The notes under the pieces: generated by a model
What the model saw: the letters and a program-made list of their open reading frames with translations, nothing else
Databases searched by the model: none
Told to the model about the DNA's origin: nothing
Assembly (NCBI GenBank): GCA_963759085.1
Contig: CAVWXR010000011.1
Location: forward strand, 91,707-155,706
Source: an uncultured Actinomycetes bacterium
Lineage (GTDB): Bacteria; Actinomycetota; Thermoleophilia; Gaiellales; Gaiellaceae
DNA: 64,000 nucleotides
Reading direction: 5' to 3'
Position numbers and translations under genes: made by a program
Part shown: positions 1 through 64,000 of the stretch, in pieces
Numbering within the stretch: the stretch's first letter is position 1
Layout: the number at the start of each line of letters is the position of its first letter

Positions 1-95
1 ACGCCGGCCGCGACCAGCGCGATCGAGAGCATCCCGAGCTCCGTCACCCGCGGTCGCGGGCGCGGCGGGCGCTTGCGGCAGCGGCGCGGCGGCCA

Positions 96-702
96 TCAGG
101 AGGCGAGCCTCGTCATGATCACGAGCGTCGCGACCTGCATCAGCCCGGTGACGCCGGCCACGTAGACGAAGCGGCGCATCAGCTGCGCGACGACCGCGGG
201 GTTCGGCTGCGGCTTCTTCAGCTCGAACAGCACGGCGATGTTCGCCGGCTGCAGCAGCCCGAGCGCCGCGACCGCCATCACGGCGACGACGATCATCGAC
301 GCGACGACCCAGGCGTGGCGGCCGTACGAGCCGGAGAGCATCCCGTTGATCCGGGCCAGCTGGAACCCGGACGCGAGCGTCATCGTCACGAGCGTCGGCA
401 TGATGAGCAGCATCTTCGGCATCAGGCGCGTGGTCAGCTCCACGCGCGCCGGGATCGAGAGCCGCCGCATGATCGGCCCGATCACGAAGCCCATGAACAG
501 GTCGACGCCGGTCCAGAGCCCACCGCCGACGACGTGGAAGAAGTCGAGCGCCCAGCGTCCAGTTCCCGGCGATCGAGACGACGAGCGCGACGAGGACGAC
601 GCCGACGACCGGCAGCCCGCGCACCGGGACGATGTCGAACCCGGGCCGCTCGACGGCTGCCGGCGGAGCCGTCACCTGGATCTCATGCTGCGCAACCGTC
701 AT
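96..702 (-). CDS. integral membrane protein of unknown family, paralog of 50547-51125; reading frame broken once
   Basis: Track ORF 96-494 (MGFVIGPIMRR...VIMTRLAS) matches the C-terminal two thirds of the 192-aa protein at 50547-51125 (shared GLWTGxDLFxGFxIGPI, MPTL, VxMxRLA). Similarity continues upstream in another frame (LDFFHVVGGGLWTGVDLF) to an ATG at 702, 7 nt after AGGAGG (revcomp of 711-716). The 607-nt length is not a multiple of 3, so there is one indel near 545-552. Confidence 0.6.
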
Positions 703-766
703 GCCCTCACCTCCTCGGATTCAGCCGCCCACTCTAGAACGAGGGCCGGATCTTCTCAAGAGGCGC

Positions 767-1630
767 TCACGGATTCGATGTGATCCGAGCCACTCCGGCC
801 TGCGTGCCGGCGTCGATCAGCGGGCGGAGTGGCGCTCCCTGGAGGTAGTGCTCGAGGAACGCCGTGGTCGCGCGGTCGACGATGCTCGCCCAGCGATCGG
901 TCGTCGTGTACGGCTCGAGATGTGCCGCGCCGATGAGCCAGAGCAGGAACTTCGGCCGCCGCATGAGGCCGTAGTAGGAGGTGGTCGTGGCCGGTGCGTT
1001 GAATGGATCAGCCGTGCCCTGGACGGCGAGCAGCGGCGGCGACCCCGGCGGCGGCTCCGCGAACCCCGGCAGCGCGGCGCCGGACATGATCATCGCGGCG
1101 TCGATTCGGCGATCGCGGAAGCGGCTGTCGTAGGCCACTGACAGCGCCGCCTCGGCGCCGTCCGACTGGCCCGCGATCGCGATCCTGCGGGAGTCGATCA
1201 GCCCGCGCAGCGGGCTGGCCGGCGCTGTCAGGCGCGAGATGACGAAGCTCAGGTCGCCGGGCTCGTTCTCGAGATCGCTCTCGGAAGGCCCGCCGGGCGC
1301 GTTCGGGCTCTCGACCGGGAAGATCGGAGCGGCGACGACGAAGCCGGCCGCGACCCAGGTGTCGAGCAGGCGCACGTAGACGTCCGGCGTCTCGATGAAC
1401 CCGTGCGCGAAGACGACGAGCGGGAACGGCGGGTGCCCGCCGGTCGGGTAGCGCACCTCGGTCACGAGCACGCGCGGCCCCGACGTGCCGTTGCTGAAGT
1501 GGGCGCGCCGTGAGCTGTCCACGAACCGGAGCACCCGAAGCTGGATCCGCGGCGCCGGCCCTGCGGCGGCGGCGGCCGCCGTCCACAGCAACGCCGCGCC
1601 GAGCAGCAGGGCGGTCGCGCGCGGGATCAC
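767..1630 (-). CDS. secreted alpha/beta hydrolase (chlorophyllase/dienelactone-hydrolase-like)
   Basis: C-terminal 287 codons of track ORF 767-2860. GTG at 1630 gives a signal-like N-terminus (VIPRATALLLGAALLWTAAAAAAG). Motifs VVFAHGF and the nucleophile elbow GQSDG are present. GTGA overlap with the upstream gene stop (1627-1630). Confidence 0.75.
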   Translation of the reverse strand: MIPRATALLLGAALLWTAAAAAAGPAPRIQLRVLRFVDSSRRAHFSNGTSGPRVLVTEVRYPTGGHPPFPLVVFAHGFIETPDVYVRLLDTWVAAGFVVAAPIFPVESPNAPGGPSESDLENEPGDLSFVISRLTAPASPLRGLIDSRRIAIAGQSDGAEAALSVAYDSRFRDRRIDAAMIMSGAALPGFAEPPPGSPPLLAVQGTADPFNAPATTTSYYGLMRRPKFLLWLIGAAHLEPYTTTDRWASIVDRATTAFLEHYLQGAPLRPLIDAGTQAGVARITSNP

Positions 1631-2952
1631 TTGAACGGGACGGAGAAGAGGCCCGGCAGACGCCGGTAGACGGCGAAGAAGTCGCGATCGTCCGGAACGA
1701 GATAGCGGGTCGCCGGCTGCTGGTAGTTCGGCACCACCTTGGTCGGGATAAGGCCCGCGTCGTGGGTGTAGGTGATCAGCGTCGGCCACTCCGGGTTGAT
1801 GTCGAGCTGCATCGCGCGGACGGCCCCCGCCCGCTGCAGGATCTGGGCCAGCGTAGTGACTGTCTGGTAGTCCGCAGCCGCGTAGATCAGGTTGCCGTGA
1901 CGATCGATGCCGGCGCCGGTACGCCAGACGCGGACGGCGTTTCCGAGCGTGAAGCCCCACTGCGTGCTGTTGTTCAGGTTGGGGTTGAGCTGTCCGTTGT
2001 CGACGATCAGCGGCAGGCTCTGGCGCGCGAACGCGATCTGCGGCCCCGCGATCGGGCCGCCGGTCCAGGTCTTGATGTCGACGCGCCCGTCGCGGTAGGC
2101 GATCATCGTCGCGAGACCGTCTTTCAGCGGCTCGTACGCCTTGCCGCCGATCGACGATCCGTTGTCGCCGTCCCGGTAGATGAAGCCGCTGTTGAAGGTG
2201 GCGAGCAGCCGCCAGCGTTGTCCGGACGGCACCGACATCGGTCCCCGCACGGGCGCGCTCGGCGGCTCGTACCGGCCCGGGTAGTACGCAATCGAGGTGC
2301 GGGTGTGGTCGAACCACGCCACGTACGCGACGATGCGCGGATAGGCGACCTCGCTGCGGAACGTCGTCACGAGCACCGGCGGCCCACCGTCGATCGACGG
2401 CCCGGTCGACCGCCAGAGGCCCTCGCCGGGCAGCGGTTGCGCGAACACCGGCCTGATCGGGGGCGGCGGCGCCGCGAGCAGAGGCTTTGCCCGCGCCTTC
2501 GGGCGCGGTGCGGTCGCGAGCCCGACCAGCGGCAGTTTTGTCAGTTGCGGGCCGCCCTTCGAGGGGGCAGTCCAGCTGTAGTAGTAATGCTCGGCCTCGT
2601 CGACCAGCCAGTTGCCGTGGTGTTGCCTCAGCCACTCGACGCTCCGTGGCCAGAGCGGCAGGCTCGACGGCTTCAGCATCGCCGTCGCGTACGAGTAGAC
2701 CGCCGGCGACAGCAGAGCGACGATCGCCAGGCCCACGAGCAAGACGAACGCGCCTCCGTCGCCGCCGGCGAACGCGGCGCAAGGGGGTCGGGGGCATCTT
2801 CCGCCGGCTGTCGGTCGATTCCAGAACCGACAAGCTAAGCGCAATTCGTGAGAGCCGCATGAGCCGAGAAAGCGGCTGCGGGAAACCCTCGTCGGATTAC
2901 GGCATCCTGCGGATGGCGCAGCCCGCTCGGAGACGCACGATAGGCGCATCAT
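1627..2952 (-). CDS. phosphodiester glycosidase (DUF2233/NAGPA-like) family protein, N-terminal membrane anchor
   Basis: 441-aa ORF with a TM helix (AFVLLVGLAIVALLSPAVY) followed by ATFNSGFIYRDGDNG, AGIDRHGNLIYAAAD and AVRAMQLDINPEWPT. The start is uncertain: 2952 is the longest option and would overlap the divergent gene at 2951. Confidence 0.7.
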   Translation of the reverse strand: MMRLSCVSERAAPSAGCRNPTRVSRSRFLGSCGSHELRLACRFWNRPTAGGRCPRPPCAAFAGGDGGAFVLLVGLAIVALLSPAVYSYATAMLKPSSLPLWPRSVEWLRQHHGNWLVDEAEHYYYSWTAPSKGGPQLTKLPLVGLATAPRPKARAKPLLAAPPPPIRPVFAQPLPGEGLWRSTGPSIDGGPPVLVTTFRSEVAYPRIVAYVAWFDHTRTSIAYYPGRYEPPSAPVRGPMSVPSGQRWRLLATFNSGFIYRDGDNGSSIGGKAYEPLKDGLATMIAYRDGRVDIKTWTGGPIAGPQIAFARQSLPLIVDNGQLNPNLNNSTQWGFTLGNAVRVWRTGAGIDRHGNLIYAAADYQTVTTLAQILQRAGAVRAMQLDINPEWPTLITYTHDAGLIPTKVVPNYQQPATRYLVPDDRDFFAVYRRLPGLFSVPFK

Positions 2953-4318
2953 GTTCGCAGACCGCCGTGATGCGGGTCGTCAGCTCGCCGCAAGGCTCTC
3001 TCCGCTGGCCGCGGAGCAGCCGATCGTGTTCGCGCTGCCGCGTGGGGGCGTGCCGGTGGCCGTCGAGGTTGCCCGCGCGCTCGGCGCGCCGCTCGATGTG
3101 TTGACCGTCCGCAAGCTCGGTGCGCCGCAGAACCCGGAGTTGGGCATCGGCGCCGTCGCCGAAGGCGGTACCACCGTGGTGAATCAAGCCATTGCACGGA
3201 GCGTCGGGATGACGCAGGCGCTGTTCGAGCGCACGCTGGCGCGCGAGGAGCAGGAGGTGCTGCGCCGGATGGAGCGCTTCCGCGACGGACGGGCGCCGCT
3301 CGATGTGCGAGACCGAACCGTGATCGTGGTCGACGACGGCGTCGCGACCGGCCTGACCGATCTCGCCGCGGTGCGTGCGCTGCGGGAGCGCGGCGCGGCC
3401 CGGATCGTGGTCGCCGTGCCGGTCGGCTCGACGGAGGCCGTTGCGATGCTCGCCGAGGAGGCCGACGAGGTCGTCTGCCTGACGGTCTCCGACACCCTGC
3501 TCTCGATCGGCGGCTGGTACGACGACTTCTCCCAGCTCTCGGACGAGGAGGTACTCGCGCTGCTCGCCGAGGCGGGAGTTCCCGTTCCGACCGAAGCGGG
3601 AGTTCCCGTTCCGGAGGAGGCGGCCGGCGCGCCCCTGCGCGAGGTCGAGTTCGACCTGGGGGCGGTCAAGCTCAGAGGCGATCTGACTGTGCCGCCTGAA
3701 CCGCACGGTCTGGTCATCTTCGCCCACGGGAGCGGGAGCAGCCGCCTCAGCGCGCGCAACCGCGGCGTTGCCCGGACGCTCAACGGCGCAGGGTTCGCGA
3801 CGCTGCTGTTCGACCTCCTCTCCGAGCAGGAGAGCGGGCGGCGCGAGCTCGTCTTCGACGTCGCGCTGCTGGCCTCGCGGCTGGAGGCGGTGACGCGCTG
3901 GGCGCAGGAAGACCCGGCGACGCGGGAGCTCCCGATCGGCTACTTCGGCGCGTCGACCGGCGCTGCCGCCGCGCTCCTCGCCGCCGCCGAGGTCGGCGAC
4001 GCGGTGCGCGCCGTCGTCTCCCGTGGCGGACGGCCCGATCTCGCCGCCGACCGCCTCGCCGAGGTGCGGGCGCCGACGCTGCTGATCGTGGGCAGCTTCG
4101 ACGACGAGGTGCTGGAGCTCAACCGGCGCGCGGCGGAGCTCTTGCACTGCGAGCACCGGATCATGCTCGTCGACCGCGCCACGCACCTGTTCGAAGAGCC
4201 GGGCGCGCTGGAGATCGTGGCGAGCCTGGCCACCGAGTGGTTCACCTCTCACCTGGTCGGGAGCGGAACGCAAGAGGAGGTTGAGCATGGCCACCCCACA
4301 GGCGCTGCCACTCGCTGA
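2951..4318 (+). CDS. phosphoribosyltransferase domain fused to a dienelactone-hydrolase-like alpha/beta hydrolase domain
   Basis: 455 aa. The N-terminal half has PRTase motifs (PIVFALPRGGVPVAVEVA, TVIVVDDGVATGLT). The C-terminal half has LVIFAHGSGSSRLS and YFGASTGAAAALLAA. Confidence 0.8.
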   Translation: MFADRRDAGRQLAARLSPLAAEQPIVFALPRGGVPVAVEVARALGAPLDVLTVRKLGAPQNPELGIGAVAEGGTTVVNQAIARSVGMTQALFERTLAREEQEVLRRMERFRDGRAPLDVRDRTVIVVDDGVATGLTDLAAVRALRERGAARIVVAVPVGSTEAVAMLAEEADEVVCLTVSDTLLSIGGWYDDFSQLSDEEVLALLAEAGVPVPTEAGVPVPEEAAGAPLREVEFDLGAVKLRGDLTVPPEPHGLVIFAHGSGSSRLSARNRGVARTLNGAGFATLLFDLLSEQESGRRELVFDVALLASRLEAVTRWAQEDPATRELPIGYFGASTGAAAALLAAAEVGDAVRAVVSRGGRPDLAADRLAEVRAPTLLIVGSFDDEVLELNRRAAELLHCEHRIMLVDRATHLFEEPGALEIVASLATEWFTSHLVGSGTQEEVEHGHPTGAATR

Positions 4319-5648
4319 GAGCGCCGTCCTCGACACGGTTCGCCTGGACGCCCGGCCGCTGACCGGCGACCGGCACGACTACGACGCCCTGCTTGCCCGG
4401 GTCGGCGACGCGCGGATCGTGCTGCTCGGCGAGGCGAGCCACGGCACGCACGAGTTCTACCGCGAGCGGGCCCGCATCACCCAGCGCCTCGTCACCGAGC
4501 TGGGGTTCACGGCGGTGGCGATCGAGGGCGACTGGCCCGACGCCGACCGTGTCAACCGGTACGTTCGCGGCGCGGGCGAGGACGCCGACGCCGAGGAGGC
4601 GCTGCGCGGCTTCCGCCGCTTCCCGACCTGGATGTGGCGCAACGCCGACGTCCTGGACTTCGTCGGCTGGCTGCGTGCCCACAACGACGGGCTCGGTCAC
4701 GGAGCGGAGAAAGTCGGCTTCTACGGCCTCGACCTCTACAGCCTGGGCGCTTCGATGGAGGCTGTCATCAACTATCTCGACGCCGAGGACCCGGAGGCGG
4801 CGAAGCGCGCCCGCGCGCGCTACGAGTGCCTTCAGCCCTATTCGCGGGAGAGCTCCGGCTACGGGCAGGCCGTCCTGCTCGGCGTCAGCGAGCCGTGCCG
4901 CCGCCGCGTGCTCGAGGAGCTGGTCGAGCTGCGCCGCAGCGCCGGCGAGTATCTGCTCCGCGATGGATCGGCCGCCGAGGACGAGTACTTCGTCGCCGAG
5001 CAGAACGCGTCGGTGGTCGCGAACGCCGAGGAGTACTACCGCACGATGTTCGGCGCCGGCGCGACGTCGTGGAACCTGCGCGACCGCCACATGGCCGACA
5101 CGCTCGACCAGCTGATGGTGCACCTCGACCGTCGCGGAGCGACGAGCCGCGTCGTCGTCTGGGAGCACAACTCGCACATCGGCGATGCCCGTGCGACCGA
5201 GATGGCCGGCCGCGGCGAGCTGAACATCGGGCAGTTGATGCGCGAGCGCCATGCCCGCGACGTCGTCCTCGTCGGCTTCACCACCTACACGGGGACCGTC
5301 ACCGCCGCCTCCGACTGGGGCGCCCCCGCGGAGCGCAAGCGGGTGCTGCCGGCTCTCGCGGACAGCTACGAGGCGCTCCTCCACGAGGCGGCGATCCCCG
5401 CGTTGCTGCTCTGCCCACTCGGTACGAGCCGCGCCGGTCGCGCCCTGCAGGAGCCTCGCCTCGAACGCGCGATCGGTGTCATCTACCGGCCGCAAACCGA
5501 GCGCCAGAGCCACTGGTTCGCAGCCAGCGCGGGCAGGCAGTTCGACGCGCTCGTGCACGTCGACGTCACCCGTGCCGTCGAGCCGCTGGAGCGCACCCAG
5601 ACCTGGGAGCTCGGCGAGCCGCCCGAGACCTACCCGAGCGCGCTGTAG
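4287..5648 (+). CDS. erythromycin esterase (EreA/EreB-like) family protein
   Basis: ATG 4287 lies 6 nt after GGAGG (4276-4280). Family-typical IVLLGEASHGTHEFY, PTWMWRNADV and VVVWEHNSHIGDARAT. Overlaps the end of the upstream gene by 32 nt. Confidence 0.8.
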   Translation: MATPQALPLAESAVLDTVRLDARPLTGDRHDYDALLARVGDARIVLLGEASHGTHEFYRERARITQRLVTELGFTAVAIEGDWPDADRVNRYVRGAGEDADAEEALRGFRRFPTWMWRNADVLDFVGWLRAHNDGLGHGAEKVGFYGLDLYSLGASMEAVINYLDAEDPEAAKRARARYECLQPYSRESSGYGQAVLLGVSEPCRRRVLEELVELRRSAGEYLLRDGSAAEDEYFVAEQNASVVANAEEYYRTMFGAGATSWNLRDRHMADTLDQLMVHLDRRGATSRVVVWEHNSHIGDARATEMAGRGELNIGQLMRERHARDVVLVGFTTYTGTVTAASDWGAPAERKRVLPALADSYEALLHEAAIPALLLCPLGTSRAGRALQEPRLERAIGVIYRPQTERQSHWFAASAGRQFDALVHVDVTRAVEPLERTQTWELGEPPETYPSAL

Positions 5649-5720
5649 CGGCCGCCAGCGGGGCCGGCCGATCGCGGCGCGTATGCTTCTCCGCGGCCGG
5701 AACCGGGGCGGCTCGAGTCG

Positions 5721-7355
5721 ATGCAGACATCCACGCTTCCGATCGCCGACCTGGCGGCCTCTCTCGGCCTCGAGTCGCAGGAGGTCGCTCCGTACGGAGG
5801 CTTCGCGGCGAAGCTCGAGCTGTCCGCGATCGACCGTCTCGCGGGGAAGCCCGACGCGCGGCTCGTCGCCGTCACGGCGATGACGCCGACGAAGGCGGGC
5901 GAGGGCAAGACGACGACCGCGATCTCGCTGGTCGACGGCCTGCGGCGGGTCGGGGAGCGCTCGCTGCTTTGCATCCGCGAGCCGTCGCTCGGGCCGGTGT
6001 TCGGGATCAAGGGGGGCGGCACCGGCGGCGGGCGGGCGCAGCTCGTGCCGATGGAGCAGATCAACCTCCACTTCACGGGCGACATCCACGCGATCGGCGC
6101 CGCGAACAACCTGCTCGCCGCCATGATCGAGTCGCAGTTCGTCCACGCCAACCCGCTCGGTCTCGACCCGGCCTCGATCAGCTGGCGGCGCTGCGTCGAC
6201 ATGGACGACCGCGCGCTGCGCCAGATCACGGTCGGCCTCGGCGGCGCCGTGAACGGCGCGCCGCGCGCGACGGGCTTCGACATCACCGCCGCGTCCGAGG
6301 TGATGGCGATCGTCGCCGTCGCCCGTGACCTGGGCGATCTGCGCCGGCGGCTAGGCGCGATCACCGTCGGCGAGACGCTCGAAGGCGAGCCCGTCACCGC
6401 CGAGCAGATCGGCGCCGCCGGCTCGATGACGGTGCTGCTGAAGGACGCGCTGAAGCCGAACCTCGTCCAGACCCTGGAGGGCACTCCCGCGCTCGTCCAC
6501 TGCGGCCCGTTCGCGAACATCGCCCACGGCAACAACTCGCTCGTCGCCGACCTGCTCGGCCTGAAGCTGGCCGACTACGTCGTGACCGAGAACGGCTTCG
6601 GCGCCGAGATGGGCTTCGAGAAGTTCGTCGACATCGTCTGCCGCCTCGGCGGGATCGCGCCCGCGACGGTGGTGCTCGTCGCGACGGTGCAGGCGCTCAA
6701 GCACCACGGCGGCGACCCCGAGGGCGGGGTGGCGGCGATGGAGCGCGGCGTCGAGAACCTGCGCGCGAACCTCCGGATCGTCCGCGAGGTCGGCCTGGAC
6801 TGCGTGATCGCGGTCAACCGCTTCCCGGGAGACTCCGCGGCGGAGATCGACGCAGCGGTACGTCTGGCCCGCGAGCTCGGCACTGCCGGCGTGGCGGTCA
6901 GCGACGGCTTCGAGCGGGGCGGGGAGGGGGCCGCCGAGCTCGCCGAGGCGGTCGTCGAGGCGGCGGCTGCGGCTCCGGCGAGCCCGCGCGCCCTCTACTC
7001 GCTGGACGAGCCGATCGAGGACAAGATCCGTGCGATCGCGACGCGCGCCTACGGCGCCGCGGGAGTCGAGCTCTCCCCACTCGCCCTCGAGCAGGCGGCG
7101 CGCTTCGAGCGCGAGGGCCTAGGCGCGCTGCCGGTCTGCATGGCGAAGACGCACCTCTCGCTCTCGCACGACCCGACGCTGATCGGCGCCCCGACGGGCT
7201 TCACGCTCCCGGTGCGAGAGCTGCGCCCGTACACGGGCGCGGGCTGGATCGTCGCCGTCTGCGGCGACATGCAGACGATGCCGGGCCTCCCGGCGGCAGC
7301 CGCCGCGCTGCGCATCGATATCGACCCGGCCGGAAACACGGTCGGTCTGCGCTAG
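5721..7355 (+). CDS. fhs: formate-tetrahydrofolate ligase
   Basis: Full-length 544 aa with [16 protein letters not shown] and [12 protein letters not shown]. Confidence 0.95.
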
Positions 7356-7378
7356 AGGCTGGTGTAGCGTCCTGCTGG

Positions 7379-8410
7379 ATGCTCGCACTCGTGAAGGCGA
7401 ATGCCGCTCCGGGCCTCTGGCTCGAGCAGGTGGCCGAGCCTGAGATCGGAATCAACGACGTCCTGATCCGCGTGCACAAGACGGGGATCTGCGGGACCGA
7501 TCTGCACATCTACAACTGGGACGACTGGGCGCAGAAGACGATCGAGGTGCCGATGGTGATCGGCCACGAGTTCGTCGGCCACGTGGTGGCCGTCGGCGCC
7601 AACGTCAGCGACTTCGAGGCCGGCGACCTCGTCAGCGGCGAGGGCCACGTCGTCTGCGGGCGCTGCCGCAACTGCCTGGCCGGCCGGCGCCATCTGTGCG
7701 CCCACTCGATCGGCCTCGGCGTCAACCGCGCCGGCGCGTTCGCCGAGTACGTCTCGCTCCCGATGACGAACATCTGGAAGCACGCGCCGGGGATCGACGA
7801 GGAGGTGGCCGCGATCTTCGATCCCTTCGGCAACGCGGTGCACACGGCGCTCTCGTTCCCGGTGCTCGGCGAGGACGTGCTCGTCGCCGGCGCCGGCCCG
7901 ATCGGCTGCATGGCGACCGCCGTCGTGCGCCACGCCGGCGCGCGCCACGTCGTCGTCTCCGACCCGAACCCCTACCGCCTCGAGCTGGCGCGGCGGATGG
8001 GCGCGACGCTCGCGATCGACCCCCGCGAGCGCGACCTGCCCGGCGTGCAGCGCGAGCTGGGCATGACCGAGGGCTTCGACGTCGGCCTCGAGATGTCGGG
8101 CAACCCGGAGGCGCTGAAGGCGATGGTCGCGAACATGGCCCACGGCGGCCGCATCGCGCTGCTCGGGATCCCGTCCGAGCCGATCACGCTCGACCTGAGC
8201 CCGCTGATCTTCAACATGCTCACGGTCAAGGGCATCTACGGCCGCGAGATGTACGAGACCTGGTACCAGATGACGGTGATGCTCCAGTCCGGGCTCGACA
8301 TCGGCCCGGTGATCACGCACCGCTTCTCGTGCCGCGACTACGAGGAGGCCTTCGCCGTCGCCCGCTCCGGGCAGTCGGGCAAGGTCATCCTCGACTGGAC
8401 CGACATCTAG
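7379..8410 (+). CDS. tdh: L-threonine 3-dehydrogenase (Zn-dependent)
   Basis: [19 protein letters not shown], structural-zinc cysteines [16 protein letters not shown], and Rossmann [11 protein letters not shown]. Followed directly by kbl. Confidence 0.95.
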
Positions 8411-8418
8411 GAGGCCCC

Positions 8419-9603
8419 GTGTACGGAACGCTGCGAGACGATCTACGAGCCAGGTTGGACGAGGTCCGCGAGGCGGGAACGTACAAGACCGAGCTCGTCA
8501 TGACGACGCCGCAGGGCGCCCACGTCCAGGTCGACGGCCGCGGCGAGCTGCTGAATCTCTGCGCGAACAACTACCTCGGCCTCGCCAGCCACCCCGCGAT
8601 CGTCGCGGCGGCGCACGAGGCGCTCGACCGCTGGGGCTACGGGATGGCGTCGGTCCGGTTCATCTGCGGGACGCAGGCGCTGCACCGCGAGCTCGAGGAG
8701 GCCCTCTCGCACTTCCTCGGCACCGACGACACGATCCTCTTCAGCTCGTGCTTCGACGCGAACGGCGGCCTGTTCGAGGCGCTGCTCGGCGAGGAGGACG
8801 CCGTCATCTCCGACCAGCTGAACCACGCGTCGATCATCGACGGCATCCGCCTCTGCAAGGCGCAGCGGTTGCGCTACGCCAACGGGGACATGGAGGAGCT
8901 GGAAGCGCGCCTGGAGGAGTCCGCCGGCGCGCGTTACCGGCTGATCGCGACCGACGGCGTCTTCTCGATGGACGGCTACCTGGCCCGGCTCGACCGGATC
9001 TGCGACCTGGCCGAGCGCCACGACGCGCTCGTGATGGTCGACGACTCGCATGCGGTCGGCGTCGTCGGCCCGGGCGGGCGCGGAACGCCCGAGCACCACG
9101 GGGTGATCGAGCGGGTGGACATCCTCACCGGCACGCTCGGCAAGGCGATCGGCGGTGCGAGCGGCGGCTACGTCTCCGGTCGGCGGGAGATCGTCGAGCT
9201 GCTGCGCCAGCGCGCCCGGCCGTATCTGTTCTCGAACAGCGTCGCGCCCCCGGTCGCCGCCGCGAGCCTGCGCGCTCTCGAGCTGATCGAGAGCTCGCAC
9301 GAGCTGCGCGACCGCCTCCGCGAGAACACCGCGCACTTCCGCTCGCGGATGACCGAGCTCGGCTTCGACATCCTTCCCGGTGAGCACCCGATCGTGCCGG
9401 TGATGATCGGCGACGAGCTCGAGGCGGCGCGGTTCTCCGAGCGGCTCGTCGCGCTCGGCGTCTACGCGGTGAGCTTCTCGTTTCCCGTCGTGCCACGAGG
9501 GTCGGCGCGGATCCGGACGCAGATGTCGGCTGCGCACTCCGTTGCCGACATCGACTTTGCGGTGGAGCGGTTTGTCGAGGCGCGTGAGTCACTGGCCGTC
9601 TGA
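8419..9603 (+). CDS. kbl: 2-amino-3-ketobutyrate CoA ligase (glycine C-acetyltransferase)
   Basis: GTG 8419 follows GGAGG (8410-8414), in the frame of the chimeric track ORF 7696-9603. [20 protein letters not shown], and the PLP lysine in [11 protein letters not shown]. Confidence 0.95.
9365..9451 (+). repeat. 87-bp segment of kbl that recurs perfectly at 10371-10457
   Basis: Base-by-base comparison gives 87/87 identity (TCGACATCCTTCCCGGTGAG...GAGCGGCTCGTCG). The flanking bases differ on both sides. Confidence 0.95.
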
Positions 9604-9672
9604 AGCGGTCGAGGCCGACGTACGCGCCGTCCTTGGTGAAGGCGGCAGAGCGATCGACCCTATGATCTTCGG

Positions 9673-10320
9673 ATGCCTGGAACCGCAGCTCGACTCGCCG
9701 GGCTCATCGTTGCAGTTGCCGTGCTGTCGTCGTCCGCCGCGATCGCACGGGGGGCGACGCCACGCCCGGATAGCCACGACCGGGCGCTGATCTCGCGACT
9801 GGCCGCCAAGGTGAGCAGCTTCCAGGCGATTGCCGCGAAGACGAGTGACGATAGCGCGCTCGAGAAGTCCCTCGACAACTGCCCTGCGTTCAAGAAGGAT
9901 CCGAGCAATCTCTTTGCGGCGGTGGTCGCGCTCTTGCCTGCGCTGCTGATCGAGGTCGTCAACGAGGCCAAGCCGCAGCTCGTCCAGTTGCGCGACCTGG
10001 TTGCCGGCATGGATGCTCACGCGCCGCTGTTCGATCGGTGGCTCGCGGCTGAGGCCGACAGCTTCCGCCTCATCCTTCGGTTCGACAACCATGGGAAGAA
10101 GATCGACTACTGCAAGGCTGCCACGGTGATGCTCGCCAAGAGCTCGACCGCGCAGGACATCCGCAACGCATTCGGAATCGACCCGGCGGCGATCGCGGCC
10201 CTGTTCGACACGAGCCCGTCGTCGGTGAGCGTGAGGTTGAAGAGCTTGAACCCGCAGATACGCCCGTTCCTCGTGCTCGGAGGCCTCTCCACGAAAATGG
10301 CCCGGCAGCTGACAACCTGA
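9673..10320 (+). CDS. hypothetical secreted/exported all-helical protein
   Basis: 215-aa ORF with a signal-like N-terminus (LAGLIVAVAVLSSSAAIARG). Composition is protein-like and GC is lower than in the neighbours. I recognise no family. Confidence 0.55.
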   Translation: MPGTAARLAGLIVAVAVLSSSAAIARGATPRPDSHDRALISRLAAKVSSFQAIAAKTSDDSALEKSLDNCPAFKKDPSNLFAAVVALLPALLIEVVNEAKPQLVQLRDLVAGMDAHAPLFDRWLAAEADSFRLILRFDNHGKKIDYCKAATVMLAKSSTAQDIRNAFGIDPAAIAALFDTSPSSVSVRLKSLNPQIRPFLVLGGLSTKMARQLTT

Positions 10321-10325
10321 TGCTC

Positions 10326-10483
10326 GAGGCGGCCGCAGCCCGCCGGAGCAGCACGGGGCGATCGAGCGGGTCGACATCCTTCCCGGTGAGCACCCGATCG
10401 TGCCGGTGATGATCGGCGACGAGCTCGAGGCGGCGCGGTTCTCCGAGCGGCTCGTCGAGGCGCGTGGGCACGGGGTCGCATGA
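10326..10483 (+). pseudogene. degraded second copy of the kbl 3' region (three kbl-derived pieces fused)
   Basis: Reads [51 protein letters not shown]. Piece 1 is diverged from kbl 9085-9125 ([18 protein letters not shown]). Piece 2 is identical to 9365-9451. Piece 3 resembles 9577-9590 (VEAR). The junctions sit at microhomologies (GACATCCT, GAGCGG.T.GTC). Confidence 0.8.
10371..10457 (+). repeat. second copy of the 87-bp kbl segment
   Basis: Identical to 9365-9451. Confidence 0.95.
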
Positions 10484-10486
10484 AGG

Positions 10487-10513
10487 GCGCGCGTCTGACA
10501 TAGGTCCGCGCGC
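10487..10513. repeat. GC hairpin carrying a GCGCGCGTCTGACA module (shared with 27625-27638)
   Basis: GCGCGCG (10487-10493) pairs with CGCGCGC (10507-10513). The first 14 nt are identical to the copy upstream of thrS. Confidence 0.6.
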
Positions 10514-10663
10514 TGTTGACTGCTGAAGAGGCGTCGCGATACGCTTGGCTCAATCCCCGGCGCGAAGGCCCGACAACAGATCGGTGCCGAGGACGCCGGG
10601 AACCCCAAGCCAAAAAAGGAAAGGGGTCCCGCTTGGAGGCTTGCCCAACAGAGCTCTGATCAG

Positions 10664-12138
10664 ATGCTGGTCGCCGTCCAGTTCCCCATCTGCGACTCGC
10701 GCATCTTCTTTCCGACTGCGACCGCCAGGCTGCCGGTGCCCGAGTGGCCCACGCCGCGCTTCAGCGAGAACCCTGAGTTCCTTCGCTTCTTCGGCCCCGC
10801 GGCCCTGCGGAAGCTCGGGGCGAACCCGGCCTGGTTTGGCGAGACCGTGTACTGCTCCGCTCGTCGCGCGCTCCGATTCGTGAACCTCCCCGTTTCGCCG
10901 GAGGTTGGCGATGACGGCTACGAGTTGCCGACCTGCGCCTTTCGGCGCTTCTTCAGCGACGGTGACAATGCGGCGCGCGTCGAAATCGGCATCCGGCTCG
11001 CCCGAGCTTCGACGGGCCCAGATCTGACGGTGGTCGACGCGATTGCGAGGTCCAGTCGGTTCTGGAGATCCAGACACGGGTGAAGGGATCGGCTGGCCCC
11101 ACTCGGCTGATGGCTCAGAGCTCAGCCCTGGCGCGGCTCTACCGTCGGCGTCGAGCCAGGGGAACGCATCGGTCCCGGCCCTTCCGGAGCTGGTCAAGAG
11201 CGGGAGCCCGATCGTCGTTGTCGAGCGCGACTGGTCCGAGAGGTTTGAGCTTCCGAAGGACGCGACCGCCATCCAGCATCCACAACTCTCCGGGACGCCT
11301 GCGTGGTTTGCGTGGATCCGGACGGGGGTCGGCGCCGTGGGCGTGTGGTTCATCGGCCCGGAGAAGCCGAACACGACGATGCCGCTGCGGACGTTGCGTC
11401 TGGCGCTCCTTCGCCTTCACATCGAGCAAGAGGCTCTCGATCTAGTGCTGAAGCAGATCCGTCGAGGGGCCTTGCCGTATGCGCCGCGAACGGATGCAGG
11501 AAATCTTCTCGAGGACTACCTCAACCGGATGACCGACCTGCTTGGTCGCAGCAAGCGGTTCAGCGTGCCTCAGCGCGAGTTGCTGAGGGCGCTGGCCCGC
11601 TCGGGCGCGGGGACGGCCAACGATCCCACGGAGTTGCTCGACCGGCTGAAGGGAGCGAGGCGCCAGGTGCTCAAGAAGATCGAGGACTACGAGCTCGAAC
11701 GAGAGGCATCCCGACCCGTAACGGTGTACTCAACTCAGGGAGGAGATCTTCACGTGGAGGAGCAGCACAATTCGGGCACGTTCTATGGGCCCGTGATCAA
11801 TTCGGTGATCGCCGAGCGGATCGAGAACAGCTTCAACGTCGTCAACAACTCGAACGCGTCGGACGAGCTGAAGCAGGCTCTGGATCGCTTCACGACGAGG
11901 TCCAGGAGACGCTTGCCTCGATGCCGGAGGGCCAGCAAGGCGAGGCCGAAAGACTGAGCAGCGCCCTGGAGACGTCTCGGGGAAGGCGGTGAAGGAAAAG
12001 CCGTTGCTCGAAGTGGTCAGAGCGGCCGGCGGTGAGATCCTCTCGGCCGCGAAGACGGTCGCGGAACACGCCGAGCCGGTGCTGCGAGCGGTGAACGCCA
12101 TCCTCGGGATTCTGGGGGCGGCGGCGATCCTGCTCTGA
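10664..12138 (+). pseudogene. unknown ~490-codon gene split over at least four frame segments; C-terminal hydrophobic tail
   Basis: Protein-like translation continues across frames. Segments: 10664-~11050 (MLVAVQFPICDSRIFFPTATARLPVPEWPTPRF...); ~11150-11890 (...ELVKSGSPIVVVERDW...RTLRLALLRLHIEQEALDLVLKQI...ENSFNVVNNSNASDELKQALDR); 11888-11985 (LHDEVQETLASMPEGQQGEAERLSSALET); 11989-12138 (VKEKPLLEVVRAAGGEILSAAKTVAEHAEPVLRAVNAILGILGAAAILL*). Two resolved junctions are one-base losses in CC (about 11889) and AAA (about 11984). The breaks near 11050-11150 are not resolved. Confidence 0.55.
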
Positions 12139-12208
12139 ATGCGAGGTGCGACTGCGCCAGCCCTGCTGAAAAAGACAGTTGATGTGGTAATACTATCGGT
12201 AGTATCCT

Positions 12209-12440
12209 GTGCATCAAGAGCGTAGCGCTCCCGACGAGGAGGTCGAGCCTGGACGCGTATGCCGCGGCGGAGGGGTTTGCCTCCCGCTCGGCCGTCTTGC
12301 ACCGCGCCGTCCGGCTGCTCCGGGCGGCGGAGCTCGAGCCGGCCTACGAGGAGGCCTTCGCCGACTGGGAGCAGACGGGCGCCGCCGACGAGTGGGAGGC
12401 CACGGCGGGCGACGGCCTCAAACACGATGCTGCGAGGTGA
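12209..12440 (+). CDS. ribbon-helix-helix (CopG/MazE-like) antitoxin, frame broken near 12245-12252
   Basis: The frame ending at TGA 12438-12440 reads ...LDAYAAAEGFASRSAVLHRAVRLLRAAELEPAYEEAFADWEQTGAADEWEATAGDGL, typical of an RHH antitoxin. That frame has no start codon. The only start is GTG 12209 in another frame (MHQERSAPDEEVE). Overlaps mazF by 14 nt. Confidence 0.6.
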
Positions 12441-12807
12441 GATCCGGCTCGTCGACCTGGAGCCCGTGCGCGGCTCCGAGGCCGACAAGCGACGGCCGGC
12501 GGTGATCGTCAGCAACGACGGAGCGAACGGCGCCGCCGCGCGGCTCGGACGCGGCGTCATCACCGTCGTTCCCGTCACCTCGGCCACTGACCGCGTCGAC
12601 CTGTTCCAGGTCCTGCTCCGAGCCGCGGACACCGGGCTGCACAGCGACTCGAAGGCTCAGGCCGAGCAAGTCCGGTCGGTCGCGGTCGAGCGCCTCGGCG
12701 CCAAGGTCGGCGCGCTGCCACCGGCCCTGCTGGCCGATCTCGACGAGACTCCGGCTCCATCTCGAGGAGAACCGGCTAGAGAAGGCGCAAGAGCTCAGCC
12801 CGGCTGA
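12427..12807 (+). CDS. mazF: PemK/MazF family endoribonuclease toxin
   Basis: MLRGEIRLVDLEPVRGSEADKRRPAVIVSNDGAN...VVPVTSA... from ATG 12427 inside track ORF 12259-12807. The C-terminal tail looks atypically long. Confidence 0.85.
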   Translation: MLRGEIRLVDLEPVRGSEADKRRPAVIVSNDGANGAAARLGRGVITVVPVTSATDRVDLFQVLLRAADTGLHSDSKAQAEQVRSVAVERLGAKVGALPPALLADLDETPAPSRGEPAREGARAQPG

Positions 12808-12880
12808 CGCCTGCAGTTCGAAGAATGTTCAGCAACGTCCCACGTTTGATCGGCCGGCTTCCGAGCGACCCGCACGGCAA
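12776..12880 (-). pseudogene. possible hicA remnant (C-terminal half only)
   Basis: A 34-codon piece just downstream of hicB reads (L)PCGSLGSRPIKRGTLLNILRTAGVSRAELLRLL. It resembles the C-terminal VPxHxxxxLxxGTLxxILxxAG segment of HicA. The N-terminal half with the catalytic His is absent. Confidence 0.3.
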
Positions 12881-12902
12881 GTGACAGGCGGGAGCTTGGG
12901 GC

Positions 12903-13118
12903 TCACACCTGAACCGCGACGCTACCTCGCTGCATCGTCGGGATCGGCAGTCCGTCCTCGCGCATGACTTCGAGATAGCCCTCGATCGCCTCCTTCGCCA
13001 TCGCGTGGGCCTCTTCGACCGTTTCGCCCTGCGTGGCGATGCTTCGGAGATCGGGCACGAAGACACTGAAGCCCCCTTCGGGTTCTGCTTGCAGCACGAT
13101 CTCGTATTCGCGGGTCAT
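12903..13118 (-). CDS. hicB: HicB family antitoxin (UPF0150 fold)
   Basis: MTREYEIVLQAEPEGGFSVFVPDLRSIATQGETVEEAHAMAKEAIEGYLEVMREDGLPIP, from ATG 13118 inside track ORF 12903-13217. Confidence 0.85.
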   Translation of the reverse strand: MTREYEIVLQAEPEGGFSVFVPDLRSIATQGETVEEAHAMAKEAIEGYLEVMREDGLPIPTMQRGSVAVQV

Positions 13119-13177
13119 TGCTCGGCCAGGGTACGGGATTCGGGCATGCGCATGGCGGGGCGGAATAGGATCGGCAC

Positions 13178-14074
13178 GTGCATCGCGACGATGACGTTCG
13201 CACTTCCTGCTTCGCATCGCTAGACGTTCTTTGCGCCACGTTTGGAGAGGACGTGCCCTATAAGGGTGGGCTCGATCGAGGCTTCCCGTTCCGTGGACAG
13301 CGCGTCCCGTTCCTGTCGCCGCAGAAAGGCATCTTCCGAGCGGCGGCCCAACGCGGGCCCGTTGCTCTCTCGATCAGCACGTCGTCGAAGTCACCCTACG
13401 ACGACGAAGAGGTCGAGCAGGGCTTCCGCTACGCCTATCGCGCAGGCCCGATCGATCAACCGGACAACCGCGCGCTGCGGGCCGCGTTCGCCCTCCAGGT
13501 GCCGCTCGTCTACTTCGTCGCGACCCGACCGGGCAGGTACAGGCCGATCTACCCCTGCTTCATCGCGGGGGACAACCCGGCGCTTCGCAACGTGACCGTC
13601 TCGCCGGGCCGGATGATCGGGCCGATGGACGAGCGGGAACCGGCCCCGTTCGAAGACAAGATCGAGCGCGGCTACGCCGTGCGCGAGACCCGCGTGCGCC
13701 TGCACCAGGCCCGCTTCCGTGGCCGGGTCCTCATGGCCTACCGCGACTCGTGCGCGATCTGCCGCCTCAAGGAGCTCCGTCTGCTCGACGCAGCGCACAT
13801 CGTCGGCGACGCGCAGCCGGGAGGCGAACCGCTCGTCAGCAACGGCCTGAGCCTCTGCTCGATCCACCACCGGGCGTTCGACCAAGACCTCGTCGGCGTC
13901 TCGCCCGACTACAAGGTCCACGTCTCCCGCAACCTGCTGGAGGACGAAGACGGGCCGATGCTCGAGCTCTTGAAGACGTTCCACCGCGAACCGATCGTCG
14001 TGCCCGCGCGTCAAGCGTGGCGGCCGGACCGTGAGCAGCTCGCGGTGCGGTTCGAGCGGTTCGTTTCAGGCTGA
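13178..14074 (+). CDS. HNH (HNH_2-type) nuclease with N-terminal recognition domain, COG3440-like predicted Type IV restriction endonuclease
   Basis: 298 aa. The C-terminal part has CAICRLKELRLLDAAHIVGDAQPGGEPLVSNGLSLCSIHHRAFDQDLVGVSPDYKVHV. The N-terminal ~150 aa reads GFPFRGQRVPFLSPQKGIF...YRAGPIDQPDNRALRAAFALQVPLVYF. Confidence 0.8.
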   Translation: MHRDDDVRTSCFASLDVLCATFGEDVPYKGGLDRGFPFRGQRVPFLSPQKGIFRAAAQRGPVALSISTSSKSPYDDEEVEQGFRYAYRAGPIDQPDNRALRAAFALQVPLVYFVATRPGRYRPIYPCFIAGDNPALRNVTVSPGRMIGPMDEREPAPFEDKIERGYAVRETRVRLHQARFRGRVLMAYRDSCAICRLKELRLLDAAHIVGDAQPGGEPLVSNGLSLCSIHHRAFDQDLVGVSPDYKVHVSRNLLEDEDGPMLELLKTFHREPIVVPARQAWRPDREQLAVRFERFVSG

Positions 14075-14269
14075 GCTCTTCGGTGAGCGAAAGAGTCTCA
14101 TTCTCGGCCACGGACAATTTGTCGGCTTACCGCAGCATGCGGGAGTGACGCTTCGCGAGATCATTCGCTTGCTCGAGGACGACGAGCCACACCGGCGTAG
14201 GGATCCGTGGGGCTGTCTTCGAGCATCAGCTGCCGCGATGCGCCGCGGGCTACGGTGCCGGGGAGGAGT

Positions 14270-14998
14270 TCAGCCGTGCGTTGTCTGCGTGAGCTGGGCG
14301 GCGCCTGTCAGCGCTTCGCCGACACGGACGACGTCGCCGATCACCAGGAGCGCCGGCGACTCAAGGCTCGCCGCGCGCACCGCGATCTCGTGCAGGTCGC
14401 CGCTCACCGATTCGCTGTCGTCATGCGTCCCACGCGCGATCACCGCTGCTGGGGTGTGGCCGTCCTTGCCCGCGTCGATCAGCCGGGCAGCAATCTCCGG
14501 TAGGTGGGTCACGCCCATGAAGACGACCAGCGTGCCAGGCGTCCTCGCCAGGTGCTCGTAGTCGAGCTCGTCGCCCTTCGCCGAGTGGCCGCTCACGAGC
14601 GTCACCTGCGCGGACACGCCGCGATGCGTGATCGGGATCCCCGCCGACGCCGGCACCGCCGACAACGCCGACACGCCCGGCACCACCTCGAACGGAACCT
14701 CCGCTTCCGCCAGCGCGAGCGCTTCCTCGCCGCCCCGGCCGAAGATGAACGGATCGCCGCCCTTCAGTCGCACGACCTCGAGGCCCCGCCGGCCCAGGTC
14801 GACGAGCAGCTCGTTGATCACCGACTGGTCGACGTTCTCACGCGAGATCAGCAGCGCGTCCTCGGGCGCCTCCGCGACCAGCTCCGGTGACACCAGCACG
14901 TCGTAGACCAGCGCTTCGCAGGAGCGCACGAGATCGAGGCCCTTCGCCGTGATCAGGCCCGGGTCTCCCGGGCCCGCTCCCACCAGGTACACGGTCAC
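14270..14998 (-). CDS. cobA: uroporphyrinogen-III C-methyltransferase
   Basis: GTG 14998 (VTVYLVGAGPGDPGLIT), RLKGGDPFIFGRGGEE. GTGA overlap with the upstream gene. Confidence 0.9.
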   Translation of the reverse strand: MTVYLVGAGPGDPGLITAKGLDLVRSCEALVYDVLVSPELVAEAPEDALLISRENVDQSVINELLVDLGRRGLEVVRLKGGDPFIFGRGGEEALALAEAEVPFEVVPGVSALSAVPASAGIPITHRGVSAQVTLVSGHSAKGDELDYEHLARTPGTLVVFMGVTHLPEIAARLIDAGKDGHTPAAVIARGTHDDSESVSGDLHEIAVRAASLESPALLVIGDVVRVGEALTGAAQLTQTTHG

Positions 14999-15555
14999 GC
15001 GAGGCTCTCCGTGACGAGCTCCTCGAAGTGGTCTCGGCGCTCCTCGTAGGTCGGGAACCGCTCCTTCACCGACGGGCGCAGGGCTCGCAGCTGCTCGGCC
15101 AGCACCGCGTGCTCCGGGCGCACCAGCGCGGCGATCTGCGAGCGCAGCCGCTTTGCCAACGCAGGCGAGGCGCCGCCGGTCGACACAGCCACCGCGATCG
15201 GGCCCTCTCGATGCACCGCGGGGAGGATGAAGTTGCACAGCTCGGGGACGTCGGCGACGTTGCACAGCATCCCGCGCGACTCCGCGTCGCGGTGGACGCG
15301 CCTGTTCACCTCGGTGTCCGACGTCGCGGCGATCACGAGGAACGCGCCCTTCAGGTCGCGCTTGCGGTAGCGGCGCCGCGTCCAGCTCACCGGCAGCGCG
15401 GCCAGATCCTCGTGCAGCTCCGGTGAGACGACGGTGACGAGTGCGCCGCAGTCGACGAGCCCGAATGCCTTCTCGAGCCCGACCGAGCCGCCGCCCACGA
15501 CCAGGCACCGGCGGCCGGCGACGTCCAGGCAGGCCATGTAGTAGTTCTTCGGCAC
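14995..15555 (-). CDS. precorrin-2 dehydrogenase / sirohydrochlorin ferrochelatase (SirC/CysG-N-like)
   Basis: CLVVGGGSVGLEK Rossmann motif, VSTGGASPALAKRLR; 186 aa. Confidence 0.85.
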   Translation of the reverse strand: MPKNYYMACLDVAGRRCLVVGGGSVGLEKAFGLVDCGALVTVVSPELHEDLAALPVSWTRRRYRKRDLKGAFLVIAATSDTEVNRRVHRDAESRGMLCNVADVPELCNFILPAVHREGPIAVAVSTGGASPALAKRLRSQIAALVRPEHAVLAEQLRALRPSVKERFPTYEERRDHFEELVTESLA

Positions 15556-15557
15556 CG

Positions 15558-16022
15558 CTAGGCCCCGATCGTGGCGAGGCGCGCTCCGGCCTTCCCGAGG
15601 CGGATCACGACTTCGTAGTCGCCGGTCGAGATCGTGACGCCGAACTCGCCCGGGCCGACGGCATTGACCGAGATCTGCTCCAGCGTCCGGCCTTCGAGCG
15701 CCTTCAGCGCTTCGGTCAGATCGCGCGCCGACTGCGTCAGCTCGCGTCCGGCCGGGAGCCTGCGGTAGAGGCCGAGTACCGCCTGCTCGCCCTCCGGGCC
15801 GTAGATCGAGCGGATCCGCCCCGTCTGCAGACCCAGCTCGAGCACCTCGGCGAGCGCTTCCGCGTCGTCGGCCTCGGTGATCTCGCCCTCGCCCAGAGCC
15901 GAGACGACGCCGGCCAGCCGGGAGCGCCGGCCTTCGTCCTGGAGCATCGCGAGCACCGCCAGCGCCTCGGCCGAGGCGACCTCGGCCGCGGTCTCCGAGA
16001 CCCGCACGACCTCAGACGGCAT
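15558..16022 (-). CDS. hypothetical protein inside the sulfate-assimilation operon
   Basis: 154-aa ORF packed tightly between cysH (11-nt overlap) and the precorrin-2 dehydrogenase gene. I recognise no family. Confidence 0.6.
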   Translation of the reverse strand: MPSEVVRVSETAAEVASAEALAVLAMLQDEGRRSRLAGVVSALGEGEITEADDAEALAEVLELGLQTGRIRSIYGPEGEQAVLGLYRRLPAGRELTQSARDLTEALKALEGRTLEQISVNAVGPGEFGVTISTGDYEVVIRLGKAGARLATIGA

Positions 16023-16797
16023 GCTCGCCGATCAGCGCGTGCAGCTCGTGCTCGAGACCGCCGCTCTCGACCGAGCAGTGGATCCCGCACTCCTTCGGCG
16101 CGCCCGACTCCCACCACCAGCGGCCCGACCGGCTCGCGGCGCCGGGCTCGACCGCGCGGGTGCACGGGGCGCAGCCGATCGACGTGTAGCCCTGGTCGTA
16201 GAGCGCGTGGTAGGGGACGTCGCGCTCGCGGATGTAGTCCCACACTTCCTGCTCGGTCCATTCGGCAAGCGGATTGAGCTTGATCACCGCGCCGTGGTCG
16301 TGGTCGAGCTCGACCTTGCGGATGTTCGTGCGGCTCGCCCACTGGTCGCGGCGCAGGCCGGTCACCCACGCGTCGAGTGAGTGCAGATGCTTCGTCAGCG
16401 GCCGCACCTTGCGCACGTTGCAGCAGAGGAGGCGCAGGTCGACGGACGTCGTGAAGAGGTCGGGGCCGTGCTTGCCGGTCATGCCTTCGACCTCGCCCGG
16501 CTCGGGCGAGATCAGGTTCAGGTCGAGCGCCGGGTAGCGCAGGCGCAGGCGGTCGGCGAGGTCGAGCGTCTCGGCGGGGAGCCGTCCGGTGTCGATCGAG
16601 AAGACCTTGATTGCCGGGTCGATCGAGTAGGCCATGTCGATCAGTGCGACGCTGTCGGCCTGGAACGAGGTCGAAATCGCGAGCCGGTCGCCGAACTCCT
16701 CGATCGCCCACGCGAGCAATGCCTCGGGCTCCTCGCCCTCGAACCGGATCGAGAGCTCGCCGGCCTCCATCTCGTCGTACAGCTCGACTGAGCTCAT
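16012..16797 (-). CDS. cysH: (phospho)adenosine phosphosulfate reductase, Fe-S type
   Basis: LLCCNVRKVRPL, YTSIGCAPCTRAV, KECGIHC. Confidence 0.9.
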   Translation of the reverse strand: MSSVELYDEMEAGELSIRFEGEEPEALLAWAIEEFGDRLAISTSFQADSVALIDMAYSIDPAIKVFSIDTGRLPAETLDLADRLRLRYPALDLNLISPEPGEVEGMTGKHGPDLFTTSVDLRLLCCNVRKVRPLTKHLHSLDAWVTGLRRDQWASRTNIRKVELDHDHGAVIKLNPLAEWTEQEVWDYIRERDVPYHALYDQGYTSIGCAPCTRAVEPGAASRSGRWWWESGAPKECGIHCSVESGGLEHELHALIGEHAV

Positions 16798-16819
16798 CGG
16801 TCAACCTCCGGTTGAACGC

Positions 16820-18472
16820 TCATGCCTCTGCCTCCTCATCCCGTTGCGCACGCGACTTGGCCGGCTCGAGACCCGCAAAGGCGCCGAGCTGTTGATCGGA
16901 CATCCGCCGTGCAAATGAAACGAACGACTCGCTCGCGACGCGATTGTCGAGCCAGCCCTGGATCAGTCCCTCGGTTGCCGCGTCGATCCCTTCCGACGGC
17001 ACGCGGCGGAAGAGCGCGCGGCCGATCTGCGGCTCCGGCCCGAGCGAGCCGCGGACGAAGATGTCGTAGGCCTGGCGGCGCTTGCCCTCGTCGTCGCGCG
17101 AGGTCGTCCCCTGGAAGCCGATGTCGCCGACCCAGTGCTGGGCGCAGGCGTGGGGGCAGCCGTCGAGGTGGAGGCGCAGCTCGGCGATGTCGTTCCCGAA
17201 GCGCTCGTCGAGCCGGTCGATCAGGCGGTCGAGGCGTGTCTTCGTCTCCGAGACCGAGAAGTTGCAGTGCGGCTCGCCGGTGCAGGCGATCGAGTTCCCG
17301 CGCACCGGGTTGATGTCGAGCGGGAAGCCGATCCGGTCGAGCTCGACGACGGCCTCGTGCACCGCTTCGGTGGGGATGCCGGTGACGATGAAGTTCTGCT
17401 GGCGCGTGAGCCGGATGTCGCCGCCGAAGCGCTCCGCCAGATCCGCGACCGCGATCATCTGATCGCCCGAGATCAGGCCCAGGTGCACCGGCACCCCGAT
17501 CATCTGCAGCCCTTCCTGGCGTTGCTCGGTGACGCCCATGTGGTGCTTGGGCTCGACCGTGATCGGCGGCAGGCTGTAGTCCTCGAGCTTGCGTCCGAGG
17601 CGGGTCTCGACGCGCTCCCGAATGCCTTCGGGCCCGATGTCGTCGACCATGAACTTGAGGCGGGCCTTCACGCGCGAGACGCGGTAGCGCAGATCCTCCG
17701 ACCAGACCGAGGTGATCGCGCCGAGGATCTCGTTCGCGTCCTCCTTCGGGATGAAGACACCCAGGTCGCGGGCGATCCGCGGCACCGACGACAGCCCGCC
17801 GCCGACGTGCACGGCGAAGCCCTCGCGGCCGTCGTTGATCGTGCCGAGCAGCGAGATGCAGTTGATCTCGGGCGCGTTGCAGCGGTCGGCGCAGGCGGAG
17901 ATCGAGTACTTGTGCTTGCGCGGCAGGTTCGCCCAGTCCGGGTTGCCGTAGAACATCGTCGCCGCCGCGTCGACGATCGGTGTGCAGTCGAACAGCTCGT
18001 CTTGGGCCAACCCCTCGACCGGGCAGCCGGTGATGTTGCGGACGGTGTCGCCGCAGCCGCCGGCGGTGGTCACGCCGGAGGCTTCGAGGTGGGCGAAGAC
18101 CTCCGGCAGCTTCGCGAGCTCGAGCCAGTGGAGCTGGATGTTCTGGCGGGTCGAGAGCTCGCCGTCGCCGCGGCCGAACAGGTTCGAGGTCTCGCCGATC
18201 GCGCGCAGCTCGTGCGGCGCGAGCTTCCCGGCGGGCACCTTGATCCGGAGCATGAACGTCCCGATCTTCGGCTTGTCGTGGTAGAGGCCCCACCACTGGA
18301 GGCGGACAACATCCTCCTCTGCGACGTTTTCATAGCCCTGCGCGATCAGCGCGGGGAGCTCGTCGCGGATTCCGAGCGGGGCCTTTTCGCGCTTCAGGCG
18401 CTCGACGGGATTACGTTTGAGAACAAGCTCCCAGTCGACCGGAACGGCTTCGCGAGCGCTCATGGCGGCCAC
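16820..18472 (-). CDS. ferredoxin-dependent sulfite (nitrite/sulfite) reductase, siroheme/4Fe-4S
   Basis: 550 aa with SIACTGEPHCNFS and HLDGCPHACAQHWVGDIGFQG. First gene of the operon. Confidence 0.9.
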   Translation of the reverse strand: MAAMSAREAVPVDWELVLKRNPVERLKREKAPLGIRDELPALIAQGYENVAEEDVVRLQWWGLYHDKPKIGTFMLRIKVPAGKLAPHELRAIGETSNLFGRGDGELSTRQNIQLHWLELAKLPEVFAHLEASGVTTAGGCGDTVRNITGCPVEGLAQDELFDCTPIVDAAATMFYGNPDWANLPRKHKYSISACADRCNAPEINCISLLGTINDGREGFAVHVGGGLSSVPRIARDLGVFIPKEDANEILGAITSVWSEDLRYRVSRVKARLKFMVDDIGPEGIRERVETRLGRKLEDYSLPPITVEPKHHMGVTEQRQEGLQMIGVPVHLGLISGDQMIAVADLAERFGGDIRLTRQQNFIVTGIPTEAVHEAVVELDRIGFPLDINPVRGNSIACTGEPHCNFSVSETKTRLDRLIDRLDERFGNDIAELRLHLDGCPHACAQHWVGDIGFQGTTSRDDEGKRRQAYDIFVRGSLGPEPQIGRALFRRVPSEGIDAATEGLIQGWLDNRVASESFVSFARRMSDQQLGAFAGLEPAKSRAQRDEEAEA

Positions 18473-18491
18473 CTTAGCTACGCCGGTTCAA

Positions 18492-18536
18492 AAAGTAAAG
18501 TTTTGAGTGTGGGTGCCATCCGTACCACTTTACTTT
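18492..18536. promoter_or_regulatory. 10-bp perfect inverted repeat AAAGTAAAGT-N25-ACTTTACTTT in the sulfite reductase/serA divergent region
   Basis: Read directly at 18492-18501 and 18527-18536. It lies in the most AT-rich stretch of the 200-bp intergenic region, 20 nt upstream of the sulfite reductase start. Confidence 0.3.
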
Positions 18537-18671
18537 GTACAGTTTTTACGCTAGTTTTCGGGTGCGGAAAGTGAATGGCGTCCGGTGGCCGAGGCGTGTC
18601 GATCAGCTCCTATTCCCTCCGGCTGGTCGGCTCGCCGAGGCCTCGGCGCCCAGCTTGCGTAACGTGATGCC

Positions 18672-20234
18672 ATGACCGAGCGCCCCAGAGTCCTCGTCCG
18701 TGAGGAGATCGCCGGGGCGGGGGTCGACCTGCTCCGCGCCAAGTTCGACGTCGACGAGGACTCGACGAGCGAGCTGGCCGGGATCATCGGCCTCTACGAC
18801 GCCATCGTCATCCGCTCGGCCACCAAGCTGACCGCGGAGCTGATCGAGGCCGGCGTGCGCCTGAAGGTGATCGGCCGCGCGGGGGTGGGGGTCGACAACG
18901 TCGACGTCGACGCGGCGACCCGGCGGGGGATCGTCGTCGCGAACGCGCCCGAGTCGAACGTCGTGTCGGCGGCCGAGCACACGATCGGCCTGCTGGTCGC
19001 GCTCGCACGCAACATCCCGCAGGCCTACGCGGCACTGAAGGACGGCCGCTGGGAGCGCTCGAAGTGGGGCGGGATCGAGCTCGAAGGGAAGACGCTCGGC
19101 CTGCTCGGCTTCGGCCGAATCGGCCAGCAGGTCGCGCGGCGTGCGCTCGGGCTCCAGATGCGCGTCGTCGCCTACGACCCGTTCGTCTCGGCAGAGCGCT
19201 TCCGCGAGCTGGGGGTCGAGGCCGACAGCTTCGACGGCGTGCTCGCGAAGTCGGACTTCATCACGCTGCACCTGCCGCTGAACGACGAGACGCGGAGGGC
19301 GATCAACGCCGACTCGATCGCGAAGATGCGGGACGGTGTGCGGCTGATCAACGCCGCGCGCGGTGAGCTGGTCGACGAGGAGGCGCTGTACGCGGCGCTC
19401 GAGTCCGGCAAGATCGCGGCCGCGGCGCTCGACGTCTTCGGCAAGGAGCCGTACTCCGGCCCGCTGCTCGGGCTGGCGAACGTCGTCGCCACGCCGCACC
19501 TCGCGGCCTCAACCGACGAGGCGCAGGACCGGGCCGGCGTGATCGTCGCCGAGCAGGTCGTCGCGGCGCTCGACGGCGGGCTCGTCACGAACGCCGTCAA
19601 CATCCCGTCCGTGGGCGCCGAGGATCTGGAAGCGCTGCTCCCGTTCGTGCCGCTCGCGGCGAAGCTCGGACGCCTCGCGCTCGACCTCGCCCGCGGCGAG
19701 ACGAGCCAGATCGCGCTCGAGTACTACGGCGAGCTCGCGAACTACGACACCCGCCTGCTGACCGTCGCGGCGCTGAACGGCGCCTTCCAGGGCCGCTCCG
19801 ACCAGCCGGTGAACTACGTGAACGCACCGCTCGTCGCCGCCGACCTCGGGATCGAGGTTGTCGAGGAGAAGCGCCGCAGCTCCCGCGACTTCACGAACCT
19901 GATCGCGGTCACCGCCGGCTCGGCCCGCGTCGCGGGGACGACGATCGGCACGGAGAACCGCCACTGGCTCGTCTCGGCGCTCGGCTTCGAGATCGAGATC
20001 GAGCTTGCGCCGCAGATGGTCTTCCTCGTCTACGACGACGTGCCGGGCGTTGTCGGCCGTGTCGGCACGTTGCTCGGCGAGGCAGGCGTCAACATCGCGA
20101 ACATGGCCGTCTCGCGCAGCCGCGAGGCGGGGAAGGCGCTGATGGCGCTCTCGCTCGACACGGCTCCCGGGCCGGAGGTCGTGGAGCTCCTTCGCCTCGG
20201 CACCGACGAGGCGTTCGTCGTCGGCGGCCGCTGA
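18672..20234 (+). CDS. serA: D-3-phosphoglycerate dehydrogenase (long form with ACT domain)
   Basis: [30 protein letters not shown]; 520 aa. Confidence 0.95.
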
Positions 20235-20295
20235 GCCACTTGTAAAGATTGTCGCGGAGGGCGGCCGAAGGCGCGGTCGCGGGCATATAAGGACG

Positions 20296-22308
20296 GTGAT
20301 GGTTTCTCGGCGACGCGCCGTGCTCGCACTCGGCCTGGCGGTTCTTGCAGCTGCCGCGGTCGGAGGGGCCGCGCGCGCTGGTACGGACGCGAAGGCCGCA
20401 CGGCTGGTCACCTTCCGTTCATGCCCTGCCCTGCTCACCTATGCGAAGGCGCACGCGACGCCATACGTCGGCTCCTACGGCTTCGGCCGGCCGGTTGCGA
20501 CGGGCGTGGTGGGGAAGGTCTCGCCGACGACGTCGTCCGTCCCGTATGCGGTGCCGTCAATTGCCACCTCCGCGGCCGCGACCGACGCGACAACACCCGT
20601 GGAGGGCGTGGACTATTCCGGCACGAACGTCCAGGAGGTCGGCGTCGACGAGCCCGACACCGTCAAGACCGACGGCAAGACGCTCTTCGCCGTTTCCGGC
20701 AACCAGCTGAACGCGGTAGACGTGAGCGGTGCCCAGCCGAAGCTCCGCGACACGCTCACCCTGGACAACGGCTGGAGCCACGAGCTCCTGCTCTCGGGGA
20801 CGCACCTGCTCGTCCTCTCGCGCGGCGGCTACTGGGTCGATCCGCTGCCGGCGCTCTCGGCGCAGATGCTGCCGATCATCCCGTCCGACTCGGTAATCAC
20901 CGAGGTCGACGTCTCCGACCCGTCCGCGCTGAAGGTCGTCCAGACGCTCACACTGGACGGGGCCTACGTCGACGCGCGGATGATCGGCAGCACCGTCCGG
21001 ATCGTCTCCTCCTCGCAGATGCCGCTCACGCTGCCGTTCGCGACGCCGGCGAACGCGACCGCAGCGGGGCTCGCCGCCGCGAAGAAGACGAACCGCGCGG
21101 TCGTCGCCTCGTCGAAGGTCTCGGCCTGGCTCCCGCAATACCGGCTCGGCTCGAAGCCGGCACGCTCCCTTGTCCAGTGCCGCAGCATCCGCAGGCCGGT
21201 CCAGTTCTCCGGGCTCGGGATGCTGACCGTGCTGACGATCGACCTCTCGCAGGGCCTCGCGCCGGTCAACTCGGTCGCCGTCATGACCGACGGCCGGATC
21301 GTCTACGCCTCGCCGACGAGCCTCTACGTGACGACCGAGAGCTGGGGCGACCGCCCGAGCCCCGCGACGCCGACGATCGCGCCCGCGAACGTCACGACCA
21401 CGATCCACAAGTTCGACATCTCCGACCCCACGAAGACGGTGTACCTGGGGAGCGGCACCGTGCCGGGCTACCTGCTCGACCAGTGGTCGCTGTCGGAGTT
21501 CCAGGGCGTGCTCCGCGTCGTCAGCACGGACTCTCCGGCGTGGTGGACGAGCGCCGACAACAGCAGCCAGTCGTATGTCACCACGCTGCGGCAGGGTGAC
21601 GGCGGGCTCGTCCAGGTCGGACAGGTCGGCGGTCTCGGCCAGGGCGAGCGGGTCTACGCGGTGCGCTTCGTCGGGAACGTGGGCTACGTCGTCACCTTCA
21701 GGCAGGTCGACCCGCTCTATACGCTCGACCTCTCCGACCCGGCGAACCCGCGCGTGCTCGGCCAGGTGACGATCCCCGGCTACTCGGCGTACCTGCACCC
21801 GATCGGCGCGGACCTCCTGCTCGGGATCGGCCAGGACGTCAACGACCAGACGAACGAGCCGTCCGGCACCCAGGTCTCGCTCTTCGACGTCTCCGACCTT
21901 GCGCACCCGGCGCTCCTCTTCCACTACTCGCTCGGCTTGGGCTGGTCCGAGGCGGAGTCCGACCACCATGCGTTCCTCTACTGGCCGCCGACCGGCCTCG
22001 CCGTCGTCCCGTTCGGTCAGCAGGCGGTGGGCATGCACGTCTCCCGCAGCACCGGCATCACGGAGCTCGGCCGGATCGTCCAGACGCTCGCGAACCAGGC
22101 GACGCTCCCGGAGATCCACCGCTCGGTCGTCGTCGGCAGCAACCTGCTCACGATCTCGGACTCCGGTGTTGAGGCGAGCAACCTCTCGACGCTGGCAACT
22201 GTCGGCTGGGCCGGGTTCCCGGTTGTGACGACGACCCCGGGCCCGGTGCCGCTGCCGCAGCCGCTGATCTCGAAGGTGGGCGCCTCGGGAAGCGCCACCG
22301 GCGGCTAA
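20296..22308 (+). CDS. secreted beta-propeller domain protein (COG4880/Beta_propel-like)
   Basis: Signal-like N-terminus, YSGTNVQEVGVDEPDTVKTDGKTLF, YAVRFVGNVGYVVTFRQVDPLYTLDLSDP; 670 aa. Confidence 0.8.
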   Translation: MMVSRRRAVLALGLAVLAAAAVGGAARAGTDAKAARLVTFRSCPALLTYAKAHATPYVGSYGFGRPVATGVVGKVSPTTSSVPYAVPSIATSAAATDATTPVEGVDYSGTNVQEVGVDEPDTVKTDGKTLFAVSGNQLNAVDVSGAQPKLRDTLTLDNGWSHELLLSGTHLLVLSRGGYWVDPLPALSAQMLPIIPSDSVITEVDVSDPSALKVVQTLTLDGAYVDARMIGSTVRIVSSSQMPLTLPFATPANATAAGLAAAKKTNRAVVASSKVSAWLPQYRLGSKPARSLVQCRSIRRPVQFSGLGMLTVLTIDLSQGLAPVNSVAVMTDGRIVYASPTSLYVTTESWGDRPSPATPTIAPANVTTTIHKFDISDPTKTVYLGSGTVPGYLLDQWSLSEFQGVLRVVSTDSPAWWTSADNSSQSYVTTLRQGDGGLVQVGQVGGLGQGERVYAVRFVGNVGYVVTFRQVDPLYTLDLSDPANPRVLGQVTIPGYSAYLHPIGADLLLGIGQDVNDQTNEPSGTQVSLFDVSDLAHPALLFHYSLGLGWSEAESDHHAFLYWPPTGLAVVPFGQQAVGMHVSRSTGITELGRIVQTLANQATLPEIHRSVVVGSNLLTISDSGVEASNLSTLATVGWAGFPVVTTTPGPVPLPQPLISKVGASGSATGG

Positions 22309-22392
22309 CGATGACGGTTCCGGTTTGACGTAGCGCCGGGCTTGTGACTATCTTTGTGCCGCTTGGCCGACGAGGGCCTGGCGAAGGCAATG

Positions 22393-22431
22393 AGGCCTGC
22401 GGACTCTGAGAGTCCCGGCCTCTTTCTTTTT
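22393..22431 (+). terminator. putative intrinsic terminator after the beta-propeller gene
   Basis: AGGCCTGCGGACTC-TGA-GAGTCCCGGCCT interrupted stem, followed by CTTTCTTTTT. Confidence 0.5.
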
Positions 22432-22499
22432 GGTCCCACAACTAGGTCGAGCGTCGGCCGCATCGTTTGTGGGCGGTCGACCGTTGAAAGGAGATTCGT

Positions 22500-23938
22500 T
22501 TGATCGGTGCGACCGTTCTCCCGTACCCCACCTGGCTGAACCCGGGCGACAACTCATGGCAGCTGACGGCGGCGACCCTCGTCGGCCTGATGAGCGTCCC
22601 GGGCCTGGTCGTCCTCTACGGCGGGGTGATGCAGAAGCGCTGGTCGGTCAACAGCATGATGCTGGCGTTCTCGGCCTTTGCCGCCGTTCTGATCGTCTGG
22701 GTGCTCTACGCCTTCGACTTGGGCTTCGGCCACCCGTGGCACGGCCTCTCGACGGAACCGGCGGAGACATCCACAGGTTCCTCGGCAACTTCATCGGCAA
22801 GCCGGGCGAGCGTGCTGAACAGCGTCGAGGAGCAGGGCCAGGCGACGATCCCGCCGGTTACGGTGGGCCCGACTGGCACTTCCCGCAGTCGACGCTCGTC
22901 TACTTCCAGTTCGTCTTCGCAGCCATCACGCCGCTCCTGATGCTCGGCTCGGTGCTCGGCCGGATCAACTTCAAGGCCTGGCTCGTGTTCGTGCCGCTCT
23001 GGATCACGTTCTGTTACACGGTCAACGCCTTCCTGATCTGGGGCGGCGGGTACTGGGCGCAGAAGGGCGCGATCGACTTCTCGGGCGGGTACGTGATCCA
23101 TCTCTCGGCGGGCGTCGCCGGCTTCGTCGCCGCCGCCGTGATCGGGCCACGTCTGCTCGCGACCGCGAGATCGACGCTCCGAACAACCTGCTGATGGTTG
23201 CCGTCGGCGCCGGCTTCCTGTGGCTCGGCTGGAACGGCTTCAACGGTGGTGACCCGTACTACGCGGGCGCCGACTCCGCGGCTGCCGTTCTGAACACGAA
23301 CCTCGCCACGGCCGTCGCGTTCCTCGTCTGGGTCGCCTGGGACTACATGACGAAGCGCAAGCCGTCACTGCTCGGCAGCGTCAACGGCATGATCGTCGGC
23401 CTCGTCGCGATCACGCCCGCAGCCGGGTTCGTGAACGGCTACGGGCGCGATCTTCATCGGGATCATCGCCTCGACGATCGTCTACTTCGCCTACCACTAC
23501 CTGAGCCGTGTGCGCCCGTTCCGGCTCGTCGACGACACGCTGGGCGTCGTCTACACGCACGGCTTCGCCGGCCTCGCCGGCGGGCTCCTCGTCGGCATCT
23601 TCGCCGACTCGAAGATGGCCGTCTACATCAACCCGGACGGCTCGCCCTGGTTCTCCGGAACCGGCAGCGCGCATCTCCTCAAGATGCAGCTGTACACGGG
23701 CCTCTGGGTGATCTGCTTCACCGCGATCATGACGTTCATCCTGCTGAAGCTCGTCGGGCTCGTGATCCCGCTGCGGATGAGCGAGGCCGACATGGAAGAG
23801 GGCGATCTCGCCGTCCACGGGCACGAGGTGTATCCGTCGGACGTCCCGTCGCTCGGTTACGCAGGAGGCGTGCCTGTGGCCGCCGTCTGGACACCCGCTC
23901 CGGCAGGAGGAGGTGCTCCCGCCGGCTCTCCTGAATAG
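22500..23938 (+). pseudogene. amt: ammonium transporter with at least five frame breaks
   Basis: The Amt sequence is recovered only by switching frames. In order: ...[13 protein letters not shown]; [16 protein letters not shown]; [22 protein letters not shown]; [21 protein letters not shown]...[18 protein letters not shown]...GPRLL; [30 protein letters not shown]...ITPAAGFVNGYG; AIFIGIIASTIVYFAYHYLSRVRPFRLVDDTLGVVYTHGFAGLAGG... The breaks are near 22750, 22808, 22870, 23158 and 23454. Confidence 0.85.
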
Positions 23939-24060
23939 CGCGCGTGGTGCAAGGTCGGGCTGGGGTCCCGTGGAGAACGGGGACCCCAGCCGCCCTTGCC
24001 TGGCTGCGGCCGCCCCGGCCGCGGGCAGGTGCGACTATTCGGAGATGTGAGAGGAGACCC

Positions 24061-24735
24061 ATGACCAAGATCATCGTTTCCTACGACGGCACCGACAACG
24101 ACGACGACGCGCTGGCATTTGCCCGCGTCCTCGGAGCCGCCGGTGCGTCGCTCGGGCTCGCATATGTCCGTCACGTGAAGGAGCCGGAGAGCGACCGCGA
24201 AGCTGCGGCGCAGAAGGAAGCCGAGTCGTTGCTTCGGCACGGCGCCGTCTGGCTCGAGCGGCCTGAGATCCCGCAGCACGTGATCATCAATGCGTCGACC
24301 CCGGATGGCCTTGCAGAGCTCGCTGCGATCGAACACGCCGATGCGATCGTCTTCGGCTCCGAGTATCGAACGGCACCGAACCACGTGCAGCCGCAGGCAT
24401 CGGCTCAGCGCATGCTCGATGGTGGCCCGTTCGCGATCGGGATCGCTCCGGCAAGCCTTCGCCTGCGCGACTACTCGGTCAGTGCAATCGCAGCGATCAA
24501 CGAGGCCGGTGACACGAGCCCGGTCGAGACCGCGGAGATCCTCGCGGGCAAGCTCGGAGCTTCGATCGTCCCGCGGGCAAGCGCCGGTGCGGACCTGCTC
24601 GTCCTCGGCTCGACGCCCGGGACGTCGGCGGGCCGGGTGGCGATCAGCGCCAGCACCGCGTATGTGATCGAAACGAGCAACTGCGCCGTGCTGGTCGTCC
24701 CGCGCGGAACCGTGCTCGGCTTCGGCGGAGAGTGA
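24061..24735 (+). CDS. universal stress protein family protein
   Basis: ATG 24061 follows GAGGAG. MTKIIVSYDGTDNDDDALAFA... with a second Usp-like half ending AVLVVPRG. Confidence 0.75.
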   Translation: MTKIIVSYDGTDNDDDALAFARVLGAAGASLGLAYVRHVKEPESDREAAAQKEAESLLRHGAVWLERPEIPQHVIINASTPDGLAELAAIEHADAIVFGSEYRTAPNHVQPQASAQRMLDGGPFAIGIAPASLRLRDYSVSAIAAINEAGDTSPVETAEILAGKLGASIVPRASAGADLLVLGSTPGTSAGRVAISASTAYVIETSNCAVLVVPRGTVLGFGGE

Positions 24736-25337
24736 TGGAGACCGTGGACAGAGGGGCGGCTGCCCGGCCGCCCCTCGTCCTCGTTGCCGAGGACGCCACG
24801 ATCGTCCGGCTCGACCTCGCGCGCCTGCTCGAGCAGTCAGGCTACGAGGTGATCCAGGCGCGAGACGGCGAAGAGGCGGTTGCGCTCGCCGACGAGCACA
24901 AGCCCGACCTCGCGATCCTCGACGTGAAGATGCCGAACCTGGACGGGATCGAGGCCGCACGGCGGATCCTGCGGGGACAGCTGCTTCCGATCGTGATGCT
25001 GACCGCCTATGCCGACGAGGACTCGGTCGCGCGGGCGATCGACGCGGGTGTGTTCGCGTATCTGACGAAGCCGTTCCGCGAACAGGATCTCCTGCCGGCG
25101 ATCAAGATGGCGCAGGCTCGGTACCAGGAGTTCCTGAACGTGCTGGACGACTACGACTCGCTTTCGGAGGCGCTGGCCGCGCAGAAGACGATCGAGAAGG
25201 CGAAGGGCCTGCTGATGGCCAAGGAAGGGCTGTCGGAAGGGGAGGCATTCACCCGGTTGCGTACGGCGAGCAAGCTGTCCGGGCAGTCGCTCGAGGTGAT
25301 TGCCGGGGCCGTTGTGGCGGCGTTTGCTACTGCGTAG
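24735..25337 (+). CDS. ANTAR-domain response regulator (receiver + RNA-binding antiterminator domain)
   Basis: Receiver domain (LVLVAEDATIV, DLAILDVKMPNLDG) plus ANTAR (QKTIEKAKGLLMAKEGLSEGEAFTRLRTASKLSGQSLEVIA). The start overlaps the usp stop (GTGATG). Confidence 0.9.
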   Translation: METVDRGAAARPPLVLVAEDATIVRLDLARLLEQSGYEVIQARDGEEAVALADEHKPDLAILDVKMPNLDGIEAARRILRGQLLPIVMLTAYADEDSVARAIDAGVFAYLTKPFREQDLLPAIKMAQARYQEFLNVLDDYDSLSEALAAQKTIEKAKGLLMAKEGLSEGEAFTRLRTASKLSGQSLEVIAGAVVAAFATA

Positions 25338-25396
25338 TTGCGGGCGGTTCGGTTTGCTCGAAAACTGGCCCATGTGTACCCATGGGCTGCCCGTTC

Positions 25397-25669
25397 TCAG
25401 ATGCCGCCTGCGACCGCAGGCAAGAGGATCACGGCCGTCGCGTCGGTGACCGCCGTGTCGAGCCCTTCGAAGAGGCGCACGTCGGATCCGTCGACGAACA
25501 CGTTCAGGAACTGCGGCAGCTCCCCGCCGTCGAAGATGCGGCTCCCGAGTGCTGGGTACGTCGAGACGAGGTTCTCCAGCACTTCGCGGACTGTCGAGCC
25601 GGCCGCCTCGACCTGACGGTTGTTACCGGCGTCGGGGCGAAGGATCGGTGGAATACGGATAGTCGCCAT
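25397..25669 (-). CDS. MoaD/ThiS-family ubiquitin-like sulfur-carrier protein
   Basis: 90 aa, MATIRIPPILR...FVDGSDVR...ILLPAVAGGI. The diglycine is followed by one extra residue. Confidence 0.7.
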   Translation of the reverse strand: MATIRIPPILRPDAGNNRQVEAAGSTVREVLENLVSTYPALGSRIFDGGELPQFLNVFVDGSDVRLFEGLDTAVTDATAVILLPAVAGGI

Positions 25670-25689
25670 CGGGATGAAGCTAGCAGGAG

Positions 25690-26958
25690 CTACGCCGGTT
25701 CCGGCCGTAGGTCCTCCATGCGGTCGATCTTGGCGAGCGACGGGAAGAACCTCGACCAGACCACCGCGAGCGCGATCGTCACTGCGCCTCCCGCGACGAC
25801 GGCCGGCACCGTCCCGAGCAGTGCGGCCGCGAGGCCCGACTCGAAGGCGCCGAGCTCGTTGGAGGCGCTGATGAAGACCATCTCGACCGCGGTCACTCTT
25901 CCCCGAAGCGCGTTCGGCGTGGCTGTCGCGACGGTGATCGCGCGGATGTTCATGCTGATCATGTCGACGAAACCGCTCACGGCGAGCGCGACGACTGAAA
26001 GCGTGAAGTTGTGTGAGAGGCCGAAGACGACGATGCTGACGCCGAAGGCGCCGACGACGAGCAGGAGCGTCCTTCCGGCCTTCCGCTTCAGGGGCCGCCG
26101 CGCGACCCAGATGCCGCCGACGAGTGCTCCGATCGCGGGTCCGCTGCGCAGGATTCCGAGTCCGAGCGGGCCGGTGTGCAGGATCGAGCGCGCGAACACC
26201 GGCAACAGCGCGACCGCACCCCCGAACAGCACGGCGAAGAGGTCGAGCAGGATCGCCCCGGCGAGCATCGGGGTAGCGCGGATGAAGCGGACGCCGGCGA
26301 AGAGGCTGTCGACGCCGGCAACAGGATTCGACACGATTCGCTCGACGTCCGGCTCGCGCATTGCAAGGACCCCGATCAGCGCAGCGACGAAGAAGACGGC
26401 GGCGACGATGTAGACGACCTCCGGCCGGATCGCGAAGAGGAAACCGCCGAGCGCAGGGCCGGCCACCATCCCGACCTGGAAGGCGATCGAGCGCCACGCC
26501 ATCGCGGTCGCCAGGATCTCGACGGGGACGAGCGTCGGTGGGAGAGCCCGCCCGGCAGGGTTCCCGATCGCGGCGCCGACTCCGGCCAGAGCGGCCAGCG
26601 TCAGGAACGGCCAGAGCTGCTTGGCGCCCGCGAGCGTGACCAGGAGCAAGAGCAGCACGACCAAGATGTCGACGACCACGGAGGCTGCGACAACGAGCCG
26701 CCGCGAGAACCGGTCGGCGAGCTGGCCTGCCGGGAGGGCGAGGAGCAGTAGTGGCAGGAATTCCGCGAGCCCGATCAGCCCGAGGTCGAGCGGCGAGCGG
26801 TGGATCGCGTAGACCTGCCAGCCGACGGCGACGACAACCATCTGGCCGCCGAGGCCCGTGGTGAGCAGAGCAACCCAGAGGAGCGCGTAATCCCTGTGCC
26901 GGAGCGCTTCCGGAAGACGGTGCCGGAGCCGGTTGTAGCTCTTCGCGGCAGGCGTCAA
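25690..26958 (-). CDS. MFS transporter
   Basis: TTG 26958. Multi-TM profile with LPAGQLADRFSRR (MFS motif A). Lies 23 nt downstream of padR on the same strand. Confidence 0.85.
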   Translation of the reverse strand: MTPAAKSYNRLRHRLPEALRHRDYALLWVALLTTGLGGQMVVVAVGWQVYAIHRSPLDLGLIGLAEFLPLLLLALPAGQLADRFSRRLVVAASVVVDILVVLLLLLVTLAGAKQLWPFLTLAALAGVGAAIGNPAGRALPPTLVPVEILATAMAWRSIAFQVGMVAGPALGGFLFAIRPEVVYIVAAVFFVAALIGVLAMREPDVERIVSNPVAGVDSLFAGVRFIRATPMLAGAILLDLFAVLFGGAVALLPVFARSILHTGPLGLGILRSGPAIGALVGGIWVARRPLKRKAGRTLLLVVGAFGVSIVVFGLSHNFTLSVVALAVSGFVDMISMNIRAITVATATPNALRGRVTAVEMVFISASNELGAFESGLAAALLGTVPAVVAGGAVTIALAVVWSRFFPSLAKIDRMEDLRPEPA

Positions 26959-26981
26959 GCGGTCAGTATGCCGCTGCGGGG

Positions 26982-27530
26982 TTACTCGCTGGCGAGGATG
27001 CCATAGAGCGCGCGGCGTGTCTCGGCGAGCAGCTTTGCTGCGGCCGCGATGTGTGCCTCGTTCCCGGAACGTGCCACCTGGCGGGTGGCATCGGCGATCT
27101 GTCGCAGCTGGCTCCGGATCTCGATCATCTCTTCCGTCGCGCCGGCGTTGACAGCTTCCCACGGGATGCCGAGCTGTTCTTTGTGCTCGGCGATGTGCGT
27201 GCGGCCGGCGTCGGTGAGATCGAAGACGTTGCCGCCGCCGCGGGCTTCGCTCGTGACGAGCCCTTCGTCGGCGAGGAGCTGGAGCGCGGGGTAGACCGAG
27301 CCCGGGCTCGGGCGCCACGTGCCGCCGCTGCGCTCTTCGATCTCTTGCATGATCTGGTACCCGTTGCGGGGCTCTTCGGCGAGCAGTAGGAGGATTGCGG
27401 CACGAACGTCGCCCCGTGGCCGCCGCGGGCCGACGCGGCGGAACATGAAGTCGCCGGGGGGGCCGCCGAACGGAGGCTCTTCTCCGGAGGGGCCTCGGGA
27501 GAAGAGAACGCGTGTCCCGCCTCGATGCAT
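26982..27530 (-). CDS. PadR family transcriptional regulator
   Basis: RGDVRAAILLLLAEEPRNGYQIMQEIEERSGGTWRPSPGSVYPALQLLADEGLV. I prefer ATG 27530 because the codons upstream of it are AT-rich and look like a promoter. Confidence 0.85.
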   Translation of the reverse strand: MHRGGTRVLFSRGPSGEEPPFGGPPGDFMFRRVGPRRPRGDVRAAILLLLAEEPRNGYQIMQEIEERSGGTWRPSPGSVYPALQLLADEGLVTSEARGGGNVFDLTDAGRTHIAEHKEQLGIPWEAVNAGATEEMIEIRSQLRQIADATRQVARSGNEAHIAAAAKLLAETRRALYGILASE

Positions 27531-27566
27531 AAATCGATGTATACCCGATATATCGCTGAGTGTCAA
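27531..27566 (-). promoter_or_regulatory. putative padR promoter (TTGACA-17 nt-TATACA) with embedded CGATATATCG palindrome; near-leaderless
   Basis: The minus strand reads TTGACA (27566-27561), a 17-nt spacer containing CGATATATCG, TATACA (27543-27538), then ATG at 27530. Confidence 0.45.
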
Positions 27567-27612
27567 CTCTACGGATTGGTGCGCTCCGCAGCGCTGAGCT
27601 CAGTTCAATCCC

Positions 27613-27650
27613 CGCGCGCGTTTCGCGCGCGTCTGACACCGGACGTGGCC
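27613..27650. repeat. repeat-family copy: CGCGCGCG-TTT-CGCGCGCG hairpin + GTCTGACACCGGACGTGGCC
   Basis: 27631-27650 matches 27865-27885 at 20/21 positions with one extra C. 27625-27638 is identical to 10487-10500. Confidence 0.85.
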
Positions 27651-27860
27651 ACTTCGGCCAGGGAACCGGGCACGATCGGCTGACGGACGCGATCAGCTGC
27701 GCTGATCTTGACGAGCATCCGTCCCATCCCCGCGGCGAAGCCAAACAGCAACCCGATGGCGCTCAACTCTCGACGATCGAGGCAGCGACGAGTCTACTGC
27801 CGAACCCGTCGTCTCGGCGAGTTGTTCAACATCTGGCACAGATTTGTCACGCTTTCGTTG

Positions 27861-27885
27861 CGGTGTCTGACACCCGGACGTGGCC
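27861..27885. repeat. repeat-family copy: CGGTGTCTGACACCCGGACGTGGCC
   Basis: Direct repeat of 27631-27650, 234 bp downstream. The first 14 nt are identical to the centre of the pheT palindrome (read on the minus strand). Confidence 0.85.
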
Positions 27886-27912
27886 GCGACGGACGCCGCG
27901 TATCCTTCTGAC

Positions 27913-29827
27913 GTGAAGGTCATCCTTCCCGACGCAACGGAGCTGGAGCTACCCGATGGTGCAAGCGGGCTTGACGCCGCACGCGCGATCGGCCCGAAGC
28001 TCGCCGAGCAGGCGGTGCTCGTGCGCGCAAACGGCGAGACCCAGGATCTCCGGGCCCCGCTGCCCGACGGGGCGAAGCTTCAGATCCTGACCACCCGCGA
28101 CAAGCAGGATCCGGACGCGCTCTACGTCCTGCGCCACTCGAGCGCCCACCTGCTCGCCGAAGCGGTCCGCAGGCTCTACCCCGGCGTGAAGATCGCGATC
28201 GGCCCGCCGATCGAGCAGGGGTTCTACTACGACTTCGAGTTCCCGGAGCCGATCAGCGAAGGGGATCTCGAGCAGATCGAGGCCGAGGTCGAACGCGAGC
28301 TCGCCGAAGGCCGCGAGTGGACGCGCGAGGAGATCACAGCCGACGAGGCCCGGGAGCGGTTCGCAGCCGAAGGCGAGCCCTACAAGGTCGAGCTCGTCGA
28401 CACCGCTACGGGCGCCGATCTCTCTCTACACGCAGTCCCACAACGGCCGCAGCGACTTCACCGACCTCTGCCGCGGCCCGCACCTCCAGACCTCCGCTCC
28501 GATCAAAGCCTTCAAGCTGACGAGCCTCGCGGGTGCCTACTGGCGCGGCGACGAGCACAACAAGCAGCTGACCCGGATCTACGGCACCGCCTTCTACTCC
28601 CAGGATGACCTCGATGCGTACCTCTCGCGCCTCGAGGAGGCGAGGAAGCGCGACCACCGCAAGCTCGGCGTGCAGCTCGACCTCTTCCACCTCGAAGAGG
28701 TCTCGCCGGGATCGCCGTTCTGGCATCCGAAGGGGATGGCGATCTGGAACACGCTCGAGGATGTCAGGCGAGGGGAGAACGCGCGCCGCGGCTACTCGGA
28801 GGTCAAGACGCCGCTAATCTACGACAAGGCGCTCTGGGAGACCTCGGGCCACTGGGAGAAGTTCCGCGAGCACATGTTCGTGATCCCGGGCGAGGATCAC
28901 ACCTACAGCATCAAGCCGATGAACTGCCCGGGTCACATGGTGCTCTTCGGCTCGCGGATGCGCAGCTACCGCGAGCTCCCGTTGCGGTTCGCGGAGGCCG
29001 CGCCGCTCCACCGCAACGAGCTTGCCGGCGCGCTGCACGGGCTGACCCGCGTCCGCCACGTCACCCAGGACGACGCGCACCTCTTCTGCGCTCGCGAGCA
29101 GATCGAGGAGGAGATCTTCGGCTGCCTCGACTACGCCACGTTCCTCTATGACCTCTTCGGCCTGGAGGCCCACTTCGAGCTCTCGACCCGCCCCGAGAAC
29201 CGTCTCGGCACCGACGAGGAGTGGGACTTCACCGAGGGCGCGCTGCGCTCGGCGCTCGAGCGACGCGGGATCGCGTACACGGTGAACGAGGGCGACGGCG
29301 CCTTCTACGGCCCGAAGATCGACCTGCACATGACCGACTCCCTCGAACGCTCCTGGCAGATGGGGACGATCCAGCTCGATTCGCAGATGCCGCAGCGATT
29401 CGGGCTCACCTTTGTCGGCGCCGACAACACCGAGCACACGCCGTACGTGATCCACCGGGCGCTCTTTGGATCGCTCGAGCGTTTCATCGGGATCCTCATC
29501 GAGCACTATGGCGGCGCCTTCCCGTTCTGGCTCGCGCCGGTGCAGGTACGCGTGATCCCGGTGGGCGAGGGAAACCGCGACAATGCCCGTGCCCTGGCCG
29601 CCAAGCTCGCCGACTACCGGGTCGAAGTCGACGTCTCAGACGACACCGTCGGCAAGCGAATCCGTAATGCCGAGCTGGACAAGATCCCCTTCGTAGTCGT
29701 CTACGGGGCCAAGGAGAGCGACGACTCGCTCGCGATCCGCGAGCATGGCGGTGAACAAACCACCCGGTCGCTGCCCGAACTGCTCGAGATGCTTGCTACG
29801 CTCATTCCCTGGCAAGCAGGGGCATAG
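27913..29827 (+). CDS. thrS: threonine--tRNA ligase, one apparent frameshift near 28414-28418
   Basis: The N-terminal part from GTG 27913 (VKVILPDATELELPDG, HSSAHLL) runs in frame 1 until ...VELVDTATGA. The sequence continues in frame 2 (ISLYTQSHNGRSDFTDLCRGPHLQ...FWHPKGM...HRALFGSLERFIG) to 29827. Confidence 0.9.
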
Positions 29828-29890
29828 CTGTCTCTCACCTCCCGGCCATCGGCCTCGGAGGTTCAACCGAACGGGTTGAGAACGGTGACT

Positions 29891-29920
29891 GCCGCTGCCT
29901 ACCAGCGGTTTTTTCATTTT
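29891..29920 (+). terminator. intrinsic terminator/attenuator between thrS and infC
   Basis: CCGCTG-CCTAC-CAGCGG hairpin (29892-29908), followed by TTTTTTCATTTT. Confidence 0.6.
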
Positions 29921-29954
29921 CCAAGGAGGACAACGAGAGCTTGGTGACAGCAAT

Positions 29955-30533
29955 TTGAGGCCGCGGCGAGGTTCGTGGGAACCGCCGCGCCGACCGGAGC
30001 CGCAGACGCGCATCAACGATGCGATTCGCGTCCCACGTGTGCGCCTGATCGACGAAAAGGGCGAACAGATGGGGGTGAAGACGTCAGACGAGGCCAGGGA
30101 GTACGCCTACAGCAAGGGCCTGGATCTCGTCGAAGTCGCGGCTCAGGCCGACCCGCCGGTCGCGCGGGTGATGGATTACGGCAAGTACCGCTACGAGCTG
30201 GAGCAGAAGGCGAAGGCCGCGCGGAAGAACCAGACCCAGATTCACGTCAAGGAGATCAAGCTCAGACCCAAGATCGGAATTCACGACTACGAGACCAAGA
30301 AAGGCCATGTCGTCCGCTTCCTGCACCAGCGGGCGAAGGTCAAGGTCACGATCATGTTCCGGGGCCGCGAGCGCGAGCATCCGGATCGCGGCCGTGATCT
30401 GCTGATGCGGCTCGCCGAGGAGATCAAGGATCTGGGGACGATCGAGACCCAGCCGCTGCTCGAGGGACGCAACATGACGATGGTGCTCGGCGCCGACGAA
30501 GAACGCAGGAGTCAAACGAGATGCCGAAAATGA
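29955..30533 (+). CDS. infC: translation initiation factor IF-3
   Basis: INDAIRVPRVRLIDEKGEQMGV...KEIKLRPKIGIHDYETK... The exact start is uncertain, since IF-3 genes often use unusual starts. Confidence 0.9.
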   Translation: MRPRRGSWEPPRRPEPQTRINDAIRVPRVRLIDEKGEQMGVKTSDEAREYAYSKGLDLVEVAAQADPPVARVMDYGKYRYELEQKAKAARKNQTQIHVKEIKLRPKIGIHDYETKKGHVVRFLHQRAKVKVTIMFRGREREHPDRGRDLLMRLAEEIKDLGTIETQPLLEGRNMTMVLGADEERRSQTRCRK

Positions 30534-30718
30534 AAACTCACTCGGGGGCCAAGAAGAAGTTCAAGGTGACCTCGACGGGGAAGCTCCTGCGGAGGAACGC
30601 GGGCCAGAGCCACAACTTCGAGAAGCAGTCCCCGGCGCAGAAGCGAGCGTTTAACAAAGACGTTCCGGTCGCGAAAGCGATGGTCAAGACCGTCAACCGG
30701 CTCCTCGGGAAGCGCTAA
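30521..30718 (+). CDS. rpmI: 50S ribosomal protein L35
   Basis: [21 protein letters not shown]...; 65 aa. Confidence 0.95.
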
Positions 30719-30720
30719 CC

Positions 30721-31095
30721 ATGGCTCGTGTCAAGCGATCGGTCAACGCGCGCAAGAAGCGGCGCAAGGTTCTCGAGCAAGCGAAGGGCTACTGGGGCCT
30801 CAAGAGCACCAACTACACCTATGCCAAGGAGCAGGTCGAGCACTCGCTCGTCTACGCCTACCGGGACCGCAAGAACAAGAAGCGGACGTTCCGGCGGCTC
30901 TGGATCATGCGCATCAACGCCGGCGCGCGGGCTCACGGGCTTTCGTACAATCAGTTCATCTCCGGGTTGAAGGCCGCGAACGTCGAGCTCGACCGCAAGG
31001 TGCTGTCCGACCTCGCGATCAACGATCCGGCGACGTTCGCAAGGCTCGCTCAGCAAGCGAAGAGCGCTGCGCCGATCAACAGCGGCAACGCCTGA
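30721..31095 (+). CDS. rplT: 50S ribosomal protein L20
   Basis: [26 protein letters not shown]...; 124 aa. Confidence 0.95.
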
Positions 31096-31096
31096 C

Positions 31097-31774
31097 CTGA
31101 TCACCTCGCGTGACAACGACACGCTGAAGCTCGTTCGCAAGCTGCACGAGCGGCGCTGGCGGGACAAGCTCGGGCTGTTCGTCTGCGAGGGAGAGGATCT
31201 CGTCTCGGCGGCAACGGCCGAGCCCGTCGAGTTGCTCGTCGCCGGGGAGAACGTCGAGGCGAAGCTGCTGGCGGAGGTGTCGACCGCCGCGCACCCACCG
31301 CGCGTGATCGGCGTCTTTCGGCGCGCCGATCTGCCCGCTGCGGTCCCGCGCCCGGTGACGCTCGCACTCTGGCGCGTCGCCGATCCCGGGAACCTCGGCA
31401 CCCTGATCCGCACCGCGGACGCGTTCGGCGCAGCCGTCGCGCTATCGGAGGGGTGCGCCGACCCAACGGGCCCGAAGGCCCTCCGCGCGTCGGCCGGCTC
31501 GATCTGGCGCGTGCCACTGCTGCCGTTCCCTGCAAGTAACACTGTGTTACTTGCAGGGAAGCGCGTGGCGCTCGTCGCCGCCGGTGGGGAGCCAATTGGG
31601 CAGGTGGATCTCGGCGGCGAGGTCTGCTTCCTGCTCGGGGCCGAGCGCGAGGGGCTGCCGGCGGAGGTCGCGCGAGACGTGGACGCCTGGATTCCGATCG
31701 CCGGCGCCGAGTCGCTGAACGTCGGCGTCGCCGGCGCGATCGCGCTCTACGAGTGGCGACGGCAGAATCCCTAG
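31097..31774 (+). CDS. TrmH/SpoU family RNA 2'-O-methyltransferase
   Basis: The track ORF starts at TTG 31232. The same frame upstream reads LITSRDNDTLKLVRKLHERRWRDKLGLFVCEGEDLV, a typical family N-terminus. No ATG/GTG/TTG is available there, so CTG 31097 or an indel is implied. C-terminal LLGAEREGLP, IPIAGAESLNVGVAGAIALYE. Confidence 0.75.
   Translation: MITSRDNDTLKLVRKLHERRWRDKLGLFVCEGEDLVSAATAEPVELLVAGENVEAKLLAEVSTAAHPPRVIGVFRRADLPAAVPRPVTLALWRVADPGNLGTLIRTADAFGAAVALSEGCADPTGPKALRASAGSIWRVPLLPFPASNTVLLAGKRVALVAAGGEPIGQVDLGGEVCFLLGAEREGLPAEVARDVDAWIPIAGAESLNVGVAGAIALYEWRRQNP
31526..31560. repeat. perfect 35-bp AT-rich palindrome inside the trmH-like CDS
   Basis: TTCCCTGCAAGTAACAC-T-GTGTTACTTGCAGGGAA: 17-nt arms, one central base, no mismatch. 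Translated in frame as FPASNTVLLAG(K). Confidence 0.95.
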
Positions 31775-31939
31775 ATGGTTGATCGGTGATTGGGGCGGTG
31801 TCGGGGATGGCCATGACCAAGCAGGGCGGTGGGATCGGCGGTGGTTCGCACCGGTGGGTGCGGGCCGCCGGCGAGCGTGCCGGCCTGCGCCGTGTCAGGG
31901 CCACCATCCGGCGCCGCCGGAATTACCGATCAACCATCT
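31773..31939. repeat. 167-bp element bounded by 19-bp terminal inverted repeats (MITE-like or long-stem RNA)
   Basis: AGATGGTTGATCGGTGATT (31773-31791) against the reverse complement of AATTACCGATCAACCATCT (31921-31939) matches at 18/19. It fills the trmH-like/MOSC intergenic gap. Confidence 0.5.
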
Positions 31940-31943
31940 GACG

Positions 31944-32693
31944 ATGGCCTCTGTCGCTCGGATCAACGTCACGCCGGTCAAGGGGCTAGGGCTTCAGCAT
32001 CCCGACGAGGTGGTACTGACCGGTGCTGGCGTCGAGGAGAACCGTCGCTTCTACCTCACGGCAGGGGGACGGATGTACAACGGCAAAGACTGCGGGCGGC
32101 TGGTGAGAGTCCAGCCGGTTCTCGAGGGCAACCAGCTCACGCTGCATTTCCCCGCCGGCGCCGTGGCGGAGGGAGAGATCGCGACCGGAGCCGCCGTGAC
32201 GACCGACTTCTGGGGCCGCGATGTGAGCGGTCACGTCGTCGAAGGCCCATGGGCGCGCGCGTTGTCCGAGTTCGCAGGCGAGGAGCTGCAGCTCGTCCGC
32301 GCCGACGAGCCCGGCACCGGCAGCGACGTCAGCGTCGGCACGCTCGTCGCGCGGGCCTCATGCGAGCGGCTTGGGCAGCAGCTGAGCGCAACGGTCGACC
32401 CGCGCCGCTTCCGGATGCTGCTCGAGCTCGACGGGGTCGAGGCACACGAGGAGGACACCTGGAGCGATCGGGTCGTTCGCGCCGGCGACGCGGTGTTGCT
32501 CGTCGGCGGGCCCGTGCCACGGTGCGTCGTCACGACCCAGGATCCCGACACGGGACTTGCGAACCTCGACACGCTGCGCGCCATCAAGGAGTACCGCGGC
32601 CTGCGCCGCGGCAAGGCGATCGACTTCGGCGTCTACTTCGACGTCGAGCAGCCGGGGCGCGTGCGCGTCGGCGACGCGGTCGATTTGATCTAG
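31944..32693 (+). CDS. MOSC domain-containing protein
   Basis: ATG 31944 (MASVARINVTPVKGLGLQ), RFRMLLELDG, PVPRCVVTTQDPDTG. Confidence 0.85.
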   Translation: MASVARINVTPVKGLGLQHPDEVVLTGAGVEENRRFYLTAGGRMYNGKDCGRLVRVQPVLEGNQLTLHFPAGAVAEGEIATGAAVTTDFWGRDVSGHVVEGPWARALSEFAGEELQLVRADEPGTGSDVSVGTLVARASCERLGQQLSATVDPRRFRMLLELDGVEAHEEDTWSDRVVRAGDAVLLVGGPVPRCVVTTQDPDTGLANLDTLRAIKEYRGLRRGKAIDFGVYFDVEQPGRVRVGDAVDLI

Positions 32694-32927
32694 CCCGAGG
32701 GCTTTGCCGCGGCTTTTTCCGCCTCGACCTTCGCGCTGAGGCGAGCGATGTACTCATTGATCATGCGCGTGCGCTCGTCAAACGCGGCTTGCTCAGCTGA
32801 GATCTTCTTCCTCTTCTTCCCCATTGTCATCCACCAGTTCCAGTCGGATTCGTTTCACGTCTTCACGGATGTCGGCGAGGATCGTCATCACGATCCTGAC
32901 CGCTTCGTCATCAACGGCAGGCTCCAC
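32690..32927 (-). CDS. one or two small helical ORFs (2 x 44 codons overlapping, or a single ~78-codon gene with an indel)
   Basis: Below the track cutoff and read by hand. GTG 32927 gives VEPAVDDEAVRIVMTILADIREDVKRIRLELVDDNGEEEEEDLS* (stop 32793). ATG 32824 gives MGKKRKKISAEQAAFDERTRMINEYIARLSAKVEAEKAAAKPSG* (stop 32690). The region is lower in GC. Confidence 0.35.
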
Positions 32928-32971
32928 TCAGAAATGATGCCGCGCGCTCTCCCGACCGGCAAGTGGCTCTT

Positions 32972-33265
32972 TCAGCCGGGTAGATAGCCGAGTCGCCGGC
33001 ACTGAGCAGCGGCCTCCGTCCGGCCGTCCTTGCTCGCGCAGAACGTCTTCGCCTTCCCGCCGCAGTAGCGAACGGTCGCACCGCCGACGGACGCGGGGAC
33101 GGTGAAGACGACGCAGCCGGCGTCCGAGTGCGCCGGCCTCGTGAGCGCGAAGATCACGCCGCCGACGATCGCGACGACCGCGACGCAGGCCATCACCGCG
33201 AGCACGCGCCGATCGTGGCTCCGCAACGGCACATTGACGCGATCCCACTGGCCTTCGGCGGGCAT
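32972..33265 (-). CDS. hypothetical membrane-anchored small protein
   Basis: 97 aa with one TM helix (VLAVMACVAVVAIVGGVIFAL) and four Cys in the extracytoplasmic part. Confidence 0.5.
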   Translation of the reverse strand: MPAEGQWDRVNVPLRSHDRRVLAVMACVAVVAIVGGVIFALTRPAHSDAGCVVFTVPASVGGATVRYCGGKAKTFCASKDGRTEAAAQCRRLGYLPG

Positions 33266-33274
33266 CGGACGAGT

Positions 33275-33970
33275 CTAAATAGCCCGACAGACCCAGATCG
33301 AGTCCTCGCCGCCGCGCCACGGTGCGCGGTCGAACCAGCCGTAGAGCGCGTCGACCACGAACCCCGACTCCTCGAGCAGCTCGCGCCACTCGGGGACCGA
33401 CAGCCACGCCAGGCTCAGCTCCGCCTCCGCGCCCTCGCCGCGGACGCGCAGGATCAGGGTCTGCTGCTCCTCGTTCCAGTCGGCGCGCTCGAAGATCCCC
33501 GGCTCGCGCTCGAGCCAGCGCGCATGCGTATCGGCGACGTCCTGGGCATCCGGCGTGAAGACGTCGAAGATGAACCGGCCGCCCGGAGCGAGCAGCCCGC
33601 GCACAGCTGCGAGCGCGGCCCGGCGGTCGGTGTCGGTCTGCATGTGCAGGAGCGAGCGGAAGGGAATGATCACGAGGGGAAACCTCCCCTCGATCGGCGG
33701 GTCGCGGAGATCGCCGAAGCGCAGGTCGAGCTGAACGGCAGCGAGCTCCGCTTGCTCTGCGGCGACCTCGAGCATCCCCCGCGAGGAGTCGACCCCGATC
33801 ACGCTGATCCCTTCGAGCGCGATCGGCACCGCGATCCGGCCGGTGCCGACGCCGAGCTCGACCACCGGGCCGCCCGAGCGGACGGCTTCCGAGACATAGA
33901 AGGCCACGTCCTCGGTGACCGTGCGCGACCACGGGTCGTAGATGCGCGCGATGCTGTCGTAGGCGGACAC
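33275..33970 (-). CDS. class I SAM-dependent methyltransferase
   Basis: GTG 33970 (VSAYDSIARIYD), motif I VVELGVGTGRIA. It is the C-terminal part of track ORF 33275-34342. Confidence 0.85.
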   Translation of the reverse strand: MSAYDSIARIYDPWSRTVTEDVAFYVSEAVRSGGPVVELGVGTGRIAVPIALEGISVIGVDSSRGMLEVAAEQAELAAVQLDLRFGDLRDPPIEGRFPLVIIPFRSLLHMQTDTDRRAALAAVRGLLAPGGRFIFDVFTPDAQDVADTHARWLEREPGIFERADWNEEQQTLILRVRGEGAEAELSLAWLSVPEWRELLEESGFVVDALYGWFDRAPWRGGEDSIWVCRAI

Positions 33971-34122
33971 CCCGGTAGACTGCCCGTTGTGAAGACGCTG
34001 GCTCGGTCGTTCCTGTTTACCCTGCCCCGGTTCGAGACCGGGGCAGCGGCGACCGCCGTCTGACCCACGCGTTCTCGGCCGGGGCCTGATCCGGAAAAGG
34101 GCAGCCCGCGAGCAAGGAGAAT

Positions 34123-35127
34123 GTGACACCGATGGACTGGAAGGAATACGAGGAAGAGGCGGTTCGCGCGACCGACGCGGCGTCGTCGAGTGCCGAGCTC
34201 GAGGAGGTTCGCGTCCAGTTCCTCGGCCGTAAGAGCCAGCTTGCGCTGAGCTTGCGCGAGGTGCGCGACAAGGAGACCGGCACGCTGCTGAACGGGATCC
34301 GCAGGCGGCTCGAGGCGGCGGTCGACGCACGCGAACGAGCACTCGCCGACGCGGAGCTCGACCGGCGCCTGCGCGAAGAGGTGATCGACGTCACGCTCCC
34401 GGGCGAGGAGCTGCCGCTCGGCCACCTGCACCCGATCACGCAGGTGCGGCGGATGGTCGAGGACGCCTTCCTCGGCCTGGGGTACGAGGTGCGCGACGAC
34501 CGTGAGGTCGAGACGGTCGAGTTCAACTTCGACAAGCTCGCCTTCGGCCCGACGCATTCGGCCAGGTCACCGCGGGACACGTTCTTCTTCGACGAGACGC
34601 ACGTCCTGCGCACCGAGACGAGCCCGTCGCAGATCCACATCCTCGAGGAGAAGGAGCCGCCGATCTACATGGTCTCGATCGGGCGCGTCTACCGGCGGGA
34701 TGCGATCACGGCGACGCGGTACCCGATCTTCCATCAGTTCGAAGGGCTTGCCGTGGACCGCGGTTTGACCCTCGCAGACTTGAAGGGAACGCTGCTGCAC
34801 GTGATGCGGCAGCTCTACGGCCCCGATCGGAAGGTGCGCTTCCGGACGCACTTCTTCCCGTTCACCGAGCCCTCGATCGAGCCGGACGTCTCGTGCGGGA
34901 TCTGCGGCGGCTCCGGCTGCCGCACGTGCAAGTTCTCGGGCTGGATCGAGATGGGCGGCGCCGGCATGGTCGACCCACGCGTGTTCGAGAACGTCGGCCT
35001 CGATCCCGAGCAGTGGAGCGGGTTCGCGTTCGGTTGCGGCCTCGAGCGGACGGCCCAGCTGCGCCACTTCATTCCCGACATCCGCGCTCTTTGGGAGGGG
35101 GACCTCCGGGTGCTCCGCCAATTCTGA
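34123..35127 (+). CDS. pheS: phenylalanine--tRNA ligase alpha subunit
   Basis: FGPTHSARSPRDTFF, FEGLAVD, GWIEMGGAGMV, AFGCGLERTA. Confidence 0.95.
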   Translation: MTPMDWKEYEEEAVRATDAASSSAELEEVRVQFLGRKSQLALSLREVRDKETGTLLNGIRRRLEAAVDARERALADAELDRRLREEVIDVTLPGEELPLGHLHPITQVRRMVEDAFLGLGYEVRDDREVETVEFNFDKLAFGPTHSARSPRDTFFFDETHVLRTETSPSQIHILEEKEPPIYMVSIGRVYRRDAITATRYPIFHQFEGLAVDRGLTLADLKGTLLHVMRQLYGPDRKVRFRTHFFPFTEPSIEPDVSCGICGGSGCRTCKFSGWIEMGGAGMVDPRVFENVGLDPEQWSGFAFGCGLERTAQLRHFIPDIRALWEGDLRVLRQF

Positions 35128-35140
35128 TGAGGGGCCAGTC

Positions 35141-37420
35141 TTGAGAGTCCCCGTTTCCTGGCTGCGCGACTACGTCGCGATCGAGATGCCGCTCGAGGAG
35201 CTGGCGACGCGGCTCTCCATTGCCTCGGCCGAGGTCGAAGGGATCGAGCGGCGCGGCGTCGCCGACGAGGGCGGCAACCTCGAGTTGTTCCGGGTCGGCC
35301 GTGTGCTCGAGGCGATCAAGCACCCGGACGCCGACCGGCTCCAGCTGACGAAGGTCGACGTCGGCGAGGGCGAGCCGCGCTCGATCGTCTGCGGCGCCTG
35401 GAACTTCGGCGTCGGCGCGACGGTCGCGGTTGCCTTGCCGGGCGCGGTGCTGCCGAACGGGATCACGCTCGAGCAGCGCAAGGTGCGCGGCGAGCTCTCC
35501 GACGGGATGATCCTGGCCGAGGACGAGATCGCGCTCGGCTCAGATCACACGGGGATCATGGTGCTGCCGGAGACCGAGCCCGGGACGCCGCTCGCGGATG
35601 TCCTGCCGCTGGTCGACGACGTGCTGCTGATCGAGTCCACCGGCAACCGCCCGGACCTGCAATCGATCCACGGCATCGCCCGGGAAATCGCGACCCTCTA
35701 TGACCTGCCACTTTCGGACGTGTCCCGGTGTCAGACACCGGGACACGTCCCGAGCGGACAGGTGGCAATTCAGATCGACGACTTCGGCGGCTGCCCGCGC
35801 TACATCGGACGGCTGTTCGAGAACGTCGCGATCGAGCCGTCTCCTGTCTGGCTTCGGGCCCGGCTCTTCGCGGCCGGGATGCGGTCGATCTCGAACGTCG
35901 TCGACGTGACGAACTACGTGATGCTCGCCACCGGCAGTCCGCTGCACGCATTCGACTCGACGACGCTCGCGGGCGGCCGCATCATCGTCCGGCGCGCCGC
36001 CGAGGGGGAGAAGATCCGCACGCTCGACGGGGTCGAGCGCGAGCTGGTCGCGGACGACCTCGTGATCGCCGACGCCGAGCGTGCGATCGCGATCGCGGGG
36101 ATCATGGGCGGCGAGGAGACCGAGATCGGCGACGCCACGACGACCGTTCTGCTCGAAGCCGCGAACTTCGAGCCGCACACGATCTTCCGCAGCTCCGAGC
36201 GCCACCGGCTCCGCACCGAGAGCTCGGGCCGCTGGGAGAAAGGCGTCGATCCATATGCGGCGCAGACGGCGATCGACCTGGCGACGACGATGCTGCTCGA
36301 GCTCACCGGCGCCGCCTGGACGGCCGCCACAGACGTCAACGACGGCCTGCCGGAGCCGCCTGTCATCCGCTTTCGCCCGGAGCGCGCCGACGAGGTGATC
36401 GGTCTCGAAACGGCGCCCGACCGTCAATACGAGCTGCTCTCCAAGCTCGGCTTCGAGCACCAGGGCGATGCGGTGGCCGTCCCGACCTGGCGCGCCCGCG
36501 ACGTGACGCGCGAGATCGACGTCGTCGAAGAGGTCGCCCGCTTCCGCCTCGAGGACGTCCCGTTCACCCTCCCCGCCAGGCGCGAGATGTTCGGCACGCT
36601 CACCCGCGAGCAGCAGCTCCGGCGCCGCCTCGAGGACGCGCTCGTCGGGCTCGGCTTCGCGGAGACCTACACGCCGAGCCTCGTCCCGGACGACGAGACG
36701 CCGTGGAAGCTCCCTGAGCCGATCTCCGTCGAGCTGACCGCGCTGCGGACGAGGCTCATCCCGAGCCTTGTCGAGGCGGCACGCCGCAACGTCGATGCCG
36801 GCGCTCGCAACATCGCGCTCTTCGAGATCGCGCGCGTCTATCTCCCCGGGGGCGAGCTCCCGGACGAGCACGTGTCCGTGGCCGGGATCGCCCAGGGCGG
36901 CTTCCTGCACATCAAGGGCGTCGTCGAGGCGATCTTTGCTGCGCTGAAAGCCGAGCCCTGGTTCGAGCGCCTGCGGCAGGAGGAGCTCTTTCACCCGGGC
37001 AAGGCGGCCCTCACACCCGCGGGCATCCTCGGCGAGCTGCACCCGCGGCTGCTCGAAGGCGAGTGGGGAGCATTCGAGCTCGGCCTCACCGACCTCTTCT
37101 CCCAGTCGCGCGAGCCTGTGACGTACACCGACGTGATCACCTATCCGGCGATCAACCAGGACATCGCCGTCTCGGTTCCGGAGAATGTCGCCGCGGGAGA
37201 CCTCGTCGCCGCAGCACGCGAGGCGGCCGGCGCGGAGCTGCGCGAGATCCGCGTCTTCGACGTCTACCGCGGCGAGCAGGTCGGCGCGGGCCGCAAGTCG
37301 GTCGCGTTCTCCGTCGCGTACCAATCGGACGAGCGGACGCTCACCGAGGAGGACGCAATCCGCCTTCGCGAGTCGATCGTCGCCGCGCTGGCGGCCCGGT
37401 TCGGCGCAGAGCTGCGGTAG
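35141..37420 (+). CDS. pheT: phenylalanine--tRNA ligase beta subunit
   Basis: RVGRVLEAIKHPDADRLQLTKVDVG (tRNA-binding domain), CPRYIGR, and a C-terminal FDX-ACB-like end; 759 aa. Confidence 0.95.
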   Translation: MRVPVSWLRDYVAIEMPLEELATRLSIASAEVEGIERRGVADEGGNLELFRVGRVLEAIKHPDADRLQLTKVDVGEGEPRSIVCGAWNFGVGATVAVALPGAVLPNGITLEQRKVRGELSDGMILAEDEIALGSDHTGIMVLPETEPGTPLADVLPLVDDVLLIESTGNRPDLQSIHGIAREIATLYDLPLSDVSRCQTPGHVPSGQVAIQIDDFGGCPRYIGRLFENVAIEPSPVWLRARLFAAGMRSISNVVDVTNYVMLATGSPLHAFDSTTLAGGRIIVRRAAEGEKIRTLDGVERELVADDLVIADAERAIAIAGIMGGEETEIGDATTTVLLEAANFEPHTIFRSSERHRLRTESSGRWEKGVDPYAAQTAIDLATTMLLELTGAAWTAATDVNDGLPEPPVIRFRPERADEVIGLETAPDRQYELLSKLGFEHQGDAVAVPTWRARDVTREIDVVEEVARFRLEDVPFTLPARREMFGTLTREQQLRRRLEDALVGLGFAETYTPSLVPDDETPWKLPEPISVELTALRTRLIPSLVEAARRNVDAGARNIALFEIARVYLPGGELPDEHVSVAGIAQGGFLHIKGVVEAIFAALKAEPWFERLRQEELFHPGKAALTPAGILGELHPRLLEGEWGAFELGLTDLFSQSREPVTYTDVITYPAINQDIAVSVPENVAAGDLVAAAREAAGAELREIRVFDVYRGEQVGAGRKSVAFSVAYQSDERTLTEEDAIRLRESIVAALAARFGAELR
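35716..35750. repeat. perfect 35-bp palindrome inside pheT, member of the dispersed repeat family
   Basis: GGACGTGTCCCGGTGTC-A-GACACCGGGACACGTCC: 17-nt arms, one central base, no mismatch. Translated in frame as (S)DVSRCQTPGHVP(S). Confidence 0.95.
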
Positions 37421-38779
37421 CTACGTCGCGAACACGGGCGGCGTCCGGTCGATCCACGGCCGCGCTTCCTCGATCTGCGCGGCGAGGCGCAGCAGCGTTG
37501 CCTCGTCGCCGGCCCGGCCGAGCAGCTGGATGCCGACGGGCAGCCCCTCGGCTGTCGCGAACGGCACCGAGGCGGCGGGCTGGCCGGTGAGATTCGCGAC
37601 CGCTGTGAACGGCGTGAACTCGGCGGCGCGGCGATAGTGGTCCCACGGGTCGTCCGACTCGGAGACCCAGCCGATCGGGACCGGGAGCTTCGCGAGCGTC
37701 GGCGTGACGACGACGTCGACCTCGTCCCAGAACGACATCACGCGGCGGGCGTACGCCTGCAGCGAGAGCACGGCGCCGACGTACTCCATCGCGGTCGTCC
37801 TGTACGCCAACTCGGCGAGTGCCCCGTTCAACGGCTCGAGCTGATCGGCCGGCACGCCGTAGAGCGGTGGCCCGACCCGCCAGAGCACGCCGAACCGGTC
37901 GAGCAGCCCGTCCTCGCTCCAGAGCGGCGTCGCTTCGCGGACCTCGTGTCCCAGCTCGACGAGCAGGCTGGCCGCGCCGGCGACGGCCGCCGCGCAGGGT
38001 GCGTCGACCGGGAATTCGAGCGGCGGCTCCAGCGTGAACGCGATCCGCAAACGGCCGGGCGCTGCGCCAACCTCGTCCGCAAACGGCCGCGGCGGCGGTG
38101 GCAGCCGGACCGAGTCCCCGGCCTCGTAGCCCGCGATCACGTCGAGGAACGCGGCTGCGTCGCGCACCGTCCAGGAGAGCGGGCCGTTCTGGGAGAGGGG
38201 CAGCCCGCCGTCGCCGTGCGGCGCGCCCGAGACCCGGCCGCGGCTCGGCTTCAACCCGAAGAGGCCGCAGCAGGACGCGGGGATGCGGATCGAGCCGCCG
38301 CCGTCGCTTCCGTGCGCAAGCGGGAGCACGCCCGCCGCCACATGCGCTGCGGCGCCGCCGCTCGACCCACCCGGTGTGCGTCCCAGATCCCAGGGGTTCC
38401 GGCAGGCGCCGTTCAGCGCCGACTCGGTGACGGCGGTCGAGCCGAACTCGGGCGTGTTCGTCTTCCCGACGATCACGAACCCGGCCTCGCGGATACGGCG
38501 CACGACCGCAGCGTCGCGGGCCGGAACGTTGTCGGCGAACGCCCGGCAGGAGTAGGTCGTCCGGATCCCGCGCGTGTCGGTGAGATCCTTGATCGCGATC
38601 GGCACGCCGCGAAACGGGCCGTCGGGAAGCGCATCGAGCGGCTCCTCGCGCCACGTCGTCACGAACGCGTTCAGGTCGGGCTCGACGCTCTCGAGGCGGC
38701 GGAAGGTCGCTTCGACCAGCTCGGCGGGCGTTACCTCGCCGTCGCGGACAGCCGCAGCGAGCGCAACGGCGTCCTCCAC
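37421..38779 (-). CDS. amidase (amidase-signature family)
   Basis: 452 aa with the GGSSGGAAAHVAAG signature. Its stop abuts the pheT stop. Confidence 0.85.
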   Translation of the reverse strand: MEDAVALAAAVRDGEVTPAELVEATFRRLESVEPDLNAFVTTWREEPLDALPDGPFRGVPIAIKDLTDTRGIRTTYSCRAFADNVPARDAAVVRRIREAGFVIVGKTNTPEFGSTAVTESALNGACRNPWDLGRTPGGSSGGAAAHVAAGVLPLAHGSDGGGSIRIPASCCGLFGLKPSRGRVSGAPHGDGGLPLSQNGPLSWTVRDAAAFLDVIAGYEAGDSVRLPPPPRPFADEVGAAPGRLRIAFTLEPPLEFPVDAPCAAAVAGAASLLVELGHEVREATPLWSEDGLLDRFGVLWRVGPPLYGVPADQLEPLNGALAELAYRTTAMEYVGAVLSLQAYARRVMSFWDEVDVVVTPTLAKLPVPIGWVSESDDPWDHYRRAAEFTPFTAVANLTGQPAASVPFATAEGLPVGIQLLGRAGDEATLLRLAAQIEEARPWIDRTPPVFAT

Positions 38780-38781
38780 GG

Positions 38782-39132
38782 CTAGACGGTGCGGCCGGCG
38801 ATCTGCCAGACGGGGCCCTGCGTCCCGACGGGACGCGAGCCCGAGAGCGCGCGCACGATGCGCACCTCACCGCCGATGCCCGCGCCGTCGCAGCGCTCGA
38901 AGCAGCGGGCGACCATGCCGGGCGAGCCGCCGTAGCCGGCCACCCGGGCGCTCCGAAAGCGGAGGATCGCGGCGGTCGGATCGAGGCGCGGGTTGATCGG
39001 TGCCATGAAGAGCGCCGCCTGGTCGACATCGTCGCGCGCTGTCAGCTCGAGCTCCGCGTAGGCGTCGCTCCAGTCCGAGGGCAGTGTCTCGAGGGCGGTC
39101 GCCCACGACTCGGCGAGTGTCGGAGCGGCCAT
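38782..39132 (-). CDS. hypothetical protein
   Basis: ORF 38782-39180. ATG 39132 (MAAPTLAESW) is preferred. Lies 2 nt upstream of the amidase gene. I recognise no family. Confidence 0.5.
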   Translation of the reverse strand: MAAPTLAESWATALETLPSDWSDAYAELELTARDDVDQAALFMAPINPRLDPTAAILRFRSARVAGYGGSPGMVARCFERCDGAGIGGEVRIVRALSGSRPVGTQGPVWQIAGRTV

Positions 39133-39185
39133 GTGGTGAGCGTACCGGTCGAGGAGGCCTGGGCGAGAAAGTAGACTCAAGGGGC

Positions 39186-40157
39186 GTGTCCAAGGTCGAA
39201 AAACGGCGGGCGGTTTCCGAGGAGCGCCTGAGCGACTTTCTGCGCGAGATGCTCCTGATCAGGCGTTTCGAGGAGAAGGTCGAAGAGCGCTTCCGCGCCG
39301 GCGAGCTGCCGGGGTTCCTGCACGTCGCGATTGGCCAGGAAGCGGCGGAGGTCGGCGTCTGCGCCGCAATGGAGGACGGCGACGTGTTCACTTCCACCCA
39401 CCGCGCGCACGGCCACACGCTCGCGCGCGGCACGCATCCGAACGCCTTGATGGCGGAGCTCTACGGGAAGATTGAAGGCTGCTCGCACGGCTACGGCGGC
39501 TCGATGCACCTCTACGACGTCGAGCGCGGCAACATGGGCGCGAACGCCGTCGTCGCTGGCGGGCTGCCGGCGATGGTCGGCGCCGGGCTTGCGTTCAAGC
39601 TCCGCGACGAGCCGCGGGTCGCGGTCGCGTTCTTCGGCGACGGCGCGACGAACACCGGCACCTTCCACGAGTCGCTGAACCTCGCCCAGCTCTGGAAGAC
39701 ACGCACGGTCTTCGTCTGCGAGAACAACGCCTGGGCCGAGTCGACGCCGGGTTGGCAGCACTCGCCGGTCTGGAACGACATGTCGAAGCGCGCGAAGGCC
39801 TACGACATGCGCGCGATCAAGATCGACGGGCAGAACGTCGAAGACGCCTACGAGAAGGCCCGCGAGGCGTTCGAGCACGCACGCTCCGGCGAGGGCCCCG
39901 TCTTCCTGGACGTCGAGACCTTCCGGATGCACGGCCACTACATCGGCGACGCGCAGGTCTACCGCACGAAGGAGGATCGCGAGACGGCGGCCGGCCGGGA
40001 TCCGATCGCTCGGCTGCGCGAGAAGCTCGGAGTCTCCGATACCGACTGGGACGCGCTCGAAGCAGAGGTCGCCGAGATCGTCGAGGCCTCGGTCGAGTTC
40101 GCGAAGAACGGCACCGATCCGCAGCCCGAAGACGCGTTGAAAAACGTCTATGCCTGA
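39186..40157 (+). CDS. 2-oxoacid (pyruvate/acetoin/branched-chain) dehydrogenase E1 alpha subunit
   Basis: GTG 39186. TPP motif FFGDGATNTGTFHESLNLAQLWKTRTVFVCENNAWAES. Confidence 0.9.
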   Translation: MSKVEKRRAVSEERLSDFLREMLLIRRFEEKVEERFRAGELPGFLHVAIGQEAAEVGVCAAMEDGDVFTSTHRAHGHTLARGTHPNALMAELYGKIEGCSHGYGGSMHLYDVERGNMGANAVVAGGLPAMVGAGLAFKLRDEPRVAVAFFGDGATNTGTFHESLNLAQLWKTRTVFVCENNAWAESTPGWQHSPVWNDMSKRAKAYDMRAIKIDGQNVEDAYEKAREAFEHARSGEGPVFLDVETFRMHGHYIGDAQVYRTKEDRETAAGRDPIARLREKLGVSDTDWDALEAEVAEIVEASVEFAKNGTDPQPEDALKNVYA

Positions 40158-41130
40158 GCTCTCGTATCGCGAAGCCGTGCGCGACACGCTCGCCGCCGCG
40201 ATGCGCGGCGATCCCGACGTCTTCGTGATGGGCGAGGACATCGCCGAGATGGGTGGCTCGATGGGCGTCACCCAGGGCCTGCTGGATGAATTCGGCCCTG
40301 AGAGAGTGCGGAATACACCGATTTCGGAGATGGCGATCGTCGGTGCCGGGATCGGCGCCGCGATGCAGGGCATGCGCCCGGTCGTCGAGATCATGTACGA
40401 GGACTTCCTGACGCTCTCGCTGGAGCAGATCGTGAACCAGGCCGCGAAGCACCGCTTCATGTCGGGCGGGCAGGTGAAAGTGCCGCTGACGATCCGCACC
40501 CAGGGTGGAGCCGGTTGGTCTCCGGGCGCGCAGCACGCCCAGCAGCTCGAAGCCTGGCTCGTCCACGTGCCGGGGCTGAAGGTCGTCTACGCGGCGTCGC
40601 CGTCTGATGCGCGCGGGCTGCTCTGGTCGTCGATCTACGACGACAACCCGGTGATCTTCTTCGAGCACCGCCTGCTCTACCCGGTCAAGGAGGACGTTTC
40701 GGGCGAGCTCGAGCCGATCCCGCTCGGGAAGGCCCGCGTCGTTCGCGCGGGCGAGGATGTGACCGTGATCGCGACCGGGCCGCTCGTGCACCGCGCGCTT
40801 GCGGCCGCGGAGCAGGCAGAGGCCGAGGGCATCTCCGTCGAGGTGGTCGACCCGCGCACGCTCTTGCCGCTCGATGAGGACGGGCTCGTTGCCTCGGTGA
40901 AGAAGACGAACCGGGCCGTCGTCGCGCACGAGGCTGTGACCCGCATGGGCTTCGGCGCCGAGGTGGCCGCGGTGCTCCAGGAGAAGGCCTTCGACTGGCT
41001 CGACGCGCCGATCGAGCGCGTGGGGGCGAAGTTCGCGCCGCTCGCGTTCGCGCCGGTGATGGAGCAGTTCAGCATTCCGCAGGCGGCCGACGTGCTTGCG
41101 GCGGTCAAGCGTACGGTCGGGAGGCACTAG
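40150..41130 (+). CDS. 2-oxoacid dehydrogenase E1 beta subunit
   Basis: PISEMAIVGAGIGAAMQGMRPVVEIMYEDF; 8-nt overlap with E1 alpha. Confidence 0.9.
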   Translation: MPELSYREAVRDTLAAAMRGDPDVFVMGEDIAEMGGSMGVTQGLLDEFGPERVRNTPISEMAIVGAGIGAAMQGMRPVVEIMYEDFLTLSLEQIVNQAAKHRFMSGGQVKVPLTIRTQGGAGWSPGAQHAQQLEAWLVHVPGLKVVYAASPSDARGLLWSSIYDDNPVIFFEHRLLYPVKEDVSGELEPIPLGKARVVRAGEDVTVIATGPLVHRALAAAEQAEAEGISVEVVDPRTLLPLDEDGLVASVKKTNRAVVAHEAVTRMGFGAEVAAVLQEKAFDWLDAPIERVGAKFAPLAFAPVMEQFSIPQAADVLAAVKRTVGRH

Positions 41131-41132
41131 TA

Positions 41133-42365
41133 GTGGCCACGGAAGCGACGCTTCCGCGCCTCGGTCAGGGCATGGAATCCGGCATCGTCGTCAAGTGGCT
41201 GAAGGCCGAGGGCGACCGGGTCGAGAAGGGCGAGCCGCTCTACGAGGTCGAGACCGAGAAGGCGACCCAGGAGGTGGAGGCCGAGGCGAGCGGCGTGCTG
41301 CTGAAGATCCTCGTCCAGTCGGGTGAGGTTCCGGTCGGGCAGGTTGTGGCTGTGATCGGCGAAGCCGGCGAGACGTTCGAGGTGGCGGCGCCGGCGCCGT
41401 CGGCGGCGGCGGTCGCCGTGGTGAAAGAGCGCGAGATCGAGGAGAATGCGCCTGTGGCCCCATCCGTCAGCATCGAGTCAGCGGTGAACGGCGGCCGCGT
41501 CAAGGCCTCGCCGCTCGCGCGGCGGATCGCGCGCGAACGCGGGATCGATCTCGCGAGCCTGATCGGCACCGGGCCCGACGGGCGGATCGTCGCCGAGGAC
41601 GTGGAGCGTCCGGCGCAGGCCGCTCCTGTACCGGCGGCCGCGCCGGCCCCGAAGGTTGCGGCGCCCGCGGCTCCTTTTGTCGCAACCGGCGAGGTCGAGT
41701 CCGTGCCGCTCTCGACGATCCGCAAGACGATCGCGCGCCGGCTGACTGCCGCCTGGGAGGTTCCGGTCTTCATCCTCACGATGTCCGTCGACATGACTCC
41801 GGCGAAGGGGCTGATCGAGCGCGCCCGCGAGCTGAACCCGGACGTGCGTATCACCGTCACCGATCTGCTCGCGAAGGTCTGCGCGCAGGCGCTGATGCGG
41901 CATCCGGACGTGAACGTGCAGTTCACCGGCGAGGCGATCCTCCGCTTCCCGTCTGCGCACATCGGGATCGCCGCGGCGGCGCCGCAGGGGCTCGTCGTTC
42001 CGGTGATCCGGTCGGTCGAGCGGCTCTCGCTCTCGGAGACGGCGCAGCACCGCGCCGAGGTGATCGGCCGCGCGCGGGACAACAAGCTTCAGCAGTCCGA
42101 CCTCGAGGGCGGGACGTTCACGATCTCGAACCTCGGCATGTTCGGCGTCGAGCAGTTCATCGCGATCCTGAACCCGCCGCAGGCGGCAATCCTCGCCGTC
42201 GGCGCGACGGAGGATCGTGCGGTCGTGGTCGACGGCGAGCTCGTCGCGCGGCCGATGATGACGATCAGCCTGACCGTCGATCACCGCGCCGTTGACGGCG
42301 CGCCCGCAGCGGACTTCCTCGGCACCGTGAAGACGTTCCTCGAAGAGCCCGCGCTCGCGCTCTAA
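41133..42365 (+). CDS. dihydrolipoamide acyltransferase E2
   Basis: Lipoyl domain YEVETEKATQEVEA, E3-binding ASPLARRIARERGIDL, catalytic LTVDHRAVDGAPAA. Confidence 0.9.
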   Translation: MATEATLPRLGQGMESGIVVKWLKAEGDRVEKGEPLYEVETEKATQEVEAEASGVLLKILVQSGEVPVGQVVAVIGEAGETFEVAAPAPSAAAVAVVKEREIEENAPVAPSVSIESAVNGGRVKASPLARRIARERGIDLASLIGTGPDGRIVAEDVERPAQAAPVPAAAPAPKVAAPAAPFVATGEVESVPLSTIRKTIARRLTAAWEVPVFILTMSVDMTPAKGLIERARELNPDVRITVTDLLAKVCAQALMRHPDVNVQFTGEAILRFPSAHIGIAAAAPQGLVVPVIRSVERLSLSETAQHRAEVIGRARDNKLQQSDLEGGTFTISNLGMFGVEQFIAILNPPQAAILAVGATEDRAVVVDGELVARPMMTISLTVDHRAVDGAPAADFLGTVKTFLEEPALAL

Positions 42366-43266
42366 GAACCTCTAACTCAATGAAGGGACCCGTTCGGCGG
42401 TAGCGAATCCGTCGGCACCTGTTGTCAAGCTCCGGGAGGGTGTCGATGAGGGCGAAGCCGTGGGATGTGCCGGATGGGCTGTGGGAGCGGATCGAGCCGT
42501 TGCTGCCGGCGAGGCAGCGACGTTTTCGTTACCCGGGCCGCAAGCCGCTGGACGACCGGCAGGTGCTGCAGGGCATCTTGTTCGTTCTCCACACCGGGAT
42601 CGGCTGGGAACATCTGCCGCAGGAACTCGGTTTCGGCTGTGGGATGACGGCCTGGCGGCGGCTGCGGACGTGGCAGCAGAACGGCGTCTGGGAGCGGCTG
42701 CACGAGCTGCTGCTCGCGGAGCTTCATGCCGCCGATCAGCTCGAGTGGGAACGGGCGATCGCGGATGGCAGTCACATTCAGGCGAAAAAGGGGGCTCCAA
42801 AACGGGTCCCAGCCCCGTCGATCGCGGCCGGGCAGGCAGCAAGCACCACCTCCTCGTAGACGGCGGCGGGATCCCGCTCGCCTGGACGCTCACCGGCGGC
42901 AACCGCAACGACGTTACCCAGTTGCTCGACCTCCTCGACCGGGTGCCGCCCGTCCGCGGCCGCGTCGGGCGGCCTAGAAGACGACCAACGACGCTACTCG
43001 CCGACCGCGGCTACGACCACGACAAGTACCGCCGGCTGGTCTGGAAGCGCGGCATCAAACCGGTGATCGCGCGGCGCCAGACCGAGCACGGCACCGGGCT
43101 CGGCCGGCATCGCTGGGTCGTCGAACGGACCTTCGCCTGGCTCCACAACCGCCGCCGACTGCTCATCCGCACCGACCGCCGAGACGACATCCACGAAGGC
43201 TTCCTCGCCCTCGCCTGCTGCCTCATCTGCTGGAGCCGACTGGAAAACTCATTCAGTTAGAGCTTC
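42366..43266 (+). mobile_element. IS5-family insertion sequence (IS427/IS1031-like), 901 bp, 3-bp TAA target duplication
   Basis: Terminal inverted repeats GAACCTCTAACTCAATGAA (left) and revcomp GAAGCTCTAACTGAATGAG (right) match at 16/19. TAA lies at 42363-42365 and 43267-43269. Confidence 0.85.
42446..43260 (+). CDS. IS5-family DDE transposase, two frames joined by a probable -1 frameshift at GCG AAA AAG GGG (about 42783-42794)
   Basis: orfA reads KPWDVPDGLWERIEPLLP...RQVLQGILFVLHTGIGWEHLP...WRRLRTWQQNGVWERL. The -1 frame continues EKGGSKTGPSPVDRGRAGSKHHLLVDGGGIPLAWTLTGGNRNDV...LLADRGYDHDKYR...VERTFAWLHNRRRLLIRTDR. Confidence 0.85.
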
Positions 43267-43276
43267 TAACCCCGAA

Positions 43277-43313
43277 CCTCGTCCGGGACGACGTACCGTC
43301 ACAGAAGTGTGAC
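43277..43313. repeat. left REP-like inverted repeat flanking the RAYT gene
   Basis: CCTCGTCCGGGACGACGTACCGTCACAGAAGTGTGAC. The first 27 nt are identical to the reverse complement of the right copy. Contains a GTCACA-GAAG-TGTGAC hairpin. Confidence 0.85.
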
Positions 43314-43314
43314 G

Positions 43315-43872
43315 TCACGACCAGCGTGACCGAAGGCGTCCGTCTGCGACGAGCATGGCGATCCTCCCTCGCGCATCTTCTCCTCCGCCGACCGCATCCA
43401 ACAAGGGCGTCGAGTCAGCGAATGACAACGGCTTCCGGAGTCCGACGAGCCCGCCGTAGCTGCTCCACTCATAGCTCTCCGCAGAACCGAGATTGACTTC
43501 CTCGGGATTGAGCGCGATGTACCGACAGAGCTCGAGAAGATGACCTTCGGCTTCCACGAGGCTGGAAAAGTATGGTGCCCCGTAGACACGACCCTTCCGG
43601 CCATGCCGGCGATTGAACTCCCCTGCGTAGGCACGATTCAGTCGCTGCATCGCAGCCCCAAGCGACCCTTCCTCCACCGTGATCAGGAGGTGGTCGTGAG
43701 TGCCCATCAAACAGACGGCGTTGCAGACGAATTGGCCTTCGCGAACCCTTTGAGCGATCTGCCCGAGTCGGGTCTCGCAATCGAGCCCGTCCGCGAAGAG
43801 TGGCATTCCGGCGACTGCGTGGTTCGTCACGTGATAGAGGCCAGCGACTTGAACGCGGGGGCGGCGTGCCAT
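43315..43872 (-). CDS. REP-associated tyrosine transposase (Y1/HUH, IS200-like fold)
   Basis: 185 aa with YHVTNHAV, the HUH region CLMGTHDHLLI, FNRRHGRKGRVYG, and the catalytic-Tyr region LCRYIALNPEE. Confidence 0.85.
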   Translation of the reverse strand: MARRPRVQVAGLYHVTNHAVAGMPLFADGLDCETRLGQIAQRVREGQFVCNAVCLMGTHDHLLITVEEGSLGAAMQRLNRAYAGEFNRRHGRKGRVYGAPYFSSLVEAEGHLLELCRYIALNPEEVNLGSAESYEWSSYGGLVGLRKPLSFADSTPLLDAVGGGEDARGRIAMLVADGRLRSRWS

Positions 43873-43935
43873 AGCTCGAACTTTGCTGTCCGGAGCCGCC
43901 GGGCGAAAGCCGCGCCGCTCTTTTTTGACTTATTT

Positions 43936-43972
43936 GTCACACTCTTGTGACGGTACGTCGTCCCGGACGAGG
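43936..43972. repeat. right REP-like inverted repeat flanking the RAYT gene
   Basis: GTCACACTCTTGTGACGGTACGTCGTCCCGGACGAGG matches the reverse complement of 43277-43313 at 35/37. Confidence 0.85.
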
Positions 43973-43982
43973 TGCAGGTTGT

Positions 43983-44013
43983 GGGACGTACGTCGTCCGG
44001 AACGAGGTACAGG
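43983..44013. repeat. third, degenerate REP-like copy in tandem with the right repeat
   Basis: GGGACGTACGTCGTCCGGAACGAGGTACAGG compared with GACGGTACGTCGTCCCGGACGAGGTGCAGG. Confidence 0.6.
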
Positions 44014-44064
44014 TTGGGACAGGTTGGGAGGGCGGCGGGCCGACCCGCCCTCGCAGAATGTGGC

Positions 44065-44961
44065 TCAGCGGCTCGACAAAGCGGCGCGCGGGTTCGGGAG
44101 CGGCGTCAGCAGCGGTTCCACCTGGGCCCGCAGGTGCTCGAAGTTCGGCGGCAGCGAGAGGCGCTCGCCGAGCGTCTCCAACGGCTCGTCCGCAGTGAAG
44201 CCTGGGCCGAGCGTTGCGATCTCGAAGAGGACGCCGCTCGGCTCGCGGAAGTAGATCGAGCGGAAGTAGAAGCGGTCGATGATCGGCGAGGGCTGGCCGC
44301 CGTTCGCGATCGCGCGGGCGCGCCACTCCTCTTGCTCGTCGAGGCCACAGCTCCACGCGACGTGGTGGACGGTGCCGGCGCCGGAATGCGCGCGCTCGGC
44401 AGGCGGCGCGTCGTACTCGTAGAACGCGCCGCGCAAGGCTCCGCGCGTCTCCCAACCGGGCTCGAAGCCCATCCCGGCGAGGAACGCCGCGCTCCGCTCC
44501 GGTGCGCTCGCGAACGCGCGCACGCCGGCGAACCCGCGCAGCGCGTGCTCGAGCGGGATCTCGGGATGGCGCGCGACGAGCGGCGGGTCCCCGGACTCGT
44601 CCACCACGAGCTCGAGCGCCAATCCCTCCGGATCTTCGAACACGAGCGACCCCTCGCCGCGTTCGCCGCCGACGCGCCCGGCCCAGAAGTCGAGCGACGC
44701 TTCCGACCCGACGCGAAAAACGACCCGGTGCACCATCCCGTCGCCGGCCCGTCCGCGCGGCGCGCCCGGGTACTCGAAGAACGTGATGTCGGAGCCGGCG
44801 CTGCCGTTCTCGTCGGCGTAGAAGAGGTGGTAGACGGTCGGGTCGTCCTGGTTGACCGTCTTCTTCACGAGCCGCAGGCCGAGCGTGCTGGCGTAGAAGT
44901 CGACGTTGACTGGCGCGTCGCCGGTGATCGCTGTGACGTGGTGGAGGCCCTCGAGGCGCAT
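44065..44961 (-). CDS. ring-cleaving dioxygenase / VOC (glyoxalase fold) family, two-domain
   Basis: MRLEGLHHVTAITGDAPVNVDFYASTLGLRLVKKTVNQDDP...HHVAWS...YFREPSGVLFEIAT; 298 aa. Confidence 0.85.
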   Translation of the reverse strand: MRLEGLHHVTAITGDAPVNVDFYASTLGLRLVKKTVNQDDPTVYHLFYADENGSAGSDITFFEYPGAPRGRAGDGMVHRVVFRVGSEASLDFWAGRVGGERGEGSLVFEDPEGLALELVVDESGDPPLVARHPEIPLEHALRGFAGVRAFASAPERSAAFLAGMGFEPGWETRGALRGAFYEYDAPPAERAHSGAGTVHHVAWSCGLDEQEEWRARAIANGGQPSPIIDRFYFRSIYFREPSGVLFEIATLGPGFTADEPLETLGERLSLPPNFEHLRAQVEPLLTPLPNPRAALSSR

Positions 44962-45083
44962 AGCCGACTTAACGACTACCAGCGGCGCCGGATTCCGCAG
45001 GGAGGGTTCGGTGAGACGCTGCTCGTCGGCGTCATGACGACACAGCTGCGTTTCGCCGAACCCTCCGTAGCTACGATCGCCCG

Positions 45084-46478
45084 ATGGACGTCGACGTCGC
45101 AGTGCTCGGAGGTGGGCCCGGCGGGTACACCGCAGCGATCCGGGCCGCGCAACTCGGCGCCTCGGTGGCCTGCATCGAGAAGGAGCCCGAGCTCGGCGGC
45201 ACCTGCCTGCGGGTCGGCTGCATCCCGACGAAGGCCTGGGTTCAGACCGCGCACTTCATCCACCAGGCGCGCGACTCGTTCCCGAAGCTCGGCGTCACGA
45301 CGTCCGAGCCCGCGCTCGACTTCGCCAAGGCGAACGAGTGGAAGGCGGCCGTCGTTGCGCAGATGACCGGCGGCGTTGCGCAACTCCTGAAGGCGAACGG
45401 CGTCGAGTGGGTGAGGGGCACCGGCACCTTCAAGGACGCAAACACGTTGTCGATCAGCGGTGGCGGCGAGGTCACCTTCCGCTCCGCGATCGTCGCGACC
45501 GGCTCGTTCCCGATGCGCCCGCCGATCCCGGGCCTCGACTCGGATCTCTGCGTCGACTCGACCGGGCTGCTCGCCCAGACGGAGGTCCCCAAGCGGCTCG
45601 TGATCCTCGGCGGCGGGATCATCGGCTGCGAGTTCGCCTCGATCTTCAACACCTTCGGCAGCGAGGTCACGATCGTCGAGATGCTGCCGCGGCTGATTCC
45701 GCTGGAAGATGAGGATGCGGCAAAGGAGCTCGCAAAGGCCTTCGGCAAGAAGGGCATCGTGCTCCAGCTCGGGAAGCAGTGCACGCAGATCGATCAGAGC
45801 GGCAACGAGCTGATCGTCCACTACGGCGAAGGCGAGTCGGTCAGCGCCGATCTGATGCTCGTCTCCGTCGGGCGCGCCCCGCTCGTCGAGGGGCTCGGGC
45901 TCGAGCACGCCGGCGTCGCTTTCGACAAGCGCAAGGGCATCACGACCGACGAGCACCGCCGCACGAGCGTTTCGCACATCTACGCCGTCGGGGACTGCGC
46001 GGGATACTGGCAGCTCGCCCACACCGCGTTCCGCGAGGGCGAGGTCGCGGCCGAGAACGCGTGCGGCCACGACGCGATCGTCGACAACCGCGCGGTCCCG
46101 CGCCCGATCTACACCGATCCCGAGATCGCCGGCGTCGGCCTGACCGAGGCGCAGGCCCGCGAGCAATACGGCGACGATGTTGCCGTCGGCACCTTCCCGT
46201 GGGTGGCGAACGCCCGGGCTGTGATGCAGGACGCGACCACCGGCTGGGTCAAGTCGATCCACGAGACCCGCTACGGCGAGCTGCTCGGGCTCGTCATGGT
46301 CGGCCCGCACGTGACCGACCTGATCGAGGTCGGGGTCGTCGCGATCGACTCCGAGTCGACGGTGGAGACCGTCGCCGACGGAATGGCGCCCCACCCGACG
46401 CTCGCCGAGGCGATCAAGGAAGCGGGCCTCGTGGCACTCGGACGCGCGATTCACCTGCCGAACCGCAAGAAGCGGTAG
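45084..46478 (+). CDS. lpdA: dihydrolipoyl dehydrogenase (E3)
   Basis: LGGGPGGYTAAIRAAQLG, redox disulfide GGTCLRVGCIPTKAW; 464 aa. Confidence 0.95.
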   Translation: MDVDVAVLGGGPGGYTAAIRAAQLGASVACIEKEPELGGTCLRVGCIPTKAWVQTAHFIHQARDSFPKLGVTTSEPALDFAKANEWKAAVVAQMTGGVAQLLKANGVEWVRGTGTFKDANTLSISGGGEVTFRSAIVATGSFPMRPPIPGLDSDLCVDSTGLLAQTEVPKRLVILGGGIIGCEFASIFNTFGSEVTIVEMLPRLIPLEDEDAAKELAKAFGKKGIVLQLGKQCTQIDQSGNELIVHYGEGESVSADLMLVSVGRAPLVEGLGLEHAGVAFDKRKGITTDEHRRTSVSHIYAVGDCAGYWQLAHTAFREGEVAAENACGHDAIVDNRAVPRPIYTDPEIAGVGLTEAQAREQYGDDVAVGTFPWVANARAVMQDATTGWVKSIHETRYGELLGLVMVGPHVTDLIEVGVVAIDSESTVETVADGMAPHPTLAEAIKEAGLVALGRAIHLPNRKKR

Positions 46479-46505
46479 AGCCTCTCGTCGGAGTACCCTC
46501 GGGGC

Positions 46506-46721
46506 ATGAGCATCCTCAATCGCCGTAACGCCGTTCTCGGTTGGGTCGCGCTCACCGTCGGCAAACGGGTTCTCAAGCAGAAGGCGAAGACCGTCGTGCC
46601 CGCCGTGGACGCGCAGACGCACAAGCCCAACAAGAGCGCTGTCGCGCTGCTGATCGCGGGTGCGGTCGGCGTGACGACGTTCTTGCGCAGCCGCTCCGGC
46701 GGCGGCGACGTCGCCGACTAG
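46506..46721 (+). CDS. hypothetical small membrane protein
   Basis: 71 aa with two hydrophobic stretches (AVLGWVALTVG, AVALLIAGAVGVTTF). No family recognised. Confidence 0.4.
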   Translation: MSILNRRNAVLGWVALTVGKRVLKQKAKTVVPAVDAQTHKPNKSAVALLIAGAVGVTTFLRSRSGGGDVAD

Positions 46722-47041
46722 CCGGCCGCGAGCCCGAACGGCGTCCCCTCGGAGTCGCGGCAGATCGCCCACCGCTCGCCGGGATGGACGACCTCGCCGC
46801 CGAGCGAGAGCACGCGCTCGAGCGCTGCAGGCAGGTTGGGCACCGTGAAGTAAGGAAGCGAAAAGCGATCGCCGGGCCCGGTGCCGCGCTCGTGCAGCCC
46901 GACGGTGACCTCGCCGTGCTCGGCTTGCCAGCCGCGGCCTTCGTCCGCGGTGCGCGGGGCGAGCGCCGTCTCCAGGAGCCCCTCCCAGAAGCGGCGCGCG
47001 CGCTCGGGCTCGTCGGCTGGAAACTCGATCAGCAATCTCAA
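46718..47041 (-). CDS. VOC/glyoxalase-like small protein
   Basis: 107 aa; 4-nt overlaps on both sides. Weak glyoxalase-fold resemblance (RFWEGLL...VHPGERWAICRDSEGTPFGL). Confidence 0.6.
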   Translation of the reverse strand: MRLLIEFPADEPERARRFWEGLLETALAPRTADEGRGWQAEHGEVTVGLHERGTGPGDRFSLPYFTVPNLPAALERVLSLGGEVVHPGERWAICRDSEGTPFGLAAG

Positions 47042-47691
47042 AGCCCCTGCGGGAACGTGATCGTCTCCGGCGCGATCAGCGGCGTCCCGACGTCGAGCTG
47101 GATCTGCGCCTGCCGCAGGAGCGGAATGTTGCGCGGGTTCCCCACGTAGAGCTCATGGTTCACGAAGACCGTGACGTGACCGTGCGCCGGGCCGACCTGA
47201 TCCGGGCTGAGCGGCTGGTTCCAGACGTCGAAGAAATTGCCGAGCGTGTACGTCCGCTGCACCGGCGACTCGATGTGGATGATCCCATCGTTTGTATGGG
47301 TGTGAAGCCACGTGAAGCAGCTCCCGGAGGTGACGAACGGGCCGGCCGTGGTGTTGTCGCCTCGAAGCGGGGGCGCGATCCCGATCCCGTACGGCACCAG
47401 GCGGGCCTGCCCGTCGACGAAGATCGACAGGTGGGCGTGGATGTGGAAGAGCACCTGCTCGTTGCGCTGGCACTCGATCCCGTCCACGCTCTTGTTGAGA
47501 CCGGGGGAGTGGCCGGCAGCGAGCGGCGGCGCGTCCGGGATCGGCGCGCCCTCCGGGCCTGCCGGCCCGGGCGACGGCGCCGGCTGAAGCTGTGCCAGCA
47601 GGCCGAGCGGATCGACCACGAGCCCGGAGGCGAGCGCGGCGCCGGGGGCGGCGAGCAGCAGCGAGGCGACGAGGATCAGCGCGACTTTCAC
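47038..47691 (-). CDS. hypothetical secreted protein
   Basis: Signal peptide MKVALILVASLLLAAPGAALA; His-rich core (FHIHAHLS, WLHTHTNDGIIH). No family recognised. Confidence 0.65.
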   Translation of the reverse strand: MKVALILVASLLLAAPGAALASGLVVDPLGLLAQLQPAPSPGPAGPEGAPIPDAPPLAAGHSPGLNKSVDGIECQRNEQVLFHIHAHLSIFVDGQARLVPYGIGIAPPLRGDNTTAGPFVTSGSCFTWLHTHTNDGIIHIESPVQRTYTLGNFFDVWNQPLSPDQVGPAHGHVTVFVNHELYVGNPRNIPLLRQAQIQLDVGTPLIAPETITFPQGL

Positions 47692-47726
47692 GCCTTCGGT
47701 GTAGCAGTCCCGCGTTAATCTCGACG

Positions 47727-47759
47727 CGTAAGTTGCAGCTTACGTAAGTATCTGCTTAC
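47727..47759. promoter_or_regulatory. two abutting GTAAG-N6-CTTAC inverted repeats (candidate ArsR operator)
   Basis: CGTAAGTTGCAGCTTACGTAAGTATCTGCTTAC, 11 nt upstream of the arsR-like GTG at 47770, in a divergent AT-rich gap. Confidence 0.5.
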
Positions 47760-47769
47760 ATAGAGGCCT

Positions 47770-48090
47770 GTGGAGACCGCGCTGAAGGCACTTGCAGAGC
47801 CGCGCCGGCGGCAGATCCTCGCGCTCGTCCGAGACGAGGAGCTCTCGGCCGGCGAGATCGCCTCGCACTTCGAGGTCACGCGGCCCGCGGTCTCCCAGCA
47901 TCTGACCGTCCTGAAGGAGGCCGGGCTCGTGGACGAGCGACGCAACGGGACCAAGCGCCTCTATCGCGCCCGCCCCGAGGGTCTCGCCGAGGTGAAGACG
48001 TTCCTCGAGGAGTTCTGGGGCGAGCGGCTCGACGCGCTCAAACGTGAGGCCGAACGAGAGGAGAGACGCAACCATGGAAAGCACGACTGA
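47770..48090 (+). CDS. ArsR/SmtB family transcriptional regulator
   Basis: LAEPRRRQILALV, IASHFEVTRPAVSQHLTVLKEAGLV. Confidence 0.9.
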   Translation: METALKALAEPRRRQILALVRDEELSAGEIASHFEVTRPAVSQHLTVLKEAGLVDERRNGTKRLYRARPEGLAEVKTFLEEFWGERLDALKREAEREERRNHGKHD

Positions 48091-48541
48091 GCAGGTCTCG
48101 ATCGAGCGCGAGGTCGAGATCGACGCGAGCCCCGAGACCGTCTGGGAGTTCCTGGCCGATCCCGAGAAGGCGCTTCGCTGGTGGGGCCAGGCGATCTCGT
48201 TCGACGCGCGGCCCGGTGGCGCTTACACGATCGAGGTGACGAGGACGCACACCGCGAGCGGGGAGTTCGTGGAGGTCGATCCGCCGCGCCGTCTGGTCTA
48301 CACCTGGGGCTGGGCGGTGGGGGGCCCGGAGCGGGATCTCGTCCCGCCCGGCTCGACGACCGTCGAGATCGATCTGATCCCGCGTGGAGCGGGTACGTTG
48401 CTGCGCCTCAGGCACAGCGGCCTGCCGAGCTCCGAGTCCGCGGCGGCTCACTCGGAAGGTTGGGATCACTACCTCGGGCGTTGCGCCCTCGCCGCCTCCG
48501 GCGGCGACCCGGGCCCCGATCCGTGGAACCAACCCGCGTAA
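48074..48541 (+). CDS. SRPBCC (AHSA1/START-like) domain protein
   Basis: ATG 48074 (MESTTEQVSIEREVEIDASPETVWEFLADPEKALRWWG). This is the typical partner of ArsR-like regulators. Confidence 0.85.
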   Translation: MESTTEQVSIEREVEIDASPETVWEFLADPEKALRWWGQAISFDARPGGAYTIEVTRTHTASGEFVEVDPPRRLVYTWGWAVGGPERDLVPPGSTTVEIDLIPRGAGTLLRLRHSGLPSSESAAAHSEGWDHYLGRCALAASGGDPGPDPWNQPA

Positions 48542-48586
48542 CAAGGCTTTGACCCGAACGACAACTGAGGAAAGGAACAGCGAACG

Positions 48587-48892
48587 ATGGGGAACTTCGT
48601 ACTTGCATACAAGGGTGGCGCAGTGGCGGCGATCGAGGAGGAGCAGGCCGCCGCAATGGCAGCGTGGGGCGCCTGGTTCGAGAGCCTCGGCTCCGCAGTC
48701 GTCGAGGCAGGCGCACCGTTCTCGGCGTCTGCCACGGTCGCGAGCGACAAGTCCGTCGGCAACGGCGGCACGCTCACCGGCTACTCGGTGCTCTCGGCCG
48801 ACAACCTCGACGGAGCGGTCGGCCTCGCGAAGAGCTGCCCGATCTTCGCGAGCGGCGGCAGCGTCGAGGTCTACGAGGCGATGGCGATGTAG
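48587..48892 (+). CDS. YCII-related small protein
   Basis: 101 aa, MGNFVLAYKGG...AAMAAWGAWFESLG...GYSVLSADNLDGAVGLAKSCP...VEVYEA. Confidence 0.65.
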   Translation: MGNFVLAYKGGAVAAIEEEQAAAMAAWGAWFESLGSAVVEAGAPFSASATVASDKSVGNGGTLTGYSVLSADNLDGAVGLAKSCPIFASGGSVEVYEAMAM

Positions 48893-48913
48893 AGACGTTC
48901 CGGGCGGGTCGGC

Positions 48914-49258
48914 CTAGACCATCTGGGTTCGGCTCGCCCGGGTCTCCTCGACCGCGCGCCGCGCCTCGGCCTCGTACGGATTGGCGCCGTAGCCGGTGCG
49001 CAGGTACGACAGCGGCATCGCGAGCGGCCGGTGCTGCATCTGCCAGACGTGGCAGAGCTCGTGGCAGAGCAGGTCCTCGTCGCCTGGGGCCTCACGCAGG
49101 AGGATCGTCCCCCACGCGGCGTAGCCGTCAAAGCGCCGAAACCACGGCAGCCGGAAGAGCCAGGGCACCGTGAGCACCCGGACCCGCGAGATCCTCACCG
49201 GACGCGTGTAGTAGTCGAGCCGGTCGAGCCGCGCTTTCGCCCGTTCGAGCTCGGTCAC
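48914..49258 (-). CDS. DUF4157-like putative zinc metallopeptidase domain protein
   Basis: GTG 49258 (GTGA overlap with the pepT stop). HExxH-type LLCHELCHVWQMQ. Confidence 0.65.
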   Translation of the reverse strand: MTELERAKARLDRLDYYTRPVRISRVRVLTVPWLFRLPWFRRFDGYAAWGTILLREAPGDEDLLCHELCHVWQMQHRPLAMPLSYLRTGYGANPYEAEARRAVEETRASRTQMV

Positions 49259-50496
49259 TCTGCCAGGAGCTCGAGGAGCCGGACCACGGTCGCCGCCGAG
49301 ACCGCCATGTCCTGGACGCTGATCCACTCGCGCACCGAGTGGAACTCGTTGCCGCCGGTGAAGATGTTCGGCGTCGGTAGGCCCTTCTCCGTTAGCCGTG
49401 AGCCGTCGGTGCCGCCGCGGATCGATGCGAGCCGGGGCTCCAGGCCCGCGCGCCTCGTCGCCTCGAGCGCCGCCTCGACGACGTGCGGCACGCGGTCGAG
49501 CGCCTCGCGCATGTTGCGGTACTGATCCCAGCGCGTGAACGTCACCTCGGGGCAGATCTCCTGCGCCAGCCCGCGAACGAACGCTTCGTGCTCCGCGAGC
49601 TTCTCCCCGTCGTGGTCGCGGAGGATGAACGTGACGGTGCACTGCTCGGCGTTGCCCGCAATCTCGTAGGGATGCACGAATCCCTCCTGCCCTTCGGTCG
49701 TCTCGGGCGAGAGGGTGTCCTTCGGCAGGCGCTCGATCAATGCGGCCGCGAGCTTGAGCGGATTCACGAGCTTTCCCTTCGCGGTGCCCGGATGCACGCC
49801 GACCCCGGGAAACGTGACCGTCAGCTCGACCGCCGAGAACGTCTCGTTCTCGATCTCGCCGACGACCGACCCGTCCACGGTGTAGGCGAAGTCGGCGCCG
49901 AACGCGGCGATGTCGAAGTGGTCGGTACCGTGCCCGACCTCCTCGTCGACCGTGAACGCGATTCGCGCCGTCGTGCGCGGCACCTCGGGGTGGGCGACGA
50001 GGTAGGCGACCGCGGCCATGATCTCCGCCACCCCGGCCTTGTCGTCGGCACCGAGCAGCGTCGTGCCGTCGCTCGTCACGATGTCGTGCCCGAGCCGCTC
50101 CGCGAGCAGGGAGGAGGTCTCCGGCGAGAGCCCGGGCACGAGCTCGCCGCCGGCGTAGCTCCGGTGGACGATCGGGCTCACTCCGGAGGCGGGCGCGTCG
50201 GGGCTCGTGTCGACGTGCGCGACGAGGCCGACGGTCGGGCCGGCGCCCGAGCCCGGCAGCGTCGCGAAGACGTATCCGTGCTCGGTCAGCTCGGCGTCGG
50301 CGAGCCCGAGCTCCTGCAACTCGCGCAGCAGCAACCGTGAGAGGTCGAGCTGCTTGGCCGTCGACGGATAGGTGTCCGAGCCACGCGCCGACTGTGTGTC
50401 GATCCGGACGTAGCGCAGGAAGCGCTCGAGCGCGTCGGCCTGGAGCAGAGCGGCGAGCTGCGATTGCGTGGCCACGACGGAAAGCGTACGTCTCAT
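49255..50496 (-). CDS. pepT: peptidase T (M20B tripeptidase)
   Basis: ATG 50496 (MRRTLSVVATQSQLAALL), LVAHVDTSPDAP, LLGADDKAGVAEIMA. Confidence 0.9.
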   Translation of the reverse strand: MRRTLSVVATQSQLAALLQADALERFLRYVRIDTQSARGSDTYPSTAKQLDLSRLLLRELQELGLADAELTEHGYVFATLPGSGAGPTVGLVAHVDTSPDAPASGVSPIVHRSYAGGELVPGLSPETSSLLAERLGHDIVTSDGTTLLGADDKAGVAEIMAAVAYLVAHPEVPRTTARIAFTVDEEVGHGTDHFDIAAFGADFAYTVDGSVVGEIENETFSAVELTVTFPGVGVHPGTAKGKLVNPLKLAAALIERLPKDTLSPETTEGQEGFVHPYEIAGNAEQCTVTFILRDHDGEKLAEHEAFVRGLAQEICPEVTFTRWDQYRNMREALDRVPHVVEAALEATRRAGLEPRLASIRGGTDGSRLTEKGLPTPNIFTGGNEFHSVREWISVQDMAVSAATVVRLLELLAE

Positions 50497-50546
50497 GCGG
50501 TTCCGAGCGGCTCTTCTTGCCGCCTGCCAGGGGATAAGCTCGCCCG

Positions 50547-51125
50547 ATGAGTGAGGCGGTTGTCGAAGGCGGAGCCGTTCCGACTCTGATCCCGCGCCGC
50601 CTGCTCCTCCTGCCCGCGGTCGCGCTGACACTGCTCCTCGTCGGGATCGCCTGGAACCGCGTGTGGCCGCTCGACTTCCTGCACGTCTTCTTCGGCGGGC
50701 TCTGGACCGGGGCGGACCTCTTCGCGGGCTTCCTGATCGGCCCGATCGCCCGCGGTCTCGAGCCGCCCGTCCGGCGGGCGTTCGTGCAGCGCTACATGCC
50801 GCGGCTGATGGTGCTGATGCCGACGCTCGCGATCGTCACCCTCGTCGCCGGCTGGCAGCTCGCGCGCCACACGGGCGTCCTGACCGAGGGGTATCCGCGC
50901 CACTGGTGGGTCGTCTCGTCGTTCGCGATCGTCGGCGTGATGGCGACGATCAACTTCGCGCTGCTCCTGCCCGCGAACCTCCAGGTGCTGACCGAGCTGC
51001 GGAAAGCGAGTCCGAACGCAGAGCTGATCGGGCGCCTGATGGCGCGCTACAGTACGATCGCGGCCGCGATCGGCTGCTTGCAGCTCGGCACGATCGTCGT
51101 CATGTCGAGGCTCGCGACCTTCTGA
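50547..51125 (+). CDS. integral membrane protein, paralog of 96-702
   Basis: 192 aa with four or more TM helices. Shared motifs with the first gene of the window. Confidence 0.75.
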   Translation: MSEAVVEGGAVPTLIPRRLLLLPAVALTLLLVGIAWNRVWPLDFLHVFFGGLWTGADLFAGFLIGPIARGLEPPVRRAFVQRYMPRLMVLMPTLAIVTLVAGWQLARHTGVLTEGYPRHWWVVSSFAIVGVMATINFALLLPANLQVLTELRKASPNAELIGRLMARYSTIAAAIGCLQLGTIVVMSRLATF

Positions 51126-51589
51126 TGGCGAGCCCGTTCGCCCAGCCGGAGCGCCAGCAGGGCGTGCCGCTCCCTCCACCGGACGCGTTCGCCGTCGTGA
51201 CGCTGATGCTCGTGTTCGGCGCGATCGGGACGCTCGCCGCGTACCTGCCGTTCAACGCGCCGCTGGAGGTGACGCTGCCGCTGATCGAGGTCGCCATCGC
51301 CGTCTACGCCGCGGCAGTGTGGCGGCTCTTTGCGACCCGGACCTACGCCTGGTCGACCTTCCTCGCCGTCGCCCGTCCGACGCTCCTGGCGGCCGGGACG
51401 GCGGCCGCGATCGTCGAGCTCGCCTTCTACTACGACAAGACCGGCGGCCGCTCGCTCGCGATCCTCTCGACCGGGCTCGTGCTGGTCGTGCTCGACCTGG
51501 CGCTGCTGCTCGGCTACTCGGTCGCCCGGAACGAGCCGTTGCCCGAGCCCGAGGTCGAGCCGTACCTGCCGTTCGGCCACGGCTCGTAG
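51125..51589 (+). CDS. hypothetical integral membrane protein
   Basis: ATG 51125 overlaps the upstream stop (TGATG). 154 aa with four hydrophobic helices. Confidence 0.65.
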   Translation: MASPFAQPERQQGVPLPPPDAFAVVTLMLVFGAIGTLAAYLPFNAPLEVTLPLIEVAIAVYAAAVWRLFATRTYAWSTFLAVARPTLLAAGTAAAIVELAFYYDKTGGRSLAILSTGLVLVVLDLALLLGYSVARNEPLPEPEVEPYLPFGHGS

Positions 51590-52299
51590 TCGAGCACCTC
51601 GTGGCCGTGGCGCCGCAGCCACGCGGCCCGCTCTTTCCACCCCGGTAGGTGAGCGTCGAGCAGCGCCCAGAACGCGCGCGAGTGGTTCGGCTCCCTGACG
51701 TGCAGCAGCTCGTGTGCGACCACGTACTCGAGCACCTCCGGCGGCGCGAGCACGAGCCGCCAGGAGAACGAGAGCGTTCCGCGTGTCGAGCACGATCCCC
51801 AGCGCGTGCGCTGATCGCGGATCGAGACGCGCGCGTAGGAGATCCCGAGGCGCGCCGACTCGCGGGCAACGGCTGCTTCGAGCCGTTCGCGGGCCTCGCG
51901 GCGGTACCAGCGGTCGATCGCGCCCGCGAGCTGGTCGGGCGGGCCCGAGATGCGCAGCGCCCCGCCATGCCGGTTCGCAACCGGCTTCGGCCCGCCGCCG
52001 CGCTCGACCGCGAGCCGCTCGCCGGCGAGCCACACCGTCCCGGGCTGATGGAGTCCGAGCAGCGGGCTCGTCAGGCGCGCCCTGGCCATCGTGTCGGCGA
52101 GCCAGTCCGAGTTGTCGGAGAGGAACTGCCGCAGTGCCCGCGTGCTGGTTCTGCGCGGCACGGTCAACTCGACCGACCGGCCCGCGCGAACCACCATCCG
52201 CAGCCGGCGCGTCCGCGCCGATTCGCGCACGACCGCGACGATCGTCTCGTCTCCGACGATGACGTCGAACTCGCGCAGGGGGCGCTCACTCACGCTCAC
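51514..52299 (-). CDS. YgjP-like (DUF45/M48-related) metal-dependent hydrolase
   Basis: TRWGSCSTRG and VVAHELLHVREPNHS. Confidence 0.85.
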   Translation of the reverse strand: MSVSERPLREFDVIVGDETIVAVVRESARTRRLRMVVRAGRSVELTVPRRTSTRALRQFLSDNSDWLADTMARARLTSPLLGLHQPGTVWLAGERLAVERGGGPKPVANRHGGALRISGPPDQLAGAIDRWYRREARERLEAAVARESARLGISYARVSIRDQRTRWGSCSTRGTLSFSWRLVLAPPEVLEYVVAHELLHVREPNHSRAFWALLDAHLPGWKERAAWLRRHGHEVLDYEPWPNGRYGSTSGSGNGSFRATE

Positions 52300-52337
52300 G
52301 AGCGTAGTGGCGAGCCCGGTCGCCGTGGGTGGTGGGG

Positions 52338-52571
52338 CTACGCCGCAGTCAGATGCAGCCCGGCGTGGTGCCCCGCCAGGACGGCGAGCTCGCGCCGGTG
52401 GCGCTCGATCTCTGCGTCATAGGTCCGAAGCTCGTCCTTGGCGACGCCGTGCCGCTCGAAGATCGAGCGCAGGCGCACGAGATCCCGGATGTGCTGCAGC
52501 TCTTCCTCGATCTCGTTCTGCTCCCGACGTTCGTCGAAGCGAGACGGGCGGGTGTGGATGTGGACAGCCAT
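52338..52571 (-). CDS. hypothetical small helical protein
   Basis: 77-aa charged ORF (EQNEIEEELQHIRDLVRLRSIFERHG). No family recognised. Confidence 0.4.
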   Translation of the reverse strand: MAVHIHTRPSRFDERREQNEIEEELQHIRDLVRLRSIFERHGVAKDELRTYDAEIERHRRELAVLAGHHAGLHLTAA

Positions 52572-52651
52572 GTCGGTTCAACTCCTTCTCGTATTGAGGC
52601 AGAGCCTGTCAGCGAGAGTTGAAGATTTGCTGTGATCCGGCTAAGAACTGC

Positions 52652-52987
52652 CTAAGACCGAGCTTGGGGCGCGCGCTCGACCTCGAGCGTGAGGCCGTCG
52701 ACGCCTGTGATGCGCACCACCTCGCCGACCCGCGCCCCCTGGGCGGCGTGCGCGCGCCAGATCTCGCCGCCGTGCCTGACCTGGCCGGTCGGCTCGAGCG
52801 CCGTGATCACCTCGGCGGTCTCGCCGACCAGCGTCTGCGCGCCGACCTGGGCCCGGCGGCGCTTCGAGTAGCGGATGCCGACGACCGCGAGCGTCGTCTC
52901 GCAGACCACGGCGCCCGCGACCACGATCAGGCCCCAGGGCGAGGGCAGGAAGAGCAGCGCGAGGAGGAGTGCGATGATGATGAGCAC
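52652..52987 (-). CDS. NfeD family protein
   Basis: Two N-terminal TM helices plus a C-terminal OB-like part (GETAEVITALEPTGQVRHGGEIWRA...VVRITGVDGLTLEV). Confidence 0.75.
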   Translation of the reverse strand: MLIIIALLLALLFLPSPWGLIVVAGAVVCETTLAVVGIRYSKRRRAQVGAQTLVGETAEVITALEPTGQVRHGGEIWRAHAAQGARVGEVVRITGVDGLTLEVERAPQARS

Positions 52988-53117
52988 GCGACGTCATCGT
53001 ATGCCGCGTTACCTCCACGCCTCGAAGATCCGGCGCCGCGGCCACCCCGAATTCTCACGCTACTCTCACGTGTGCGGGCTACAAGTTGAGCAGCAACAAC
53101 GTAGGGGGTTCAGCAGC

Positions 53118-54308
53118 ATGAGCTTGTTTCGTCGTCTTTCCACGCGCAGCCTGGTCGTTCTGATCGGCGCGCTCGCGACGTCCGGCGCCGTCGCAGCGAT
53201 CGTCGCCGTCACGGCGCTTGGCGGCGGCGGCACGACACCGCCCGCCGAGCCGCTCTCGCAGGCGATTCACGACGCGGTCACGTCAACGCCGGTTCAAGGC
53301 ATCACCGCGCGGATCGGCTTCACGAACAACCTGCTCGGCTCCGGCGCGCTCGGCTCGCTTGCCGGTGCCTCGGGCTCGCCGCTGCTCACCGGTGCCTCCG
53401 GACGACTCTGGCTGACGAACGACGGCCACCTCCGGCTCGAGCTGCAGTCCGACTCTGGCGACGCGCAGATCGTCTCGGACGGGAAGACGCTGTCGGTCTA
53501 CGACGCGTCCTCCAACACCGCCTACGAGCTGACGCTTCCGGCGGCGTCCTCCGGCCCCTCGGCCGGCACGAAGGCGGCGCCCTCGATCGACGAGATCCAG
53601 AGCGCGCTCGCGCAGCTCGGCGATGTCGCCGACATCTCCGGCGCAACCCCGGGCTCGGTCGCCGGCCAGCCGGCCTACACCGTCTCGGTCTCGCCGAAGG
53701 CGGACGGCGGCCTCGTCAGCTCGGCTGAGCTGAGCTTCGATGCCGTCACCGGCGTGCCGCTCCACGTCGCGGTGTACGCGAAGGGAGACACCACCCCGGT
53801 GCTCGACCTGACCGCGACGGACATCAGCTACGGGCCTGTCGCCGCCTCGGACGTGAACGTCTCGCCGCCGGCGGGAGCGAAGATCGTCAACGTGCCCCTG
53901 CCGGCTAGCACCGGCTCGGGAAGCGACAAGACTGCGACGCCCGTCACCGGCGTTGACGCCGTCGGCGCCGCCCTGCCGTTCAAGCTGGCCGCCCCCGACA
54001 CACTCGATGGGCTGGCCCGCAGCGAGGTGCGCCTCACCGGCTCCAGCACCGATCCGGGAGCCCTCGTCACCTACGGCCAGGGCCTCGGCGCGATCGTCGT
54101 CTCGGAGCACGCGGCTTCCGCCGCCAAGGACGCGGCGAGCCCGCTCGACCTGCTGCCGAGCGTGACGATCAACGGCGCGACCGGCCACGAGCTCGTGACC
54201 GCGCTCGGAACCGTCCTCCAGTACTCGGCCGGCGGTGTCTCCTACACCGTCGCCGGCTCGGTCACGCAGTCCGACGCCGAGACCGCGGCGCGGGCGCTCA
54301 CGTCCTGA
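53118..54308 (+). CDS. LolA-like / DUF2092-like exported protein
   Basis: ATG 53118 with a signal anchor (LVVLIGALATSGAVAAIVAV). ASGRLWLTNDGHLRLELQSDSGDAQIVSDGKTLSVYD. Lies upstream of the ABC transporter. Confidence 0.65.
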   Translation: MSLFRRLSTRSLVVLIGALATSGAVAAIVAVTALGGGGTTPPAEPLSQAIHDAVTSTPVQGITARIGFTNNLLGSGALGSLAGASGSPLLTGASGRLWLTNDGHLRLELQSDSGDAQIVSDGKTLSVYDASSNTAYELTLPAASSGPSAGTKAAPSIDEIQSALAQLGDVADISGATPGSVAGQPAYTVSVSPKADGGLVSSAELSFDAVTGVPLHVAVYAKGDTTPVLDLTATDISYGPVAASDVNVSPPAGAKIVNVPLPASTGSGSDKTATPVTGVDAVGAALPFKLAAPDTLDGLARSEVRLTGSSTDPGALVTYGQGLGAIVVSEHAASAAKDAASPLDLLPSVTINGATGHELVTALGTVLQYSAGGVSYTVAGSVTQSDAETAARALTS

Positions 54309-55237
54309 GCGCGGCCGCCGCACCGGTCGAGGCGCGCGGGCTCGTCAAGCGCTACGGCGAGATCGTCGCCGTGGCGGGAGTCGACCTGACCGTCGCGGCC
54401 GGCGACGTCTACGGCTTCCTCGGCCCAAACGGTGCCGGCAAGACGACGACGCTGCGGATGCTGCTCGGCCTGATCCGGCCGAGCGAGGGCGTCGTGAAGC
54501 TCTTCGGCCGCGACCCGCTGAGCGACGGCGCCCGCGCGCTCGAAGGAGTGGCGGGGTTCGTCGAGGGCCCGCGCTTCTACCCCTACCTGAGCGGCCGCAA
54601 GAACCTCGAGCTGCTCGCCGCCTACGACCAGACGGCAGCCGGCCGCAGCGAGATCGACGCGGCGCTCGACATCGTCGAGCTCCGCGACCGCGCCAAGGAC
54701 CGCGTCGGCGGCTACTCCCACGGCATGCGCCAGCGGCTCGGGATCGCCGCCTCGCTGCTGCGCAAGCCGAAGCTGCTCCTGCTCGACGAGCCTGCAACAG
54801 GTCTCGACCCGGCGGGAATGCGCGACATGCGCGCGCTCGTCCGCCGCCTCGCCGACGACGGGATGACGGTCGTCCTCTCGAGCCACCTGATGAGCGAGGT
54901 CGAGGAGCTCTGCAACCGCGTCGCGATCATCTCCAACGGGCAGATCATCCGCGAGAGCACGCTGCGCGACCTGCTCGCGAGCGCCGCGGGCCTCTACCGG
55001 CTGGACGTCACCGACCTCGCCGCGGCGCGTGCCGTCTGCGAGGCGCACGGCGTCAGCGCCGCGCCCGAGAACGGCGGCCTCGTCTTCAACGCCGACCCGG
55101 ACCAGGTCGCGACGCTCTCGATCGCGCTCGGCAAGGCCGAGATCGGGATCTACAACCTGGTTGCTGAGGGTGCCTCGCTGGAGCGGCTATTCCTCGAGCT
55201 GACCGATCCCGACACGCCCGTGGCGGCGGTCGCCTGA
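54305..55237 (+). CDS. ABC transporter ATP-binding protein
   Basis: FLGPNGAGKTTTL, YSHGMRQRLGIA, LLLLDEPATGLD. The first canonical start in frame is GTG 54371, but the upstream frame (VEARGLVKRYGEIVAV) is clearly part of the domain. This implies CTG 54305 or an indel. Confidence 0.85.
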   Translation: MSAAAAPVEARGLVKRYGEIVAVAGVDLTVAAGDVYGFLGPNGAGKTTTLRMLLGLIRPSEGVVKLFGRDPLSDGARALEGVAGFVEGPRFYPYLSGRKNLELLAAYDQTAAGRSEIDAALDIVELRDRAKDRVGGYSHGMRQRLGIAASLLRKPKLLLLDEPATGLDPAGMRDMRALVRRLADDGMTVVLSSHLMSEVEELCNRVAIISNGQIIRESTLRDLLASAAGLYRLDVTDLAAARAVCEAHGVSAAPENGGLVFNADPDQVATLSIALGKAEIGIYNLVAEGASLERLFLELTDPDTPVAAVA

Positions 55238-56052
55238 TGGCCGGCGCGCTCGTCGTCTACCGCTGGGAGCTGCGGAAGCTCTTGCGCCAGAAGCGGACCT
55301 ACCTCGGGATCGGCGCGGCGGTGCTCGTGCCGCTGATCTTCGTCACCGCGCTCACCGTCCAGAAGGGCCAGCCGAACGACGTCGACTTCGGCCGCTACGT
55401 CCGCGAGTCGGGCCTCGCGATCCCGCTCGTCCTGCTCCTCTTCGGCTCGATCTGGCTCTTCCCGCTGATCGCGGCCCTGGTCGCGGGCGACATCATCGCC
55501 TCGGAGCACCACAACGGCACGATGAAGACGATCTTCACGCGCTCGCTCGACCGCGGCCAGATCTTCGCCGGGAAGACGATCGCGGCGCTGACGTACTCGT
55601 TCGTCGCGCTGCTCGCGATGGGCGTGACCGCCGTCGTCGCGGGAGTGATCAAGTCGGGCTTCAACCCGCTGGTCGACCTCTCCGGCACGCGCGTCGCGGC
55701 GCCGAAGGCACTCGGCCTCGTCGCGGCGAGCTTCGCCGTCTACATGCTGCCGCTGGTCGCGATCGTCTGCTTCGGCCTGCTGCTCTCGGCCCTGACCCGC
55801 AACAGCGCGGCCGCGGTCGTGGGGACGCTGATGTTCGCGCTCCTGATGCAGCTGATCGGGATCCTGCCCGGGCTGCAGGGCGTGCAGCCGTACCTGCTGA
55901 CGACGCAGTTCCAGGCGTGGCAGGGCTTCCTGCGCGTCCCGGTCGACTGGTCGCCGGTGATCCGCGCCGCCTGGCTGACCGCGGCCTATGCGCTGCCGCC
56001 GCTCTTCGCCTCGTACCTGATCGTGCTCCGCAGCGACATCACCGGCGAGTAG
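55237..56052 (+). CDS. ABC-2 type transporter permease
   Basis: 271 aa with six hydrophobic segments. ATGA-type overlap with the ATPase gene. Confidence 0.8.
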   Translation: MAGALVVYRWELRKLLRQKRTYLGIGAAVLVPLIFVTALTVQKGQPNDVDFGRYVRESGLAIPLVLLLFGSIWLFPLIAALVAGDIIASEHHNGTMKTIFTRSLDRGQIFAGKTIAALTYSFVALLAMGVTAVVAGVIKSGFNPLVDLSGTRVAAPKALGLVAASFAVYMLPLVAIVCFGLLLSALTRNSAAAVVGTLMFALLMQLIGILPGLQGVQPYLLTTQFQAWQGFLRVPVDWSPVIRAAWLTAAYALPPLFASYLIVLRSDITGE

Positions 56053-56062
56053 CGTTCAAGGT

Positions 56063-56707
56063 ATGAAGGTCGAGATCTGGTCCGACGTCGTGTGCCCGTG
56101 GTGCTACGTGGGCAAGCGCCGCTTCGAGTCCGCGCTCGCGCGCTTCGACCACCGCGACGAGGTGGAGGTCGTGTGGCGGAGCTTCGAGCTCGACCCGGAG
56201 GCGCCGCGCCGGCGCGAGGGCACGCCGGCCGAGCATCTCGCTGCCAAGTACGGCATGAGCCCGGAGCAGGTCGCCGCCTCGCAGGAGCGCCTGACCGGCC
56301 TCGCGGCCGAGGAGGGCCTCGAGTACCACCTCGACACGACGGTCGGCGGCAACTCGTTCGACGCCCACCGCCTGATCCACCTCGGCGCGGCCCACGGGAT
56401 CCAGGACGAGATGAAGGAGCGCCTGCTGCACGCGTACTTCACGGAGGGCGCCGCGATCGGCGAGCCCGAAGTGCTGCAGCGCCTCGGAGTGGAGGCGGGT
56501 CTGCCGCCCGACGAGGTTGCGGAGCTCCTGGCTGGGGACCGCTTCGCCGCCGAGGTGCGCGACGACGAGCAACGGGGCTTCGTGTTCGGGATCCGCGGCG
56601 TCCCGTTCTTCGGGATCGACGAGCGGATCGGCGTCTCGGGCGCGCAGTCGGCGGACGTGATTCTCGCGGCGCTCGATCAGGCCTGGTCCGAGCGCGCTGC
56701 CGCGTAG
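56063..56707 (+). CDS. DsbA/FrnE-like thiol:disulfide oxidoreductase
   Basis: MKVEIWSDVVCPWCYVGKRRF...FGIRGVPFF. Confidence 0.9.
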   Translation: MKVEIWSDVVCPWCYVGKRRFESALARFDHRDEVEVVWRSFELDPEAPRRREGTPAEHLAAKYGMSPEQVAASQERLTGLAAEEGLEYHLDTTVGGNSFDAHRLIHLGAAHGIQDEMKERLLHAYFTEGAAIGEPEVLQRLGVEAGLPPDEVAELLAGDRFAAEVRDDEQRGFVFGIRGVPFFGIDERIGVSGAQSADVILAALDQAWSERAAA

Positions 56708-56714
56708 GCGCGGC

Positions 56715-57122
56715 TCAAACCGGTGCGATCAGAGTCACCGTCGGAAAATACGCCTTGTAGCGACGCGGGTCGCGGGTGAGGAGTGGCAGGCCGGCGACGG
56801 CTGCGTGTGCCCCGATGTAGAAGTCGGGGAGAGGCGAGCGTTGCTGCCCCCGCCGCCGCCGGCACGCGACGAACGCTCGGCCGGCCAGGAACGCGGCTTC
56901 CCACGGCAACGGTAGCCGGACGAACACGTCCGGCGACAGGACGGTGTCAAGCTCCTCGATTTGTCCGAAGCGCGCAGACGTTTCGGCGTAGATCAACGGA
57001 TTGATCGCGAGATAGCCGCGGTCGGCTGCCTTCGCGAGCTCTGTCGACGACCACCCGTACCAGTGTGGGTCCTCGGTGAAGATGTCGAGCAGGACGTTCG
57101 AGTCGACGAGGACTGCGCTCAC
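56715..57122 (-). CDS. vapC: PIN-domain toxin VapC
   Basis: MSAVLVDSNVLLDIF...LLTRDPRRY. 4-nt overlap with vapB. Confidence 0.85.
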   Translation of the reverse strand: MSAVLVDSNVLLDIFTEDPHWYGWSSTELAKAADRGYLAINPLIYAETSARFGQIEELDTVLSPDVFVRLPLPWEAAFLAGRAFVACRRRRGQQRSPLPDFYIGAHAAVAGLPLLTRDPRRYKAYFPTVTLIAPV

Positions 57123-57343
57123 CCGCGGGTGAGCGCCATGATCTCGTCGGTGGAGAGCTTGCCCGTGCCTCGCCCCCTCATCCGTTCGACCAGAGCGGCG
57201 CCCCGCCCCGGAGTGCCGGGAGCCCGAGTCAAGCGGACAGCGTCGCCGTCGAGCTCGAACTCGACCTCGGTCCCAGGGAGCAAGCCAGCTCGTTGGCGCA
57301 GCTCGATCGGGATCGTGACCTGGCCTTTCGAGGTGATTCGCAC
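57119..57343 (-). CDS. vapB: AbrB/SpoVT-type antitoxin VapB
   Basis: GTG 57343, MRITSKGQVTIPIELRQRAGL. The 15-bp palindrome GGTAAGA-A-TCTTACC (57344-57358) abuts the start codon. Confidence 0.85.
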   Translation of the reverse strand: MRITSKGQVTIPIELRQRAGLLPGTEVEFELDGDAVRLTRAPGTPGRGAALVERMRGRGTGKLSTDEIMALTRG

Positions 57344-57387
57344 GGTAAGAATCTTACCTCGCAGAGTAATACCCGATTGGCCCGCGT

Positions 57388-57411
57388 CAATCCGCTCTTG
57401 CGGACGTGTCC
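57388..57411. repeat. 24-nt box CAATCCGCTCTTGCGGACGTGTCC upstream of vapBC (repeat-family member)
   Basis: Matches 63257-63280 at 22/24. The 3' 15 nt match the left flank/arm of the pheT palindrome at 14/15. Confidence 0.8.
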
Positions 57412-57418
57412 TCTAGAC

Positions 57419-58471
57419 CTAGAACGCGCGCGGGCGGAGCGTGTCGTCCTGGCGCCGGCGCAGCGACGCGTCGTCGATCGCCGGCGGAACGTAGCCGGAG
57501 TCGGCCTGGTTGAAGTTCGTCCCGGGCGGCACGATCTTGTCGATCTCGTCGAGCAGCTCGTCCTCGAGGTGGATGTCCACGGCGCCGATTTGGCTCTCGA
57601 ATTGCTCCATGGTGCGCGGCCCGATGATCGCCGAGGTGACGGCCGGGTGCCGGATCACGAACGCGATCGCGAGGTGGATGAGCGAGATCCCGGCGTTGTC
57701 GGCGAGCTGCGCGAGCGCGTCGGCGGCGTCGAGCTTGCGCTGGTTCTCGGGCAGCGAGAGGTCGTAGCGGTTGGGCAGCCGGCTCGCGCGCGTGCTTGCG
57801 GGCGCGTCCTGTCCCTTGCGCCAGTTCCCGGTGAGCCACCCACCGGCGAGCGGGCTCCAGGAGAGCACGCCCAGCCCGTACTGCTGGCAGACCGGCAGCA
57901 CGTCGCGCTCGATCCCTCTTGCCAGGAGCGAATACGGAGGCTGCTCGGTCTTGAATCGCTCGCGGCCGTTCTGCTCGGCGACCCACTGCGCCTCGACGAT
58001 CTCGTGCGCGGGATAGGTCGAGCTGCCGAAGTAGCGAATCTTCCCGGCCCTGACGAGGTCGGTCAGCGCCCCGAGGGTCTCGTCGTGGTCGGTCGATGGA
58101 TCGGGCCGGTGGATCTGGTAGAGGTCGATCCAGTCGGTCTGCAGCCGGCGCAGGCTGTTCTCCACCTCCTGGATGATCCAGCGCCGCGAGTTGCCGCCCA
58201 TGTTGGGCCCGTCGCCCATCCGGCCGTGCACCTTGGTCGCGAGCACAACCTGGTCGCGCCGCCCGAGCAGCGCCTTGCCGACGATCTCCTCGTTCTCGCC
58301 GGCCGAGTAGACGTCAGCGGTGTCGACGAAGTTGATCCCGGCGTCGAGCGCCCGGTGGATGATCCGGATCGAGTCCTCGTGATCGGGGTTCCCCCAGGCG
58401 CCGAACATCATCGCGCCGAGGCAGAGGGGGCTGACTTCGACGCCGGTGCGGCCGAGGAGGCGGAGGTCCAT
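57419..58471 (-). CDS. aldo/keto reductase
   Basis: 350 aa, GAMMFGAWGN, INFVDTADVYSAGENEE, SWSPLAGGWLTG. Confidence 0.9.
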   Translation of the reverse strand: MDLRLLGRTGVEVSPLCLGAMMFGAWGNPDHEDSIRIIHRALDAGINFVDTADVYSAGENEEIVGKALLGRRDQVVLATKVHGRMGDGPNMGGNSRRWIIQEVENSLRRLQTDWIDLYQIHRPDPSTDHDETLGALTDLVRAGKIRYFGSSTYPAHEIVEAQWVAEQNGRERFKTEQPPYSLLARGIERDVLPVCQQYGLGVLSWSPLAGGWLTGNWRKGQDAPASTRASRLPNRYDLSLPENQRKLDAADALAQLADNAGISLIHLAIAFVIRHPAVTSAIIGPRTMEQFESQIGAVDIHLEDELLDEIDKIVPPGTNFNQADSGYVPPAIDDASLRRRQDDTLRPRAF

Positions 58472-58676
58472 GGAGGCACGCTAGCGATCGGCTCGGCGGA
58501 GCCGTCGGCGGACCTGCTCGCGTGTGACCCGGGCCGCGGCTCGCGCGTAGTCCGTACGGAACATATCCGCAGTCGTCGTTGGTTCGAGAGGAGAATGCCG
58601 TTGTCCGGCCAAGTGCTCTCATGCCTGTTTGAAAGCGACGGTCGACGACCGTCACGCGAGAGTAGATACTGGAGAC

Positions 58677-59351
58677 ATGAAGCTCGTAGACCGGAAAGGC
58701 GTCTACTCGGCCGACCGAGCGGCGGCTCTTTCCGGCGTGCCGCTGTCGACGGTTCACTACTGGGCGCGCAAGGAGATTCTCGTTCCGAGCGTCTCGGCCG
58801 TCCGGATCAAGCTCTGGTCGTACGCGGATCTCATGGGCCTGCGGACGATCTACTGGCTTCGGCAGACCAAGACCGCCAGCGATGGACGTGACGTTCCTCG
58901 TACGACGATGCCCGCGGTGAAGAGGGCGCTTGAGACCCTGAACGAGCTGGACCTGAGCCTCTGGACCGAAGAGGGAGGGCCGGCCGTCATGGTCGACCGA
59001 GGTGGCAGGGTATGGTTTCGGTCGAGCGGCGAAGTGCTTGCTTCGACCGGTGTACGACCCCTCGATCCGGATTGGATCGACCTGATCGAGCCGTTCACCA
59101 CCCGTGAGTCAACGCAGGGGCCGAATCTCCAATCGCCCCGTCCCCATCTGCGGATCGTCCCAGGAAAGCTCTCGGGTTCGCCCCATGTCGTGAGCACCCG
59201 CATCGAGACGGTGGTGCTCGCCTCGTTTGCCGACCGCGGCTTCGCCAGCGAGCAAATTCACCAGTTCTATCCCGTGGTTTCGGTCGGCGCGATCGCCGAG
59301 GCAATCGATCTCGAGCGTCAACTCATACGAAACCTGAAGACCGCCGCCTGA
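58677..59351 (+). CDS. MerR-type HTH fused to a DUF433 domain (antitoxin-like)
   Basis: YSADRAAALSGVPLSTVHYWARKEILVP (HTH). C-terminal RIVPGKLSGSPHVVSTRIETVVLASFADRGFASEQIHQFYPVVSVGAIAEAIDLE (DUF433 pattern). The alternative start is TTG 58629. Confidence 0.75.
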   Translation: MKLVDRKGVYSADRAAALSGVPLSTVHYWARKEILVPSVSAVRIKLWSYADLMGLRTIYWLRQTKTASDGRDVPRTTMPAVKRALETLNELDLSLWTEEGGPAVMVDRGGRVWFRSSGEVLASTGVRPLDPDWIDLIEPFTTRESTQGPNLQSPRPHLRIVPGKLSGSPHVVSTRIETVVLASFADRGFASEQIHQFYPVVSVGAIAEAIDLERQLIRNLKTAA

Positions 59352-59358
59352 GGCTGCG

Positions 59359-59932
59359 GTGCCGCGGCTCTTCGCGCTCGATCAGAACTTCCCGCAGCCC
59401 CTCGTCAACGCCGTTACGCCGTTCCTGCGCGATGTCGAGCTCGTCCCGATCAGGACAATCGATGCGCGGCTCTCGGACATGGAGGACTGGGAGATTCTCC
59501 TCGCGCTCCACCACCATCATCGCCCGTGGGAGGGTCTCGTGACAACCGACTCGTCGATGCTCAAGCAACCGCGCGAGCTTGCCGTGCTGCGACAGACCAA
59601 CCTGACACTCGTTGTCGCGCACGACGGGGGCCACGACCTCGTGAAAGCAACGGGTCTCCTGCTCGCACATCTCGACTACATCGTTCGACACTCGACGCCG
59701 GCCGAGGCCCAGGTCTGGCGGCTCAGCGCTCGCAGTCAGCCGGCACAAGCCGTCGTGGATCTTCTCGACCGAATCGCGGCGCACCAGAATCGGGATGCCG
59801 ATGAGCTCTGGCGCGAATCCCGACTCACAACTGCCGAGCTCGCCGCCGATCCGCTTGCCGGCGGAGGTCGCGGCGCGTTTGGGGGCTTCGGCAACCGACG
59901 CTTGTCGCGAGCCGCGGTTGCCAATAGTCTGA
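59359..59932 (+). CDS. PIN-like/DUF5615-like putative nuclease (toxin-like partner of DUF433); 3' end unresolved
   Basis: GTG 59359, 8 nt after the DUF433 gene. LFALDQNFPQPLV...DWEILLAL...EGLVTTDSSMLKQPRELAVLRQTNLTLVV. As sequenced the frame runs on to 60159, 190 nt into mod. The tail from about 59870 is low-complexity, and a G5 run sits at 59881-59885. Confidence 0.5.
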
Positions 59933-59966
59933 GTCCTCGGAGTGGCTCAACTCGGAAAGGGCGGCG

Positions 59967-62662
59967 TTGGCGGCTAAAGGCGGCAAGCGAGCAGAGACCT
60001 ATCGCCACGACGAAGAGGCGCTGCTTCGGCCGGACGTCGGGACTCAGGCACAGTTCAGGAAGCGCAAGGCGCCCAAGACCTACACGTACGACTCGTCGCT
60101 CTCGCCCGCGCTCGACTGGGACGGGCAGAACGCCGCTCGCGAGCTCGGCGAGTGGCTGATCGCTCAGATCGACGAGGCTGCCAAGCTCGACGCTCCGCAC
60201 CGATTTCCCGAGCCTCGTCGCTGCGGCGACGTCGAGATCGGCGGTCTCGCCGACGCTGTCGAGCGGTTGAAGGCGCTCTCCAAGCCGTTCCTCGACTGGA
60301 GCGGCAAGGCCGAGCGGCTCTCGTTCGACGTGCCGACGCTGCCGCTCTTCGTGCACGAGCGGCTCTCGACCAAGGCGATCCTCCAGACGCTCGCCGGGCA
60401 CGAGCGCGATCGGCAGCTGGAGCTTCAGCTCTTCGCCGATCCGCAGCTGCCGCTCCACGAGCAGCTCGACGCCTACGAGCACAAGGGCGACTGGGTCAAC
60501 CGGATGATCCTCGGCGACTCGCTCGTCGTCATGAACTCATTGCTCGAGTACGAGGGCCTCGGCGGGCAGGTGCAGATGATCTACATCGACCCGCCTTACG
60601 GCGTGAAGTTCGGCTCCAACTTCCAGCCGTTCGTCCGCAAGCGGGATGTCAAGAACAACGACGACGCCGATATGACCCGCGAGCCCGAAATGATCAAGGC
60701 GTATCGGGACACTTGGGAGCTCGGACTGCACTCGTATCTGACGTACTTGCGCGATCGCCTCCTTGTCGCGCGAGATCTCCTGGCTCGTTCCGGAAGCGTC
60801 TTTGTTCAGATCGGAGACGAGAACTTTCACCATGTTCGTGAGACGCTCGACGATGTGTTCGGCGCTGAGAACTTTTGTGCAGTAATCGCGTTCCAAACGA
60901 CGACGGGCCTCGGATCCTCGCTTCTCGTAGGTACTTTCGATTTCGTCCTCTGGTACGCGCGAGATCGAAATGACGTGCACTACGAACAGGTTTACGTCCC
61001 GCGCACCGTTCAAGACGATCAGAACCTGAGGTGGGTCGAGCTTTCCGACGGCGTTCGGCGTCGCATGACCGACGATGAGGCGGTGCATCCCGATGCTCTC
61101 CCTCTCGGCGCCCGCCCATTCCGACCCAATCCGTTGACCTCGCAAGCGCCGAGCCCGACCGCGGTGTTTGAGTACGAGTTCGCTGGTCAGACGTTCAAGC
61201 CGAGGAAAGGGGCGTGGAAGACGACGGTCGATGGCCTCCGAAGGCTCGAGGAGGCCGGGCGGCTCGTGGCGCAGGGCAACACGCTTGGCTTCATTCGGTA
61301 TCTCGATGACTTTCCGTATCGGCCTACTAACAACGTCTGGAGTGACACCCGACAGAGCGGTTTCGCAGTCGCAAAGGCCTATGTGGTGCAGACAAATCCG
61401 CGAGTGATCGAACGCTGCATGATGATGACCACTCGTCCTGGCGACCTCGTTCTCGACCCGACCTGTGGCTCAGGTACGACGGCGTACGTCGCCGAACAGT
61501 GGGGTCGGCGTTGGATCACGGTGGACACGTCGCGTGTTCCACTCGCGTTGGCGCGGCAGCGTCTTCTCACAGCGACTTTCCCTTACTACGAACTCCACGA
61601 TGCGGGGCGAGGGCCGGCCGCGGGTTTCATCTACAAGCGTCGCCAAAACGCAAAGGGTGAGGAGGTCGGGGGCATCGTCCCGCATGTAACGCTCAAGTCG
61701 ATTGCAAACGACGAACCTTCTGACGAAGAGGTGCTCGTTGACCGGCCCGAGATCGACTCCAAGATCACCCGGGTGACCGGCCCGTTCGTGCTCGAGGCGA
61801 CGATCCCGACGCCGGTCGAAGTCGATGGCGACGGGATCGAGGACTCGGGCGTGCTCGACGACGCGACCTACGTCGGCCGGATGGTTGAGGCGCTGCGGCT
61901 GAACGCGACCCTCCAGCTCGGCGGCAACGAGAAGCTCACGCTCGCGAACGTCCGGCCGCCGGCGCAGTCGCTCGTGCTCTCGGCCGAGGCGTCGCTCGAG
62001 CCCGGGGGACGCCGGTCGCGATCGTCTTCGGGCCCGAGAACGGCGCGGTCAGCGAGAAGCTCGTCTACGAGGCCGCCCGCGAGGCGCATCTGCGCAGCTA
62101 CGAGCAGCTGCTCGTGATCGGCTTCGCGATCGAGCCGAACGCGCGGGCGCTCGTCGACAAGATCGACGCGACGGTCGGGATCCCCGCGATTTACGTGCAG
62201 GCGACGCCCGATCTCGTCATGGGCGACCTGCTGAAGACGATGCGGTCGAGCCAGCTCTTCTCGATCGCCGGCCTGCCGGACATCGCGATCCGCAACGTCC
62301 CGCCCGAGGAGAAGGGCGAGCCGCAGCGCTATTCAGTGGAGTTACTCGGTCTGGACACGTTCGATCCGACGACGTTCGAGGCGCGGCACGAGCGCGGCGA
62401 CGACGTCCCGGCGTGGTTCCTCGACACGGCGTGGAACGGCCTCTCGTTCCACGTCTCGCAGGCGTTCTTCCCGCGCACGAGCGCCTGGGACAACCTGAAG
62501 CGCTCGCTCAAGGGCGAGTTCGACGACTCGGTGTGGGACCACCTCTCGGGTTCGATCAGCGCGCCGTTTACCGCTGGCGACGTGCGGGAGATCGCCGTGA
62601 AGGTGATCGACGACCGCGGCAACGAGCTGCTCGTCGTCAAGTCGCTCGACGAGGCGACGTGA
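59967..62662 (+). CDS. Type III-like DNA methyltransferase (Mod; N6A/N4C beta-class), one frame break at the G5 run 62004-62008
   Basis: TTG 59967. MIYIDPPYGVKF (DPPY motif) and LVLDPTCGSGTTAYVA (AdoMet motif). Track ORFs 59967-62117 and 62114-62662 join if one G is added: ...SLEPGG TPVAIVFGPENGAVSEKLVYEAAREAHLRSYEQLLVIGFAIEPN... Confidence 0.9.
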
Positions 62663-62667
62663 AGGCG

Positions 62668-62931
62668 CTAGGCGAGCAGATCGCCGAGGTCGGTGACGAC
62701 GACCGTGTGCTCCGGCAGCGTCAGCTCGATCTTCCCGTCTTCCTCGAGTCGCAACTTTGCGCTCAAGATCGTCAGGCCGACGAGGCTGCCGTCCGGCCCG
62801 TAGCGCGTCGCATCGCCTTCGGCCGTCCCGTCATAGTCAACAGCGTCAGACGGTTCGCCGACGTGGAGGTAGAGGACGTCGCCTCTCGCGTCGTAGAGAT
62901 TGTTGTCGAACTCGATTCCGGCGACCTTCAC
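62668..62931 (-). CDS. DUF2283 domain protein (antitoxin-like)
   Basis: GTG 62931 (GTGA overlap with the upstream gene). VKVAGIEFDNNLYDARGDVLYLHVGEP...GSLVGLTIL. Confidence 0.7.
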   Translation of the reverse strand: MKVAGIEFDNNLYDARGDVLYLHVGEPSDAVDYDGTAEGDATRYGPDGSLVGLTILSAKLRLEEDGKIELTLPEHTVVVTDLGDLLA

Positions 62932-63224
62932 GGCTTTGGAAGCAGGGGCCGTCTGAACGCTGTGACTATCCACCCTTCTCCACCTCTTTCGTAGTGTACG
63001 ACGACGTGCAGCCACGGGCGCGGCCCGCTTCCTTCGACGAAGTACCAGACGTCGCCGGGGTTTCGACCCGGCATTCGTCGGTCGGGTTCTCGTACAGCGG
63101 CGACGATTTCGCGGAGAGATCGGCGCAAGTCCGGGTGGCGAGCCTTGATGTGACTCCAGCCATACTCGTCCAACACGACACGACGGCCATCCGGATCGAG
63201 GGTCACGGAGACCGGGTCGGGCAC
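62928..63224 (-). CDS. small putative toxin (RelE/BECR-like fold guess), partner of DUF2283
   Basis: 98 aa, VVLDEYGWSHIKARHPDL...WLHVVVHYERGGEGWIVTAFRR. The family assignment is tentative. The operon structure with DUF2283 is the main argument. Confidence 0.55.
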   Translation of the reverse strand: MPDPVSVTLDPDGRRVVLDEYGWSHIKARHPDLRRSLREIVAAVREPDRRMPGRNPGDVWYFVEGSGPRPWLHVVVHYERGGEGWIVTAFRRPLLPKP

Positions 63225-63256
63225 CGTGGCAGCATCAACGCTCCATTCGTGCGACG

Positions 63257-63280
63257 CAATCCGCTCTTTCGGACGCGTCC
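63257..63280. repeat. 24-nt box CAATCCGCTCTTTCGGACGCGTCC abutting the res ATG (repeat-family member)
   Basis: Matches 57388-57411 at 22/24. Contains the perfect 10-bp palindrome GGACGCGTCC. Confidence 0.8.
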
Positions 63281-64000
63281 ATGAGCTCGTTTGAAGTCGA
63301 GAATCCGATCCTCAGCTCGCCCTACGTCGAGCCGGCCGAGCACTGGCGGATCCATGAAGGCGAGACGGCACGGCGCGAGGAGGGGCGGCGCCGAGCGGGC
63401 TACTACTTCCGCGATCCGCGCGATCTCGACGAGACGGGGCTCGCGATCGGCAAGTGGCAAGAGCTCGAGCTCGTCAACCTGGTGCGCCAGCGCGTCGCTG
63501 CCTGGCGCGAAGCGGGGTATCCCGGCGCAAGCCGGACCACCCTCGACCTCCTGAAGCACTGGCGGCGCGAGGGCCGCTTCCGGCGGCTCTTCTTCGCCCA
63601 ACTCGAGGCCGCAGAGTCGATCATCTTTCTCGTCGAGGGGCGGTCTGATCTTCTCCAGGGCGTTGACGTTCCGCTCGAGAAGGTTCCCGATGACGTCGAT
63701 GCTTTTCGCCGCTACGCCTGCAAGATGGCGACCGGCGCGGGCAAGACGACGGTGATGGGGATGATCTGCGCCTGGAGCATCCTGAACAAGGTCACGTCCC
63801 GCGGCGACGCGCGCTTCTCCGACACCGTCCTCGTCGTCTGTCCGAACCTGACGATCCGCGGCCGTCTCACGGAGCTCGATCCGAACCGCGGCGAGGCGTC
63901 GGTCTACCGCACGCTCGACCTCGTCCCCGACGACCTGATGCCACAGCTTCGGCGTGGGCGCGTGCTCGTGAAGAACTGGCACGAGTTCGAGCGCAAGGGG
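63281..64000 (+). CDS. Type III restriction enzyme Res subunit (helicase-nuclease), 5' part only; continues beyond the window
   Basis: Read by hand; not in the track because no stop is reached. MSSFEVENPILSSPYVEPAEHWRIHEGE...RYACKMATGAGKTTVMG (helicase motif I)...VVCPNLTIRGRL. Confidence 0.85.
   Translation, partial: MSSFEVENPILSSPYVEPAEHWRIHEGETARREEGRRRAGYYFRDPRDLDETGLAIGKWQELELVNLVRQRVAAWREAGYPGASRTTLDLLKHWRREGRFRRLFFAQLEAAESIIFLVEGRSDLLQGVDVPLEKVPDDVDAFRRYACKMATGAGKTTVMGMICAWSILNKVTSRGDARFSDTVLVVCPNLTIRGRLTELDPNRGEASVYRTLDLVPDDLMPQLRRGRVLVKNWHEFERKG

Follow-up and report, generated by a model that had tools for sequence, protein, structure and literature searches.

REPs are defined as extragenic elements, and their spread is attributed to RAYT-mediated transposition; gene conversion was reportedly proposed by Higgins et al. 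in 1988, and the question of REP homogeneity is said to have been open since. Palindromic repeats lying in frame inside the genes of functional proteins were reportedly described in 2000 by Ogata et al. as the Rickettsia palindromic elements (RPE). RPE-1 elements are much longer than the element studied here and extend the protein by a peptide segment that its orthologs lack, and we know of no transposase association for the RPE.

The REP/RAYT systems (REPtrons, REPINs; Nunvar 2010; Bertels & Rainey 2011, PMC3116915) comprise short GC-rich palindromes that are multi-copy, clustered and mostly extragenic, with only 14 of 1,067 REP 16-mers overlapping genes in P. fluorescens SBW25 (PMC3116915). 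Intragenic GTAG/CGTC REPs have been found that are wholly contained in the ORFs of known proteins, tRNA synthetase genes among them; they lie in frame and are regarded as tolerated decorations, and they are described as residue-adding inserts, with dimers encoding 20-30 aa (Di Nocera, De Gregorio & Rocco 2013, PMC3733652). Actinobacteria are not mentioned in that survey (PMC3733652). Perfect stems can also be generated by template-switch (quasipalindrome) mutations, which introduce multibase 'compensatory' changes in one step at constant length (Mönttinen & Löytynoja 2022, PMC8794818).

Here we analyze a palindrome within the pheT gene of a 64-kb stretch of Gaiellaceae DNA, the whole of which is referred to as the window. 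Like the REP/RAYT palindromes it is short and GC-rich and appears to belong to a multi-copy, clustered and mostly extragenic family, whose core flanks RAYT-like genes in related MAGs; unlike them, it is translated inside an essential ORF, adjacent copies of its family mostly have the same central base and so do not resemble inverted doublets, a GTAG tag is absent and the host belongs to Actinomycetota. With the intragenic GTAG/CGTC REPs it shares its position in frame within an ORF, again in a tRNA synthetase gene, and as intragenic REPs as such have already been described, the pheT case is a variant of them; the first-pass annotation of this DNA, which knew of no equivalent in such a genome, was in this respect too strong. 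The pheT copy differs from those REPs in that it adds no residues, has been kept at one site over a family-level radiation, and has arms that co-vary and a core swapped between REP types. It resembles the RPE as a palindromic repeat in frame inside the gene of a functional protein, but replaces a linker of equal length. Its perfect stem, multibase one-step changes and constant length likewise recall template switching, which, however, needs no dispersed family of the kind to which the pheT sequence seems to belong.

The palindrome and the PheT linker

Table 1. Positions of the pheT palindrome, its host gene and related features in the window
Feature	Position	Strand	Details
pheT, phenylalanine--tRNA ligase beta subunit, host gene	35141..37420	+	759 aa; TIGR00472 637 bits
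Whole REP-like element	35703..35763	+	imperfect 30+1+30 nt hairpin, 80% complementarity
Perfect 17+1+17 palindrome	35716..35750	.	core GGTGTC-A-GACACC (35727-35739) between GGACGTGTCC and GGACACGTCC
Second family member, oriented class	27846..27888	+	GTCACGCTTTCGTTGC-GGTGTCTGACACC-CGGACGTGGCC
REP at 3' side of RAYT-like gene	43271..43313	.	CCTCGTCCGGGACGACGTACCGTCAC...; inverted repeat of 43936-43978 (43 nt, 91% complementary)
RAYT-like Y1/HUH transposase gene	43315..43872	-	185 aa; 7.6 kb from palindrome
REPs at 5' side of RAYT-like gene	43936..44010	.	two tandem copies ..GTACGTCGTCCSGRACGAGGT.CAGGTT
Box AATCCGCTCTTGCGGACGTGTCC	57390..57411	+	3' of aldo/keto reductase gene; resembles left flank of pheT element only
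Box AATCCGCTCTTTCGGACGCGTCC	63258..63280	+	abuts ATG at 63281; 21/23 identical to box at 57390

The palindrome first noted within the essential pheT gene reads GGACGTGTCCCGGTGTC-A-GACACCGGGACACGTCC and is indeed perfect over 35 bases, its 17-nt arms pairing with zero mismatches. It is part of a longer hairpin (Table 1) that spans essentially the whole B2-B3 interdomain linker of PheT (PLSDVSRCQTPGHVPSGQ). Perfect hairpin arms of more than 11 nt occur at just two places in the window, here and at 31526-31560, and no further copies of the arm were found in the window at up to 3 mismatches beyond the two arms themselves. Folding of positions 35700-35766 yielded -46.3 kcal/mol for RNA (z = -7.4 relative to 200 shuffles) and -25.7 kcal/mol for DNA (z = -6.7), and the element is a short (about 20-60 bp) hairpin-capable palindromic unit of the kind by which REP/RAYT systems are recognized. 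A search with Rfam 15 at gathering score returned zero matches anywhere in the window. An intrinsic terminator can be ruled out, as the hairpin lies mid-gene and is followed on its 3' side by CCGAGCGGACAGG rather than a T-run.

The pheT ORF is intact at 759 aa, contains all five PheT domains and is presumably functional. The palindrome follows the tRNA_bind domain (residues 50-148), precedes the B3_4 domain (218-390) and is translated in frame as DVSRCQTPGHV within ...LPLSDVSRCQTPGHVPSGQV...CPRYIGR, bearing out the earlier observation that PheT reads through it just before CPRYIGR. The accompanying proposal of an in-frame insertion of about 12 codons is contradicted, as the linker has the length seen in solved PheT structures and in palindrome-free relatives, and alignment of PheT orthologs, suggested as a check, revealed none of the 12 residues to be extra. 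The segment aligns residue for residue with the PheT of Staphylococcus, E. coli and Pseudomonas (2rhs, 3pco, 4p71), the Staphylococcus chain having one residue more at the linker and that of E. coli one fewer. Total PheT length is nearly constant across 120 orthologs, and in deeper relatives without the palindrome the linker is one codon shorter, no more. There the REP-free linker reads ..APPPGxDPExxGDEP.., the place otherwise occupied by an 18-codon REP-like stretch, and it already resembles the REP core (CCGGGCACCGACCCCGAG vs CCGGGGTCAGACCCCGG). Unlike the RPE and the REP inserts in ORFs, the pheT element therefore adds no residues absent from orthologs, and the palindrome appears from these alignments to replace the normal PheT interdomain linker. 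In this essential aminoacyl-tRNA synthetase subunit, the interdomain linker is encoded by a REP-type hairpin.

A dispersed repeat family in Gaiellaceae

The core GGTGTCWGACACC+SGGAC (GGTGTCWGACACCSGGAC) was recovered in at least 119 stretches from genome collections, mostly Gaiellaceae and Thermoleophilia MAGs, none of the stretches listed being a pheT copy of the element; some MAGs harbor several separate loci (at least 7 in MFD02134.bin.2.226, 6 in SMAG_U6220 and 4 in SMAG_U1225). Among the matches listed, 125 of 143 cores (about 87%) were non-coding (loci of GC >=0.67, GC3/ORF test) and about 8-9 of the rest were genuine in-ORF copies; copies of this core are thus mostly extragenic, as in REP/RAYT systems. 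The same listed matches include 45 neighboring pairs of cores no more than 300 nt apart, whose central base, a crude orientation marker, is the same in 33 and opposite in 12, which is not the arrangement of inverted doublets that defines REPINs. Nor do the family copies listed possess the conserved GTAG or CGTC end tag used to recognize REPs in PMC3733652: CGTC is present in the window copy (CACGTCC), and many family copies have ATGTCC or GTGGCC at the same position.

We then used a matrix built solely from the flanks of 107 dispersed copies, leaving out the 18 nt by which they had been selected. Of 128,000 positions scored in the window, the pheT site came out highest with 21.4 bits, against a window mean of -8.9 (sd 5.0) and 11.2 bits for the best unrelated site, and the site upstream of thrS reached 15.1 bits. 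Based on the multi-copy, mostly extragenic 18-mer core in Gaiellaceae MAGs, on the match between the flanks of the pheT copy and those of the family, and on the presence of the core beside RAYT genes in MAGs, the original suggestion of a dispersed palindromic repeat family is supported, with the pheT palindrome as its putative translated copy and the family as transposase-associated. Perfect arms of at least 12 nt were present in only 5 of the 143 dispersed copies among the matches listed; the pheT copy is therefore exceptional, and family membership alone is insufficient to explain its perfection.

Two other kinds of dispersed motif were considered for the family: a motif iterated by substitution (uptake sequence, HIP1), which would be distributed evenly and densely in genes and between them, is ruled out by the occurrence of the copies listed in intergenic clusters and their rarity in ORFs, and a parS or operator motif is rejected in view of the clustering of copies in extragenic arrays. 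A crude profile of the 13-mers that pheT shares with DNA outside it failed to pick out the linker; this profile is dominated by common GC-rich coding words.

The window holds only two cores in 64 kb, that in pheT and that at 27861. The reported identity of the centre CGGTGTCTGACACC at 27861-27874 was confirmed, and this site is a true family member. It is non-coding, precedes the likely start of thrS by about 38 nt, is kept upstream of thrS in L083 and shares its architecture with many MAG copies. The thrS gene itself shows an apparent frameshift in the assembly, near 28410. With 2 mismatches allowed, CTTTCGGACGTGTCC has three matches where 0.26 would be expected, a number attained in 0 of 100 shuffles, and the 14/15 matches pointed out at 57397-57411 and 63266-63280 are real; the family membership claimed for these boxes is doubtful. 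Judged by motif-specific Markov expectations, neither the module GGACGTGTCC (5 sites vs 2.1 expected) nor CTTTCGGACG (1 vs 0.97) is enriched outside pheT, for which reason the boxes are not counted as family, and no further copies of them were found in 206 loci.

RAYT-like genes

The product of the RAYT-like gene of the window shows an HDH and a YIALNP motif and has an 81% identical ortholog in L081, and its scores lie under the curated cut-offs (Pfam Y1_Tnp 21.4 bits vs 23; NCBIfam REP_Tyr_transpos 43 vs 80). The neighboring RAYT of the first-pass annotation is present, as a RAYT-like gene, but its suspected link to the palindrome is not supported: the REP around it (..GGTACGTCGTCCCGGACGAGG..) is distinct from the pheT palindrome, and the gene belongs to a different REP-RAYT pair. 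RAYT homologs in related MAGs, with 30-37% identity to the RAYT-like protein of the window, have the core GGTGTCWGACACC on both sides (L111, L140, L191) or on one side (L101, L116, L205). The arrangement of a REP flanking a RAYT is therefore seen for this core in related MAGs and not within the window, and it documents a REP-RAYT pair in Gaiellaceae (Actinomycetota).

Proposed origin and upkeep of the pheT copy

We propose that the palindrome is probably an intragenic copy of the RAYT-associated Gaiellaceae REP family, long resident in pheT and serving as the PheT linker. The copy, with its core GGTGTCWGACACC bordered by GGACryGkCC half-sites, would occupy and encode the flexible stretch that joins the N-terminal B1/B2 part of PheT to its B3/4 domain, and would have arisen by overwriting a look-alike linker rather than by transposition into it. 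The hairpin would then be kept, and made perfect in the lineage of the window, by non-reciprocal copying, either through gene conversion from other REP copies or through intrastrand template switching during replication; selection of independent point mutations would not be needed for its upkeep, and the pheT copy might well be a tolerated passenger without a role in PheRS.

Certain observations count against this proposal. The family is thinly represented in the window, the only RAYT-like gene there has a different REP, adjacent cores depart from REPIN inverted doublets, and the GTAG/CGTC tag is absent. In addition, the length is unchanged, contrary to the expectation for a transposition event, the perfect arms of the pheT copy are exceptional for the family, the 13-mer profile failed to pick out the linker, and the covariation control described below does not tell selection from arm-to-arm copying.

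It is also conceivable, though rather unlikely, that a quasi-palindrome of long standing, lying in a linker that tolerates mutation, was perfected in place by intrastrand template switching during replication, with its likeness to REPs being a convergence of GC-rich hairpins and with no descent from or exchange with dispersed REPs. The unchanged linker length and the presence of CCGGG...GACCCCG in the REP-free linker are in keeping with such an origin, and the mechanism has been described to include multibase 'compensatory' changes (PMC8794818). Furthermore, the L001 linker forms a perfect 18+0+18 palindrome of the same local modules in a different arrangement and around a different centre, and the second perfect 17+1+17 palindrome of the window, at 31526-31560, shows clustered changes in one arm relative to the L083 ortholog (GAGCCA to CCTGCA) that create complementarity, the classical signature of a template switch. 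In the closest relative, L081, with 86.6% DNA identity over pheT, the flanks of the core are identical over 15 nt on the left and 14 nt on the right, but the 15-nt core differs by a symmetric swap of six bases, forming three complementary pairs (CGGTGTCAGACACCG vs AGGGGACAGTCCCCA). Such a swap could be the product of a template switch or of conversion from another REP; a clear cluster of changes confined to one arm is seen only at 31526-31560. Against a purely local origin, however, the 18-mer and its flanks are common to more than 100 non-pheT copies, and a matrix of flanks alone puts the pheT site first. Moreover, the pheT core switches between sequences each of which is a dispersed family, GGGACWGTCCC itself having 17 sites outside pheT against 0.17 expected. 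In L005 the pheT linker is occupied by the REP type that flanks the RAYT-like gene of the window (as at 43936-44010), with 18 identical nt at L005 6580, and a second, intergenic copy with the same TTCTTAAC flank lies at 4237, 2.3 kb off on the same contig. The L001 palindrome, too, is a case of another REP type at this site. Template switching is more likely a perfecting step within the REP explanation than a rival to it. With one site occupied through a family-level radiation, lineage-specific frames and a core changed in symmetric blocks, the pheT hairpin offers a deep natural series for separating transposition, gene conversion and template switching as homogenizers of REPs.

Across 33 orthologous linkers of equal length the quasi-palindrome has one fixed centre, and 70.6% of cells are paired. 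The figure is 64.5% for shuffles, with 0 of 500 as high as observed, and no more than 50.8% with a slid partner; this control is inflated by related sequences and does not separate selection from arm-to-arm copying. Both sides have changed in 13 of the 17 arm pairs. Such a fixed centre with paired arm changes, across orthologs at roughly 70-89% PheT identity, together with the high stability of the hairpin, might suggest a selected cis-element of the pheT transcript or locus, such as a site of translational pausing where two domains meet, a signal for the processing or stability of the mRNA, or a binding site for a protein. In-ORF copies elsewhere also lie at domain boundaries, an observation that speaks for the REP explanation as well: an E2 acyltransferase (L115) has one in each of its two interdomain linkers, and one is found at a glycosyltransferase-membrane domain junction (L087, L125). 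We nevertheless consider selection of this kind improbable: the same sequence is overwhelmingly extragenic and clustered, many PheT lineages are without the hairpin or have unrelated sequence at the site (L082, L007, basal group), the lack of a T-run excludes an intrinsic terminator and no Rfam match was found in the window, and placement in linkers is expected from tolerance alone. The case serves as a warning that 'compensatory' covariation in coding hairpins need not signal a selected RNA structure. A reading to which we likewise give little credence is that hairpins of the family are retained at domain boundaries (PheT B2-B3, the E2 acyltransferase linkers, the glycosyltransferase-membrane junction), where the mRNA hairpin would slow the ribosome between domains, with gene conversion from extragenic copies overwriting look-alike coding sequence at unchanged length.

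Very improbable is a Rickettsia-like event in which pheT gained about 12 codons through the transposition of a mobile palindromic element, possibly by means of the RAYT 7.6 kb off. In its favor, the sequence is a REP-like palindrome lying in frame, both the window and relatives have RAYT-like genes, and some lineages do differ in linker length (L005 by about +3 codons, L006 and P0062 by more); yet comparison with solved PheTs and with REP-free relatives reveals no added residues, and zero net length change is contrary to what a transposition event predicts. Furthermore, the nearby RAYT-like gene has a different REP, and the element, being common to many lineages at one site, is old.

That the palindrome is a by-product of peptide selection or an assembly artefact, as the peptide D[VM]SRGQSPGHV repeated in many PheT orthologs and the frameshifted thrS of the assembly could be taken to suggest, hardly merits credence, because the frame changes between lineages, the same palindrome being read differently in L002 (TGDSPRS) and in L029, L064, L067 and L074 (PGSDPG), and because the structure recurs in dozens of independent assemblies. 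In the sequences compared, the conserved entity is DNA or RNA rather than peptide. In addition, a synonymous third position changes in concert with a first position that alters the amino acid: the last base of the Gly codon and the initial base of the Ser/Thr/Ala codon vary together (GGA-TCC, GGT-ACC, GGC-GCC, TGT-ACA).

A dispersed palindromic repeat within the pheT reading frame

The pheT gene of the window contains a perfect 35-nt palindrome that its frame translates as ...LYDLPLSDVSRCQTPGHVPSGQVAIQIDDFGGCPRYIGR..., so that both the palindrome and the read-through described in the first-pass annotation stand. Its hairpin and one at 31526-31560 are the only two in the whole window with perfect arms longer than 11 nt; for the surrounding 67 nt (35700-35766) the folding energy is -46.3 kcal/mol for RNA (z = -7.4, with none of 200 shuffles as good) and -25.7 kcal/mol for DNA (z = -6.7). 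The matches reported earlier elsewhere in the window were also recovered, at 57397 and 63266 (14/15 each) and at 27861 (an identical 14-mer).

Features of the window discussed in the text
Feature	Position	Strand	Details
pheT	35141-37420		TIGR00472, 637 bits; five Pfam domains of the beta subunit
pheT palindrome	35716-35750		GGACGTGTCCCGGTGTC-A-GACACCGGGACACGTCC; 17+1+17, perfect
Imperfect extension of pheT palindrome	35703-35763		30+1+30 nt; complementarity 80%
thrS-upstream family member	27846-27888		GTCACnCTTyCGTkrC-GGTGTCTGACACC-sGGACryGkCC
thrS	about 27912-29827		split by apparent frameshift at 28409-28413
Second perfect palindrome	31526-31560		TTCCCTGCAAGTAACAC-T-GTGTTACTTGCAGGGAA; 17+1+17; sequence unrelated to that in pheT
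RAYT-like gene	43315-43872	minus	HDH and YIALNP motifs
Box 1	57390-57411		AATCCGCTCTTkCGGACGyGTCC (pattern of boxes 1 and 2); just 3' of aldo/keto reductase gene
Box 2	63258-63280		21/23 identical to box 1; abuts ATG
Direct repeat	9365-9451, 10371-10457		87 nt, exact; 1,006 nt apart
Inverted repeat	471-554, 50664-50747		84 nt; 82% complementary; arms 50 kb apart

Three kinds of evidence bear out the proposal of a dispersed repeat family. Firstly, in 560 kb of related DNA outside pheT, with expectations from an order-4 Markov model, GGGGTCWGACCCC occurs at 17 sites (0.012 expected), GGGACWGTCCC at 17 (0.17) and GGTGTCWGACACC at two (0.002), the copies lying mostly directly 3' of stop codons and many of them in arrays. 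Secondly, a scan of 185,579 species genomes with GGTGTCWGACACCSGGAC yielded at least 119 stretches, those listed being mostly from Gaiellaceae, Thermoleophilia and "uncultured Actinomycetes" MAGs, with lower bounds of four to seven separate loci in single MAGs; none of the matches listed was a pheT copy of the element. Among the 143 listed cores from high-GC loci, 125 are non-coding, as judged by ORF length and GC3 instead of annotation, and 45 adjacent pairs fall within 300 nt. Thirdly, a weight matrix made from the flanks of 107 listed copies, with the 18 nt used for finding them excluded, was run over both strands of the window and scored the pheT site at 21.4 bits, the best of 128,000 positions (mean -8.9, sd 5.0), followed by the thrS-upstream site at 15.1 bits, against 11.2 for the best unrelated site. 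The thrS-upstream site is kept in the related locus L083, and its oriented architecture recurs in many MAG copies. On this sequence evidence we assign the pheT palindrome to a dispersed, RAYT-associated family.

Unrelated phyla, too, carry this 18-mer in multiple copies, in loci L107, L134, L159, L179, L183 and L189 (Bordetella, Achromobacter) and L178, L180 and L200 (Vicinamibacterales), and in Bordetella a second GTGTCTGACAC adjoins it; this suggests that the REP cores are related or that the REP-RAYT pair has spread horizontally. Boxes 1 and 2 each hold a small TCCGC/GCGGA hairpin and have no further copies among the 206 loci.

Among the matches listed, the core brackets RAYT-like genes in L111, L140 and L191 and borders them on a single side in L101, L116 and L205, and these genes are 30-37% identical to the RAYT-like gene of the window. 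The latter, a weak match to REP_Tyr_transpos (43 bits, cut-off 80), has another REP, ..GGTACGTCGTCCCGGACGAGG.., in inverted orientation on its two sides, as has its 81% identical ortholog in L081. The earlier link between the palindrome and this gene 7.6 kb away is thus not supported, and judging by these flanks the gene is not the partner of the pheT palindrome. The GGTACGTCGTCCCGGACGAGG-type REP is the one that the L005 lineage has at its pheT linker, and L005 carries a second, intergenic copy 2.3 kb off in which the TTCTTAAC flank recurs. Across lineages, therefore, two or more REP families have occupied this linker.

An ordinary linker with a conserved palindrome

The first-pass annotation had read the palindrome as an in-frame insertion of about 12 codons, but the 12 residues prove not to be extra when PheT orthologs are aligned. 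By the names that the closest PheT proteins carry, the organism belongs in or near Gaiellaceae. Lengths among the 120 best relatives (74-89% identity) run from 742 to 768 aa, mostly 757-760, the query being 759 aa; the segment corresponds one-to-one to the residues of the solved structure from P. aeruginosa (4p71), with one residue more in Staphylococcus haemolyticus (2rhs) and one fewer in E. coli (3pco). Deeper-branching relatives have a linker of the form ..LELAPPPGxDPExxGDEPV.., with no consistent hairpin in its DNA and an ARE-to-CPRY distance of 41 codons versus 42 in the window. Because lengths and alignments match both the structures and these REP-free relatives, the encoded residues are best regarded as the ordinary B2-B3 linker of PheT, with nothing added.

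Linker DNA was extracted from 86 pheT loci, 33 of which have the window's length of 126 nt. Nearly all 33 contain a quasi-palindrome with one and the same midpoint, window 35733 (the A in the CAG codon for Gln), and of its 17 pairs between 10 and 17 are complementary. The inner arms read GGTGTC/GACACC in the window and L085, GGGGAC/GTCCCC in L081, L084 and L008, GGGGTC/GACCCC in L037 and L040, and GGTGCC/GGCACC in L015, so that the third, synonymous position of a Gly codon varies together with the first position of the Ser/Thr/Ala codon two positions on. Pairing cells reach 70.6% as against 64.5% in shuffles (none of 500 attains the observed value) and no more than 50.8% once the 3' partner has been shifted by one to three columns, and 13 of the 17 pairs have changed on both sides, statistics that do not separate selection from arm-to-arm copying. 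Elsewhere the palindrome is read in another frame: GACCGGGGACAGTCCCCGGTC gives TGDSPRS in L002, and CCGGGGTCAGACCCCGG gives PGSDPG in L029, L064, L067 and L074. We conclude that the conserved entity at the linker is the nucleic acid and not the peptide. L001 has a perfect 18+0+18 palindrome built from the same modules ordered B-A-B, versus A-B-A in the window; L005 and many relatives have GTACGTCGTCCCGGACGACGTAC in place of the window's palindrome, and L082, L007 and the basal group have other sequence.

Exchange of the core

The pheT DNA of the window and L081 is 86.6% identical, and 15 nt to the left and 14 nt to the right of the core are the same in both; yet the 15-nt core has six differences, which form three complementary pairs, where about two differences are expected at the average divergence. 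Each version is a dispersed motif in the clade. The swap looks like one copying event and not six independent substitutions. It could have arisen by conversion from another REP, or a mutation in one arm could have been passed on to the other by template switching, a documented source of perfect stems and multibase "compensatory" changes (PMC8794818). The REP-free linker CCGGGCACCGACCCCGAG resembles the REP core CCGGGGTCAGACCCCGG, and such a look-alike would favour length-neutral overwriting. Among the dispersed copies listed, perfect arms of at least 12 nt occur in 5 of 143 and of 18 nt in two (L093, L120); this makes the window copy an extreme case, probably one homogenised in recent time.

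One subclade has a second REP-like copy in pheT, CTTTCGGGACGTGkCCGkGGGACAGTCCCCGG, directly after CPRYIGR (L054 958, L055 1197, L058 6693, L059 1495, L071 1113), which turns FENVAIEPSPVW into FRDV[SA][GV]GQSPVW with the length unchanged; the string CGTGGCCG.GGGAC.GTCCC is common to the L058 copy and an intergenic one on its own contig. Upstream of pheS, the palindrome in the non-coding DNA varies with the lineage: paired GGGACWGTCCC in L024 (2072), ATGTCCGGGGTCTGACCCCGGACAT in L031 (2102) and paired GGGGTCWGACCCC in L076 (1442), which adjoin the same gene, since the downstream context GCGATCCAGAC is common to all three. L005 has the RAYT-type REP in non-coding DNA at 4237, perhaps at the same position.

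Placement within genes and known systems

Nothing points to a role for the palindrome in PheRS: the site is occupied by other sequence in many lineages, no T-run follows the pheT hairpin and no Rfam match was found across the whole window. Genuine in-ORF copies elsewhere also lie in flexible regions. The E2 acyltransferase of L115 has a GGTGTCWGACACC copy in each of two interdomain linkers (3462, 3666; ..GPVQVSDTETGP.. and ..GPVRVSDTETGP..), in the order lipoyl (4-76), REP, E3_binding (109-144), REP, catalytic (165-367); in L087 and L125 a copy lies at a glycosyltransferase-membrane domain junction, and in L204 in the N-terminal part of SufD. Tolerance explains this placement; a pausing role of the hairpin at domain boundaries would be a much less likely reading.

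REPs and RAYTs are already well described, and REPs are almost wholly extragenic, with 14 of 1,067 16-mers overlapping genes in SBW25 (PMC3116915). Intragenic REPs, some of them in tRNA synthetase genes, and the RPEs of Rickettsia are described as inserts that add residues (PMC3733652), whereas the pheT element adds none, is old and positionally fixed, has covarying arms and has had its core exchanged between REP types. It occurs in Actinomycetota, a group without mention in that REP survey (PMC3733652).

Other features of the window

A SpoU/TrmH methylase gene reads the second perfect palindrome in frame as FPASNTVLLAGK, within a loop; basal orthologs are 5-8 residues shorter here. In the L083 ortholog the palindrome covers 10+1+10 only, and relative to that ortholog the window has a cluster of left-arm changes (GAGCCA to CCTGCA) that creates complementarity, a clear template-switch-like signature in the sequence. 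The related AAGTAACAGACTGTTACTTGCAAGGAC occurs in L111 (7168) and L191 (7240). The ThrRS of L083 matches the window's thrS in one frame over residues 1-167 and in another over 166-644, reflecting either an assembly indel error or a pseudogene.

Follow-up and report, generated by a model that had tools for sequence, protein, structure and literature searches.

How many systems make up the cluster of defence-type genes that closes this stretch of DNA? The window, by which is meant the whole stretch of 64,000 nucleotides that was analysed, comes from an uncultured member of the Gaiellaceae, and a preliminary description had presented its last part (58629-64000) as a composite defence island in which a restriction-modification operon and two small gene pairs form one co-regulated architecture. 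The inventory of genes given there, HTH/DUF433, PIN-like, mod, an antisense DUF2283/toxin pair and res, is borne out; all of them have many homologues elsewhere and are thus real genes and not chance open reading frames. The idea of a defence island is also right. The single architecture, however, is not supported. GC content drops from 0.70 to about 0.63-0.66 from about 58500 onward, and it appears probable that the region is a patch of lower-GC DNA that was acquired horizontally and that holds three separable modules and not one system, i.e. an upstream pair, a Type III operon and a mobile antisense pair. The features are as follows.

58677..59351, + strand: MerR-type HTH + DUF433 protein, putative antitoxin/regulator (Pfam MerR_1, DUF433; position upstream of the PIN-like gene)
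59359..60159, + strand: PIN_10-like protein, putative toxin (homologous part 59359-59862; GTG start)
59967..62013, + strand: Type III mod, 5' part, about 680 codons, N6_N4 methyltransferase domain (PADLOC, Pfam; the same-frame ORF continues to 62117)
62001..62013, + strand: mod frameshift site, one base missing relative to homologues, in or beside a G5 run (62004-62008)
62003..62662, + strand: Type III mod, 3' part, about 219 codons, in another frame (PADLOC PDLC03632)
62668..62973, - strand: DUF2283 protein, putative antitoxin (Pfam DUF2283; follows the toxin gene)
62928..63224, - strand: BECR-fold toxin-like protein, 98 aa, first gene of the pair (69 close homologues; AF2/Foldseek)
63225..63280, no strand: divergent intergenic region, 56 nt, between the toxin start and the res start (alignment of five junctions)
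63281..64000, + strand: Type III res, first 240 codons, Walker A GAGKT (NCBIfam NF046055; runs past the window end)

Other signals are few. The repeat box that had been placed at the start of res is not there, as 58400-64000 contains no repeat beyond low-identity chance matches. A promoter and terminator scan gave one promoter-like and one terminator-like match, neither above shuffled expectation and both on the minus strand inside genes; the scan is uninformative for this high-GC organism. tRNA genes are absent from 50000-64000. Elsewhere, tRNA-Phe and tRNA-Val genes adjoin mod in loci L013 and L009, respectively.

The upstream gene pair

The first gene is open from TTG 58629 (58629-59351), and the start best backed by homologues is ATG 58677, the homologues aligning from about residue 17. 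Its domains lie close to the Pfam cutoffs: MerR_1 is just over (E=1e-4, 22.8 bits; cutoff 21.6) and DUF433 just under (E=1.6e-4, 21.9 bits; cutoff 23.6), and the same weak marks are present in homologues. The co-oriented PIN-like gene starts at GTG 59359, 7 nt past the stop of the first gene. It has 303 homologues, and nearly all of the best 120 of these are 166-173 aa long (about 168 aa) and end with '...DPLA-x' in the alignment. The normal end of the gene lies 101 nt before mod. In the window, the usual stop position at codon 169 (59863-59865) reads GGA and the frame has no stop until 60159, which adds 98 Arg-rich codons and results in an overlap of 193 nt with mod. An end about 35 nt before mod, as previously proposed, would need a change of frame; the actual stop is inside mod.

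Does the second gene encode a PIN-type protein? Pfam PIN_10 matches the window protein below the cutoff (E=1.3e-4, 22.4 bits; cutoff 26.2) and is found in 13 of 27 homologues, with a best E of 2.5e-6. The invariant residues D8, D64 and D93 are present, and the AF2 model has a pLDDT of 91. Foldseek with this model returned no PIN structures but generic alpha/beta/alpha (Rossmann-like) folds only. A profile search against PDB sequences gave nothing, and hhalign against a single DUF5615 protein was negative.

The pairing of the two genes is conserved, as an HTH-DUF433 homologue immediately precedes the PIN-like gene in 64 of the 67 loci with room for it, at a median spacing of 21 nt between the matched segments. 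The genomic contexts are diverse: a type I hsdR/hsdS locus, a conjugative element, positions beside HNH and SMODS genes, and housekeeping genes. The mod or res found here occurs in none of the 39 such loci having more than 1 kb of downstream sequence. Nor does the pair adjoin mod in any of the 29 further loci that were inspected (a genome scan supplied 25 of them, and L114, L120 and L121 were added), the closest ones, L013 (88% identity), L015 (87%) and L023 (83%), included. The slot upstream of mod in other genomes is taken by MNT-HEPN, HEPN_RiboL-PSP, MqsRA-SecB, DUF3800 or a tRNA gene. The HTH-DUF433/PIN pair is an autonomous two-gene module, a neighbour of mod/res and not a part of it. It is this absence from the other mod loci that speaks against one co-regulated architecture, and with respect to the upstream pair, the notion of a random hitch-hiker holds.

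PIN-COG2442 pairs have been predicted to constitute a toxin-antitoxin system, fusions with an extra HTH included, e.g. Rv2018/Rv2019 (Makarova et al. 2009, PMC2701414), and one such pair, VapBC10, has been studied in Synechocystis (PMC3834315). The pair of the window resembles these in having adjacent co-oriented genes, with the DUF433 DNA-binding protein first and the PIN-like protein second, and in combining conserved pairing with scattered contexts. It differs in the long first protein (about 224 aa) with its N-terminal MerR-type HTH, and in a second protein of about 168 aa that matches PIN_10 weakly and has lost its stop codon in the window. The likeness to Rv2018/Rv2019 is one of gene arrangement and domains. 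As part of the overall explanation favoured here, the pair is probably of the predicted COG2442-PIN (VapBC-like) toxin-antitoxin kind; the DNA-binding HTH-DUF433 protein would then repress its own operon and neutralise a PIN-type RNase.

A frameshifted Type III operon

The second module is the mod/res operon. mod starts at TTG 59967. The PADLOC check that had been proposed produced a match of its 5' part to MTase_III PDLC03632 (E=3.8e-132, profile positions 74-587), and Pfam N6_N4_Mtase also matches there (E=1.7e-26). The 3' part matches the same PADLOC profile at positions 765-980 (E=2.3e-20) and shares 85% identity with L009, in which no break separates it from the remainder of Mod. Thus mod is not the single open reading frame that it had been taken for: the frame changes at 62001-62013, a segment at which homologues are continuous. 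The -1 frameshift is seen in a three-frame translation against L009, L002, L018 and L114, and tblastn with the intact L009 Mod finds two frames in the window. As a separate observation, the central target-recognition region of Mod varies between the close relatives L114 and L120.

How did the frameshift arise? In Type III mod genes known to be phase-variable, the switching is driven by simple-sequence tracts. Unlike those genes, the window mod is without such a tract; TRF detected none in the region, where the longest homopolymers are two G5 runs. Given the lack of repeat tracts, and lesion sites that are unrelated among five loci described below, phase variation (a phasevarion) can be dismissed as the cause. 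Errors of sequencing or assembly are another possible source, in which case both the mod frameshift and the loss of the PIN-like stop would be artefacts, and the window would contain an intact, active Type III system with toxin-antitoxin neighbours. A single base missing at a G5 homopolymer agrees with this, as does the good conservation of the rest of mod and of the visible res. However, loss of the PIN-like stop needs a substitution and not an indel, and the four other loci that carry the embedded pair, which come from independent data sets, are also disrupted, by lesions among which a TAA nonsense codon and a tandem duplication of 11 bp are atypical of read errors. Artefacts are therefore considered rather unlikely. 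Type III Res depends on Mod for DNA recognition; with mod frameshifted, the Type III system of the window is most likely inactive, as judged from the sequence.

res follows mod on the same strand, beginning at ATG 63281. Its first 240 codons match NCBIfam NF046055, 'BPTD_3080 family restriction endonuclease' (E=1.8e-83), and Pfam ResIII (E=1.2e-4), and are 66-75% identical to Res of L009, L018, L114 and L121; the helicase C-terminal and nuclease parts fall beyond 64000. No conserved gene downstream of res is common to the relatives. The arrangement is that of Type III restriction-modification systems (BPTD_3080 family, PDLC03632), with an N6/N4 methyltransferase Mod upstream of a co-oriented large SF2-helicase-type Res, and in the relatives without the embedded pair (L009, L018), the stop of mod overlaps the start of res as ATGA or GTGA, again as in Type III systems. 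In the ancestral operon, a Mod about 900 aa long and a BPTD_3080-family Res would have been translationally coupled through this stop/start overlap. The window departs from this plan in two respects: mod has a frameshift, and an antisense cassette of two genes parts it from res.

The embedded antisense pair

The third module is a cassette of roughly 620 bp that lies exactly in the mod/res overlap. Its transcription points away from res and enters mod at the 3' end. The toxin-like gene comes first and the DUF2283 gene second, the latter with alternative starts at GTG 63015 (115 aa) and GTG 62931 (87 aa, overlapping the toxin stop as GTGA); its stop is convergent with that of mod, 5 nt apart. 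The window protein matches Pfam DUF2283 below the cutoff (E=2.4e-4, 21.7 bits; cutoff 23), and all of the contexts examined have a DUF2283 homologue after the toxin gene.

A profile search with the toxin-like protein found 1673 cluster representatives at E<=1e-3, some of which are C-terminal domains of large proteins. What kind of protein is it? Pfam DUF4258 gave E=0.034 and 14.9 bits, short of the cutoff of 25; over 33 homologues, PBECR2 (best 3.7e-4) and DUF4258 (best 3.5e-3) each match eight, weakly. The AF2 model has a pLDDT of 95.6, and with it Foldseek detected CdiA-CT 7m5f_C (prob 1.00, TM 0.59), BrnT 3u97 (prob 0.98), 6cp9 CdiA-CT and HigB2, all at E-values >0.001. The profile gave no significant match among PDB sequences, and tblastn against annotated plasmids gave none. 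Look-ups of identical proteins, with the toxin and with the neighbouring aldo/keto reductase, likewise gave nothing. On the strength of the predicted structure, a BECR fold can be assigned to the protein with moderate confidence. DUF4258 has been placed among the BECR toxins (PMC11980606). The nearest known systems are BECR-fold toxins from the RelE/ParE and colicin-like group, with DUF4258, PBECR2, BrnT and CdiA-CT tRNases. Shared with these are the small alpha/beta protein of about 95 aa with conserved His residues, the match of the predicted fold to CdiA-CT and BrnT, the order of toxin gene first and partner second, and the occurrence of the domain at the C-terminal end of large proteins. 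The differences are that the protein falls below the Pfam thresholds of DUF4258 and PBECR2, and that the partner is a DUF2283 protein, a predicted antitoxin. The BECR-fold protein may thus be an RNase-like toxin, with the DUF2283 protein as its putative neutralising partner, and the pair might act as an addiction or abortive-infection module.

With the cassette in place, the coupled expression of res would be lost. The alignment of five junctions reveals a short conserved motif, GCAAT(C/T)(C/G)GC, in the 56 nt between the toxin and res starts; a promoter consensus has no match there. This interval is presumably the site of the promoter of the pair and of whatever promoter res now uses.

Is the presence of the pair at this junction fortuitous? 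The antisense pair is found at the same mod/res junction in the window and in L002, L114, L120 and L121, which belong to one clade, and of six toxin homologues whose context was sampled, three lie in a mod/res junction. This recurrence is above what pure hitch-hiking would lead one to expect and suggests that the embedded pair is not a random hitch-hiker, so that the hitch-hiker notion, which fits the upstream pair, does not extend to a pair that recurs at the same junction in four more loci. Similarly, of the five-gene arrangement whose recurrence was checked, the combination of embedded pair and mod/res is found elsewhere and that of upstream pair and mod/res is not. The junction also carries other genes in relatives: ATPases, DUF3800 and a PDC-M66-like pair.

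The pairs have not simply descended with their hosts. They occur away from restriction genes in L115, L117 and L119, and those that are embedded are not monophyletic, the non-restriction L115 being sister to L002 with 99.5% support. In the Mod/Res tree, loci with and without the pair are interleaved. L120 has two different cassettes in tandem, with a remnant of the mod 3' end between them. A single ancestral insertion with strict co-descent can be rejected, as the pair-less L009 and L018 nest among pair-bearing loci and the pairs do not form a single clade. The idea that one cassette swept through recently can also be rejected, as the pairs have diverged as much as Mod and Res (52-76% identity). 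The lack of monophyly and the presence outside restriction loci indicate that the pair is mobile; the cassette appears to move between such restriction loci by recombination.

Broken mod genes in pair-bearing loci

mod is broken in all five pair-bearing loci vs 3 of 18 without the pair (Fisher p=0.0017, or p=0.005 if L114 and L120 are counted as one), in what is a small sample of loci that are not phylogenetically independent. The lesions are at a different position in each of the five and consist of 1-nt indels, one nonsense codon (TAA) and one tandem duplication of 11 bp; differing in kind and place, they arose independently. res is also disrupted in the three pair-bearing loci with enough res visible. 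Between two pair-bearing loci, dN/dS is 0.09-0.18 (about 0.1) for mod and res, which indicates that both were under purifying selection until recently, with the pair in place. As the restriction system was kept under selection with the pair present, there may be some functional tie between the two.

What could this tie be? One answer, which is tentative and held to be unlikely, is that the mod/res overlap is a dedicated slot for exchangeable cargo and that the cassette is tied to the state of the host system: either the insertion uncouples res and drives repeated recent shut-off, or addiction keeps inactivated loci in the genome. Either version would explain five independently broken mod genes despite long-term purifying selection. 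In the addiction version taken by itself, which is likewise doubtful, the pair would hold dying restriction loci in the genome; those without it would be deleted soon after inactivation, and deletion of those that bear it would be lethal. The excess of broken mod genes under both ways of counting, the independent lesions and their recent date as judged by dN/dS speak for such retention. Yet retention predicts some heavily decayed loci, and all five show just one to three lesions. The small number and phylogenetic non-independence of the loci also tell against it, as does the finding that toxin-antitoxin systems of Photorhabdus do not conserve genetic neighbourhoods (PMC13617665).

Alternatively, the RNase-like pair might be a functional accessory, a 'guardian' or backup effector kept at the junction and firing when restriction is inhibited or fails, like PrrC in EcoprrI type Ic. 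A PrrC-like guardian needs an intact host restriction complex, which keeps it silent, and has no antitoxin of its own. The window shares with it a predicted RNase gene between modification and restriction genes, but the toxin has its own conserved DUF2283 partner and the host mod is broken in five of five loci. The use of the same slot by five loci of one clade and by half of the six sampled homologues, the purifying selection on mod and res in the pair-bearing lineage, the defence-type cargo in the slot at other loci (an AriA/GajA/PtuA-like ATPase, the PDC-M66-like pair) and the PrrC precedent itself (PMC12707154) are all compatible with such a role. Nevertheless, with mod broken throughout and res broken in the three loci where it is visible, the pair persists without working restriction, and it has its own partner protein, its own orientation, homes away from restriction genes and a tree incongruent with that of Mod/Res. 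A guardian role is thus distinctly unlikely. For similar reasons (disrupted mod in all five loci, occurrence outside restriction loci, discordant phylogeny), the second effector layer regulated together with restriction, envisaged in the preliminary description, is poorly supported.

The mobile cassette at the Type III operon can be compared with other embedded accessory genes. BrxU is an accessory gene in a BREX island. prrC is embedded inside the EcoprrI type Ic hsd locus (PMC12707154), and in Vibrio cholerae VPI-2 the type I locus harbours a type IV system (bioRxiv 10.1101/2024.04.04.588119). Common to prrC, VPI-2, BrxU and the present case is an RNase-type or other defence gene between modification and restriction genes, and in this Type III family, too, one inter-gene position carries cargo that varies by genome. 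What sets the present case apart is a host of Type III, instead of Type I or BREX, and a cargo that forms a complete toxin/partner pair by itself and is encoded on the opposite strand. In addition, all examples found here have broken host restriction genes.

Significance

Type I and BREX restriction loci are already known to hold embedded accessory defence genes, and the region is a variation on this known theme. A recurrent cargo slot at a coupled Type III mod/res junction was not found in the literature searched, nor was an antisense toxin/partner pair as the occupant of such a slot. For the window alone, what can be said is that the restriction system has probably ceased to work and that the upstream pair is just a neighbour. 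Should a large census confirm that the antisense pair goes with broken restriction genes, these loci would provide a natural case of toxin-antitoxin cassettes that stabilise decaying loci, or of insertions that switch restriction off; they would also offer a candidate toxin family and a DUF2283 partner family for kill/rescue work.

Gene content of the region

The GC content drops at about position 58500, from about 0.70 to 0.63-0.66. The inventory given in the preliminary description (an HTH-DUF433 gene, a PIN-like gene, a Type III mod gene, an antisense pair and res) is borne out by an ORF listing, three-frame translation and family scans.

58629-59351, plus strand: MerR-type HTH ORF with C-terminal DUF433 (MerR_1 22.8 bits, cutoff 21.6; DUF433 just under threshold); ATG 58677 is the likely start, as homologues align from about residue 17
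GTG 59359 to 60159, plus strand: PIN-like ORF with a weak PIN_10 match
TTG 59967 (start), plus strand: Type III mod (PADLOC MTase_III PDLC03632, E=4e-132)
62973-62668, minus strand: DUF2283 ORF between mod and res, its own stop 5 nt from the mod stop
63224-62928, minus strand: 98-aa toxin-like ORF between mod and res
ATG 63281 to past the window end, plus strand: Type III res (NCBIfam NF046055 'BPTD_3080 family restriction endonuclease', E=2e-83; Walker A GAGKT)

Just upstream of the island are an aldo/keto reductase gene and a classical VapBC pair on the minus strand (PIN-domain toxin, 56715-57122; AbrB/MazE-type antitoxin, 57119-57343). The pair at 56715-57343 is the third toxin-antitoxin-like pair within 7 kb. 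A promoter and terminator scan of the region was uninformative, and no tRNA gene was found within 50000-64000. The repeat box said to lie at the start of res was found neither there nor elsewhere in the region by a repeat search.

The HTH-DUF433 and PIN-like genes are co-oriented as described, and the short gap between them measures 7 nt. The 3' end of the PIN-like gene and the course of mod differ from the earlier picture, in which the PIN-like gene ended about 35 nt before an uninterrupted mod. The PIN-like frame is open until 60159. Nearly all homologues among the 120 matches listed have 166-173 aa and end in '...DPLA-x'; where they stop, codon 169 of the window gene (59863-59865) is GGA, consistent with a point mutation of TGA. 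With the stop codon lost, the PIN-like gene now reads into mod: the ORF gains 98 Arg-rich codons (59863-60159), crossing a 101-nt spacer and then overlapping mod by 193 nt. With the usual stop, the distance to mod would be 101 nt.

The mod gene changes frame between its first ~680 codons and its last 219. The switch falls at 62001-62013, a stretch that includes a G5 run (62004-62008), and a single PADLOC model matches both parts (profile positions 74-587 and 765-980). One base is missing in the window, as the same stretch, '...SAEA.LEPDD.PVAIVFGPENG...', is unbroken in the mod genes of four related loci (L009, L018, L002 and L114). Type III Res is known to depend on Mod, and because mod is frameshifted the restriction system of the window is probably inactive.

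The upstream HTH-DUF433/PIN-like pair

Is the pair 5' of mod a part of the restriction system? A metagenome scan and context look-ups gathered 88 loci with a relative of the PIN-like gene. An HTH-DUF433 relative lies directly 5' of it in 64 of the 67 loci that have more than 700 nt upstream; the three others are copies of a single sequence with a frameshifted PIN gene. No relative of the window mod or res was seen in any of the 39 PIN-like loci with more than 1 kb downstream. The contexts are varied: the hsdR/hsdS interval of a type I system (L026), a conjugative element (L027/L028), neighbouring HNH, SMODS and transposase genes (L109) and housekeeping surroundings (L110-L113). In L026, from a Mycobacteriales MAG, the pair occupies 2498-3764 between hsdR and hsdS, and a second small pair that includes a DUF5615 protein lies 3 kb off.

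The converse search gave the same picture. All 25 genome loci with a gene for a Mod relative lack the pair, even those of the closest Mods (L013, L015 and L023, with 88%, 87% and 83% identity), and it is absent from the further mod loci L114, L120 and L121. On these gene neighbourhoods it is an independent module that simply adjoins the restriction operon.

Other genes take its place 5' of mod, as follows.

Genes 5' of mod in relatives of the window locus
L114: MNT-HEPN
L121: HEPN_RiboL-PSP
L006 (Gemmatimonadaceae MAG), 6420-7836, minus strand: MqsR-MqsA-SecB toxin-antitoxin-chaperone trio, ~600 nt upstream
L017: BrnA-like gene
L005: DUF3800
L015, 7448-8251: Schlafen/AlbA_2 gene with mod 5'-end remnants
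L013, 9731-9803: tRNA-Phe, ~200-250 nt upstream
L009, 7284-7356: tRNA-Val, ~200-250 nt upstream

From these varied occupants it follows that the flank gathers toxin-antitoxin-like and defence-like genes in general, in the fashion of a defence island; the HTH-DUF433/PIN-like pair is not tied specifically to the restriction system. The tRNA genes are as expected for tRNA-integrated islands. In L015, mod 5'-end remnants at 7553-7651 and 8177-8251 flank the Schlafen/AlbA_2 gene, and the real mod starts at ~9047, which suggests that cargo is exchanged by recombination at the mod 5' end too.

The PIN-COG2442 (DUF433) class, into which the pair fits, was predicted by Makarova et al. to consist of toxin-antitoxin systems, some with an extra HTH (PMC2701414); one member has been studied in Synechocystis (PMC3834315). 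PIN_10 matches 13 of 27 homologues of the PIN-like protein (best E=2.5e-6), and D8, D64 and D93 are invariant acidic positions. A Foldseek search with the AF2 model (pLDDT 91) matched no PIN structures. Membership in the PIN clan has only moderate support. Two metagenome contigs have a co-oriented DUF2283-like ORF directly 3' of the PIN-like gene (L042, 649-840; L086, 1129-1245), with no toxin match beside it.

The embedded toxin/DUF2283 pair

The antisense pair between mod and res is a predicted BECR-type toxin module. The toxin-like protein has 69 close homologues of 91-105 aa, and a profile search yielded 1673 cluster representatives at E<=1e-3, some of them C-terminal domains of large proteins. 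The domain lies at the extreme C-terminus of P0333 (972 aa), P0296 (409 aa) and P0310 (333 aa), in the style of polymorphic toxins. No family member passes a Pfam threshold; weak matches are to PBECR2 (8/33) and DUF4258 (8/33). The AF2 model (pLDDT 95.6) best matches a CdiA-CT toxin (7m5f_C, prob 1.00, TM 0.59) and BrnT (3u97, prob 0.98), followed by other CdiA-CT and HigB structures, all with E >0.001. Residues W23, H25 and H30 are conserved, and a DUF2283 gene follows the toxin gene in every context seen.

The order mod, antisense DUF2283 and toxin, res recurs in L002, L114, L120 and L121, and of six toxin homologues whose context was looked up, three occupy this slot. The association of the embedded pair with the mod/res junction is real and recurrent. 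Alignment of the junctions gives the site: in the pair-less L009 and L018 the mod stop overlaps the res start (ATGA or GTGA), and the ~620-bp cassette sits exactly at this overlap.

Was the pair inherited with its host? A tree built on the Mod C-terminus and Res N-terminus unites the window, L009, L121, L114, L120, L018 and L002 in a single clade (99.5% bootstrap), in which L009, without the pair, joins the window (84%) and L018, also without it, joins L002 (100%). In the pair tree the restriction-embedded pairs are not monophyletic: the sister of L002 (99.5%) is L115, where the pair has an AAA_12 helicase and a DUF3427 gene as neighbours. The tree splits into two deep lineages, A (window, L121, L002, the first pair of L120, L115 and L117) and B (L114 and the second pair of L120). 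In L120 the interval between mod and res contains A and B in tandem (956-2204); B alone is present in the closely related L114, whose Mod C-terminus and Res N-terminus are 95-99% identical to those of L120. The two pairs of L120 are separated by a ~20-nt remnant of the mod 3' end ('GAGGCGACGTGA'), a signature of recombination between two cassette-bearing loci and not of a site-specific integrase. Outside restriction loci the pair is found in toxin-antitoxin clusters (L117/L118) and, in L119, beside an integrase. By these trees and contexts the pair is a mobile one that has not descended together with the restriction system.

The mod/res junction as a cargo slot

Relatives with both mod and res visible were surveyed for what lies between the two genes.

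Occupants of the mod/res junction
Compact junction: L007, L009, L010, L018, L019/L020
Co-oriented ABC-type ATPase, ~550 aa: L001 3200-4843; L004 3532-5298; L012 12804-14480; L025 10294-11991
DUF3800 protein: L003 4638-5399
HipA_2-like and DUF3037 pair: L008 12747-14263 (PADLOC candidate PDC-M66A/B, E=7e-26 and 5e-45)
Other genes, no family assignment: L005, L024

The ATPases match AAA_21/AAA_15 and, in PADLOC, AriA, GajA, PtuA and Old; in all four loci the gene begins a few bases past the end of mod and runs into the start of res, forming a three-gene operon. Only the toxin/DUF2283 pair is antisense. The junction is a general cargo slot in the Type III family of the window.

That type I loci and BREX can have accessory defence genes embedded in them is documented, for instance by prrC in the EcoprrI type I locus (PMC12707154) and, in the type I locus of Vibrio cholerae VPI-2, by a type IV system (bioRxiv 10.1101/2024.04.04.588119). 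The host in these precedents is a type I locus, whereas that of the window cargo is Type III. In the literature searched, no description of accessory defence genes embedded in Type III loci was found, which is no proof of novelty.

Broken mod genes in pair-bearing loci

The mod gene is broken in all five loci that bear the pair.

Lesions in pair-bearing loci
Window: mod, one nt missing near codon 680 (~position 690 of L009 Mod); res, first 240 codons visible; PIN-like stop lost
L002: mod, frameshift at ~codon 28; res, frameshift at ~codon 240; toxin, 11-bp tandem duplication
L114: mod, frameshift at ~codon 93; res, frameshift at ~codon 295
L120: mod, frameshift at ~codon 563 at a G6 run; res, first 293 codons visible
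L121: mod, TAA nonsense at codon 611; res, frameshift at ~codon 700

Among pair-less loci, 15 distinct mods have no frame change or in-frame stop and three are broken (L024, L025 and L017). A one-sided Fisher test gives p=0.0017 for all loci, p=0.005 with L114 and L120 counted as one and p=0.048 for the clade alone; with a small sample, related loci and differing data sources, the association is no more than suggestive. Kind and place of lesion vary among the five loci, so the lesions are independent, and neither a nonsense codon nor an 11-bp duplication is a typical read error. Phase variation is an unlikely cause, as there are no repeat tracts.

Between L114 and L120, dN/dS is 0.09 for the Mod C-terminus, 0.11 for the Res N-terminus and 0.18 for Mod codons 550-679; it is 0.63 for the toxin and 0.31 for DUF2283. 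The low mod and res values imply that the restriction genes were under purifying selection with the pair already present, and the lesions are recent. How, then, might pair and lesion be connected? An addictive cassette might retain restriction loci that are already dead. Retention predicts that some loci should be heavily decayed, but none is among the five bearing the pair. The rate of inactivation might also rise once res is uncoupled from mod; both explanations were considered.

The central region of the L120 Mod (codons ~332-560) shares only ~50% identity with the reference Mods (L009, window), and across it a nucleotide comparison of L114 with L120 gave no match, which looks like an exchange of the target-recognition domain. 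The contigs of L013, L015, L016, L017, L022 and L023 end within the first 130-300 mod codons, suggesting that assemblies break at the variable central region of the gene.

The composite island of the preliminary description holds as a cluster of defence-type genes. It is not a single five-gene system; the window carries three separable modules, namely the upstream pair, the Type III system and the mobile BECR-toxin/DUF2283 pair. The cargo slot, with its recurrent pair and uniformly broken hosts, is the part worth following up.
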